This document shows positions 1-64,000 of a DNA stretch of 64,000 nt, one piece after another. The notes under the pieces were generated by a model that did not search any database, was not told the origin of the DNA, and saw nothing but the letters and a program-made list of their open reading frames with translations. The position numbers and the translations under genes are program-made. The DNA lies in the NCBI GenBank assembly GCA_002269645.1, contig NIVC01001345.1, positions 1-64,000 on the forward strand. The letters are read 5' to 3'. This stretch comes from Macrostomum lignano. Lineage: Eukaryota. Positions within the stretch are counted from its first letter, which is position 1. Each line of letters begins with the position of its first letter.

Positions 1-482
1 GAGCGAGAAATAGAAGGGTATATTAAATTTATTCAATTAGAAAGTACAGGAAACATTGATAAATTTCTTCAAGTTGATATAGATTCTCCTTCATATTTTA
101 ATTTTCAGGATAAAATATGGAGATTAAGAATTTTACGGGCGATTGAATAAAATCGAAAAACATAGCATTCCATGTCAATAAATTAATAAATAATTCAAAT
201 TTGTTGGCGCGCCTTTATTTGCTAATATTTAATTTCGACATGCATTTCATTTTCAACGGTAAATGATAGCGTACAAAATCCCAATACTAAAAAACTACTT
301 TCCTATGCTTCTTGTGGAGGATCAGCCCGGACTTAGTAAACTCATAAATATTAATGGCATTGTTTGACAGTTACTTAAGTGGGATCTGAGGCGGTGGAAT
401 TTCAGTCGGAATACGAAAGAATTCCGACTAGGAAATTCCAACTGAAAGGTGCGGGGAAATCCTGGAGGATTGGGAATCAGCA

Positions 483-712
483 GAGGGGTAACCCCTACCC
501 CACATGGAATCCCTACCCCAAGGGGAATCCCTACCCCATGGGGAATCCCTACCCCATGGGAAATCCATACCCCAAGGGGAATCCCTACCCCAAGGGGAAT
601 CCCTACCCCATGGGAATCCCTACCCCATGGGAAATCCCTACCCCAAGGGGAATCCCTACCCCAAGGGAATCCCTACCCCAAGGGAATCCCTACCCCAAAG
701 GGAAATCCCCAT
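483..712. repeat. ~18-bp minisatellite (GGGAATCCCTACCCCAAG)
   Basis: Tandem copies visible; explains spurious ORFs 379-766. Confidence 0.9.
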
Positions 713-935
713 CTAAAAGAGACTCCTTGGCCAAAAAAGAAATGTTTGTCTATTAATCTAATCTAATCTAATAAAAGAGGAATCCCTACCTTAAAAAGTG
801 AGTCCGTTATACTAAAACGTGGAATCCCGAAGGGGAACACAAGATGAGAATCCCCTCACAGGACGAATGATGAGCAGGTGAGGAGGCTCTCCTTTCAGCA
901 ACACCATCTTGTCTCAGTTTCAGTTTCAAGTTTAC

Positions 936-3900
936 TTAAAGCAGAGCAAAATTGCCAACCAGCTCGGCAGCTGGCCCCAGAATCATCATCGAAGGCATCA
1001 GCAGCAGAAGCAGCAGTAGCAGCAGCAGTTCGCCATCGAAACCGCTGCGACCGCATCCGTTGGAGGCTCCGTCAATGATTTCTTCCACATTGTACTTGAC
1101 GTAGCTGTTATAGGTGACGGCGGACCGCACCGTGACACCGCAGCAGCTGCTAAGATTGCCGCTGACCGTGCTGTTGAACTGTTGGATAGCGGACTGCAGA
1201 ACAGACTGGGCCACCATGGCTTGCAGAGCTGCGAGGTGGCGTGAATGAGGAGGATATTGGGGCCTGATTTTGGGGGGGTGTTATTAAGGAGAGAAGATAC
1301 TTGATTAGGGAGAGGAGATACCCCAGTAGGGAGAAAGGATACCCGATTAGAGAGGGGGATACCCGATTAGGGAGGGGGATACCCGATTAGGGAGAGGGGG
1401 ATACCCGATTAGGGAGGGGGATACCCGATTAGGGAGAGAAGATACCCGATTAGGGAGAGGAGATACCCTAGTAGGGAGAGGGGATACCCGATTAGGGAGA
1501 GGGGATACCCTAGTAGGGAGAGGAGATACCCGATTAGGGAGAGAAGATACCCGATTAGGGAGAGGGGATACCCGATTAGGGAGGGGGGATACCCGATTAG
1601 GGAGGGGGGATACCCGATTAGGGAGGGGGGATACCCGATTAGGGAGGGGGATACCCGATTAGGGAGAGGGGATACCCTAGTAGGGAGAGGAGATACCCGA
1701 TTAGGGAGAGAAGATACCCGATTAGGGAGAGGGGATACCCGATTAGGGAGGGGGATACCCGATTAGGGAGGGGGATACCCGATTAGGGAGGGGGGATACC
1801 CGATTAGGGAGGGGGGATACCCGATTAGGGAGGGGGGATACCCGATTAGGGAGAGGGGATACCCTAGTAGGGAGAGGAGATACCCGATTAGGGAGAGAAG
1901 ATACCCGATTAGGGAGGGGGGATACCCGATTAGGGAGGGGGGATACCCGATTAGGGAGGGGGGATACCCGATTAGGGAGGGGGATACCCGATTAGGGAGG
2001 GGGGATACCCGATTAAGGAGAGTGGATACCCGATTAAGGAGAGGGGATATCCGATTAGGCAGGGTATTAGCTTGAGCCAGCTCACTCACTGGACCTTCTC
2101 CGCCTGGCCGCAGGGCACAGGGTGTTCGCAGTCGAGCTGGAGTTCGCGTACACAACCACGCCGAGAAGCCCGACATCGTCGGTGAACATGTCCTCGTTGT
2201 CAAGGTAGCCAACGTCAGCATCGGCAATCAGCTTCTTGTCCGCCGACGGGGTCTGGCGAGCGGCGGACGGGCAGCAGAGGGCGAAGTTGGCCTCGCTGGC
2301 TGTGCAGAAGGCGTTGATGGCCTGGGCCACGGCCGGGCGAAGGCGGGACCAGATGGAGGTCTTGAACTGCCGCGGTTTTCCAATACGGGATGCGGGTCGT
2401 TTTAACAATATGGTTTTAAAACTTCATCGTGAGAAAGTTAGAAAGTTGTGGCTGCTGTACACCCGGTGGGTGCGAACTTCAGAACTTTCTAAAATCGGTT
2501 TTTTCCATAGACAGGCTCGGTGAAATAATTTGTCTTGGAAAAAATCTCACCATAGTCCTGGTCACGGGCACCTGCAGACACCGGTCGAAGGCGCAGAACT
2601 GCTCGGCTATGATGCTCAGCCGCATTCCGTTCAGGTAGAACTGCCTGTACACCTGGCACCTGGGGCCGACGAACGTTGCCGGGCACTGACAGGCACAGCT
2701 GGCCCCCTTGAGGTCCGTGCCACCGTTCAGGCATGGCGTGGTGAGGTTGCTGCACACCGAGCATGTCGACTTGGAGTCGGCCACTCGGTCTGAAACGCAT
2801 GTCAGAGGTTCTTATGCTTAATGGTCCTTGGTGGACTCTTGGGAATGTCTTGGTGGACTCTTCAGGAATGTCTTGGTGGACTCTTGGGGAATGTCTTGGT
2901 GGACTCTTGGGGAATGTCTTGGTGGACTCTTGGGGAATGTCTTGGTGGACTCTTGGGGAATGTCTTGGTGGACTCTTCGGGAATGTCTTGGTGGACTCTT
3001 CGGGAATGTCTTGGTGGACTCTTCGGGAATGTCTTGGTGGACTCTTCGGGAATGTCTTGGTGGACTCTTCGGGAATGTCTTGGTGGACTCTTCGGGAATG
3101 TCTTGGTGGACTCTTCGGGAATGTCTTGGTGGACTCTTCGGGAATGTCTTGGTGGACTCTTCGGGAATGTCTTGGTGGACTCTTCGGGAATGTCGGAATG
3201 TCTTGGTGGACTCTTCGGGAATGTCTTGGTGGACTCTTCAGGAATGTCTTGGTGGACTCTTCGGGAATGTCTTGGTGGACTCTTCGGGAATGTCTTGGTG
3301 GACTCTTCGGGAATGTCTTGGTGGACTCGTCGGGAATTTCGTGGTGGACTCTTATGGAATGTCTTGGTGGACTCTTATGGAATGTCTTGGTGGACTATTA
3401 GGGAATGTCTTAGTCGACTCTTAGTTTATTGGGTTATCAGGAAAGTTTATTGGGTTTTTCAGGATAGTTTAGTTGATTGTCTTGATATCTTATCCGTGAT
3501 AATCCAGCGGATTTTCGGGGCTGTGCGCAGGCAGCTCACTTTCGCAATAGGCCCCAGTACCGATGCCGGAGGCGCACTTGCAGTAGCAGTCGAGAGATCC
3601 TGGGATTGACTGACTGACTCCGCAGTTTGAGCAGTTCAGCTTGCACTCTGCGATGCGATGTCGGAGGAGTGAAAATCATACGTGGCGTGTGATTAATAAT
3701 CATCTCGGAAGAATGACTCACCTGTGCTAGAAACTTTGGCGCCAGGATTGTATGCCTGCACATCCGACTGGGAGACAATGCTGCTGTTCACGCACATGCC
3801 GTTCAGGCACAGGCCTCGGTATGAGGGGCATCTGATGGGATGTTTGGGGATTCTTGTAGATGTTTGGTGATTCTTGTGGGTGTTTGGTGCTTCTTGTAGG

Positions 3901-6900
3901 TGCTTGGTGATTATTTTGGATGTTTGGTGGTTCTTGTAGGTGTTTGGTGATTCTTAGGGGTGTTTGGTGATTCTTGTAGGTGTTTGGTGATTCTTATGGG
4001 TGTTTGGTGATTCTTGTAGGTGTTTGGTGATTCTTATGGGTGTTTGGTGATTCTTGTAGGTGTTTGGTGATTCTTATGGGTGTTTAGTGATTCTTGTAGG
4101 TGTTTGGTGATTCTTGGGGGTGTTTGGTGATTCTTGTGGGTGTTTGGTGCTTCTTGTAGGTGCTTGGTGATTATTTTGGATGTTTGGTGGTTCTTGTAGG
4201 TGTTTGGTGATTCTTAGGGGTGTTTGGTGATTCTTGTAGGTGTTTGGTGATTCTTATGGGTGTTTGGTGATTCTTGTAGGTGTTTGGTGATTCTTATGAG
4301 TGTTTGGTGATTCTTGTAGGTGTTTGGTGATTCTTATGGGTGTTTAGTGATTCTTGTAGGTGTTTGGTGATTCTTGGGGGTGTTTGGTGATTCTTGTGGG
4401 TGTTTGGTGCTTCTTGTAGGTGCTTGGTGATTATTTTGGATGTTTGGTGCTTCTTGTAGGTGTTTGGTGATTCTTAGGGGTGTTTGGTGATTCTTATAGG
4501 TGTTTGGTGATTCTTGTAGGTGCTTGGTGATTCTTGTGGGTGTTTGGTGATTCTTGTAGGTGTTTGGTGATTCTTGTGGGTGTTTGGTGATTCTTGTAGG
4601 TGTTTGGTGATTCTTGTGGGTGTTTGGTGATTCTTGTTGGTGTTTGGTGATTCTTGTGGGTGTTTGGTGATTCTTAGGGGTGTTTGGTGCTTCTTGTAGG
4701 TGTTTGGTGATTCTTAGGGGTGTTTGGTGCTTCTTGTAGGTGTTTGGTGATTCTTAGGGGTGTTTGGTGATTCTTGTAGGTGTTTGGTGATTCTGGGGTG
4801 TTTGGAGTCTTTTAAGGTCTCTGTGAATCTGAGGGTTCTGCGTAGCTTGTGACTCACTTGGAGCAGGCGGAGCCTCCCGATGTGTACACCTTGCTCCCGG
4901 AGCTGTACTCGCAAAACACCAAATTGCTGCCCGAACAGACGTAGTGACCGCAGCCAACCTCAAGCACGCCGTCACTGATGAGCTGTTTATAGTGGCCACA
5001 GGTGGTCAGCTTCCCTGCAGGGTTGCAGGAGGCCGCGGTGTAGTTATAAATGGCCTTCTCAATGTGCCAGGCCAGAGTGATCTCGCTGACGTTGGTCCGG
5101 TAGCCCATGTAGATGTTCTCCCCAGGCCCTCGTAGTCCCCGCCGTAATAGTGCTCAAATTTGCACTTCTCCGATGCCGCCTGGGCCAGCGACTCCAGGCG
5201 AGTGTTCCACGTCTGCGCGCGGGGGTAGGAGGCAGGAATGCTACAAGTGACACAAGCTACAAGTGACACAGCTACAAGTGATACAAGCTACAACTGACAC
5301 GAGCTACAAGTGACACGAGCTACAAGTGACACGAGCTACAAGTGACACAAGCTACAGGTGACACAAGCTACAAGTGACACAAGCTACAAATGACACAAGC
5401 TACAGGTGACACGAGCTACAAGTGACACAAGCTACAAATGACACAAGCTACAAGTGACACAAGCTACAAGTGACACAAGCTACAACTGACACAAGCTACA
5501 AGTGATACAAACTACAAGTGACACGAGCTACAAGTGACACAAGCTACAAGTGACACGAGCTACAAGTGACACAAGCTACAAGTGACACAAGCTACAAGTG
5601 ACACAAGCTACAAATGACACAAGCTACAAGTGACACGAGCTACAAGTGACACAAGCTACAAGTGACACAGCTACAAGTGACACGAGCTACAAGTGACACG
5701 AGCTACAAGTGACACAAGCTACAAGTGACACAAGCTACAAGTGACACAAGCTACAAGTGACACAAACTAAAAGTGACACAAATGACACAAGCTACAACTG
5801 ACATAAATGACACAAGCTACAAGTGACACAAGCTACAAGTGACACAAGCTACAAGTGACACAAACTACAAGTGACACAAGCTACAAGTGACACAAACTAA
5901 AAGTGACACAAATGACACAAGCTACAACTGACATAAATGACACAAGCTACAAGTGACACAAGCTACAACTGACACAAGCTACAAGTGACACAAACTACAA
6001 GTGACACAAGCTACAAGTGACACAAACTAAAAGTGACACAAATGACACAAGCTACAACTGACATACTGTAAATGACACAAACTAAAAGTGACACAAGCTA
6101 CAAGTGACACGAGCTACAAGTGACACGAGCTACAAGTGACACAAGCTACAAGTGACACAAGCTACAAGTGACACGAGCTACAAGTGACACAAGCTACAAC
6201 TGACACAAGCTACAAGTGACACGAGCTACAAGTGACACGAGCTACAAGTGACACAAGCTACAAGTGACACAAGCTACAAGTGACACAAGCTACAAATGAC
6301 ACAAGCTACAAGTGACACGAGCTACAAGTGACACAAGCTACAACTGACACAAGCTACAAGTGACACGAGCTACAAGTGACACGAGCTACAAGTGACACAA
6401 GCTACAAGTGACACAAGCTACAAATGACACAAGCTACAAGTGACACGAGCTAAAAGTGACACAAGCTACAAATGACACAAGCTACAAGTGACATAAGCTA
6501 CAAATGACACAAGCTACAAATGACACAAGCTACAAGTGACACGAGCTACAAGTGACACGAGCTACAAGTGACACAAGCTACAAGTGACACAAGCTACAAG
6601 TGACACAAACTAAAAGGGACACAAGCTACAAATGACACAAGCTACAAGTGACACAAGCTACAAGTGACACAAGCTACAAGTGACACAAGCTACAAGTGAC
6701 ACAAGCTACAAGTGACACAAACTAAAAGTGGCACAAGCTACAAATCACAAGTCTTTAAGTTGCAACTATTCAGTAAGCTCTCTTGAAATTCACTCTGAAA
6801 TTACCAAAAAGTTCATCTTGGTAGCCCTGGGATACACGGCCTCCCTCAGCCGGTTGTGGATGTTCACAAACTCTGTCTTCTGGCTCGCGCTCAGGGCGGC

Positions 6901-6993
6901 GTTGACATTCGCGGGCAGCAGCAGAAGAGGTAGCAGCAGCATCAGGAGCGGCAGCATTTGCAGAAACTTCAGGTGGATTATGTCACGTGACAT
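936..6993 (-). CDS. Secreted/GPI-anchor-like CAP (SCP/PR-1/venom-allergen-like) domain protein with EGF-like modules; 7 predicted exons
   Basis: Exons (minus): 6993-6805 (signal peptide MLPLLMLLLPLLLLPANVNA, then HNRLREAVYPRATKMNFL), 5212-4858 (TWNTRLESLAQ, G/ENIY, CGHYKQL, VGCG, LVFCEY = CAP motifs), 3831-3722, 3599-3540 (DCYCKC..GAYCE), 2789-2572 (CLNGG..CACQCPATFVGPRC = EGF), 2366-2090, 1228-936 (hydrophobic C-terminal tail). All junctions are GT-AG with compatible phases. One 1-bp deletion in a G run at 5120-5123 shifts GLG/ENIY. The start could also be 7056 or 6957. The exon 6 acceptor is the least certain. Confidence 0.85.
1300..2060. repeat. ~20-bp minisatellite (GGGGATACCCGATTAGGGAG) in last intron of CAP gene
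   Basis: Tandem array. Confidence 0.95.
2826..3420. repeat. 23-bp minisatellite (GGAATGTCTTGGTGGACTCTTCG)
   Basis: Tandem array; source of ORFs 2763-3609. Confidence 0.95.
3840..4805. repeat. 20-bp minisatellite (TGTTTGGTGATTCTTGTAGG) with 260-bp higher-order unit
   Basis: The variant block TGCTTGGTGATTATTTTGGA recurs at 3901, 4161 and 4421. Confidence 0.95.
5240..6745. repeat. 16-bp minisatellite (GACACAAGCTACAAGT) filling CAP intron 1
   Basis: Tandem array. Confidence 0.95.
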
Positions 6994-7719
6994 GCTCACT
7001 CTGAGTCTCGAATGAGATCGAACGGCTGAGCTTTCGTACCTTCGCTGCGGCATCATATCGACCCGAATTTATAGAGCTCACCACCCACATGGGTCCCCCA
7101 GAGCCCGTGCTGTTTAATCACGAATGGCAAACACAATGGGCGTATAGCTTGCATTGCATGTAGATCGAGTCAGATAAAATTATAGGCAGACAAAAGTTCA
7201 AACTGCGAGCGCCATAGTTTTAGTGCTTATTTGCATAATTTGTCTGTCGAGTTGAGACACATTCCTTTGTTTAAACAATTGTGTTTGTTACTCTTGCCGA
7301 GAGGCAAATTTTTGTAGCAATTCGCCTTTGGCACGGAATCCGGCCAAATCTGATGGCTCTGCTTGCTGCACTTTACAAATTCAACAGACGGAGTTGGTTG
7401 CGCTTGAAGCCACGAGAGAGCAAATTGCATTCCCCCAAGGTGACCAAAGCTATAGTTTTGATAAACCCTCAGCCACCAGCACTGATTCGGTATATTGACA
7501 AGCGGACAGACCATCAAACACTTTCCGACACTGCAGTGCCACTCACTTTCCATCAAAGTTTTTTTCCGACAAAGGAGCCTCCAATGCTGATTTATTTTAA
7601 CCTATTTTGAGCACTGACGGCTGCGCTCTATTTTTAGAGCGCAAAAATAAATATTTCGTTACGGGTCAGACACGTCTGGAAACTATACCACCTGGAGAGA
7701 CATACTTCCAACATGTAGC

Positions 7720-8280
7720 TGACACCAGCATGACTTACCTCCAACATTTACCTGACACCAGCATGACCCACCTCCTACCTGACCTCAGCATGACCCACCT
7801 CCTACCTGACCTCAGCATGACCCACCTCCTACCTGACACCAGCATGACCCACCTCCTACCTGACACCAGCATGACCCACCTCCTACCTGACACCAGCATG
7901 ACCCACCTCCTACCTGACCTCAGCATGACCCACCTCCTACCTGACCTCAGCATGACCCACTTCCTACCTGACCTCAGCATGACCCACTTCCTACCTGACC
8001 TCAGCATGACCCACTTCCTACCTGACCTCAGCATGACCCACCTCCTACCTGACCTCAGCATGACCCACTTCCTACCTGACCTCAGCATGACCCACCTCCT
8101 ACCTGACCTCAGCATGACCCACCTCCAACATGTACCTGACGTCAGCATAACCCACTTCCTACCTGACTTCAGCATGACCCACCTCCTACCTGACCTCAGC
8201 ATGACCCACTTCCTACCTGACCTCAGCATGACCCACTTCCTACCTGACGTCAGCATGACCCACCTCCTACCTGACCCATT
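7720..8280. repeat. 27-bp minisatellite (ACCTGACCTCAGCATGACCCACCTCCT)
   Basis: Tandem array; unit length is a multiple of 3, which gives the spurious ORFs 7607-8362 and 7735-8286. Confidence 0.95.
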
Positions 8281-8925
8281 GATCACAGCAACAATCAGAG
8301 ACTATAAAAATACAGACAAATGTGACCAATCCATAATCAGTAAATCGTATTTCCATACATGAACAAACGCGTCAAGAACAAGCAAGGCAAATGCATCGGT
8401 GAACCGGTGTATTTATGTAATCTAGTTGAAAAAATAACAGAAAAAATACAATACCAAGCAACTAAAAAATTAGTAACAAAGCAACGTTATCGCGAGAAAG
8501 CAGATCTCAACTGAATCAAGATACGAGCTAAGAACAATCATTTGTCTCAGGAAACGATAAACATGCAAATTTTCTGTTACTTTTTGTTGTATATAAAATG
8601 AAAGAAAACAAAAATAAAACACAAAAAAGGAAAGCACATCGTTAATAAAAGCAAACGCTGTCACAGAACAGGGAAAAACGAAACAAAAATAGAAAATAGA
8701 CCAAAGCTCTCGCTCGAGAGGGAAATTTAACAGCACAAGCAACATAAAACTGAATGCAAAACTAACTATAATTTCACAAAATTTCTAACAAAAAACAACA
8801 AAATCATTCAGCCCCTACTACTAGTAATATACTAAAGCGACTTCTCCTGAATTGCTTATTGAAACATTAGCTTTGAGGAAGATAAACTTGAATTGCTACC
8901 AGAAACTGTTCTACTAGAAGATGAA

Positions 8926-10548
8926 TCACTCCTGGGAGTGACGCCGCACGTGCTTGCTGTAGGTGGACCGATCTGAGAACGCGCTGCCGCACAGGCGACA
9001 TTTGTAGGGCCTGGCGCCGCTGTGCGAATTCAAATGAGCAGTTAGTTGAGTCTTCTGTACGAAGCCTTTGCCGCACAGGTGGCAGCGGTGCGGCCGGATG
9101 CCGGCGTGGATCAATTCGTGCCTGTGCAAATTCATACTGTTAGCGAACACCTTGCCGCAGGTGAGGCAGGTGCGATCTTCGCCCACTGCTTTTCGTCTGT
9201 AGCTGCCTCGGCCACTGGCCGAGCGAGGCTGCCGGCTTCCGGGCCGGCATCTGGCCGCCTTGGTGTGCAACTCGAAGCGCCAGGTGAGACGGAAGCCCCG
9301 GCCGCACACTTTGCACACGTGGCTGCCGCGTTTTGATTGGCTGGATCGAACGCCAAGCGCTTCGTTGATGACGGATGCTGGCGGCGCGGCCTGAAAGTTA
9401 CGATTGTCGCTGACCTCGATAGTGGCGGCCTGCGGCTGGTCTGGTAGGGCTGAAAACTGGAATGTGCACCGGATAGAGATGTACTGTAGATTGTGGGTAA
9501 AGCTGAGGGTAGATTGTGGGTCACGCTGAGGGTAGATTGTGGGTCAAGCTGAGGGTAGATTGTGAGGGTAGGTTGTGGGTCAAGCTGAGGGTAGATTGTG
9601 GGTCAAGCTGAGGGTAGATTGTGAGGGTAGGTTGAGGGTAGATTGTGGGTAAAGCTGAGGGTAGATTGTGAGGGTAGGTTGAGGGTAGATTGTGGGTCAA
9701 GCTGAGGGTAGATTGTGGGTCAAGCTGAGGGTAGATTGTGGGTCAAGCTGAGGGTAGATTGTGGGTCAAGCTGAGGGTAGATTGTGGGTCAAGCTGAGGG
9801 TAGATTGTTGGTCAAGCTGAGGGTAGATTGTGGGTCAAGCTGAGGGTTGACTGTGGGTCAAGCTGAGGGTTGACTGTGGGTCAAGCTGAGGGTTGACTGT
9901 GGGTCAAGCTGAGGGTAGATTGTGGGTCAATGCTAAGGAGCTAGCAGAATTTTTTTCAGCACTGCTTGTGGCACAATGTCGCGCAAGGCTGCCCACAAAT
10001 CTCTTGCGAATGATAATTATTTATGTGGATCAAGAGTCTAGACCCAAAGATAGTATCGCAACGGACATTGCATCAGTTAGGATTTAAGTTGGTCATTAAG
10101 GGAAGCATTGGCCAATTCCAACCATCGGCCTCACCAGTTCCCAATCAGTGAGCAGAGGCGGCAAAAAGTCTTCATCAATTGACACAGACTCCACAGCCGC
10201 CGCCATAGCCAGAGCCTCGTCATCACCAGCCACTTCAGCTTCGTGAACAGAGATGTAGTGCTCCAAGTAAGCCATAGAAGAGCTGAACAGAGTTAACCAA
10301 GGGCAGAGCAGACAGGCAAGTTGAGTTTTGGCAGATGGCTGTTCGAGCTGCGACATTGTCTGACAGGCGCCAAACTCAGTTAGGATATCGCAGATCTGTG
10401 GCCCAGTGCAAGCTTGGCATAGCATGACACCTGATAAGCTGCCGCAATTGAATGTTCCAATGGTTGTGAGACAGTCTGAACAGTTGGCACAGCAGTTGTC
10501 TTGCATAGTAGGCTCTGGCGAGCTTGTGTCAGGATAATTACACTCCAT
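8926..10548 (-). CDS. C2H2 zinc-finger protein, 2 exons
   Basis: Exon 1 10548-10135 (Cys-rich N-terminus, ends ..TDWEL|GTGAGG). Exon 2 9456-8926 (ttccag|TTT TCA GCC, phase 0, open through CKVCGRGF..). Three tandem C2H2 fingers with AGIRP and SGARP linkers plus one atypical C2HC finger. Confidence 0.8.
9490..9930. repeat. 23-bp minisatellite (GGGTCAAGCTGAGGGTAGATTGT) in zinc-finger intron
   Basis: Tandem array. Confidence 0.95.
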
Positions 10549-11794
10549 CTCTTTGTAGTAAGTGCTAAAATGGTTAATATTATTAGTTATAACATTTATT
10601 ATTTTGCTTATCTAAATTGCAATGCCATGGGATTCAGCAAAACAACTCAATTCAATTCAAATTAAAATAAAAAATATTTTATTTAAAATACTATAAGCAC
10701 TAATAATACTGCATGTTATATAATTTTATGATATCAACATTTTAGTTCCTTTGTATGCCTTTGAGAAATACATCTTGGCTACCTGTGGATTTGGATAAAA
10801 TAGATAATGTGGAGAGCTACTTTATGTAGCTAAAATATAAATTAATAATATAATGTAAAGTAGCAAAAAAGTAATGGCTTTTTGCTAAAAATCACAAAAA
10901 CTACATTATCAAGCCTAATTTATGTTTATATAAAGTGATAACATTTAAAAACTATAACAAGGCTTAAGACTTAGAGCTTTCAATTCTGATTAAATTACTA
11001 AAAGTGGATTTGGAGTTCTAACATAATGCTACTGCTTTAAAAACTCAATATAGATGTAATGTTATGCAATTGTATTGCACGCTACAAATGCTATAATTAA
11101 CATTGATCTAAAAAAACTATGTCCAGTGCATACAGTCATTTTAATTTAGCAATTTAACTCACTCTTCAAAATCTTTCACTCACATCATAACAGTCAAAAC
11201 ATCTATTCACATCACAAAATTCACATCAAATACTTTATTTTATCTAACTCAATTAATTTAGATTTCCATGAGAATTCAATGTCGAAACAAAATTCTTAGC
11301 TGCTAAACAAGCAGCTAACAATGTGTTTATACCAGGGAAATGAGAAGATGTACAGTGCGGCTGCTGCTGCTGCTGGTCCTGCTGTCAAAGTCGAGCGCGC
11401 GAAAATTTTTTAAATTATTTCCACTGTACTAAAGTTAAACAAATAATAAATAAACTCTACTACAGAAAACACTTCAATTTAGTTCTACATTCTACAGTTA
11501 TTGACAAATAGTAAATATTTATTTAATTTAAAGCGACAGTGCCCCCGCATTGTAAGTTTTTTGCAGAGTATACAGTTTTAAAGTGTTATTTTTCTACGAA
11601 AAAAGGAAAGCATATAAAATTGTCGGATTATTAGATTTCCGGTGGCAATTAATTCTGATGATCGTATTGTCTGATCATTTATATAAAATTCTGATATAAG
11701 TGGATAAATCCGTTCTAGTTTAAAGCAATTTGGCGATTGTCATTTAATCAATTGACCTTCTCTAATTGACTCCACTCTAGGTTTAATAAAAAGT

Positions 11795-14700
11795 ATGTCC
11801 ACTGCAGTTCAAAGAAACACAAGTCAAGCATCGAATTCAAAGTTTCGTAAACCGGAGCTTATTTTTCGCATTGAGAAATTAGTTTCTGGTGATCCACTAA
11901 ATGACTTTGCTATTTTACCAAAAGAAACAGGAATAATTGCAGTCTATGAAGACAGGCAAGTTGACATTTTTGCTAGTTGACAATTTATGGCATATAACTA
12001 GGCCCTAGCAATACAATAATTGTCTTGCATACTTAGGCCTATGCATTTTTGTCTAGTTTGACCAGTAAAATTTTATAAAAAAATAAAATTCATAAATTAT
12101 ATACCACATTTGAGATCATATAGGCCTAAGATTTATAACATAGGAACTCTAGATTAGTCAATAGTAAGTTGGCCATTACATTAGTATTATTAGTATACAA
12201 TTGGCTGTTATTTTAGTATATATAGCTATAAGGTCTATTTATTTCCATAAATTATAATTTAATAAATAGCCTAAATTTTAAGTATACAATGATGCAAATC
12301 ATTAAAGAAAAACTTATTTGAGTTAAAAATGAATCAAAAAGTAAATGAGATACTATTATGAATAATAAGGTTTAACTATTATTATAAGGTTTAACATTAT
12401 TAAAATGTTATTACTAAAAGTTATAGAAAATTAATAATTTATATATCTGCCATGGATATAGGTTTTGATATGCTATAAAAATATAATAAGATATGGTTAT
12501 AAATATAGATACAATATATTTTTGTTAACAAGAACTCTAAAAGGATTTTTAGACTTGGTAAGCCTACTTTAACAAAGACCACATTGGCAAAAGATATATA
12601 GCTATTTTAGCAAAGTATACTTTTATTACATTTTAATTTTTTATTAGATCTATTTAATAGCATTCTTAGAATATAAAACAATAAAAACCATTAATAAAAT
12701 TATCAACAAAAAATTACTTAAGTAGTAAAATTATCAAGTAATAAGGTACTTATTATTTTTAGGTATTATATACGAGGGGCACTATTAAAGTTCTGAGCCT
12801 TAATATGAAAGAGAGGAGATATGGGCAAAGTGAGATCAGCTTTTCTCAACATAGTCTCCCCCAACCAAGATGCACTTATGGCATCTTGATCGCAGCGCCT
12901 CAATGCCACTCTGGAAGAATTGCACCGAGCAGCCCTCAAACCAAGCAGTTGCAGCATCCTTCAGCGCATCATCAGTGTCAAATCGCTGTCCACGGAGCGC
13001 CCGCTTGAGATGTGGAAACAGGTGGAAGTCGCTCGGGGCCAGGTCTAGTGAATAGGCTGGGTGCGGCAGTTCTCGAAACCCTGCGACACTGACAGCAGCC
13101 TTGGCAATCCTGCTAGTGTGGGCCGGCGCATTGTCGTGCAGCAGCACAACACCTCGGCTCAGCATCCCTCGCCTATTTTCCTTGATTGCTTTGCGCAGAC
13201 GGGCGATCAGGTCAGCGTAGTAGGCGCCTGTGACTGTCTGCTTGTGCGGTAGAAAGTCCAGCAGCAGCGGGCCCTTGGCATCCCAGAAGACGGTGAGCAT
13301 AATCTTGCCCGCACTGCATGCAGTCCGTGCCTTCAGTGGTGCAGGTGAACCAACTGGCAGCCACTGCTTGGACTCCTGCTTGGACTCGGGATCATGGTGA
13401 TGGATCCACGTTTCATCCCCGGTCACGCAGCAGGACAGAAAGTTGGCAGGGTCCGGATCGTAGGAGTCCAGGACAAGCTTTGAGTACTGCACCCGTGCGG
13501 TCTTTTGGTCCCTTGTCAAGATTCGTGGGATCCATCTGGCAGAAACCTTGGACAGATGAAGATGCTGGTGCAGGATCTCAATGACTTGCGGGTCAGAGAG
13601 TCCAGTGTCTGCCGCAAGTTCCCTGACTTTCACCCGCTGGTCAATGTCAACCAGAGCCTGGATGCGCTGGATGTTGTCGGCAGTGACAGCAGTCCGGGGT
13701 CGTCCACATCGGGGGTCATCTTCGAGCGAGTCGCGGCCACGCTTGAACTCGGCTGCCCAGCGCTTTATGGTGGCGTATGAGGGGGCAGCGTCAGCGTACA
13801 CACTAGCCATGCGGCTTTGAATTTCAGCAGGCTTTGAGCCCTCCAGAGTCAGAAATTTAATCACTGCCCTGTGCTCAAGCTTCAATTCTTGAGAAAATGC
13901 CATGGGGTGCTGGAAATAAAATGGTGCAGTGGGACTTAGGGAATGCAGAAAATTCTGAAAAGTTGACAATAGACTATTAACATGTGGCGCTTTTAGAGCC
14001 TAAAGTTTCAACACTTTGCCACTATAAGATCTTGGTCAGGCTCAGAACTTTAATAGTGCCCCTCGTAGATTAGTAAAAAAGTTCTCATTAGCTAAATGAT
14101 TTGGAAAATTAGGTTCTATTGTAATTTTTCCTTGTCAAAAAAGTAAATTCCAAAAAGGTTAAAAAATCTCTATTAGAGCCTTTAAAATACAAAAAGTCTA
14201 AAACCATAATTTTAACTCTAGTATCTAAGACATACATGCCCAACACCCATCCGACCCATCCAAACTAGATGGGTGAAATGGCTGCCGCCCAAGCCTGGCA
14301 AAAAATAACTATGCATTGTTTTCAGTTAGGAGTTAGGAGACCGCATGGCCCTAACTCACAAGAGTAACAAATACGGTCAAAAAATGTGCTAGTAGTTATG
14401 TTTGGGGTCAAACCTCATTTTCCTTTGACCGCAAATCTCCAAGTTTTGCGTATTTATTGCAGTCAAATTTGTCCATTGTTTTGTAGTCAAATGTAGTCAA
14501 GAAAAGTGGTCAAAATACGGCTAAGAAGGCTATGCAGTCCAAATGCAGTCAAAATTTGGCAGTTAAGCATGCAGTTAAGCTGCAGTCAAAATGTGGTCTA
14601 GATGTACTGTATATCTCTGTCTCTTTGTGACTGAGCTCCATCTTTTCCCTGAAGAAAGAGGAATTAGGAATTCGTGGAAGAGGAATCAACTATTTAATCA

Positions 14701-17700
14701 AATGAATAAATCATGAAAAGCTAAATCATAAACTGTCATAGAAAAGAACAGTAAGAATGGCAGAACGGCAAAGAATAGCACCAATATGCTTTACTATATT
14801 TGCTAGATGTAAAACAAAATGAAAACTACAAAAGTTGAGTGAAAGCAATTAAAACTAAAGCAAATATTAGAAGATGTAATACAAAAATTGGCTGTCAATG
14901 TTTATAGAAAAACGAGCATAAATGCTGTTTATAAGCAGAAGCATTCAGTTTTGGTACAGTTTTTTAGGAGAAAGTCAGTCTAGAGACATTTGATTGAAGC
15001 TTTGATTGAATTCTAGGCTGACTGTTGCTAGAATTTTGAGGCACAGGAAAAAATAAACTGCTTATTATATCTCTGGCCAAGGCTGCTACATGGCTCCGAT
15101 ATCCTGTGAAATGTGAGTTCAATGAAGTTTGAATTTGAATAACTGTGGTTCAGTTCTGTGCCAATTTAAAATCTGAAAATTCTAAAAATTCTTAGGTTGT
15201 GCTTTAATTTTTAGACTGACTTAACTCTTGAATATACTGCCACTTTGGGCGCATATACAATTAAGCTAGGACCTAGTGCAACAGGTCTTCTTGCGCCACC
15301 ACAAAGTCATGCATGTCACGCACATAACTGTTGGTGTTTGATGGGCCAACAGAGGCTGTAGTGGCGCTGCCGACATGGCCAGTATAGTTGGCATTCAACG
15401 GGCCAGCAGAGGCTGTAGCAGCCCTGCTGACATGGCCAGTATAGTTGGCGTTCAACGGGCCAGCAGAGGCTATAGCGGCACTGCTGACATGGCCAGTATA
15501 GTTGGCATTTGATGGGCTAGCAGAGGCTATAGCGGTGCTGCCGACATGGCCAGTATTGCTACCAGTGGTAGAGGTCTTAGCTTTTATTATTCTTTTATTA
15601 CAGGGCATGCCCAGGTGCCTGCGTGCTGTTGCCATGTTCCGCAGCAGTTCCACGGCTCCAGTGAGCACCCAATCTTCCGCATGAATCGCTCCATGTGACC
15701 AAGTGATGTGCAGTTGGCTGGAGTGCTCGGGCTGTTGCCAACCTTCTGGCCAGTCACATTAAGGCAGGTCAGCTGCACATCGCTGAAAAAGGTGCGAGCA
15801 AGAGTCCGCACAAGCGCCCACTTGGCAATTTTTTGCGCCAGTTTAGTTTCTCCACTTCAGCCACATTCACAGTGGTCACCAATGCCTGCAACACTTCCTG
15901 GATTTGTGCAACACGGCTGTCGCACTCCTGGCACCAACCTACTTCTACCAGGACATAGGGCATGTCCTCTGCCAGAGGGACAAGGCCAGTGGACTCGGCT
16001 GGTTTGGGATAGTGATGAGGGTGACCAGTCAGTCAGATGAGTTAGAACGATTGCACTGTAAGTATTTGCAGATCTCACCTGGTGTACTGTGCGGCAGCAC
16101 AGCGACCCGGTTGGCACTCCAGCCCTCTCCACTAGCAGTGGCAGCAGTGTTATCGACCAGCATAGCTTCGGCTTCAAACGATAATCGGCGATCTGCATCA
16201 GGATCGATGTCGATTCCTGGTGCAACATGATCCTGTGGGCCATCGATCGCCTGTAAAGAGGAAGCTGCCCGCTGCATGTGAGCGACTGCCTGTGCGCATC
16301 GCTTCTCCTGTAGGGCACGAAGGCGCTGCTCCTCGGCTAAAAGCGCTTCCAGCGCCGTCTCCCGACGCGACAGGTAAGCGACCTGTTGTTGGAGTTCATT
16401 AGCACGGGCATCTGCGTCCTGCAACTGGGCCGTACGGCGCTGCAACTCGGCCCCTGTGGCAGAAAAGGTGACACAAATAAATGAACGAAACGAAACGAAC
16501 ATCGACGTTGCAACAACTAAAGGTGACAGCGGGTGTTCACTTATTAATTACCTTTGGCGTCGGCCAGGTCGCGGACGCGGGACACTTCGAGCTGCAGGTT
16601 GCGGCAGGCTGGACACCCTCGGGTCAGCTCGGGCTGTGGCACCTCGCGACGGCTAAGGTTTGTGATCGCTAGCGCCTCCTCCCTGGTCGTTAGCGGGCCC
16701 CGGACAAGCACCCCAGGCCACCGCTTCGCCTGCCTGCATAATTATTTAGATCGTTTTTGCATACCGCCAGTCGTATATAAACGGGAAGCTATACAGAAGC
16801 TATACGCGCGCCATGCGCATGAAATCCGTTTACACGTACCCTGATTTGGCCACCACCACTTGGACTTGACTGCCGACTTTCACGGGCAGCGGGTCGCTAC
16901 GGTGGAGGGCCACGATGCGGCCGCCGGTGTGGCAGCGTCGAGACTGGCTGCCACTCGCGCCTATCCTCCGCGAATTCTAACACAAACCAGCGCACCTCCT
17001 GCTCCGGTTTCACTGGCCGGTATTCCGCAGCGGTCGATGCAGCAGCAGACACGGCGTCGGTCAATGCCTCAGCAGACACGGCGTCGGTCGATGCAGCAGC
17101 AGACACGGCGTCGGTCAATGCCTCAGCAGACACGGCGTCGGTCGATGCAGCAGCAGACACGGCGTCGGTCGATACAGCAACAGGCCGCCTGTTGCCGATG
17201 GGCAGCTTGGGATCGGAGCTGCTCGTTCCTTTTTTGGCGATGCTTCCTGGCATCCTTCCTGGCACCGGTCGAGCTAAGCTTGTCAGCCTTTGGCATGCTG
17301 CAACTGTTTTGGTGGAACAGCAACTACATAGTAAGTTAACATACATGTCTAACCAGCAGCATTCTACCTGGAACACCACTTCCGACCCATTTTTCGTCTT
17401 GAAACATACTGAATAATATGCTTAACTAAATATATAGATTACGTATCTAAGTGATGTCCAAATTGATCTGTCCGAAAATATGAGGTAGCAGAAACATTGT
17501 GGCTACAGTACGCTAGTCAGATTGTTCAGAAAAAAACTGTGAAAGTTAGCATGTAGCACTTTAATAAATTTATTAACGGTAAAGGTAAACGGTAAACATA
17601 ACTTCTTTATAAGCGGAAAGTAAACACAGCGAAAACAGTGCAAATCAATAATTAACCTAGCGCAACCTAGGGAATCACCCGGCCGTTTCTATTGGCAACA

Positions 17701-20700
17701 CACACGTAAGTCGCTATTGGACAGAATAATAGTCATGTGACTGCTCTCAGCCAATAGCGACTTACATGTGTGTGTTTCCAATAGAAACGGCCGGGTGATT
17801 CCCTAGGTTGCGCATGTATGCGACGGTGTAGGAGACGTCCTCCTTGTCTGTCGGACGCATTCCCTCCACGAATTCGCGGTAAAGTACACTGCTGTGGACG
17901 TCTAGTACGCCTGAGGGTCAGTAGGGCGGATTAACACAACTAAATAGAATACCCGGTACACCAGCTGCGCTGATTTCAAAATGCTGCTGTCATAATTGTG
18001 ACAGACTTAATACCTGGAACTGGTATGCGATCCACCGGGAAGGTAACGTTCGCAAGCAATCCGTCGCATTCGACGTGCGTCCTAATTTGTCTCTTGACGT
18101 CGAGCACCCAGAAGTTGCCAACGTTGGTACTGCCACAGCGGGAGCACACATCACCCGGTCGACACGAGCCGGTCGAATTGCTGGCACACGCACTGCAGAT
18201 GGTGAAGCACTTGGACGTACCCAACACACTTGTGGACGCATTGGTGTACGATGTCAGTTTATAGACCGTGCGAGGCAAAGCGTTGTCTGGTACAAGCCGA
18301 TGTAGCAGGTTTAGAAGGCGCTGGACGCCATTTTGCGACAATGCAAGGTCGCGCCTGCCCACTTGAATCTCAGAGACCGCGTCGCCCAGAGTGACAGGCA
18401 GAGATGCGTGGAAGGGAACGTTTAGGAGCTCCTCGGCAGCGCCAGCATTGACTGGGTCAGCGGCATTCTCGGCCGCGACAGCGGCATTCTCCAGCTCCGC
18501 GGCCTGCAGCTGCTGATCCAGCTCCATTGCCGTAAGATTGAGATTTTCGTCGCCATCGGCCACATCATTTGTGGCATCAGACGAGTCGTCGCCCGTCTCG
18601 TCAGAGTCTGTATGATCGTATGAGTCGTCCACCTCGACGACATCGTCCTGGCCCGTGTCATCAGTGGACGTCGATGTTTCATCCACCGACACCTTTGAGT
18701 GGTCACCGTCAGTCGATTCAGTCGAATCACTGACGTTGGGAGCGCCATCGACGCTAGCAGAGCCGACCTCGTGATCGACGGATTCGGCGATGGATGCATC
18801 CTGTTCTTCCGGAGATAGAAATATTGCAGGAGATCGCGACCGGTCTCGCGATGTTCCAGGCCTACTGGCGGGGCCCGTCGCTTGACCGCCGGGCCGTGGC
18901 GGGTTTAGTGCAACCCTAGCCCAGTAGCGCTGCATGTACAGTCTTCGCGCTGTTTGATCGGGTGGAGAACATTTGCTCATGTTCGCATCTGCAATTAAGG
19001 GGTTCCATGTGCAAAGGGGTGCAAAGAAAGATAAATGTATGCTGGAGTATATGTTTACTGGACCATATATAAACTATCTATGTTCTGTATCTATGTAGAA
19101 AGGGTAGGAGGGGAATGTAGAGAGGGCAGTGGGTAGTTGCGTTGCTCTTTTGAAAAAACTGAACTAAAAAACTCAGTTCTAGTTCTCAGTTCTCAGTCCT
19201 ACGATCTTACATAGAAATGGAAAAACCTTGAAATGCTGGGCAATTTACTTGGCACCTTAACCTTCAACACTGAGGTAACAATAAATGCACAACGGACTAT
19301 GAAAGCGGCATAAAGTGTATTATAAACTGGAAACTGTCATAGAAGCGTCATGTAAACAATCATAGAAGCGTCATGTAAACAATCATAGAAGCGTCATGTA
19401 AACAATCATAGAAGCGTCATGTAAACAATCATAGAAGCGTCATCAAAAGATCATAGAAGCCTCATATAAAAACTAATGGAAGTGTCATTTGAGAAATCAT
19501 AGAAGCGTCATGGAAGAATAAAAGAAGCGTCATGTAAAAATCAAAATAAGCGTAATGTCAGACATGAAAGAAGTGTCATGTAAAAATTAAATGAAGCTAT
19601 TGTACTGTGCTGGGGAGAATTACTGAGATGTCAAGGCTCACGGAGAATAACTGAGATTACGGGGTGGGGGGGGGTTTCTGAGATGTCAGAGAAGCAAAGA
19701 AGCAAACGTCAGAAGCTACTTCAAAGTGCATGTAGTTTACTCAATTTTTTTATTACATTCTTTGTTGGCTCGCTACGGGGGGCGCTGATAGAAGAAGAGT
19801 CATGTAAAAAAGAAAAGAAGCACTATGTATACATAAAAGAAGAGTCATGATGTCGAAGTTAAAAGATTCATTTGGGAATTGCTACGATGCCAAGGCTTGG
19901 AGGGAATCGCTATAGTGCTGTGATTCTTAATAAGGAATCACTAAAATGTCAAGGCTTAGGGGAGAAGAATTGCTGAGATTCAAGGCTTTAGGTTGGGTTA
20001 AAGTTAGGTTTAGGTCAGGTTTGGGTTGAGGGTTAGATTTTAGCGGGTTTCAAGATTAACAGGGGATTTTTCAAATATCAAGGTTTATGGGGGCATCGCG
20101 AACATGTCAAGACTTACGGGGGGAATAGCTAAGATGTCAAGGCTCACGGGGGAATAACTGAGATGTCAAGGCTAAATTCACAAGCTACATGTAGTTTATT
20201 GTAAAAAAATTTCATTATTTGTTGGCTTTTCACGGGAAGGATCGCTGATAGATAAAGTGTAATGTAAAAAAGAAGCTTCATGTCGAAGTTAAGAGATTCA
20301 TTTGGGAATCCCTACGAGGTCGAGGCTTGCAGAGAATCGCTATAATGCTGTAGTGCTATAATGACTCTCGGAGAGAATTACTGAAATGTCAATGCTTTAA
20401 GGTTAGGGTTAGGGTTAGGGTTAGAAGGTTAACAAATTTTTTAAGATTTCAAGGCTTATGGGGGGAATTTCTGAGATGTCAAGGCTTACAAGGGACTGCT
20501 GAGGTATTCACAGGTAGGAGGAATTCAAGTTAAATGCAAAAAAATTGCCCATAATCGGTTTTTTGCTCATGGGATAGAATTTGTACCCCTGATTCTAAAA
20601 TGACCTTCCATGAAATCCTAACTGATTGGGTTCGCGAGATATGCTCATAATTAAGTTTTTACCATAGATATGAGGCAGTCCAACAAGCAAAACTCGCCAT

Positions 20701-23700
20701 TCAGGGATAAGTTGAATGTATTTTGTCCAAAACAGTTCTCACCACTGTGAATTCAATTTGTATTGAGTGCATGTATGTTTAATCATACTTTTTGTAGGGT
20801 AAAACAAAACAAAAAACTCAAGGCAACTTTGTTAAGTGTGCGATGTTACAACTGATGCTATGCTGTACATTCTTAGTGTAAAGAATTGGCCTCTTCTATA
20901 TAAATAAGTTTGATTCTCTAAATTAGAGAAGATAACAAGTATTGTACAGTCTTCTAAGTCTATTTACCACCACGATCATGAAATATGCAATAAAATCACC
21001 TGACGTATAATCGATAAAAATATGTACATTCAACCCGCCACCATTAAACGGCAAAAGGCAAAATTTCGCTTGTGATCACACTCACACGATTTGCACATTA
21101 TTTTTTATCGATCCCTTTATACCTAAATCATGAGCAGTTGCTCAATTTATGGTGATGTAAATGAGTATTTAGAGCATTTTAGAATATTTTGTTTCAATTG
21201 ATCAACTGTCCAAACAAATTTCTTGTTTTTACTCATCAACTACAATGCCAAAGAAAAGAAACCACGAAGAAAATCTCCAGGCACTGTGTGCCATGTGTCT
21301 TCGAAGAGCGCATCGCCCTTTGACGGAGCATCAGATTGAACTAATTCAATCTACAGTGTACGAAGGCTTCAAGGTAGAACGACAATATCTTCCATCTGGC
21401 ATATGTGACGGCTGCAGAAGGAAGCTTTCGTCTTTGTCCTGCCCAGATTCGCGACCTATTCCAGTCCTACTGGCGTATGACCAGATAGTTACCGACCTTC
21501 AGTCTCTGCCGCCTGCAACTCGTGGCAACCCTGACTGCAACTGTGAGCTGTGTAGCTTGGCCAGCTCACACAGGAGCAGCAGTGCAGTGCCAGACACCAA
21601 ATACTTGGCCACAGGTCCACCAGCAAGCCGAGGTCGTCCTGCTGCGATTCAAAAACTCTGCTCGCATTGCATGTCACGGATCGGACCCGGCCTGGAGCAT
21701 CGCTGCAATAAAACAACCAAATTAAAGAATTTGCGAGACAAAATATCTCCTCTTACCAAGCACCAGCTGGCTAGCTCAGTCATCAAGGAGTGTAATGAGG
21801 CTGCAGCAGGTGGTATTGTACTAAGTCAAACTGCTGGTAAACCTCTTCGAGTCAAGGTAGCCTCTAGCTCAGCCGCTGAACCTATAACAAGTGTTTCTAG
21901 GAAAGGACATATAAGCCACGAAACAATTTCGGCTTTGAAAGTCGGGCTTAGTTTAAGCAGCAAGCAGACTCTAAAGCTGGCCAGCATTCTTAGGTTAGGT
22001 GCAGGCCGGAATGTGATCGAGCCTAACCTTCGTGAAGAGCTGCAGAAGAGAGGCCGCTGCCTAACAAGCTTCTTCACGTTAGTTCAGCTGCCATTCATAC
22101 GTTCATCTGGACAGACTCAGGAGGTTTCGAGACCAAGGCCAGCCGTGATCTGCTCCGATCTTCAAGGTTTGCTAAATCATATTTGCACCGAGCGTGGCAT
22201 CGAGAACAGCTTTGTCAAGATTGGAATGGAATTGAGGAGGCTCTCTGAAAGTTGTGCTGACTGTGACCGGTGAGTCTGAGCCTGCAGCATCGCCAGTAAA
22301 GAAGTTAGCCTGCAGCCGCCAGTTTCTCAACTCTGGTGTTAAAAAATTAATGATCATCGCTATTGCTCCTGATGTTAGTGAGACTTATCTCAACGTTAAA
22401 CTACTACTGGACTCTCTGAATCTACAGGCGATTTCGTTTACTGTTGCTTGTGATCTCAAGCTTGCCAACATAGTGATTGGCTTGCAGAATCACGCGGGAA
22501 TGTACCCATGTACATGGTGCGAGGCAAAGGCTCCATTCGCTGCGGATGGTCTGACGCGCACATTTGGCAGTGTAACAAAGAATGCAGCTGCCTTTTCCGA
22601 AGCAGGCAATGATTTGCGATCGGCCAAGCTTTTTAAAAGCTGTGTTAACAAACCCCTTTTGTCTGGTGGAGAAGATGAGCCGATACTCAACAAGCTGCCC
22701 CCACCTGAGCTGCATCTTCTCATTAGAGTTGTTAACAAGATCGTCGACTCGCTTGAAGCTGACGGAGGTCATGTACTCAGCTGGGCTGCAAGCCATAACA
22801 TCGGGCGCGCTGACTATCGCGGAGGATCATTCAAGGGCAACCAGTGCCACGCAATCCTGCAACTAGCTGATGAACTGACGAGCATCCTGCCTGAGCAGCT
22901 GAAGCAGTTTGGTGAAGCCCTTCAATGCTTCCGTGAAGTGGTACACGCTTGCTTTGGGGAGAAGCTACAGCCTGAATATGAACAGCTGATTCAGCAGTTT
23001 CGAGAGTCCTACTGCAAGCTACGTCGTACCTATTAGAGTGACACCAAAAGTTCACTGCGTGTTCGTCCATGTGGTCGAGTTTTGCAGACTGCATGGCAAA
23101 GGCCTGGGCACATTTTCTGAGCAGGCTGGTGAAAGTGCTCACCATGATTTCAGTAAAGTATGGCAAAACTTTAAGCGCCGGAGTGGTGACCCAGCGATGG
23201 GACAACAGCTTCTACAGGCCACGGTACAATATAATAGCTGTCATTTGTAATTGCTTGTAAAACTAAAAATGCTCAATGACAATCTATTTGAATTTACAGC
23301 TCAATATCTATTGCATTACAGTTTTCTGTTTTGGTTTAGACTTAGAAAGATTAGCCATTATCTTAAAAATTCTATAGGTAAATAATGATAATAACTATTA
23401 ATTTGCTGATTCACTGTTTAAATTAAAATATATATTTTGAAATAGTGTCTGAACTATGCACACTACAAGTTGAATTCACAGTGGTGAGAACTGTTTTGGA
23501 CAAAATACATTCAACTTATCCTTGAATGGCGAGTTTTGCTTGTTGGACTGCCTCATATCTATGGTAAAAACTTAATTATGAGCATATCTCGCGAACCCAA
23601 TCAGTTAGGATTTCATGGGAGGTCATTTTAGAATCAGGGGTACAAATTCTATCCCATGAACAAAAAACCGATTATGGGCAATTTTTTTGCATTTAACTTG

Positions 23701-26700
23701 AATTCCTCCTACCTGTGGTATTGCAAAGAGACGCTACATGTAGTTTATTAAAAAACTTGTATTGCATTTTTTGGCTCCCCAACGGGGGGCGCATTGCATA
23801 AGGCTCTGAACGTCGAGCTCCCCGAAAATCTGCGTCAGCATCTCGCATGGCAGTGCGTACATGTTTAGCTGCAACAATGTTTAATGTCTGGGGTCGATCT
23901 CATGCTCCTGCTCATTCTCTAGCTATATATAGCCTACGTGCCCATGTACTTTCCTATAGTTCTCCTACGATAAGTCTTATGTTCCAGCGAAAAGAGAAAA
24001 AGGAACTCTCAAAATATGTCGCTGTGCGCAAACGAACGCTTCTTCCGTAGTTACAGAATACAATTCATTTATTTATTTTCATACAGACAATAAGTCTCGC
24101 AATGTGCAGGCACAAACCAAAGTAGCGCGCGCAAGGATACATCTGTTGGAAAAGTGAACAAGTGACAAATAGTATCGGGGCCACATTTTGACCGCATCTG
24201 ACCGCAATTCGATCTTTTTTGACCGCGTTTCAACCGTATTTGACCTCATCAAGCTCATAAAAAATGGTCGAGGTGAACGTTTTTGGCCCGTTTCTTGACC
24301 GAATCTGACCGCAATTCGACCGTTTTTGACCGTATTTCGAACGTAATTTGACCTCATCAATTTGACCGCAAAAAACGGTCGAGGTGAACCGTTTTTTGGC
24401 ATGGTACGCAAAATCCGGTCAACTGCGGTCGAAGTGCGGTCACAAAGCGTAATTATTTTTTGCCGGGAGGTAAGTCGCAAAATCAAAAATGCGAAAAACG
24501 AAAAATTTGAGAAAGAAAGGAGAGGAAGAGAAAAAGAAAAGAAAGGAGGGAAAAGAGAGAGAGGGGAAGAGAAGAGAGAAAGAGAAAGAGAAGAAAAGAG
24601 AAAAAGACAAGAAAAGTCATATACAAAGTAAAAATAAGTTGCAATTGGGAGAACTAAGTCGCAATTGGAGGAACTAAGTCGCAATTGGGAGGAACTAAGT
24701 CGCAATCAGGAGGAACTAAGTTGCAAATCTGGACAAAACTAAGTTGCACCGGACGGGTGAAATTTTGAGGTTGGGCATGTATGATCTAATATAATATAAC
24801 ATATCAGATAATTTTTAATTAGTAGCTACTAACAAGTTATATCATTTAAGTCACTATAAATTGCCTGTTAGACATTTCCAATGTACTTATTGGTGAACAT
24901 TTTCGCATAGAAGTCCATGCTAAAGCATTTATGTACTAACTAGCCATCATGGGTGAATCTAATGAACAAATATTTCAATGGCTTCACAATTCACAGTGAT
25001 ACTATAGCACAGAGTGATCAATCAAGAGAACTGTATTCTGCAAATCAGTCTAATAACTTTTTGAAAGAAAAAAGTGTTCAGGGTTTAATATTTTTTCTTT
25101 TTGTTTGAATAACATTCAGAAATGCATAGAATAAGATTTTTTCACTATCTTCCAAAACTGCAGGTCAGTTCGAGTGTTACTTCGCCGCGATAATGGACAG
25201 TTCTGGCCCAGTGTGTGCCAATTTCTTTCTAGTAAGTGCTTTATGTGTATCTAATTTAAGCTTTCGTTTGTTCTAAAGATATTCTAACTTTGAAGCATGC
25301 TGATTTCTGTAGATTTTTTTGTTGCTCAAATTCAAATTGATGTCACTTTTACTAAAGACATTTTGGGCTATACCCATTTTTATTTTCCATATATAGTTTT
25401 CGAAACATTATCATTTTAATTGTAGCATACGAGTACAATCATATAGGTCAATCCCTGGATGTCTTTTTAGCAGCACAAATTCGGTGCTAATGACGTCAAT
25501 AAATTGCAGATAAGCATAGGCCTTGTATACACGGGGTATGAAGTTGATCCATAAATATCTATTTTTAGCAACACAATTTAATGCTAATGACGTCAAAAAA
25601 TTTCAGCCAATCAGAGGCGTTCTATACACGGGGTGCGAAATCAACCCATATAAATGTCTATTTTTAGCAACACAATTTGGTTGATGACGTCAGTTAACTT
25701 GTAGCCAATCAGATGCATTTTAGATAGAAATAGGTTCCAGGATAGGCACTTTTTAATATCTATTTTTCACAATACATTTCTCTATGACCAAAGCGTCATG
25801 TCACGAACTTTGGATTCAAAAATAATTCCCAGGCCCCTGCAGCAGTCTGGCCTATTCAGAGGAATCACGCAGCCTGTTTGTCGGCTGCGACTCCGGTCTG
25901 GTGTCCGAATTCAGCCTGGCCGAGGACTACAATAGCGTTGAATTGCGCCGGGAATATCAGGCTCACAATGGCCGCGTGACCGCCTGCATTCACGCTATTC
26001 ACCAAGAGTGGGTCATTAGCTGCGCCAAGGACCGCTATCTGGTGTGGCATAGCGTCCAGACTGGAAGGCGATGCGGCAGCTACTTGGCTGGGGCGCCTTG
26101 CACAGCCCTGCAGTATGACCATCCAACCAGGTTAGCCTTGGTGGATTGTGGGGCACTGGCTGAAACATCATGAGATCGCTGAAGCATCATGGGGGTCACG
26201 GTCACTGAAGCATCATGGGGTCACGGTCACTGAAGCATCATGGGGGTCACTGAAACATCATGGGGTCACGGTCACTGAAGCATCATGGGGGTCACTGAAA
26301 CATCATGGGGTCACTGAAGCATCGTGAGGTCACTGGAGCATCATGGGGTCACTGAAGCATCATGGGGTCACTGAAGCATCATTGGGGCCACTGAAGTATC
26401 ATGAGGTCACTGAAGCGTCATGGGGTCACTGAAGCGTCATGGGGTCACTGAAGTATCATGGGGGTCACTGAAGCTTCATGGGGTCACTGGAGCATCAATG
26501 GGGTCACTGAAGTATCATGGGGGCACTGAAGCATCATTGGGGTCACTGGAGCATCATGGGTTCATTGGAGCATCATGAGGTCACTGAAGCGTCATGGGGT
26601 CACTGAAGCATCATTGGGGCCACTGAAACATCATTGGGGCCACTGAAGCATCATTGGGGTCACTGGAGCATCATGAGGTCACTGAAGCATCATTGGGGCC

Positions 26701-29700
26701 ACTGAATCATCATGGGGGTCACTGAAGCATCATTGGGGCCACTGAAGCATCATTGGGGCCACTGAAGCATCATTGGGGTCACTGGAGCATCATGGGGTCA
26801 TTAAAGCATCATGGGGTCATTAGAGCATCATTGGGGCCACTGAAGCATCATTGGGGTCACTGGAGCATCATTGGGGCCACTGAAGCATCATTGGGGTCAC
26901 TGGAGCATCATTGGGGCCACTGAAGCATCATTGGGGCCACTGAAGCATCATTGGGGTCACTGGAGCATCATTGGGGTCACTGGAGCATCATTGGGGTCAC
27001 TGGAGCATCATTGGGGTCACTGGAGCATCATGAGGTCACTGAAGCATCATTGGGGCCACTGAATCATCATGGGGGTCACTGAAGCATCATTGGGGCCACT
27101 GAAGCATCATTGGGGCCACTGAATTATCATGGGGGTCACTGAAGCATCATTGGGGCCACTGAAGCATCATTGGGGTCACTGGAGCATCATTGGGGTCACT
27201 GGAGCATCATTGGGGCCACTGAAGCATCATTGGGGCCACTGAAGCATCATTGGGGTCACTGGAGCATCATTTGAGCCACTGAAGCATCATTGGGGTCACT
27301 GGAGCATCATTGGGGTCACTGGAGCATCATGAGGTCACTGAAGCATCATTGGGGCCACTGAATCATCATGGGGGTCACTGAAGCATCATTGGGGCCACTG
27401 AAGCATCATTGGGGTCACTGGAGCATCATTGGGGCCACTGAAGCATCATTGGGGTCACTGGAGCATCATTGGGGTCACTGGAGCATCATGAGGTCACTGA
27501 AGCATCATTGGGGCCACTGAATCATCATGGGGTCACTGAAGCATCATTGGGGCCACTGAAGCATCATTGGGGCCACTGAAGCATCATTGGGGTCACTGGA
27601 GCATCATTGGGGCCACTGAAGCATCATTGGGGTCACTGGAGCATCATTGGGGTCACTGGAGCATCATGAGGTCACTGAAGCATCATTGGGGCCACTGAAT
27701 CATCATGGGGGTCACTGAAGCATCATTGGGGCCACTGAAGCATCATTGGGGCCACTGAAGCATCATTGGGGTCACTGGAGCATCATTGGGGCCACTGAAG
27801 CATCATTGGGGTCACTGGAGCATCATTGGGGTCACTGGAGCATCATGAAGTCACTGAAGCATCATTGGGGCCACTGAATCATCATGGGGGTCACTGAAGC
27901 ATCATTGGGCCACTGAAGCATCATTGTGGCCACTGAAGCATCATTGGGGTCACTGGAGCATCATTGGGGTCACTGGAGCATCATTGGGGCCACTGAAGCA
28001 TCATTGGGGTCACTGGAGCATCATGGGGTCATTGGAGCATCATTGGGGCCACTGGAGCATCATGGGGGTCACTGAAGCATCATTGGGGCCACTGAAGCAT
28101 CATTGGGGTCACTGGAGCATCATTGGGGTCACTGGAGCATCATGAGGTCACTGAAGCATCATTGGGGCCACTGAATCATCATGAGGGTCACTGAAGCATC
28201 ATTGGGGCCACTGAAGCATCATTGGGGTCACTGGAGCATCATTGGGGCCACTGAAGCATCATTGGGGTCACTGGAGCATCATGAGGTCACTGAAGCATCA
28301 TTGGGGCCACTGAATCATCATGGGGTCACAGAAGCATCATTGGGGCCACTGAAGCATCATTGGGGTCACTGGAGCATTATTGGGGCCACTGAAGCATCAT
28401 TGGGGTCACTGGAGCATCATTGGGGTCACTGGAGCATCATGAGGTCACTGAAGCATCATTGGGGCCACTGAATCATCATTGGGGTCACTGGAGCATCATT
28501 GGGGCCACTGAAGCATCATTGGGGTCACTGGAGCATCATGAGGTCACTGAAGCATCATTGGGGCCACTTAATCATCATGGGGGTCACTGAAGCATCATTG
28601 GGGCCACTGAAGCATCATTGGGGTCACTGGAGCATCATTGGGGCCACTGAAGCATCATTGGGGTCACTGGAGCATCATGGGGTCATTGGAGCATCATTGG
28701 GGCCACTGAAGCATCATGGGGGTCACTGAAGCATCATTGGGGCCACTGAAGCATCATTGGGGTCACTGGAGCATCATTGGGGTCACTGGAGCATCATTGG
28801 GGCCACTGAAGCATCATTGGGGTCACTGGAGCATCATGGGGTCATTGGAGCATCATGGGGTCATTGGAGCATCATGGGGTCATTGGAGCATCATTGGGGC
28901 CACTGAAGCATCATTGGGGTCACTGGAGCATCATTGGGGCCACTGAAGCATCATTGGGGTCACTGGAGCATCATGGGGTCATTGGAGCATCATGGGGTCA
29001 CTGGAGCATCATGGGGTCATTGGAGCAGGGTGCACGACAATTGACTGCCACAATTTGACTGCCGACAAAGCACTTGCTTTCATAAACGCGAAACTTCACA
29101 ACCGGTAAAACTTTTGCACTTACTTTCATATACTGCAGTCTTTTTATTTTTTTCGCGTTCATAAAGGCATGCTTTGGAAATTGAGGTATATGTTTTTTAC
29201 ATGAAACAAAGACTTACCTTAGAACTGTGTTCTTAATTGTATTATAAAGGTAATGTATTCTGTTCTGCATCATTCTAAATACAATATTTCACTTACATGC
29301 ATAGACTTAAAAAGGGTGACAGAGTGCTAAACTTTAGGAGCATCATTTTGCTGGCAGTCAAATTGCCGCAGTCATATTGTGGCAGTCAATTGTCGTGAGG
29401 TCATGAGGTCACTGAAGCATCATGAGGTCACTGGAGTATCAACCCTGCCACCCGACCTCTCTCCTTCCCAGGTACGCCTTCCTCTCCGACCAGTCGGGCG
29501 TGGTGACCATTCTCCGCCTCACCGAGAACTCATTGGAGCTCATCAACGTGCTCAAGGGTCACTCGGCTGCGGTGACAGACTTGGCTTGGGATGCCAGAAG
29601 GAACCAGCTGTACTCGGCGTCTCAGGACAACGCCGTCATCATGTGGGACATCGGGGGCGGCGAGGGCAAGGCCTACGAGCTGCAGGCGCACCGGGGCTCG

Positions 29701-32517
29701 GTGAACAGCCTGGTGTTCGCGGCCACGTCCAGGGAGTGCATCTCTGCTGGCTCCGATGGCAATTTGGTTCGCGCTTACTGACTGGCTGCTTCTGGGGGTC
29801 TGGGGTAGTCTGCTTTGGGGTGTGTAGGGGTTTTGAGATTGTAGAGAGTCTGGGGAATCGGAGTTTGACTCGTGGAACTTGTGGGGAATTAGTGATGTAA
29901 ATTGATGAGGAATTAGTGATGTAAATTGAGGGGGAATTAGTGATGTAAATTGAAGGGGAATTAGTGATGTAAATTGATGGGGAATTAGTGATGTAAATTG
30001 AAGGGGAATTAGTGATGTAAATTGATGGGGAATTAGTGATGTAAATTGAAGGGGAATTAGTGATGTAAATTGAGGGGGAATCAGTGATGTAAATTGATGA
30101 GGAATTAGTGATGTAAATTGAAGGGGAATTAGTGATGTAAATTGAAGGGGAATTAGTGATGTAAATTGAAGGGGAATTAGTGATGTAAATTGATGGGGAA
30201 TTAATGATGTAAATTGAGGGGGAATTAATGATGTAAATTGAGGGGGAATTAGTGATGTAAATTGAGGGGAATTAATGATGTAAATTGAGGGGAATTAATG
30301 ATGTAAATTGAGGGGGGAATTAGTGACGTAAAATGAGGGGGAATTAATGATGTAAATTGAGGGGGAATTAGTGATGTAAATTGAGGGGGAATTAGTGATG
30401 TAAATTGAAGGGGAATTAGTGATGTAAATTGAAGGGGAATTAGTGATGTAAATTGATGGGGAATTAGTGATGTAAATTGAAGGGGAATTAGTGATGTAAA
30501 TTGAGGGGGAATTAGTGATGTAAATTGAGGGGGAATTAGTGATGTAAATTGAAGGGGGAATTAGTGATGTAAATTGAAGGGGAATTAGTGATGTAAATTG
30601 ATGGGGAATTAGTGATGTAAATTGAGGGGGAATTAGTGATGTAAATTGAGGGGGAATTAGTGATGTAAATTGAAGGGGAATTAGTGATGTAAATTGAGGG
30701 GGAATTAGTGATGTAAATTGAAGGGGAATTAGTGATGTAAATTGATGGGGAATTAGTGATGTAAATTGATGAGGAATTAGTGATGTAAATTGAAGGGGAA
30801 TTAGTGATGTAAATTGAGGGGGAATTAGTGATGTAAATTGAAGGGGAATTAGTGATGTAAATTGATGGGGAATTAGTGATGTAAATTGAAGGGGAATTAG
30901 TGATGTAAATTGAGGGGGAATTAATGATGTAAATTGAGGGGGAATTAATGATGTAAATTGAGGGGGAATTAGAGATGTAAATTGAGGGGGAATTAATGAT
31001 GTAAATTGAGGGGGAATTAATGATGTAAATTGAGGGGGGGAATTAGTGACGTAAAATGAGGGGGAATTAATTATGTAAATTGAGGGGGAATTAGTGATGT
31101 AAATTGAGGGGGAATTAGTGATGTAAATTGAGGGGGAATTAGTGATGTAAATTGAGGGGGAATTAGAGATGTAAATTGAGGGGGAATTAGTGATGTAAAT
31201 TGAGGGGGAATTAGAGATGTAAATTGAGGGGGAATTAGTGATGTAAATTGAAGGGGAATTAGTGATGTAAATTGATGGGGAATTAGTTATGTAAATTGAA
31301 GGGGAATTAGTGATGTAAATTGATGGGGAATTAGTGATGTAAATTGAAGGGGAATTAGTGATGTAAATTGAGGGGGAATCAGTGATGTAAATTGATGAGG
31401 AATTAGTGATGTAAATTGAAGGGGAATTAGTGATGTAAATTGAGGGGGAATTAGTGATGTAAATTGAGGGGGAATTAGTGATGTAAATTGGTGGGAATTA
31501 GTGATGTAAATTGGTGGGAATTAGTGATGTAAATTGGTGGGAATTAGTGATGTAAATTGGTGGGAATTAGTGATGTAAATTGGTGGGAATTAGTGATGTA
31601 AATTGGTGGGAATTAGTGATGTAAATTGGTGGGAATTAGTGATGTAAATTGGTGGGAATTAGTGATGTAAATTGGTGGGAATTAGTGATGTAAATTGGTG
31701 GGAATTAGTGATGTAAATTGAGGGGGAATTAGTGATGTAAATTGGTGGGAATTAGTGATGTAAATTGGTGGGAATTAGTGATGTAAATTGGTGGGAATTA
31801 GTGATGTAAATTGGTGGGAATTAGTGATGTAAATTGAGGGGGAATTAGTGATGTAAATTGAGGGGGAATTAGTGATGTAAATTGGTGGGAATTAGTGATG
31901 TAAATTGGTGGGAATTAGTGATGTAAATTGGTGGGAATTAGTGATGTAAATTGAGGGGGAATTAGTGATGTAAATTGAGGGGGAATTAGTGATGTAAATT
32001 GGTGGGAATTAGTGATGTAAATTGGTGGGAATTATAGATATAGGCCTGTATATCCGTGGAAGCCAGGCCAACATCCCCGCCCGTTGCTCCCCGCGGCCAG
32101 GTGTTCTGGTGCATGTCGGTGCCGCGCCGCGAGACCCCCAGCTGGTCAGAGTCGGACGTGTGCTCCAAATGCGGCGTGCCGTTCTTTTGGAACCTGCGCA
32201 AGATGTGGTCGGACAAGCGAGTCGGCACCAGGCAGCACCACTGCAGGCGGTGCGGCGCCGCCGTGTGCGACGCCTGCTCTCAGCGCCGCACAGCCCTGCC
32301 GCCGATGGGCTTCGAATACTCGGTTAGGGTCTGCGACGACTGCCACGCCGAGGTGACGCCAGACGATCTGACACCCCTGGCCGCTGTGTTCGAAGCCAAG
32401 CAGGATGTTCAGAAGATGGCCCTGTGCGAGACCCGGCGCTGGCTGCTCAGCCTGGGCAAGGAGGGCACCGTGAAGGTGTGGGACCTGGCCTCCGTGCTGC
32501 TGCCCAGTGCGGATTGA
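11795..32517 (+). CDS. WDFY2: WD repeat and FYVE domain-containing protein 2 (WDFY2/ProF-like), 5 exons
   Basis: Exons: 11795-11955 (RKPELIFRIE..ILPKETGIIAVYEDR), 25164-25231 (SVRVLLRRDNGQFWPSV), 25833-26130 (SEFSLAEDYN..AHNGRVT), 29472-29766 (GHSAAVTDLAWD..VIMWDIGG), 32101-32517 (FYVE: ETPSWSESDVCSKCGVPFFWN..RQHHCRRCG..CDAC..VRVCDDC). Phases are all compatible and the protein is colinear with the WDFY1/2 sequence as I recall it; the WDFY2 versus WDFY1 label is a single-copy ortholog convention. Confidence 0.92.
12773..14065 (-). mobile_element. Full-length mariner (DD34D) transposon, probably irritans-type
   Basis: Perfect 28-bp TIRs CGAGGGGCACTATTAAAGTTCTGAGCCT (12773-12800 and 14038-14065); TA TSD at 12771-72 and 14066-67; 1293 bp. 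Confidence 0.95.
12836..13903 (-). CDS. Mariner transposase (~355 aa from MAFSQEL)
   Basis: HTH region, WIPRIL, TGDETW, HDNAPAH, YSLDLAPSDF; 34 residues between the 2nd and 3rd Asp; uninterrupted ORF. Confidence 0.95.
   Translation of the reverse strand: MAFSQELKLEHRAVIKFLTLEGSKPAEIQSRMASVYADAAPSYATIKRWAAEFKRGRDSLEDDPRCGRPRTAVTADNIQRIQALVDIDQRVKVRELAADTGLSDPQVIEILHQHLHLSKVSARWIPRILTRDQKTARVQYSKLVLDSYDPDPANFLSCCVTGDETWIHHHDPESKQESKQWLPVGSPAPLKARTACSAGKIMLTVFWDAKGPLLLDFLPHKQTVTGAYYADLIARLRKAIKENRRGMLSRGVVLLHDNAPAHTSRIAKAAVSVAGFRELPHPAYSLDLAPSDFHLFPHLKRALRGQRFDTDDALKDAATAWFEGCSVQFFQSGIEALRSRCHKCILVGGDYVEKS
15273..17379 (-). pseudogene. CACTA accessory ORF2 (coiled-coil + BEN-like domain), multi-exon, frameshifted
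   Basis: Segments VRWFVLEFAEDRREW, CPACRNLQLEVSRV, heptad coil 16455-16250, VRTLARTFFSDVQLTCLNVTGQK and WVLTGAVELLRNMATARR resemble BEN helices; 63-bp C-terminal repeats. Confidence 0.5.
17030..17175. repeat. 27-bp repeat (GCAGCAGACACGGCGTCGGTCGATGCA-type) inside CACTA ORF2
   Basis: About 5 tandem copies. Confidence 0.85.
17660..17813. mobile_element. 154-bp near-perfect palindrome (hairpin MITE-like)
   Basis: Arms GCGCAACCTAGGGAATCACCCGGCCGTTTCTATTGG.. and its reverse complement; no TSD found. Confidence 0.7.
17814..18980 (-). pseudogene. 5' fragment of CACTA/EnSpm (Tnp2-type) transposase
   Basis: Acidic N-terminus; LSQNGVQRLLNLLHRLVPDNALPRTVYKL; CSAC..CSRC. Predicted intron 18013-17911 then GVLDVHSSVLYREF..DVSYTVAY, broken where the first catalytic xDG is expected. 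Confidence 0.7.
19335..19600. repeat. 23-bp minisatellite (ATCATAGAAGCGTCATGTAAACA), decaying rightwards
   Basis: Tandem array. Confidence 0.85.
19600..20503. repeat. Diverged ~430-bp tandem repeat with (TTAGGG)n-like islands; continues at 23723-23790
   Basis: TGTCGAAGTT..GATTCATTTGGGAAT at 19851 and 20281; (T/G)CATGTAGTTTA-type motif near 19729, 20187 and 23735; GGTTAGGGTTAGGGTTAGGGTTAG at 20401-20424. Confidence 0.7.
20509..23717 (+). mobile_element. Transib/Chapaev-type (RAG1-related) DNA transposon, 3209 bp
   Basis: ~248-bp TIRs beginning CACAGGTAGG (3 mismatches counted); termini CAC...GTG; perfect 5-bp TSD GTATT (20504-08, 23718-22). Confidence 0.85.
21245..23250 (+). pseudogene. RAG1/Transib-fold DDE transposase (~667 aa) with Chapa-type N-terminal Zn domain; two +1 frameshifts
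   Basis: H-x7-C-x2-C...P-x3-C-x2-C (HEENLQALCAMC..PSGICDGC); KIGM[D]GGSLKV broken at ~22230; ACDLKLANI..YPCTWC; PPPELHL; FKGN; frameshift ~23025; PKVHCVFVH; SEQAGESAHHDF. Confidence 0.8.
26160..29025. repeat. 20-bp minisatellite (GGGGTCACTGAAGCATCATT) in WDFY2 intron 3; remnant also at 29398-29435
   Basis: Tandem array. Confidence 0.95.
29033..29397. mobile_element. ~365-bp MITE-like element with ~30-bp inverted termini
   Basis: CACGACAATTGACTGCCACAATTTGACTGC ... GCAGTCATATTGTGGCAGTCAATTGTCGTG; interrupts the minisatellite; no clear TSD. Confidence 0.65.
29890..32030. repeat. 23-24-bp minisatellite (GGGAATTAGTGATGTAAATTGAG) in WDFY2 intron 4
   Basis: Tandem array. Confidence 0.95.
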
Positions 32518-32659
32518 GTGCGACTTGGATTTACAAGCGTTTGGTTGATTGACAGTCTTTGGTTGGGTTGTGGAATCATGCTGTTGAAGCTGCCGACTGC
32601 AGTAAGACCATCACTATGACAATTTTCATTTCTGGGTTGGGTCTAAATTGGGGTTAGTT

Positions 32660-33170
32660 AGTTAATTAATTAATTTGTTAGTTAGTTAGTCAGTAAGATA
32701 GTCAGTTAGTTAGTTAGTTAGTTAGTTAGTCAGTTAGTTAGTTAGTCAGTTAGTCAGTTAGTTAATTAGTTAGTTAGTTAGTCAGTTAGTCAGTTAGTTA
32801 GTTAGTTAGTTAGTTAGTCAGTTAGTTAGTTAGTCAGTTAGTCAGTTAGTTAGTTAGTTAATTAGTTAGTCAGTTAGTCAGTTAGTCAGTTAGTTAATTA
32901 GTGAGTTAGTCAGTTAATTAGTGAGTTAGTCAGTTAGTTAGTTAGTCAGTTAGTCAGTTAGTTAGTCAGTTAATTAGTGAGTTAGTCAGTTAATTAGTGA
33001 GTTAGTCAGTTAATTAGTGAGTTAGTCAGTTAATTAGTGAGTTAGTCAGTTAATTAGTGAGTTAGTCAGTTAATTAGTGAGTTAGTCAGTTAATTAGTGA
33101 GTTAGTCAGTTAATTAGTGAGTTAGTCAGTTAATTAGTGAGTTAGTTAATTAGACAGTTAGTCAGTTAAA
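32660..33170. repeat. (TTAG/TCAG)n microsatellite grading into a 20-bp unit
   Basis: Visible array. Confidence 0.9.
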
Positions 33171-33669
33171 GCGACAGTCAGTGAGAGTTCTACCGCCAAG
33201 AATGTTAGAGTTTCTCTACTATTAGTAATATCCTAGCGTATGTGCGAATTCAGTCAGAGGCTTATATAATGGTGATTGCGATCTCCTTAATTAAATTTCG
33301 CGTCATCCTCATCGTGTCCTTGCGAATATGTTGCCAACTCCTAAGAGTTCGTGTATGCTACTTTTTAATAGTAGTACGAGTCGTGTTTATGCGCAGCGGC
33401 GACTGACTCTGTGCCGATATAAATTCTGCTATTGATTAGTCTGTTAAAAGCCACTTACAACGAACAGAAAACAATATTTCCTTTGTCCGTTTTTTCCGCG
33501 TTGTGGCGCACCTGATTTTTGCTTGCATGAGCTGATGCGCGTGTACCGCCTATATTCATTCTAGTAGTATGTTTCAGTACGTCTTTTTCAGTACACTGTC
33601 TTTTTATGATGAGGCTTCATTTTGCTGCTCTTTGGTTTATCACTTTTGGAGCTTCCGGTGGCGCCTTTT

Positions 33670-33890
33670 CAGTTACTGGGCCAGCCTCCCAGATCCTCAG
33701 TTGCTGGGCCAGCCTCCCCGATGCTCAGTTGCTGGGCCAGCCTCCCAGATCCTCAGTTGCTGGGCCAGCTTCCCAGTTCCTCAGTTACTGGGCTATCAGC
33801 CTCCAAGATCCTCAGTTGCTGGGCCACCAGCCTCCCAGATCCTCAGTTGCTGGGCCACCAGCCTCCCAGATCCTCAGTTGCTGGGCCACC
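33670..33890. repeat. 29-32-bp minisatellite (CAGCCTCCCAGATCCTCAGTTGCTGGGCC)
   Basis: About 7 copies. Confidence 0.9.
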
Positions 33891-34359
33891 AGATCCCAGT
33901 ATATCATTGTACTACTTGGTGACCGCATGAAAGTGTCAATTTTACAGCAGAGTCTCCCTCTTGTACTCTTCAATTTGTTAATACAGTCGTATGTTTTTTT
34001 CTGTAGACATTTCAAGATAACTTTATTTGTGTTCTGAACTTTTATTACACATAATCATCAAGGTTACTAATTTTTGTTTTGCTTATTTCCTCGTAGCCTT
34101 GTGCTGTCTGCTGTTCAACTATACTGTGAAGAAATGTTTATTTTTATTGTAAACAGTTATTATATCTATTATTAAAATAAGTCAATTCTACCTACGCGTG
34201 TTTTGTTAAAACGGCCTCCAATGCTATTCCGAATCTTGAATGCAGCAATACCGCGCTTATTCAGTGTTGTAATTTCATATCATCTTTATACTGGTCTGGA
34301 TTGCTGTTAGATGGCGGTGTCTTTAGGCAATATTATGAATTAAATTCTAATTCACTGGA

Positions 34360-36020
34360 ATCACAATTCACACCAGAAACCCCAATTCACACCTGAAACC
34401 CCAATTCACACCTGAAATCCCAACTCACACCAGAAATCCCAACTCACACCAGAAATCCCAATTCACACTAGAAACCCCAATTCACACTTGAAATCCCAAC
34501 TCACACTAGAAACCCCAATTCACACCTGAAATCCCAACTCACACCAGAAATCCCAATTCACACCAGAAATCCCAACTCACACCAGAAATCCCAATTCACA
34601 CCAGAAATCCCAATTCACACCAGAAATCCCAATTCACACCAGAAATCCCAACTCACACTAGAAATCCCAATTCACACCAGAAATCCCAACTCACACTAGA
34701 AATCCCAATTCACACCAGAAATACCAATTCACACCAGAAATCCCAATTCACACCAGAAATCCCAATTCACACCAGAAATCCCAACTCACACTAGAAATCC
34801 CAATTCACACCAGAAATCCCAACTCACACCAGAAACCCCAATTCACACTTGAAATCCCAACTCACACTAGAAACCCCAATTCACACCTGAAACCCCAATT
34901 CACACCTGAAATCCCAACTCACACCAGAAATCCCAATTCACACCAGAAATCCCAACTCACACCAGAAATACCAATTCACACTTGAAATCCCAACTCACAC
35001 TAGAAACCCCAATTCACACCTGAAACCCCAATTCACACCTGAAATCCCAACTCACACCAGAAATCCCAACTCACACCAGAAATCCCAATTCACACCAGAA
35101 ATCCCAATTCACACCAGAAATCCCAACTCACACTAGAAATCCCAATTCACACCAGAAATCCCAACTCACACCAGAAATCCCAACTCACACTAGAAACCCC
35201 AATTCACACCTGAAATCCCAACTCACACTAGAAACCCCAATTCACACCTGAAACCCCAATTCACACTTGAAATCCCAACTCACACTAGAAACCCCAATTC
35301 ACACCTGAAACCCCAATTCACACCTGAAATCCCAACTCACACCAGAAATCCCAACTCACACCAGAAACCCCAATTCACACCAGAAATCCCAATTCACACC
35401 AGAAATCCCAATTCACACTAGAAACCCCAATTCACACCAGAAATCCCAATTCACACCAGAAATCCCAATTCACACTAGAAACCCCAATTCACACTTGAAA
35501 TCCCAACTCACACTAGAAACCCCAATTCACACCTGAAATCCCAACTCACACCAGAAATCCCAATTCACACCAGAAATCCCAACTCACACCAGAAATACCA
35601 ATTCACACCAGAAATCCCAATTCACACCAGAAATCCCAATTCACACCAGAAATCCCAACTCACACTAGAAATCCCAATTCACACCAGAAATCCCAACTCA
35701 CACCAGAAATCCCAACTCACACTAGAAACCCCAATTCACACTTGAAATCCCAACTCACACTAGAAACCCCAATTCACACCTGAAACCCCAATTCACACCT
35801 GAAATCCCAACTCACACCAGAAATCCCAATTCACACCAGAAATCCCAACTCACACCAGAAATACCAATTCACACCAGAAATCCCAATTCACACCAGAAAT
35901 CCCAACTCACACCAGAAATCCCAATTCACACCAGAAATCCCAACTCACACCAGAAATCCCAACTCACACCAGAAATCCCAACTCACACCAAAAATCCCAA
36001 TTCACCTGAAATCACAATTC
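34360..36020. repeat. 19-bp minisatellite (CACACCAGAAATCCCAATT)
   Basis: Tandem array. Confidence 0.95.
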
Positions 36021-36509
36021 ACGCCAAAGATTGCACTTCTTCAAGTGATTACACTTGGACATTGTTTCAGTTGCCTGGTCAGGCCATATCTCTAATAATT
36101 AATAATGCTTTCTACTGTGAATTTTGTAAAATTGTCGTCACAGATGTCGCACAGCTATTGAATTATTAATTCAGTTTAATTTTGATTGAAATAGCTTTGC
36201 CCTATATATTAATCTTTATATGTTGGATTATTGTAGTACATAAATATATTATAATATTGGTTATTATTAATCAGAGTTCGCCAATGGTCACCGTTTCTTA
36301 TTAAAACTTCATTTTTATCTTGCGCGTTCGTCAGTCAAGTGAAGATCAAACGTGTACAAATTTAGTGACACTAAATTTGTGCCGGAAAAAATTGAAAGCT
36401 CCTGTCTTTTTCGTGCAAGTTTTGCACAGTTGCCAGCCTGCAGGAGACGACAGGAGCTCAACTTTTGTCACCTCTTGGGCGTGGCAGATCCGGCATCTAC
36501 CGGCCTAGG

Positions 36510-36786
36510 AGACAGGGGCGCCCACCGAGACACAGGGGCGCCCACCGAGAGCCAGGGGCGCTCACCGAGAGCCAGGGGCGCTCACCGAGAGCCAGGGGCG
36601 CTCACTAAGAGACAGGGGCGCCCATCAAGAGACACTGGTGCAAGGACTACTAGTGTTCCTAGTGGTCCTTGCACTGGTGCCCACCAAGAGCCAGGTACGC
36701 CCACCAAGAGACAGGGGTGCCCACCAAGAGACAGGGGTGCCCACCAAGAAACAGGGACGACCACGTACTGTACCAAGAGCCAGGGG
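36510..36786. repeat. 20-bp minisatellite (GAGACAGGGGCGCCCACCAA), left part; resumes 41217-41610
   Basis: Same unit on both sides of the LINE insertion. Confidence 0.9.
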
Positions 36787-36792
36787 TCGGGA

Positions 36793-36884
36793 GGTTCTGC
36801 CTCCCGGAGCGCGCTCGCGCGCTTCCCATGGCTGCCGCCTTCACGCGGCGGGACCGTCCGGGTTCGCCCGGCCAAGTGCAGCCA
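36793..36884 (+). ncRNA. HDV/CPEB3-like self-cleaving ribozyme (predicted by hand)
   Basis: P1 GGUUCU(36793-98)/GGGACC(36850-55); P2 UGGCUGC(36829-35)/GCAGCCA(36878-84); P3 GCC/GGC; L3 UUCACGC; P1.1 G-U at 36856-57; P4 CCGGG-UUCG-CCCGG; J4/2 CCAAG with putative catalytic C36872. Confidence 0.7.
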
Positions 36885-39800
36885 CCACCCTGGACCCGTG
36901 CGAGGGTCTTCGAGCGCCCCGGGTTTTTCCACGCTGAGCCAGACCTCCCAGCTCACCTGGCTCAGCTGCTTCTCAGAGCTGGAGACGTCGAGTCCAACCC
37001 TGGGCCGGCCTTCCCGTGCGGAGGCTGTGCCGAGGAGGTGGCCAGGGGCTACTCCACCCGCTGCTCCGGCTGCGGCCTGTGGTGGCACCGCCGCTGTTCC
37101 CGCCTCACTATTGCGGCTATCAACCGGCTCCACCGGGACAATGCGCCGTGGCACTGCCCCACCTGTGCCCCCCAGCCTGCCGCTTCAGCGCCGCAGCCCG
37201 CCGCGACTCCGGCCCCCTCCGCGGCTGCAGGCCCCACTGGCACCCACCAGACGCCAACGGCCACGACTCCACCTCCCCCGAACCCCGCGCCGGCACTTCC
37301 CCCCCTGATGGCGCAACCAGCGCGGGCGGGGGCGCCGAACAACAGCGGGGCGGCTTTCCGCATCGTCCAGCTCAACGCGGCAGGGCTCCGCTCCCGCAAG
37401 CTGGAACTGCTCCACTTCCTGGAGAAGCAGGGCGCCGACGTCGCCTGCATCCAGGAGACGAACCTGTCCGGCCACACAGCGGCCCCACGCCTCAAAGGGT
37501 GGCAGATCGCTGGCCGGAAGGACCGCAACACCGGCCGCGACGGGGAGGCAGCCAGAACCCACCACGGGGGCGTCTGCTTCCTTGTCAAGGAGGGCATTCA
37601 ATTCGCCGACCTTCCACTAGGCGAGCTCGTCACCCACGCCACGTCCGCCGAAGCCTCGGGCCTCCGTATCCACGACCCCCGGCTTCCGCGCCCCCTGGAT
37701 GTGATCAACATCTACCTCCCACCGGTCCGCGCCGCAGACGGCCGCACGGACGCCTTCGAGCCCGACTGGATCCCCGTTTCACGGGACTCGTTGGTGCTGG
37801 GCGACTTCAACGCCCACCACGGGATGTGGGACGCCTCGGCGGACGACGACGAGCTGGGCAGGGCCCTCGAAGACTGGGCGACGACCTACGACCTAGTCGC
37901 TCTGAACGACGGCTCCCCAACTAGGATCAGCCCCCGCGGCCTGCCGAGCTCCCCTGACGTCTCCTTCGCCCACGCCTCCCGGCAAGACCGGATTGAGTGG
38001 CGAACCGGGGAGCACATCGGCTCGGACCACCTGCCGATCATCATCGACATCGCAGCCTCCGGCCCGGCCCGCTCCAGCTCCAAGCGCCTGACGCGGTACG
38101 CCTACCACAAGGCGGACTGGGACCTGTTCCAGCGGACCCTCGACGAGGCCCTGGCCAGCTGGCCGGAGCGCCCCCCACGCACGGTGCCCGTCGCCGCCAG
38201 CCGGTTCGCGTCCGCCGTCACCAGCGCCGCCAAGGCGGCCATCCCGAGAGGCTGCCGGCGCGCCCCGATCGCCTGGTGGTGCCCGGAAGCCGAGGCGGCC
38301 TGCACCGCCCGCCGCGCAGCGCTCGAAGCGCTTCGCGCGAGCCCGGACGACCCGGCGCTCTCGGCCGCGTACCAGGCTGCTGCCGCCGCGGCTGCTCACG
38401 CCATCTGCCGCGCCAAGGAGTCGCTGTGGCGTGATTTCATCACCGACACGGGTCACGACCTGTGCTCCACCGACCTCTGGCGGATCATCCGGGCCCTCGA
38501 CGGACGGTCCCAGGGCACCCCCTCGTCGGCTGCCATCCAGGGCTCCACGGGGGCATCGGCCGTCTCCGACAAACAGAAGGCCGCGCTTTTCTGCCGGGAG
38601 TACGCCGCCGTCAGCAGGCTCCCCAAGAACAAGACGGAAGACCGGCCGGTCATCCAAGAAGCCCGTCACACGCTCCGCGCCCCCTGCAGCTGCCAAGGCC
38701 TCCGCAGCGGCCCCTGCTCCGACTTCCAGCCCGACGCCCTCCGCCGCGCCTTGGTGCGCCTGCCGGACCGCTCGGCCCCGGGACCGGACGGGGTCGCGAA
38801 CATCATGCTGAAGCATCTGTCCGACCTGGGGCTCCGCTGCCTCCTGGACCTCCTGAACCTCTCGTGGAGGACGGGGGAGGTGCCCGCCCCGTGGCGCCTT
38901 GCGGAGATCCGCCCGATCCCCAAATCGGACAAGCCAGCCGGCCTGACATCCAGCTTCCGCCCTATCAGCCTCCTCAGCTGCCTGGGCAAGCTCGCCGAGA
39001 AGATGGTGAACGAGCGGCTGTCCTACATCCTCGAGGCAAATGACGCCCTCCACCCGTCGCAAGCCGGTTTCCGTCAGGGCCGCTCCACGGAGGAGCACAT
39101 CGCCGCGGCGGCCCAGTACATTTTTGACGGTTTCCAGGCCAAGAAGCCGGCAGCCCGCACCGCCCTGCTCCTTGCAGACTTCTCCAGAGCCTACGACCGC
39201 GTCTGGAGAGCCGCCCTCATCGTCAAGCTCGGTCGGAAGGGGATCCCCACCTGCCTCATCCGCTGGCTCAAGGGATTTCTCTCCGACAGGAGGGCCTTCG
39301 TGCGGTGGGTTAGTGCGGCCTGCAAGCCAACCGTGTTCTCCGAGGGGCTGCCGCAAGGGTCGGTCCTTGCCCCGATCCTGTGGGTGATCTACATGGACGA
39401 CCTCCTGGACGGCGCCCCCAAGAACTGCCTCACGCTGGCGTACGCCGACGACAGCACCTTCGGCGCGCAAGGGACCACCCCTCGGGAGTGTGAGCGGGCC
39501 CTGCAACCGGCGGCCGACGGGCTCGTGCGCTGGTCCCAAACCTGGAAGGTGGACCTGAGCCGCACCAAGTCGGTCGTCGCTTTCTTCTCGCTCGACCCCC
39601 GGGAGGTCAACGGAAAGGTCCAGCCGCGCATCCTCCTCGGCGACTCGCCAGCTCCGTTCGAGCTGCACCCGAGGCTCCTGGGAGTGCACCTCGACTCCCA
39701 GCTGACCTTCCGCCACCACGCCAAGCTCCGGCGCCGCGCCCTCCAGCAGCGCACCGGCGTCCTACGCTGCCTCGCGGGCCGCGACTGGGGCCAGGACGGC

Positions 39801-41205
39801 CAGCGCCTCGCCCAGCTCTACCGCACCTACGCGGAGGCGGCCGCGCTCCACGGCGCCTCCACGTGGCTCACCTTCGCGTCCGACTCCTGCCGGGAAGAAG
39901 TCGAGATTGCACATCGATCGGCCGCTCGCGTCATCACTGGCTGCTGCCGCTCGACCGCCATTGGCGCCCTCCTGGCTGAGGCCGACCTCGTGCCCCTGGC
40001 GACCAGAGCGGAGGCGGCAGGCGCAGCCCTGTTCGAGCGAGCCCTCCGTCACCGACAACCGACTCCGCTCCGCGCTGCAGCGGGCAAGACCTCTACGCCC
40101 CGCTTGCGCGCTCACGGGGAGCCTGGGGCCTTCCGCAGGAACTGGCGCGACTCGGCGCAGCACCTGAGCGCCGCCGCCGGCCTGGCCCCCTCCCCCGGGA
40201 GCAGGAGAACCTCCCTCCGCCGCCATGGTCCGACACCAGCCGGGTCATCATCCGCTGCGACCTCCTGACCGCGACCTCCCGAGAGGACGCGCCCCACGTC
40301 AGAAAGCTGGCCGCGCTGGAGACGCTGGCGAGCCTCCCGCCCGCCGACCTGGAGCTCTGGACAGACAGTTCAGCCTCCGGGGGCACCCTCAACGGCGGAG
40401 CGGGGGCGGTCATCTTCAGCAAGACCGCGCCGCCAGTCCACCTGTCGCAGGCTGCGGGCCGTTACTCTTCCTCCTTCCGTGCCGAGGAGTCGGCTCTCCG
40501 GCTGGGGCTTCAGCACGCCGCCTCCAGGCCGGACCTTGCCTCCCTGAGCGGCCTCCGCTGCCTGACGGACTCGCAGTCCCTGCTCCGAGCCCTCGAGAAG
40601 GGACCGTCCAAGTCCTCCTCGCCAGCGTGCCGGGAGATCTGGACGCTGCTGACCCACGTCGCCGCCCGCTTCCCCATCTGGCTGCAATGGGTCCCCAGCC
40701 ACTGCGACCTCCGGCGGAACGATGCTGCGGACGTCACCGCCAAGACCGCGGCCGGCCTCCCCAGGACGAGACGCCGATCGGCTTCGGTTCTGCACGGGCC
40801 GCCCTCCGCCGGGTCCTCGCCGAGCGCACCCGCGAAGCCAACGTGGCCGACCCGCACTGCGCCACCCACCGTCTGGCAACCGCCATCGCCGCCCCGCGGC
40901 CACGCCTTAACCGGGCCGACGCGGTGACCCTCGCCCAGCTGCGCACGGGCCACTCACCGCTCCTGCGCTGGTATCGGCACCGGATCGGCCTGGACACCGC
41001 CGCCACCTGCCCCCGCTGCGGGGCCGCCGACGAAGACGTGGCCCACGTCCTCCTGCACTGCCGGGCCCTTGACGACCTTCGGGCCCGCATCCTTGGGCCA
41101 AACCCGTCCCTGGCCGTCCTCTCGACGGACGGCCTCCGCGCGCTCGATTTCCTCCGCACGGTAGGGGCGCAGACACGCCCCCCGGATCCTACCGGCCGGG
41201 AGTAA
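36828..41205 (+). CDS. LINE polyprotein (~1459 aa if two 1-bp C-run deletions are corrected): 2A peptide, PHD, APE endonuclease, RT, RNase H, CCHC
   Basis: QLLLRAGDVESNPGP; C4HC3 PHD; QLNAAG, CIQET, GDFNAH, SDHLP; FRPISLLS, QAGFR, LPQGS, YADD; WTDSS, RAEE, TDSQS, NDAAD; CPRC..H...HC. Frameshifts at ~40195 and ~40760. Confidence 0.88.
36963..37007 (+). other. 2A-like StopGo ribosomal-skipping peptide
   Basis: Encodes QLLLRAGDVESNPGP, matching the D(V/I)ExNPG|P consensus. Confidence 0.9.
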
Positions 41206-42277
41206 CAACAACAACAACCAAGAGCCAGGGGCGCCTAACGAGAGACAGGGGCGCCCACCAAGAGACAGGGCCGCCCACCAAAAGACAGGGCCGCCCACCA
41301 GGAGAAAGGGGCGCCCAACAAGAGACCGGGGCAACCACCAAGAGACAGGGGCGCCCACCAAGAGACAGGGCCGCCCACCAAAAGACAGGGCCGCCCACCA
41401 GGAGAAAGGGCGCCCAACAAGAGACCGGGGCAACCACCAAGAGACAGGGGCGCCACCAAGAAACAGGGCCGCCCACCAAGAAACAGGGGCGCCTAGCAAG
41501 AGAAAGGGGCGCCCAACAAGAGCCTGAGGCACCCAACAAGAGACCGTGGCAACCACCAAGAGACAGGGCCGCCCACCAAGAGCCAGGGGCGACCACCAAG
41601 AGATGGTTGTGCCTACCAAGAGGCGTGTACACTGGTAGTAAATGTACAGTTCAAGTTAAAAGTATTAACTGCTATTAAGATTAACTGTTAAAACTGATTG
41701 CATCCGACAAACAACTTGTACCGATGCAGTCTCTGGCTTGGGGATCTGGCTTGCTCTGCACAGACGCATGCCGCCAAATCTAATCCAGTTAATTAGTCTC
41801 CCTAGCTTCGTACTCCCCCAACATCTCACAGCCAATTTCTCTCTTTATGCTTTCTGTTTACCTTGGACAAACCTGCCGTGTGGCCTTGGGGCCCCTGCTC
41901 CGCTAAGTCTGCTGCAATTAATTTGAATGAATTTGAGCATGAGCACACTTTCTCTCTTCCCCAAGCAGCGTGTTGGGCAAACAGCTGCCTCAGTCGGTCT
42001 GGAGCTGCTTAATCCGCGGGCTTCCAGCTGCTCAGGCTCGACATCAATTTGCCACCCCCCTGCGCAAGCGGTCTGTCTGTGCGCCACTGGAATCGATTGC
42101 GAAGCAAATTTTTGTTAATAGCAACTTTTCTCAAAGACCATCTGTGAGTTTTCTCAATCCTTGGGATTGGAATTGGTGCCTTGGCTTTGGGACTTGGCAG
42201 TGGCATATTTTTCTGGGCACACAGCTTGCTCTGGCAGTGCGGCTGGGAGGGAAAATTTTCTTGGACACAGTAGGATT

Positions 42278-43051
42278 CAGGGGCGTCGCCATGGATTTTA
42301 TGGTGGGGGGGGACAATTAAGCCAAGAATTCAAAATGTACATGTACATGACTAAATTTTGGCACTCATTTCGGCGCCGCAGGCACTCATTTTAGCGCCGC
42401 AGGCACTCATTTTAGCACCACAGGCACTCATTGTAGCGCCACAGGCACTCATTGTAGCGCCACAGGCACTCATTGTAGCGCCACAGGCACTCATTTTAGC
42501 GCCGCAGGCACTCATTTTAGCGCCGCAGGCACTCATTGTAGCGCCACAGGCACTCATTGTAGCGCCACAGGCACTCATTTTAGCGCCGCAGGCACTCATT
42601 TTAGCGCCGCAGGCACTCATTGTAGCGCCGCATGCACTCATTGTAGCGCCGCAGGCACTCATTGTAGCGCCGCAGGCACTCATTGTAGCGCCGCAGGCAC
42701 TCATTGTAGCGCCGCAGGTACTCATTGTAGCGCCACAGGCACTCATTGTAGCGCCACAGGCACTCATTGTAGCGCCACAGGCACTCATTGTAGCGCCACA
42801 GGCACTCATTTTAGCGCCGCAGGCACTCATTGTAGCGCCGCAGGCACTCATTGTAGCGCCGCAGGCACTCATTGTAGCGCCGCAGGTACTCATTTCGGCG
42901 CCGAAGGCGGTAATATTTTGGCGCCCCGAAGAAAAATGGTTGATTACCACAACGACTCACCAGGTGGGGTGGGGGACAAAGCATTGGCATGTCCCCCCCA
43001 GAGCTTTTACTGGGAGGGACATGTCCCCCCCCCCCGGTGGCGATGCGCCTG
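42278..43051. mobile_element. hAT-type MITE (774 bp) containing an internal 21-bp minisatellite
   Basis: Imperfect TIRs CAGGGGCGTCGCCA / TGGCGATGCGCCTG; perfect 8-bp TSD GTAGGATT (42270-77; 43052-59). Confidence 0.85.
42350..42900. repeat. 21-bp minisatellite (GCACTCATTGTAGCGCCGCAG)
   Basis: Tandem array; source of ORFs 42351-43080. Confidence 0.95.
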
Positions 43052-43059
43052 GTAGGATT

Positions 43060-43560
43060 ACCGAAAGGGAATTTTCCTAGAAATGTAGAACTAATGAAAG
43101 GGAATTTTCCTAGAAATGTAGAACTAATAAAAGGGAACTTTCCTAGAAATGTAGAAATAATAAAAGGGAACTTTCCTAGAAATGTAGAACTAATAAAAGG
43201 GAACTTTCCTAGAAATGTAGAAATAATAAAAGGGAACTTTCCTAGAAATGTAGAACTAATAAAAGGGAACTTTCCTAGAAATGTAGAACTAATAAAAGGG
43301 AACTTTCCTAGAAATGTAGAACTAATAAAAGGGAACTTTCCTAGAAATGTAGAACTAATAAAAGGGAACTTTCCTAGAAATGTAGAACTAATAAAAGGGA
43401 ACTTTCCTCGAAATGTAGAACTAATAAAAGGGAACTTTCCTAGAAATGTAGAACTAATAAAAGGGAACTTTCCTAGAAATGTAAAACTAATAAAAGGGAA
43501 CTTTCCTAGAAATGTAGAACTAATAAAAGGGAATTTTCCTAGAAATGTAGAGCTACCAAA
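43060..43560. repeat. 33-bp minisatellite (AAAGGGAACTTTCCTAGAAATGTAGAACTAATA)
   Basis: Tandem array; source of ORF 42989-43576. Confidence 0.95.
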
Positions 43561-44054
43561 ATTGAGTTTTTCCTAGATAACTTCTACGAAAAACTTCTGA
43601 ATAGCCGGGAATTATCCTCCCCAGGTTATATCAACCCAAGGTGAATTTTCCCTGACATGAACACTAACTGAGAATCTTCCAGTTTATTCAAGCTTGTTAG
43701 CAAATAATTTTGAAACGTTAGTAAAATATACTTGCAGACGCACTACTTACTTGATTAAGTAGTTTTTAAGCAAGTTATTTTATTAGGTCGATCAGCTCAA
43801 GACATCATGCAAGCGTTTTTATTGGAGGCCTGCAACTGCAGCCAATGATACTGAGTGTGGATGATGAAGGGCGAATGCCTCCCATTTGATATTTATCTGG
43901 CTAGAGTGATCTGGGGCCATTGTCTGGCAAGCAATCAGCAATTATCGCTTCGGAGGCATCAAACCTGCAAAGGTGAGCCGTGTTTTCTGGTTCTGCTTCA
44001 GGGCAATTTTATATTTTGTATTCTTACCTTTATTGCAATACATGTGGCCTTGTG

Positions 44055-44600
44055 AATCCTGTACAGAATGCTTGATCAATATTGCACAATATTCCATTGA
44101 TTCTGAATGCTTGATAAATCTTGCACAATATTCCATTGATTCTGTACAGAATGCTTGATCAATCTTGTACAATATTCCATGGATCCTGTACAGAATGCTT
44201 GATTAGTCTTGTACAGTATTCCATGGATCCTGTACAAAATGCTTGATCAATATTGCACAATATTCCATTGATTCTGAATGCTTGATCAATCTTGCACAAT
44301 ATTCCATTGATTCTGTACAGAATTCTTGATCAATTTTGCACAATATTCCATTGATCCTGTACAGAATGCTTGATCAATCTTGTACAATATTCCATGAATC
44401 CTGTACAGAATTCTTGATCAATCTTGTACAATATTCCATTGATTCTGTACAGAATGCTTGATCAATCTTGTACAATATTCTATGGATCCTGTACAGAATG
44501 CTTGATTAGTCTTGTACAATATTCCATTGATTCTGTACAGAATGATTGATCAATCTTGTACAATATTCTATGGATCCTGTACAGAATTCTTGATCTTGTT
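44055..44600. repeat. ~44-bp minisatellite (GATCAATCTTGTACAATATTCCATTGATTCTGTACAGAATGCTT)
   Basis: Tandem array. Confidence 0.9.
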
Positions 44601-45149
44601 CCAGAATTCAGTCGTTAACCTGGAACCTGTTTCTTCATATTTCAAACTCAGCAAAGTTCACGGCAGGTTCAGCTCATTACTCAAATTGGTCTTTTGCTAA
44701 AAAATCCTCAACCTGTTACACACGCGCAGCTGTTTACCTTGGAGGTTTTGTTGACTTTCTCTGTCTGTTCGCACTTTAAACGGTCACCCCTAGTAAAGAA
44801 AAGTCGAACTTCAATCCAGCTGTTTGACCTCTCGAGCTGGCATGCCAGTCCCTGAGCATCAATATTTTCCCAACTCATTCGCTCTGCTCCCTTAAGCCGC
44901 CCGCAGGCGCTCCTGCCTCAAACATCAAACGAAAGCCGCCAGTTGAGACTGGAGTACCCGAAGGAGTATTCAGCTGCCTTGTTGGAGTGACGAGTTTCGG
45001 GTCCACGAGGGAATTTCCTGATGCTCCCGCGTGTTCTTTGAGTAGCGCTGCGTTTTGGTCATCGAATATGAGTCTTTTTTTAGTGCGGAGATAATTGTCA
45101 GGATGAGCCTGGCGGCTGGCCGCGTGCGGAAATAGCTCAGGACGGATAG

Positions 45150-45325
45150 AGATGGAATACAGATAGGATATAGACTTGAATAGAGACTGGATAGAGTTGG
45201 GATACAGATGAGATTGAGATGGGGTAGAGATGGGATAGAGTTGGGACGGAGATGGGGTAGAGATGGGGTAGAGATGGGATAGAGTTGGGATGGAGATGGG
45301 GTAGAGTTGGGACGGAGATGGGGTA
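45150..45325. repeat. (GAGATGGGGTA)-type minisatellite, left part; resumes 50696-51345
   Basis: Same unit on both sides of the second LINE. Confidence 0.85.
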
Positions 45326-45412
45326 CTACTTACTTACTACTGACGGGGGCGCAGGCGCCGCGAATAGGCCGCGAGGCCCCTATCGCAACCCCAAGGTAAA
45401 AGAGCACAAGGA

Positions 45413-50125
<4,713 letters not shown>

Positions 50126-51744
50126 TCAGGTGGTTTTGATTTATCCATGCAGAGTAGGCTGAAATGGAAAAACTGAAATGTAGAAAAGAGGGGGGGTAAC
50201 CGCTCGGGGACTGGATATACCCCCAGCCAGCTCCGTGGAGCTACCCTCTGCCACGGTAAACAGCAGAGAAGCTTTGGGTTGCCGTCTTATCCCAGGATTG
50301 CTCCCAGGCGAGGCTCCGGCAGGCCCCCGGTCCACACTCTGCAAGATCAGGGGGCGGGAGGCCGGCTGCGGGCTTGGGACACAGGCGCCAGGTCGAGTTG
50401 ACAGCCGACGCCCGAGCCCTCCCCCACAAGAGCGGCCCTCGAGAACCCGTGTGGTACCAGTTGCAACTAAGGGCTGTCGATGGGTAGTTGGCGCTTAGCC
50501 AGCAGCCAACTACTTAGCAGCCACCTGCCCCGCAAAAAAGCAGCAGGGGGATCCGTCCCCCACCAGCAGACCAAGACGAGGAAGCTAGCCGCTTCCACGC
50601 CAGGCCAGAACGAAAAGGAGGGGGAAGAGCCTCCTCGAAAAACGAAAAGCTGGCGGATGTCACAGAGTCCCTCGGTTTAAGTTGCCGTTTGCCGTAGATG
50701 GGGTAGAGATGGGGTAGAGATGGGATAGAGTTGGGACGGAGATGGGGTAGAGTTGGGACGGAGATGGGGTAGAGATGGGGTAGAGATGGGATGGAGATGG
50801 GGTAGAGATGGGATATTGATGGGACGGAGATAGGGTAGAGATGGGGTAGAGATGGGGTAGAGATGGGATAGAGTTGGGACGGAGATGGGGTAGAAATGGG
50901 ATATAGATGGGATAGAGATGGGGTATTGATGGGATGGAGATGGGGTAGAGATGGCCGGTATTGATGGGACGGAGATAGGGTAGAGATGGGGTAGAGATAC
51001 ATGTAGAGTATTGATGAGATGGAAATGGGGTAGAGATGGGGTAGAGATGGGATATAGACTTGGATAGAGATGGGATAGATGTGGGATAGATGTGGAATAG
51101 GAATGGGATAGATGTGGGATAGAATGTGGGATAGATGTGGAATAGGAATGGGATAGATGTGGGATAGATGTGGGATAGAGATGGGATAGAGACTGAGATA
51201 AAAATAGGATAGAGATGGGATAGAGATAAGATAAAGATGGGATTGAGTCTGGGATAGTGATGAGATAGATGTGGGATAGAAACAGGGGTAAAAATAGGAT
51301 ATAGACGGGATAGAGATGAGAGATCAGAATGGGATAGGACAGTTGTGGACAGTGAACATTGGAGCTTAGGAGCAATTGCAGGAGTTGAACAAAATGAATT
51401 GCTGGTTCATCCCGGCTGGCATGCTCAAACCAGATCGATTTCCATTATAGTATGATACATGTTTGGGGTGCCCAGCGCTTCGCCCCAAATCAGTGATTAT
51501 GCGGTGAGCGGCAGTCGTTTCCAGATAGGCGAGTAGGGGCAGGTATCGGTGGGGCTGGCTATGCATGTATTGAGCGCTGCTCACTCTGCTGGAAACGAAC
51601 CAGCTGCCTTCTCATCAGCTCCCTCTGATCCGCTGAAAGTCTGCCGCAGAGGCTGCCGGAGAAAACTGAAAACATTTTAGCTTGGGTATTGTATCGATTG
51701 GATTCAGTTTGTAGGAGAGGTTAGCCAAATAGAGTTCCGGAGAG

Positions 51745-52640
51745 GAGTGAGAGAGGAAGGGGGGAGAGGGAGGAAGAGGAGAGGAAGAGGAGAGGGAGAG
51801 GGAGGAAGAGGAGAGGGAGAGAGAGGAAGAGGAGAGGGAGAGGGAGGAAGAGGAGAGGGAGAGGGAGGAAGAGGAGAGGGAGAGGGAGGAAGAGGAGAGG
51901 GAGAGGGAGGAAGAGGAGAGGGAGAGGGAGGAAGAGGAGAGGGAGAGGGAGGGAGAGGAGAGGGAGAGGGAGGAAGAGGAGAGGGAGAGGGAGGAAGAGG
52001 AGAGGGAGAGGGAGGAAGAGGAGAGGGAGAGAGAGGAAGAGGAGAGGGAGAGGGAGGAAGAGGAGAGGAAGAGGAGAGGGAGGAAGAGGAGAGGGAGGAA
52101 GAGGAGAGGGAGAGGGAGGAAGAGGAGAGGGAGAGGTAGGAAGAGGAGAGGGAGAGGGAGGAAGAGGAGAGGGAGAGGGAGGAAGAGGAGAGGGAGAGGG
52201 AGGAAGAGGAGAGGGAGAGGTAGGAAGAGGAGAGGGAGAGGGAGGAAGAGGAGAGGGAGAGGGAGGAAGAGGAGAGGGAGAGGGAGGAAGAGGAGAGGGA
52301 GAGGGAGGAAGAGGAGAGGGAGGAAGAGGAGAGGGAGAGGGAGGAAGAGGAGAGGGAGAGGGAGGAAGAGGAGAGGGAGAGGGAGGAAGAGGAGTGGGAG
52401 AGGGAGGAAGAGGAGTGGGAGAGGGAGAAAGAGGAGTGGGAGAGGGAGGAAGAGGAGAGGGAGGAAGAGGAGAGGGAGGAAGAGGAGTGGGAGAGGGAGG
52501 AAGAGGAGAGGGAGAGGGAGGAAGAGGAGAGGGAGAGGGAGGAAGAGGAGAGAGAGAGGGAGGAAGAGGAGTGGGAGAGGGAGGAAGAGGAGTGGGAGAG
52601 GGAGGAAGAGGAGAGGCAGGGGGAGGAAGAAGGAGATGGG
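51745..52640. repeat. GA-rich ~21-bp repeat (GAGGAGAGGGAGAGGGAGGAA)
   Basis: Polypurine array. Confidence 0.95.
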
Positions 52641-53344
52641 ATAGAAGAGGGATAGTCAGAATGAGCTTTAAAAAGTAAAGTTGTACGCTCGTAGTTTTGT
52701 TTTAAAATATGAAAAAAATGCCGGAAAACACCCTCTCCAAGAATCTCATGGATCTCTCTGTTTCATTTCTCTCCACTCCCCAGTTCCGCAGTTATTGGAA
52801 TATAACGGCGCGCCCGCTTCTTAATATTTCTGTTGCTCAGCTCTTCGCCCTGTCTTTTCTGCGGTCGATAAAATGAATAAAGTCGCAATTGTGAGGGGAA
52901 CAGCTGTCAGGCAGGCAGGCAGGCACATCCTGTACTATACCGGTGTGGCTATCCCGCCCGCTTGTCCGAGTGTGATAAGAAATCGAAGGAAATAATGCAG
53001 CAGTGAGAGGAAGGGGAACTGCTTGGCAGTGGCCCCCAAGGTTTCCGCGCGCGCGCGTTCGTATAAGCAGGCGAAGTTCGAAGTTTCTTCTCCTCCCCCT
53101 CTTCTCAGCCATACTCTGATAGTTGAGTAGCCAGAGTGCCCGAGGCAACAGAGTCAGATTGAAATTGGGAAGGCGTGAGGCGAATGCCAACAGAGAGCAG
53201 CCGCAGCAGCAGTGAGTAAGTGAAAGTGACCGGGTGGGAAAGTTTCTGGCAGTAGATGAATATGATGAAGAGTGAGACTGGCTTCCTGCTTGTACAATCA
53301 GCAGGTGGGTGATGCTTGTGAGGGATGCCGATTTTATATTAAGG

Positions 53345-53665
<321 letters not shown>

Positions 53666-54279
53666 GAAGAGGCGGAGCGGCAGACGGACAGTCCAGCAGC
53701 AGAAGGCGCAGAGCTCATCACCCTGAGCTGGCAACTCAGCCCATGCCAGGCGGATAGCTCATAGAAGGCGGCCCACAACTGGCGGCATTCCTGCACTCCG
53801 CACCCGGGCTGCCCCCCAAAAAGAAGTTGAGCATCTTGTTGCCCCATGCAGAAGGGTTAGGGGGGGGGGCAAAAAATATGAAATTTCCTTCACCCCGAAG
53901 CCGGATGAAGTTCTTCTGTTGCCTGGCGCCTTGCCGGGCAATAAAATCAAGTCCGGAGAAAAAATTGAAAACATCGCCTGTCTGTCGCTGATTGAAAATT
54001 CCTGCGCCAGATGGCGTCGGAGCTGATTGAAACTGAAACGACTCGTACAACCCAGCAGCGCAAGGAACAAGTTGCTGCATACGGACTGAACTTCATTTAC
54101 GAACTACTGCTGCTGCTGAGGCAGGGGGGAGGCAGTCGCGAATGACATTTCTAGCTAATTGAAGCATTGCAAGCGGACTGAGGCAGTTAGCGGCTGGGCT
54201 GCTGGCTGAGCTGGTCTGGCGTTGTGGCTTGAAATTGGCTGCTTGCTTCTTTTCTTGAAAATGGCACATTTGAACAACA

Positions 54280-55100
54280 AAATGATGGCACAAAATAACT
54301 ACAAAATGGCACAAAATAACTACAAAATGGCACAAAATAACTACAAAATGGCACAAAATAACTACAAAATGGCACAAAATAACTACAAAATGGCACAAAA
54401 TAACTACAAAATGGCACAAAATAACTACAAAATGGCAAAAAATAACTACAAAATGGCACAAAAAAACTACAAAATGGCACAAAATTTCTACAAAATGGCA
54501 CAAAATAACTACAAAATGGCACAAAATAACTACAAAATGGCACAAAATAACTACAAAATGGCAAAAAATAACTACAAAATGGCACAAAAAAACTACAAAA
54601 TGGCACAAAATTTCTACAAAATGGCACAAAATAACTACAAAATGGCAAAAAATAACTACAAAATGGCACAAAAAAACTACAAAATGGCACAAAATAACTA
54701 CAAAATGGCACAAAATAACTACAAAATGGCACAAAATAACTACAAAATGGCACAAAATAACTACAAAATGGCACAAAATAACTACAAAATGGCACAAAAT
54801 AACTACAAAATGGCACAAAATAACTACAAAATGGCACAAAATAACTACAAAATGGCACAAAATAACTACAAAATGGCACAAAATTAACTACAAAATGGCA
54901 CACAATAACTACAAAATGGCACAAATAACTACAAAATGGCACAAAATTAACTACAAAATGGCACAAAATAACTTTTAAAAACTAAAAATGGCAAAAAACT
55001 GCAAAAGAGCACTTTAGAATTACGAAATGACACATTCAACTACAAAATGGCACATTAGAAATACAAAATGACACATAAGAACTACAAAATGGTACATTAG
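54280..55100. repeat. 21-bp minisatellite (AACTACAAAATGGCACAAAAT)
   Basis: Tandem array; source of ORFs 54093-54966. Confidence 0.95.
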
Positions 55101-56239
55101 AACAACAATAAACGAGCCAGTTTTGAGTCATACAAAATGGCACTTTAAGAGTTAAAATATGCCACCGCTTTGGACACTGACAAGCCATTTTCAGCGAGCA
55201 AACTCAAACGCTTCAAATTTGCAAGCAAAATGTTGGCAAATATTGCTTCAAGCCAGCCTCAAATGGATTTCCATTGTTTTCTCTGCAGGACCTACCCACA
55301 AAAACATGAAACGCGTATTTTCTCATCAAATCCTTTTTCATGTCCTATCAGACAACTTCGAATTCTCCAGCCGGGTCGAAGTCTGTTTTCTAGAATTTTA
55401 TCGAACCGAAGACCAACTGCTCAACCAGTTGTTAATATTAAATAAAGTTCTATTATATCAGCGATACAGTTTTATAATCTCAGCCTTTTAAACCTTATAT
55501 CATTTCAATTAGTGAGCTCATTAAATATTAACATAGTAGTGCTAATTCTCCAGCAGGTACGAGCGTAAAATGCTGCACCCAAATGCGCGATTGCGTGATC
55601 GGTGTCTCCGGTGTTTCTAGGAAAGTTTCTAGGAAAACCGCGGTAATTAGGTTGATTGGAATTGCACTGAAATTCTAGAGGATTCATGTAATCAAACACT
55701 GGAACAGAAATGGTTTTTTTAACACCTTATTGACGAAAAGAAAATGTTGTTAGTGAGCTGCCAATGTTGTTGGAGGGCTGACAATGTTTTTGGTGGGCTG
55801 ACAATGTTGTTAGTGAGCTAAAAATATGAGTACGCAAGTTTGGTTCATAAGCTCACAATTTCTGCTAATTAAAAAAGCTCATCAAATTGTCGATCACAGC
55901 AAGTCACGTGATAACTGCTACCAACATCAAACAATCATCACCCAAAAGGTGCAGGGAAGGCGAGACCCGCCCACAGCTTCCAATGAGAGCACACGGAAGC
56001 AATCAGATGGGATGCGTGTGCGCTGATATGCAAATCTGGTGCCTTCCTGCCCTAGCACTGATTCCCGCTGCACATCCCATCTGTCACTGGGGAGATGACG
56101 AGAGGCCTAATGCTTGAATGGTGTCATCAATCAACTTCTGACGTTGTCATGGAAACGGCGGGGCCTAGAAACGTTATTTCACATGAGCGGGTGCAGTGTT
56201 AAGGGCCGGGGTCAAGGGGGGAGAATAGTTCTGGCTCCC

Positions 56240-56760
56240 CATCACCCCATCTCTCAATCTATCTCATCCCATCGCTAAATCTATCTCACCCCATCTCTCA
56301 ATCTATCTCACCCAGTCTCTAAATCTATCTCACCCAGTCTCTAAATCTATCTCACCCAGTCTCTAAATCTATCTTACCCAGTCTCTAAATCTATCTCAGC
56401 TCTTAATCTATCTCACTCCATCTCCCAATCTATCTCACCCAGTCTCTAAATCTATCTCACCCAGTCTCTAAATCTATCTCAGCTCTTAATCTATCTCACT
56501 CCATCTCCCAATCTATCTCACCCAGTCTCTAAATCTATCTCACCCAGTCTCTAAATCTATCTCACCCAGTCTCTAAATCTATCTCACCCATCTCTAAATT
56601 TATCACACCCTGTCTCTAAATCTATCTCAGCCCATCTCTTAATCTATCTCACTTCATCTCTTAATCTATCTCAGCCCATCTCTTAATCTATCTCACTTCA
56701 TCTCTTAATCTATCTCACCCCATATCTCAATCTATTTCACCCCATCTCACTTATCTAAGT
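56240..56760. repeat. 22-bp minisatellite (TCTATCTCACCCAGTCTCTAAA)
   Basis: Tandem array. Confidence 0.9.
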
Positions 56761-57519
56761 TCTCCCTACTCTTCACTATCAATCTCTTTCAGCCAAAATA
56801 TCAGTCCTATGTCTGCTCATGCTTCCTCATGTGGAGTCGCATCGATTTTTCACAGAAACCTCTCAGTCACCTGTTTTGTGTCCAGTGCCTTCGCCTGCGC
56901 AGAATGAATGACAAAAATGTGTTTCTACCCTGGTCAACTTCTTCCAGCCATTCTTTTTTGCTGCTTTTATTTTGCTTTAGCCAAGACACCGGCTAGCTGG
57001 TGCGTTCCAGCATCCTCCCTCACCCATCATCCTTCAGCGTTTGAACTTTCTGGGCCAGACGCTGGGGCAAGCATTAACAGCTCTCTGTCCTGGAGCCTAC
57101 ATTTCTTAGAAAGCAAAGCCAGCGGCGCGGAGTTTGCTGGGTCATAAACTATCGCTTTCGGACGGCGTCTACCTCTTTCCGCAACTGTGTTTTTTACCTT
57201 GGCCGCGCGTCCTCGGCCCTTTGTCGTCGTGTGCGCGCGGCCGAGACTCTTTTGACTGGCTGGGGGATAGCTGGTAGGTTGTAACTCTCGTTTTTTTAGG
57301 GTCAGCGTCCCGGGCTGTTGCCACATGAACAAAGTAGCTGGGCTATTTGGCTGCAAAATGGCTGTTTACAGACTGTGGAGTCCCGGATGCAGTTTGCGAT
57401 TTTGCGATTTGCAGACTCCCTGGTGGTTAAGAGCTTTGGGTGTGCAAATCTATTGGAAATGCGGTGGCAGAATGAGGGATAAGTTGACTCTTGTCTCTAG
57501 ATATATCTCATTACATCTC

Positions 57520-58110
57520 TAGAGCTACCCTATTTTACCCGTAGATCAATCTAATTTTATCTCAATATCTGTCTTACCTCATCTCTAGATCTGTCTTACC
57601 TCATCTCTAGATATTTCTTAACTTATCTCTAGATCTGACTTACTTCATCTATAGATCTGTCGTACCTTCATCTCTAGATATGTCTTACTTCATCAATAGA
57701 TCTGTCGTACTTTCATCTCTAGATCTGTCTTAATTTATTTCTAGATCTGTCCTACCTTCATCTATAAATCTGTAGTACCTTCATCTCTAGATATGCCTTA
57801 CTTCATCAATAGATCTGTAGTACTTTCATCTCTAGATCTGTCATACTTTCATCTATAGATCTGTATACCTTCATCTCTAGAGTCTAGATCTGTCTTACTT
57901 CATCTATACATCTGTATACCCTCATCTCTAGAGTCTAGATCTGTCTTACTTCATCTATACATCTGTATACCTTCATCTCTAGAGTCTAGATATGTCTTAC
58001 TTCATCTATAGATCTGTCGTACCTTCATATCTAGATCTGTCGTCCTTTCATCTCTAGATCTGTCTTACTTCATCTCTAGATCTGTTTTACCTTTATCTAT
58101 AGATCTGTGG
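57520..58110. repeat. ~22-bp degenerate minisatellite (TCTAGATCTGTCTTACTTCATC)
   Basis: Tandem array. Confidence 0.85.
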
Positions 58111-58242
58111 ACTCAACCTTGACCTGAATTGACCCGGAGCGTGTTTTGACCTGGAGTATCCTGAGTGACCTTGGCCTTAATCTTATGACCTGAAGCAACC
58201 TGGGCGATCATCAACCTGATTGCAACCTGAATTGAGCCATTC

Positions 58243-61200
58243 ATGGCCTGGCTGAGTCGGTTTCTGCTACTCCTGCTGCTGCATCACCTGCTGCTCAAAG
58301 CGACATCGGAGGCTTCGCCGAGCTCCGCTGAAAATGCGTGAGTTGCTAATTAATAGAAGATAAATTTATGATCAATAAAATACCACTGAATTATTTCTGT
58401 GCATGCGTATTCCTGAGGCAGAAGGTTGATAGCACTTAGTACGAATCTGCACTGTTTTACTGAGAGCTTTCCGGTCTTGCACCGGGGCCTTGCACCTGGG
58501 CCTTGCACCTGGGCCTTGCACCGGTTACTTGCTCAAATATTTTAGTTATTATTAGTTATTGCTTGCCTACTGAGACTGGGAGTTGGGAGTTGGTTTGAAA
58601 TTTAGTCAGTCAGTCATGGCCTAGGGAATGAGCTGGAGTGATTAAGGATGTCTTTTCTGTCTAATTGCTTTGTTGGTATCCCATACTGTAGTGAGAGGGG
58701 TTACTGGAGCGAGAGGGGTTACTGGAGTGAGAGGGGTTACTGGAGTGAGAGGGGTTACTGGAGTGAGAGGGGCTACTGTAGTGAGAGGGGGTACTGGAGT
58801 GAGAGGGGTTACTAGAGTGAGAGGGGTTACTAGAGTGAGAGGGGTTACTAGAGTGAGAGGGGTTACTAGAGTGAGAGGGTTACTGGAGTGAGAGGGGTTA
58901 CTAGAGTGAGAGGGGTTACTGGAGTGAGAGGGATTACTGTAGTGAGAGGGTTACTGTAGTGAGAGGGTTACTGTAGTGAGAGGGTTACTGTAGTGAGAGG
59001 GGTTACTGGAGTGAGAGGGGTTACTGTAGTGAGAGGGTTACTGGAGTGAGAGGGGTTACTAGAGTGAGAGGGGTTACTGGAGTGAGAGGGGTTACTAGAG
59101 TGAGAGGGGTTACTGGAGTGAGAGGGGTTACTGGAGTGAGAGGGGTTACTGGAGTGAGAGGGGTTACTGGAGTGAGAGGGGTTACTGTAGTGAGAGGGTT
59201 ACTGGAGTGAGAGGGGTTACTAGAGTGAGAGGGGTTACTAGAGTGAGAGGGGCTACTGTAGTGAAAGGTCTACTGTAGTGAGAGGGGTTACTCGAGTGAG
59301 AGGGGTTACTAGAGTGAGAGGGGTTACTGGAGTGAGAGGGGTTACTAGAGTGAGAGGGGTTACTGGAGTGAGAGGGGTTACTGGAGTGAGAGGGGTTACT
59401 GTAGTGAGAGGGGTTACTGGAGTGAGAGGGGCTATATTGGAGTGAGAGGGGGCTACTGGAGTGAGAGAGGGTTGCTGCAGCGATAGAAGGTTACAGCAGT
59501 GAGAGAGGGTTACTACAAAGTCACTGATACAAAATAAAGGATCACTAAGCCTAGAAATTACCTGAGCACCCATTGCACTTATTCAGAATTTTTTGTTTAA
59601 CTTCGCACATTCGAGTCTCTATAGGAAAATGGTTTTTGCTGTTGTACACCCCTTAACTCCAGTATTTGGCACAAGTTTATTCAAATGCCAAAGTACAAAA
59701 TGCACCTTAATTCACTTCCTGCGCGCCATCATCAATATTTCTATAACTATGAGCCATATAGTGATCGAATGCAAAAGTTCAAGTATTAATACGCAAGCGT
59801 TCTTGCTCTCATGTTAATTCCCGAATTTCAGTCGAAAAAGTGACGGCCTCATGTGAGCAGCTGGGCAGTCGGCAGAGCAGTTGCTCGAAAAAGTTTTTTT
59901 TGATTTTCTTGCCGTGAAAAGTTTAAATGCGAATGGCTGAGATTATGAATTCAATATACTTTAACCGCTAACTTCTTCTCTAACTAATACGGCATATTCA
60001 AATCCGTTTCTGCACTAGCTCTTCAGATCTTTGTTTCAACTCTTTGTTTTCAGTTTTTTAAGCTAATGGCTCAATAACAGTTTTTTTGTTAAAATAGCCA
60101 CTTTAGACAAGTTAGGACAATAGCTTAGTTTGTTATATTTTGATAAGAATAATTTGTTTATATAAACTTCTGCTAACTGGCTTTTGCGGTTGTAAATTTT
60201 GCTCACCCGATCCAGTTTTTAAACACATTTGAGCTGCCGTTGCTATGCGATGGCGCCTGCAAAGTCTGTTGCTGACGATTTGCGCTGTAATGCGGAGCTT
60301 TTGCCTGCCCCCGCGTGTGAGCACAGGGAGTTCATAGACAGTTTTGGGTCATAGACAGTTTTGGATCATAGACAGTTTTGGGTCATACAGTTTTAGGTCA
60401 TACAGTTTTGGGTCATACAGTTTTAGGTCATACAGTTTTGGGTCGTAGATAGTTTCGTGTCGTAGAAAGTTTTGGGTCATACAGTTATGGGTCATAGACT
60501 GCAGTTTTGGGTCATAGACAGTTTTGGGTCATAGACAGTTTTGGGTCATACAGTTTTGGGTCATAGACAGTTTTGGGTCATACAGTTTTAGGTCATACAG
60601 TTTTAGGTCATACAGTTTTGGGTCGTAGATAGTTTCGTGTCGTAGAAAGTTTTGGGTCATAGACAGTTTTGGGTCATAGACAGTTTTGGGTCATACAGTT
60701 TTGGGTCATAGACAGTTTTGGGTCATACAGTTTTAGGTCATACAGTTTTAGGTCATACAGTTTTGGGTCGTAGATAGTTTCGTGTCGTAGAAAGTTTTGG
60801 GTCATACAGTTATGGGTCATAGACTGCAGTTTTGGGTCATAGACAGTTTTGGGTCATAGACAGTTTTGGGTCATAGATAGTTTAGGCTCATAGACAATTT
60901 CGGATCGGAGACAGTTTTGTGTCATAGGCAGTTTTGGGTCATAAACAGTTTTGGGTCATAATCATAACCAGTTTTACGTTGCAAACAGTTTTGTGCCATT
61001 GGCAGTTTTAGGTCATAGAGTCATAGACAGTTAGGGTCAAATCCCATTATGCATTGCAGCATTTGTCGTGCTAGGACTGTATTCAAATATTGTATGTCAT
61101 ACATCAATGCCATATCAGTCTGTCTGTATAACATTCCGGTGTCCCTAAGGACTTATCTTCAGTCCGGTAAAGCTTTGTTTGTAAAGCTACCCCAATTCTG

Positions 61201-63823
61201 ACTAACAAGAACAACGGCAGCGCCTACATGGAACTACAAGACCCGTTCGCCATTATTTGACCCGGCACAATTTCAGAATAAGTCTGAAGCGGGTCCACTG
61301 CTATCTTTATTGCTTGCCGGCACGGAACATGCTTGAAAAGGGTTATAAAAGTGTAACATTAGGACTTGCATCTGCCTGATCATGATTCGCCATTTGCAAT
61401 GCCGAATTTCAGAAAACGCGTAGTGGACAAAATGCTGAAGAACTACACGAGGCAAAACAGCCCGAATGGAGGTGAGACTGAGAGGCTGCATGATTTTATA
61501 TAACACTGGTTTGTTAATAAAGGGAATACAGGGGAAGTTTCTGCTGAATGGTCTATCTCGGTAAACTCTTTTGTGCTTAAGGACCCGGGTTCGATTCCCT
61601 GCGTTGTTGCCAAATCTATAAATCAATTTATTCGGTAATTTGATTTGATAATTTTTTACAGATTCTACAACTACAGTGTATATAGGAATCTACGTGATCG
61701 GTTTCTATTCTATTAGTGAGGCTACCATGGTAAGTTATCTGTAGATTTCGATACAATCGGGTTAATACAAGATTTCGATACTTATTGGGTTCATACAAGA
61801 TTTCGATACTTATTGGGTTCATACAAGATTTCGATACTTATTGGGTTCATACAAGATTTCGATACATATCGGGTCCATGGCAATACTTAAATACAAATCG
61901 CCATCCCCACACGATTGCAGGACTACTCGCTAACCATTTACCTCCGGCTGCAGTGGACGGATCCCAGGCTGAGCTACAACAGCAGCGAAGTTGGCGGCAA
62001 GGCGCAAATCAAGCTGGAAGACAACATCTGGGAGAAGATCTGGGTGCCCGACGTGTTTCTCAGGTGCGCGGTCTGCTTCAAATATTTTTTAACGGTGTAA
62101 ACTATCCATCGGCGAAAGTTTTTTGGTCTTGTCTGAGGGGTCTCTGGATAATATAGTGCATCTGGAAGTAGTAAAGCTGGAATGGAGACGCTGGCAGGCA
62201 CTCTTATGCTGGGCCATTCGTGCGTGACCGAGAGCCGGCCACCGGGGGATGGCGAGCTTTGATTAAACGACTGCAGTTGTGGCTCTGGCAGTCTGGCTTG
62301 TCGGAGATGCAGCAATTTGTATCTGTACTTGTACTTTCTAATGCCTGCTATTAGAGTGTTTAGCTGCAGATATAAATATACAAATGTGTTGTCTGGTTTG
62401 ATAAAAATCAAAATACTTAAAGCAACTATAAGTCACTTATTTTGGTCCTCCATTCTGATAACTGTTAGAGGCTACACCCAGTTCTAATCTTATCATTTTT
62501 GAAGGCCGAAACCCAGTTCTAATCTTATCATTTTTGAAGGCCGAAACCCAGTTCTAATCTTATCATTTTTGAAGGCCGAAACCCAGTTCTAATCTTATCA
62601 TTTTTGAAGGTCGATAACCCGTTCCAATCTTATCATTTTTTGAAGGCCCCGATACCCAGTTCTAATCTTATCATTTTTGAAGGTCGATAACCAGTTCTAA
62701 TCTTATCTTTTTAAAGGCCCCGATACCCAGTTCTAATCTTATCATTTTTGAAGGTCGATAACCAGTTCTAATCTTATCATTTTTGAAGGCCGATAACCAG
62801 TTCCAATCTTATCATTTTTGACGGCCGATAACCAGTTCCAATCTTATCATTTTTTGAAGGCCGATAACCAGTTCCAATCTTATCTTTTTGAAGGCCCCGA
62901 TAACCAGTTCTAATCTTATCATTTTTGAAGGCCGATAACCAGTTCCAATCTTATCATTTTGACGGCCGATAACCAGTTCCAATCTTATCATTTTTTGAAG
63001 GCCGATACCCAGTTCTAATCTTATCTTTTTGAAGGCCCCGATACCCAGTTCTAATCTTATCATTTTTGAAGGTCGATAACCAGTTCTAATCTTATCTTTT
63101 TGAAGGCCCCGATAACCAGTTCTAATCTTATCATTTTTGAAGGCCGATAACCAGTTCTAATCTTATCTTTTTGAAGGCCCCGATAACCAGTTCTAATCTT
63201 ATCATTTTTGAAGGCCGATAACCAGTTCCAATCTTATCATTTTTGAAGGCCGATAACCAGTTCCAATCTTATCTTTTTGAAGGCCCCGATACCCAGTTCC
63301 AATCTTATCATTTTTGAAGGCCGATAACCAGTTCCAATCTTATCATTTTTGAAGGCCGATACCCAGTTCTAATCTTATCATTTTTGACGGCCGATAACCA
63401 GTTCCAATCTTATCATTTTTGAAGGCCGATAACCAGTTCCAATCTTATCATTTTTGAAGGCCGATACCCAGTTCTAATCTTATCATTTTTGACGGCCGAT
63501 AACCAGTTCTATTATGATCCTCATAAAAAATTGAGACTTCTTTACAAACCGCAGAAACGAGAAGAAGGCCGCCTTCCACTCGGTCACAATACCCAACCGG
63601 TTTATGAATCTTGAGCCCAATGGACGAATTTGGTACGTCATCAAGTAAGTTAATTTCATTCTCGCGCGTTACTACTAATAAGTCCAATTCAAAGTAGTAT
63701 TAAGTGACTACAATTATTAAATTATTTGTTTAATTGGCAGATTGTCAATCACGTTATCCTGCGAGATGAATTTGAAAAAATACCCATTGGACACCCAGAT
63801 GTGCCCTATGATGTTCGAAAGCT
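58243..63823 (+). CDS. Cys-loop ligand-gated ion channel subunit, anion-type (GlyR/GluCl-like), 5' part; continues beyond the window
   Basis: Exons: 58243-58337 (signal peptide [20 protein letters not shown]), 61413-61471 ([11 protein letters not shown]), 61662-61729 ([18 protein letters not shown]), 61921-62063 ([24 protein letters not shown]), 63555-63644 ([18 protein letters not shown]), 63741-63823 (C-x13-C loop [15 protein letters not shown]). All GT-AG and phase-compatible. Confidence 0.9.
58680..59480. repeat. 18-bp minisatellite (GGGGTTACTGGAGTGAGA)
   Basis: Tandem array. Confidence 0.95.
60335..61030. repeat. 17-19-bp minisatellite (GGGTCATAGACAGTTTT)
   Basis: Tandem array. Confidence 0.9.
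61745..61865. repeat. 28-bp repeat (GATTTCGATACTTATTGGGTTCATACAA)
   Basis: 3-4 copies within a short intron. Confidence 0.9.
62475..63510. repeat. ~33-35-bp minisatellite (CCGATAACCAGTTCCAATCTTATCATTTTTGAAGG)
   Basis: Tandem array. Confidence 0.95.
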
Positions 63824-63849
63824 GTGAGTCTGCTTGCTCATTAGATCAC

Positions 63850-63975
63850 TTTCCTATCTAACAGGATACCATCCTATCTAACAGGTTTCCATCCTATCTA
63901 ACAGGTTCCCATTCTATCTAACACGTTCCCATTCTATCTAACAAGTTCCCATTCTATCTAACAGGTTCCCATCTT
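63850..63975. repeat. ~19-20-bp repeat (CCATTCTATCTAACAGGTTC)
   Basis: About 6 copies. Confidence 0.85.
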
Positions 63976-64000
63976 ATTTAGCTTGACCCTTCAAAAAGAC

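What the first reader, a model, noticed from the sequence alone, without database searches (positions are those of the whole stretch)
36793..36884. HDV/CPEB3-like self-cleaving ribozyme at the 5' end of the LINE, overlapping its start codon
Seen: a complete nested double-pseudoknot can be drawn - P1 6 bp (2 G-U), P2 7 bp, P3 3 bp, L3 UUCACGC (human CPEB3 has UUCACGU), single-pair P1.1, UUCG-capped P4, J4/2 CCAAG, and a hairpin in J1/2. The cleavage site falls 6 nt from the TSD, and the AUG (36828) overlaps the P2 strand. Known: HDV-like ribozymes process the 5' ends of R2, RTE and L1Tc/Ingi elements and can support translation of uncapped RNA. Inference: a functional ribozyme that is simultaneously protein-coding for about 19 codons.
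Basis: partly seen in the sequence, partly recalled or inferred. Interest (0 to 1): 0.82.

Follow-up and report, generated by a model that had tools for sequence, protein, structure and literature searches.

The report
HDV-like ribozyme heading a LINE
The first 92 bases of a LINE retrotransposon fold into a complete HDV-type self-cleaving ribozyme that also holds the element's start codon, which is a new example of a known way for such elements to trim their own RNA rather than a new kind of system.

Summary

- **Published descriptor:** it is the only match in the window and 90 related LINE loci to my re-implementation of hdv-stemP4-ins. That descriptor gave no hits in 400 composition-matched shuffles or in catalytic-C decoys.
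- **Relatives:** the same fold sits just upstream of the 2A-ORF in two related elements, L201 (53% aa identity) and L203 (34%). P1, P2, P3 and P4 have different sequences, and 10 of 22 pairs change on both sides. L3, J1/4 and J4/2 are conserved.
- **Host element:** a 4.4-kb single-ORF LINE (2A-like peptide, PHD finger, APE, RT, RNase H, zinc knuckle, (CAA)n tail, 14-bp TSD) inserted in a minisatellite. This is the L1Tc/ingi layout of ribozyme plus N-terminal 2A.
- **Start codon:** AUG 36828 is the only AUG that can start the 2A-PHD-APE-RT frame. It lies at the J1/2-P2 junction, so 19 codons are ribozyme.

Caveats:
- No Rfam family matches.
- Catalysis is untested.
- The copy carries at least two frameshifts.
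- Its own 6-nt junction filler forms a hairpin that competes with P1.

Verdict: a new member of a known kind, of moderate interest.

The parts
36773..36786 (+). 5' copy of the target-site duplication CCAAGAGCCAGGGG
   Evidence: Identical 14-mer at 41218-41231. It lies within the 20-nt minisatellite unit.
36787..36792 (+). 6-nt junction filler TCGGGA between the TSD and the predicted cleavage site. With G36793-94 it is the reverse complement of 36800-36806.
   Evidence: I4: 36788-36794 / 36800-36806, 7 nt, 100%. The hairpin is -13.7 kcal/mol against -3.8 to -4.1 for P1.
36793..36884 (+). HDV-like self-cleaving ribozyme (nested double pseudoknot). Predicted scission is 5' of G36793.
36793..36798 (+). 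P1 5' strand GGUUCU (pairs with 36850-36855 GGGACC)
   Evidence: It covaries in L201 (GCUUCC/GGAAGC) and L203 (GCCUUC/GAAGGC).
36806..36825 (+). Hairpin inside J1/2 (8 bp, loop CUCG; P1.2-like peripheral helix)
   Evidence: The role of J1/2 helices is described in PMC4908430.
36828..36830 (+). Start codon of the element's ORF, at the J1/2-P2 junction
   Evidence: It is the only in-frame ATG upstream of the 2A and PHD region.
36829..36836 (+). P2 5' strand (pairs with 36876 and 36878-36884; U36877 is bulged)
   Evidence: I6.
36837..36849 (+). P3 (GCC/GGC) enclosing L3 UUCACGC. C36842 makes P1.1 with G36856.
   Evidence: The same core recurs in phage HDV-like ribozymes.
36850..36857 (+). P1 3' strand GGGACC plus J1/4 GU
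36858..36871 (+). P4 hairpin CCGGG-UUCG-CCCGG
36872..36875 (+). J4/2 CCAA. C36872 is at the position of the catalytic cytosine.
   Evidence: The CNRA requirement comes from the published descriptor.
36876..36884 (+). P2 3' strand G-(U)-GCAGCCA
36945..37007 (+). 2A-like StopGo peptide ...LLLRAGDVESNPG|P. It would release a 59-aa leader whose first 19 codons are ribozyme.
   Evidence: The motif is shared by relatives. Known in LINEs (PMC3708506).
37017..37166 (+). PHD-like zinc finger
   Evidence: Pfam PF00628, E=1.8e-4, below the gathering score.
37368..38042 (+). APE-type endonuclease domain
   Evidence: Pfam PF03372 and PF14529.
38916..39581 (+). Reverse transcriptase domain
   Evidence: Pfam PF00078, E=1.4e-31.
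40346..40753 (+). RNase H domain, in a different frame from RT (a frameshift in this copy)
   Evidence: Pfam PF00075, E=4.9e-9. Frames. The relative P0013 is in one frame.
40978..41067 (+). C-terminal CCHC zinc knuckle (zf-RVT-like), in a third frame
41203..41217 (+). Stop codon TAA and (CAA)4 3' tail
41218..41231 (+). 3' copy of the target-site duplication

Best explanation
Window 36793-36884 is the 5'-terminal HDV-like self-cleaving ribozyme of a single-ORF, APE-type LINE with this layout: 2A peptide, PHD finger, APE, RT, RNase H, zinc knuckle.

Proposed mechanism:
- The element is transcribed as part of a longer host read-through transcript.
- The nested double pseudoknot (P1/P1.1/P4 stacked beside P2/P3) places C36872 of J4/2 against the phosphate 5' of G36793.
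- The RNA cuts itself there. This gives a retrotransposon RNA with a defined, uncapped, structured 5'-OH end.
- Translation starts at AUG 36828, inside the ribozyme at the J1/2-P2 junction.
- The 59-aa leader, whose first 19 codons are dictated by the ribozyme, is shed co-translationally at the 2A NPG|P site. The PHD-APE-RT-RNase H protein therefore carries no ribozyme-encoded peptide.

Shown here: the fold, its core nucleotides, its position, its conservation with compensatory changes in two relatives, and the reading-frame overlap.

Inferred: catalysis, co-transcription, cap-independent initiation and 2A activity.
For: 1. All helices and core nucleotides are present.

2. The site fulfils the published RNArobo descriptor hdv-stemP4-ins (text).
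- It is the only hit in the window plus 90 LINE loci, 457 kb on both strands.
- There were 0 hits in 400 dinucleotide shuffles of the 71% GC element, and 0 hits with the catalytic C replaced by A, G or U in 1.38 Mb.
- The authors report 11 hits for the stemP4 descriptors in about 2.1 Gbp of sea-urchin genome scanned, all 'confirmed ribozymes'.

3. Two relatives carry the same motif on the sense strand, just upstream of the 2A-ORF.
- L201 114-212 has its ATG at 243; its protein is 53% identical.
- L203 1740-1823 has its gene start at 1933.
- The looser descriptor has a decoy-estimated false-positive rate of about 1 per Mb. That predicts about 0.003 chance hits in those upstream stretches.

4. 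On the trimmed core alignment, 98.5% of cells pair and 10 of 22 pairs change on both sides. 0 of 500 shuffles reach this, and slid registers give 35-53% pairing. L3 (UUCNCGY), the J1/4 G and J4/2 CNAA stay fixed.

5. All three share the same oddities: a 6-bp P1 closed by G1-C, and a 1-nt bulge in P2 next to a C-G pair.

6. The same active-site core (GCC-UUCACGY-GGC, J1/4 GU, J4/2 CUAA or CCAA) recurs in over 100 phage loci that fit the HDV descriptor. That class has been shown to self-cleave (PMC10879173).

7. The ribozyme lies at the 5' end of a TSD-flanked LINE. This is the known niche of such ribozymes (PMC6765202). L1Tc combines one with an N-terminal 2A.

8. The nested part of the fold is -30.8 kcal/mol and P2 about -9. 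The total is therefore comparable with the non-pseudoknotted MFE of -43.5.
Against: - No Rfam HDV-type family matches any of the three sequences, even at E<=10.
- Only three sequences were available. Two of them were found with a descriptor that demands pairing, and the alignment was trimmed to fit the structure, so the pair counts lean towards it.
- The closing pair is G-C, not the classical G.U wobble. P1 is weak (6 bp with 2 G-U, about -4 kcal/mol).
- A 5-bp alternative hairpin competes with P3.
- In this copy the upstream 6 nt extend a 7-bp hairpin (-13.7 kcal/mol) that sequesters G36793-94.
- The element starts 6 nt before the cleavage site, not at it.
- The copy has at least two frameshifts, so it is not under selection now.
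- Five other relatives whose upstream sequence was read (L202, L204-L207), and the more distant LINE loci, show no such motif.
- The AUG-in-ribozyme arrangement is not shared in frame by L201 or L203.
Confidence: 0.8

Rival explanations
1. It is a catalytically dead or strongly attenuated relic. The family once had an HDV-like ribozyme, but this copy does not cleave. Possible causes are the G-C closing pair, the weak P1, the competing P3 register and the insertion-specific upstream hairpin. On this reading it is just sequence inherited by a dead element.
For: - The copy has at least two frameshifts.
- The upstream hairpin 36788-36806 is about 10 kcal/mol more stable than P1 and forms first in 5'-to-3' folding.
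- Flanking sequence is known to switch off L1Tc-type and R2 ribozymes.
Against: - No core position deviates from the published descriptor.
- G1-Y is allowed there and in PMC6326823. L1Tc-type active ribozymes even start with C1.
- The perfect 14/14 TSD suggests a recent insertion with little time to decay.
- This rival concerns only this copy, not the nature of the element.
Confidence: 0.15
2. It is a structured 5' element with the HDV topology whose role is not self-cleavage. It could be an IRES-like platform, a binding site for the element's protein, or a 5' exonuclease block, on an RNA that starts at an internal promoter near 36787.
For: - The element begins 6 nt upstream of the predicted cut, so the retrotransposed RNA may have included those bases.
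- HDV-like ribozymes of R2 and L1Tc are credited with translation, protein-binding and protective roles.
- Pr77 of L1Tc is both promoter and ribozyme.
Against: - These roles are described as additions to cleavage, not replacements for it.
- The catalytic C, the L3 U...CG and the P1.1 C-G are kept in all three relatives while the helices drift. A mere scaffold would not need that.
- The 6-nt filler is complementary to 36800-36806 in the exact register expected if reverse transcriptase folded back at a cDNA end corresponding to G36793 (inference).
Confidence: 0.07
3. It is a chance resemblance in G+C-rich coding sequence.
For: - A topology-only descriptor finds about 27 sites in 128 kb.
- The folding z-score of the 92 nt is only -0.8.
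- There is no Rfam hit.
Against: - Adding the conserved nucleotides leaves one site.
- There were 0 hits in 4.2 Mb plus 1.77 Mb of composition-matched shuffles.
- The motif recurs independently, with compensatory changes, at the same place in two relatives.
Confidence: 0.02

Closest known systems
L1TcRz / Pr77 ribozyme of the L1Tc/ingi clade LINEs of trypanosomatids
   Same: An HDV-like ribozyme occupies the first bases of a single-ORF APE-RT-RNase H LINE. An N-terminal 2A peptide, preceded by a short leader, follows it. The element is flanked by a TSD of about 12-14 bp.
   Different: - The L1Tc ribozyme is 77 nt, starts with C1 and doubles as an internal promoter. The papers describe it as lying in the 5' UTR.
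- Here the ribozyme starts with G1, has a 30-nt J1/2 with its own hairpin, and contains the AUG.
- The element also has a PHD finger and a (CAA)n tail instead of poly(A).
- No sequence comparison with L1Tc was possible.
HDV-like ribozymes of R2, R4, R6, SART, Baggins and RTE retrotransposons (Eickbush 2010; Ruminski et al. 2011)
   Same: The fold is the same, and so is the job proposed: to free the 5' end of a co-transcribed LINE RNA and to support translation of an uncapped RNA. Junctions are variable when cleavage is at the element's end.
   Different: - These are different LINE clades. R2 is site-specific and uses a restriction-like endonuclease.
- In R2 the start codon is still uncertain. 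Here a single AUG can be placed inside the ribozyme.
Mammalian CPEB3 ribozyme
   Same: - L3 is UUCACGU there against UUCACGC here. Mouse GTTCACGTCGC appears.
- From my own knowledge of the human sequence: J1/4 GU, a single C-G P1.1 pair and an effectively 6-bp P1.
   Different: - CPEB3 is intronic, not in a transposon.
- It has a G.U closing pair, a short J1/2 and J4/2 CGAA.
- Rfam's CPEB3 model does not match the window. The likeness is probably convergence on the few workable active-site sequences, as argued for R2.
Theta / minimal HDV-like ribozymes of gut phages (Kienbeck et al. 2024)
   Same: P3 GCC/GGC, L3 UUCACGY, J1/4 GU and J4/2 CUAA or CCAA are identical in many IMG/VR loci. The class was shown to cleave in vitro with C-to-U inactivation.
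   Different: - In phages P4 is mostly minimal or absent and J1/2 is very short.
- Those ribozymes sit next to tRNAs and outside ORFs.
drz-Agam-2 family with a structured J1/2 (P1.2) domain
   Same: A helix inside J1/2 that can pinch P1 and P2 together. That helix speeds cleavage by up to about 1000-fold in Agam-2.
   Different: In the window the hairpin has 7 and 3 unpaired nt on its two sides, and its effect is untested. L201 and L203 have almost no J1/2.
2A-encoding single-ORF APE LINEs of metazoans (Odon et al. 2013)
   Same: A 2A motif lies at the N-terminus of the ORF2-like protein, in some families followed by a PHD finger and then APE. Most lack ORF1.
   Different: That work does not mention ribozymes (0 occurrences). 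Most of those clades (CR1, L2, Rex1, Crack) lack RNase H, to my knowledge. The clade of the present element was not determined.

Membership tests
HDV-like (delta-like) self-cleaving ribozymes | Nested double-pseudoknot order: P1-J1/2-P2-P3-L3-P3'-P1'-J1/4-P4-J4/2-P2' | tested here: met
HDV-like (delta-like) self-cleaving ribozymes | Cytosine at the first position of J4/2 (general acid), within CNRA | tested here: met
   C36872 in CCAA. Decoys with A, G or U give no stemP4 hit. Its chemical role is not testable here.
HDV-like (delta-like) self-cleaving ribozymes | L3 with U...CG (reverse-wobble U.G) fitting UYYHCG(N)Y | tested here: met
   UUCACGC.
HDV-like (delta-like) self-cleaving ribozymes | P1.1: L3 cytosine(s) paired with G(s) that follow P1' | tested here: met
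   One pair, C36842-G36856. The second position is U/U. It is invariant in the three relatives.
HDV-like (delta-like) self-cleaving ribozymes | G1 paired with a pyrimidine at the cleavage site (classically a G.U wobble) | tested here: met
   G36793-C36855. G1-Y is what the descriptors require. It is not the G.U wobble of HDV and CPEB3.
HDV-like (delta-like) self-cleaving ribozymes | Helices kept by compensatory changes among homologues | tested here: met
   10 of 22 pairs change on both sides across three sequences. The sample is small and the alignment was fitted to the structure.
HDV-like (delta-like) self-cleaving ribozymes | Mg2+-dependent self-scission that gives 5'-OH and 2',3'-cyclic phosphate ends and is abolished by C-to-U | not testable with these tools
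   Needs an in vitro transcription and cleavage assay.
Rfam-curated HDV-type families (HDV ribozyme, CPEB3, drz-Agam and others) | Covariance-model match | tested here: not met
   No such match at the gathering score or at E<=10 in W, L201 or L203. The element is therefore not a member of any curated sequence family. The class as a whole is defined by structure.
LINE 5'-processing ribozymes (R2 / RTE / L1Tc type) | Sense strand, at the 5' terminus of the element, upstream of or at the ORF start | tested here: met
   The same holds in L201 and L203.
LINE 5'-processing ribozymes (R2 / RTE / L1Tc type) | Full-length copies begin at the cleavage site | tested here: inconclusive
   There is one copy, and it has 6 extra nt between the TSD and G36793. 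Those nt are complementary to 36800-36806. No TSD could be found in L201.
2A / StopGo peptides | C-terminal motif D(V/I)ExNPG|P with a suitable upstream tract | tested here: met
   LLLRAGDVESNPGP. Recoding activity is not testable here.
Ingi / L1Tc clade of LINEs | Placement in an RT phylogeny with named reference elements | not tested
   No reference sequences were on hand. Only the architecture (single ORF, 2A, APE, RT, RNase H, C-terminal zinc knuckle) agrees.

The most novel reading that the evidence does not exclude
In this LINE lineage the ribozyme and the N-terminal 2A would form one functional unit. Translation starts inside the ribozyme, at an AUG fixed at the J1/2-P2 junction, possibly because the folded ribozyme itself recruits or positions the ribosome on the uncapped 5'-OH RNA. 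The 2A peptide would then exist to discard the leader that the RNA structure forces on the protein. That would give a general reason why 2A sits at the N-terminus of so many single-ORF LINEs.

Hints:
- W and L203 both have AUG at the same structural position, and L201 has GUG there.
- The leader peptide is unconserved apart from a GF(F/L) motif about 27-29 residues before the 2A site.

Against:
- The L203 AUG is out of frame with its 2A.
- L201 starts 31 nt after its ribozyme.
Probability: 0.2. Interest if true: 0.6.

Novelty: new member of a known kind. Interest (0 to 1): 0.4.

Why it matters
The finding extends HDV-like 5'-processing ribozymes to a further lineage of LINEs. This lineage is not trypanosomatid in its layout: it carries a PHD finger, an RNase H domain and a 2A peptide.

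It gives an unusually clean case in which the start codon can be placed inside the ribozyme. The same 57 nt must therefore serve as catalytic RNA and as coding sequence. In R2 the start site is still uncertain.

It also links two literatures that have not been connected outside L1Tc: 2A peptides in metazoan-type LINEs and ribozyme-terminated LINE RNAs. Finally, it offers a compact natural module (ribozyme, AUG, 2A) for testing how uncapped, ribozyme-headed RNAs are translated.

Tried and rejected
- **Rfam.** The whole window at gathering score and three small-region E<=10 scans gave nothing HDV-like.
- **Other copies in the window.** There are none. The second LINE at 45413-48259(-) is only 27% identical in RT and 5'-truncated.
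- **First protein search.** The N-terminal 420 aa gave only relatives of about 30% identity, with no motif in their loci L001-L003.
- **Second protein search.** The N-terminal 125 aa found nothing.
- **Metagenome scan for close relatives.** It returned 80 distant APE loci with no motif.
- **Exact look-up of the window's own ORF.** It is not on record.
- **Scan of prokaryotic genomes for contaminant LINEs.** It gave two unrelated loci.
- **IMG/VR control (retracted).** I first treated the 117 IMG/VR matches to the core pattern as chance matches lacking the full fold. That control is invalid. The published loose-P4 descriptor shows most of them are genuine phage HDV-like ribozymes. My first descriptor missed them because it demands a P4 stem directly after J1/4.
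- **MAFFT on the full-length ribozymes.** It misaligned P1 and P4, so a trimmed core alignment was used.
- **Alternative cleavage site.** I looked for a P1 register that would put cleavage exactly at the TSD boundary. None pairs.
- **L203 frameshift idea.** A programmed frameshift at GGGUUUU might have reconciled the L203 AUG with its 2A frame. The required shift is +1, not -1, so I dropped it.
- **TSD in L201.** None was found.

Full report
**What is there.** The finding sits at the 5' end of a 4,431-bp non-LTR retrotransposon, window 36787-41217 on the + strand. The element is 71% G+C in a 48% G+C window and is single-copy in the window.

- It is flanked by a perfect 14-bp duplication, CCAAGAGCCAGGGG, at 36773-36786 and 41218-41231.
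- It ends in TAA(CAA)4.
- It interrupts a 20-nt minisatellite. The duplicated 14-mer is part of the satellite unit. Removing the element and one copy restores a regular unit, so I accept it as a TSD with that caveat.
- The ORF from ATG 36828 encodes a 2A-like motif (LLLRAGDVESNPGP), a PHD-like finger, an APE endonuclease and a reverse transcriptase.
- An RNase H domain (Pfam E=4.9e-9) and a C-terminal CCHC knuckle follow, in two other frames.
- The closest relative has all of these domains in one frame. This copy therefore carries at least two frameshifts.

- P1 is GGUUCU/GGGACC, 6 bp with two G-U pairs. G36793-C36855 is the closing pair.
- J1/2 is 30 nt and contains an 8-bp hairpin.
- P2 is UGGCUGC/GCAGCCA.
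- P3 is GCC/GGC.
- L3 is UUCACGC.
- P1.1 is C36842-G36856.
- J1/4 is GU.
- P4 is CCGGG-UUCG-CCCGG.
- J4/2 is CCAA, with C36872 at the catalytic position.
- C36836 can pair with G36876 across a bulged U36877, which extends P2.
- The repeat finder found the P2 arms and the J1/2 hairpin independently.
- ATG 36828 is the last base of J1/2 plus the first two bases of P2. It is the only in-frame ATG ahead of the 2A and PHD region. So 19 codons lie inside the ribozyme.

**Is it more than chance?** Ordinary folding says nothing either way (z = -0.8), because pseudoknots are not modelled. No Rfam family matches, even at E<=10.

I first wrote my own descriptor, after seeing the candidate.
- It hits only this site in both strands of the window.
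- It hits nothing in 4.2 Mb of dinucleotide shuffles of the element.
- It hits nothing in 83 related LINE loci.
- Topology alone gives about 27 sites per 128 kb. The conserved nucleotides therefore do the discriminating.

I then found the published RNArobo descriptors in the supplement of PMC4870747 and re-implemented them.
- The candidate satisfies hdv-stemP4-ins in every element.
- It is the only hit in 457 kb (both strands) of window plus LINE loci.
- That descriptor gave no hit in 400 shuffles of the element, and none when the catalytic C was replaced by A, G or U in 1.38 Mb.
- The authors report 11 hits, all 'confirmed ribozymes', from about 2.1 Gbp of sea-urchin genome scanned.
- My code is a re-implementation from text read by machine, not RNArobo itself.

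**A correction.** I had used 117 IMG/VR matches to the core pattern GCCTTCACGYGGCNNNNNNGT as a 'chance core' control. That was wrong. The loose-P4 descriptor shows that most of them are HDV-like ribozymes of phages, of the theta/minimal type that has been shown to self-cleave (PMC10879173). The result is still useful in another way. The window's active-site core (P3 GCC/GGC, L3 UUCACGY, J1/4 GU, J4/2 CUAA or CCAA) is one that recurs in that class.

**Relatives.** A search with the whole ORF found a 53%-identical protein (P0013, locus L201) and more distant ones. Two loci carry the motif on the sense strand, just upstream of the 2A-ORF.

| Feature | L201 114-212 (ATG at 243) | L203 1740-1823 (gene start 1933) |
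|---|---|---|
| P1 | GCUUCC/GGAAGC | GCCUUC/GAAGGC |
| P2 | UGCGGC/GCCGCA | UGGGAGC/GCUCCCG |
| P3 | ACC/GGU | CCC/GGG |
| L3 | UUCUCGU | UUCACGU |
| J1/4 | GU | GGG |
| P4 | 51 nt | 34 nt |
| J4/2 | CAAA | CAAA |

- Both fit my strict descriptor and the published loose-P4-ins descriptor.
- Decoys put the false-positive rate of the loose descriptor near 1 per Mb. About 0.003 chance hits are therefore expected in the upstream stretches examined.
- I built a core alignment with J1/2 removed and the P4 interior trimmed. On it, 98.5% of cells pair and 10 of 22 pairs change on both sides.
- No shuffle out of 500 reaches these values, and slid registers pair at 35-53%.
- All three share a G1-C closing pair, a 6-bp P1 and the bulged P2.
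- The sample is small and was selected by a pairing descriptor. The weight of the argument therefore rests on the motif recurring at the same place, not on the pair counts alone.
- Five other relatives whose upstream sequence I could read (L202, L204-L207) show no motif. Either their 5' ends are incomplete or they use something else.

**The 5' junction.** The six bases between the TSD and G36793 (TCGGGA), together with G36793-94, are the exact reverse complement of 36800-36806. There are two readings.
- **Fold-back copying.** Reverse transcriptase reached an RNA end at G36793, folded back on the CC/GG microhomology and copied a few bases. This would mark G36793 as the 5' end of the template RNA. 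It is an inference.
- **An intrinsic 5' hairpin.**

Either way, in this copy the hairpin (-13.7 kcal/mol) forms before P1 (about -4 kcal/mol) and is far more stable than it. This particular copy may therefore cleave poorly. Such context effects are documented for R2 and L1Tc-type ribozymes.

**How it most likely works.**
- The element is read through from host transcription.
- It then self-cleaves 5' of G36793.
- This produces an uncapped RNA headed by a compact pseudoknot. In R2 and L1Tc such a head is credited with protection and with cap-independent translation.
- Translation starts at AUG 36828.
- The 2A site releases a 59-residue leader, so the PHD-APE-RT-RNase H protein is free of ribozyme-encoded residues.

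Only the anatomy and its conservation are shown here. Catalysis, initiation and 2A skipping are inferred from the named families.

**Comparison with what is known.** HDV-like ribozymes at LINE 5' ends are established for R2, RTE, Baggins and L1Tc/ingi. L1Tc also has an N-terminal 2A preceded by a short peptide. The 2A-PHD-APE arrangement is known in metazoan LINEs, but the 2A papers do not mention ribozymes. The present element is therefore a new member of a known kind. Its particular feature is an identifiable AUG inside the ribozyme, which L201 does not share and L203 shares only out of frame. Clade assignment (Ingi-like by architecture) was not tested.

Noticed in passing
window 36945-37007: There is a canonical 2A/StopGo motif (LLLRAGDVESNPG|P) 59 codons into the LINE ORF, followed by a PHD-like finger (37017-37166). 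Nearly all relatives found also carry an N-terminal 2A, as GDVESNPGP, GIESNPGP or GQCPNPGP variants.
   Followed up: partly
window 36787-36806: The 6-nt junction filler plus G36793-94 is a perfect 7-nt inverted repeat of 36800-36806, with loop UUCUG. This may be a fold-back copy made by reverse transcriptase at the RNA 5' end. It competes with P1 in this copy.
   Followed up: partly
window 36929-36937; also L201 ~262-271, L202, L203, L204, L206, L207: The motif GGGTTTT(T/C)(G/C), encoding G-F-(F/L/S), lies about 27-29 residues before the 2A cleavage site. It is conserved in seven otherwise divergent elements. It could be part of the 2A nascent-chain tract or an RNA signal, and remains unexplained.
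   Followed up: no
window 40150-40800: RT, RNase H (40346-40753) and the C-terminal zinc knuckle (40978-41067) lie in three different frames. The 53%-identical relative P0013 has them in one frame. This copy therefore has at least two frameshifts.
   Followed up: yes
window 36509-36786 and 41218-41603: The LINE is inserted in a 20-nt minisatellite (ACCAAGAGACAGGGGCGCCC). The upstream part also holds a 21-nt-arm inverted repeat at 36633-36679, which drew weak microRNA-like Rfam hits.
   Followed up: partly
window, throughout (for example 1283-2059, 5240-6743, 26225-29027, 29883-32034, 34359-36026, 62478-63511): The window is unusually dense in long minisatellite arrays with 16-35-nt units, dozens of arrays up to 2.8 kb. 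One of them (29883-32034) is almost free of C on the + strand (GC skew 0.99).
   Followed up: no
window 45413-48259 (-): A second, unrelated LINE fragment carries RT and RNase H. It is 27% identical in RT, and no APE part or 5' end was identified.
   Followed up: partly
window 12836-13969 (-): There is a mariner/Mos1-type DDE transposase ORF (Pfam Transposase_1, HTH_48).
   Followed up: no
IMG/VR loci L084-L200: The 15-base core pattern taken from the window's ribozyme picks out more than 117 phage contigs. Most of these fit the published loose-P4 HDV descriptor (theta/minimal-type ribozymes). The identical active-site sequence is therefore widespread in phages.
   Followed up: partly
L002 ~212-299, L003 ~400-440, L204 ~170-200: More distant 2A-LINEs share a 5' hairpin with loop UCUUCGN or UCCUUGU. 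L002 fits the HDV topology except that no C sits at the catalytic position, so it hits only the decoy descriptors.
   Followed up: no
L203 1746-1748; L201 121-123: L203 has AUG, and L201 has GUG, at the same J1/2-P2 position as the window's start codon. Both are out of frame with the respective 2A-ORF as sequenced. L203 is a 2x-coverage contig.
   Followed up: partly
L201 4499-4519: The closest relative ends in TGA followed by a (GA)n tail instead of (CAA)n, so the 3' microsatellite differs between related elements.
   Followed up: no
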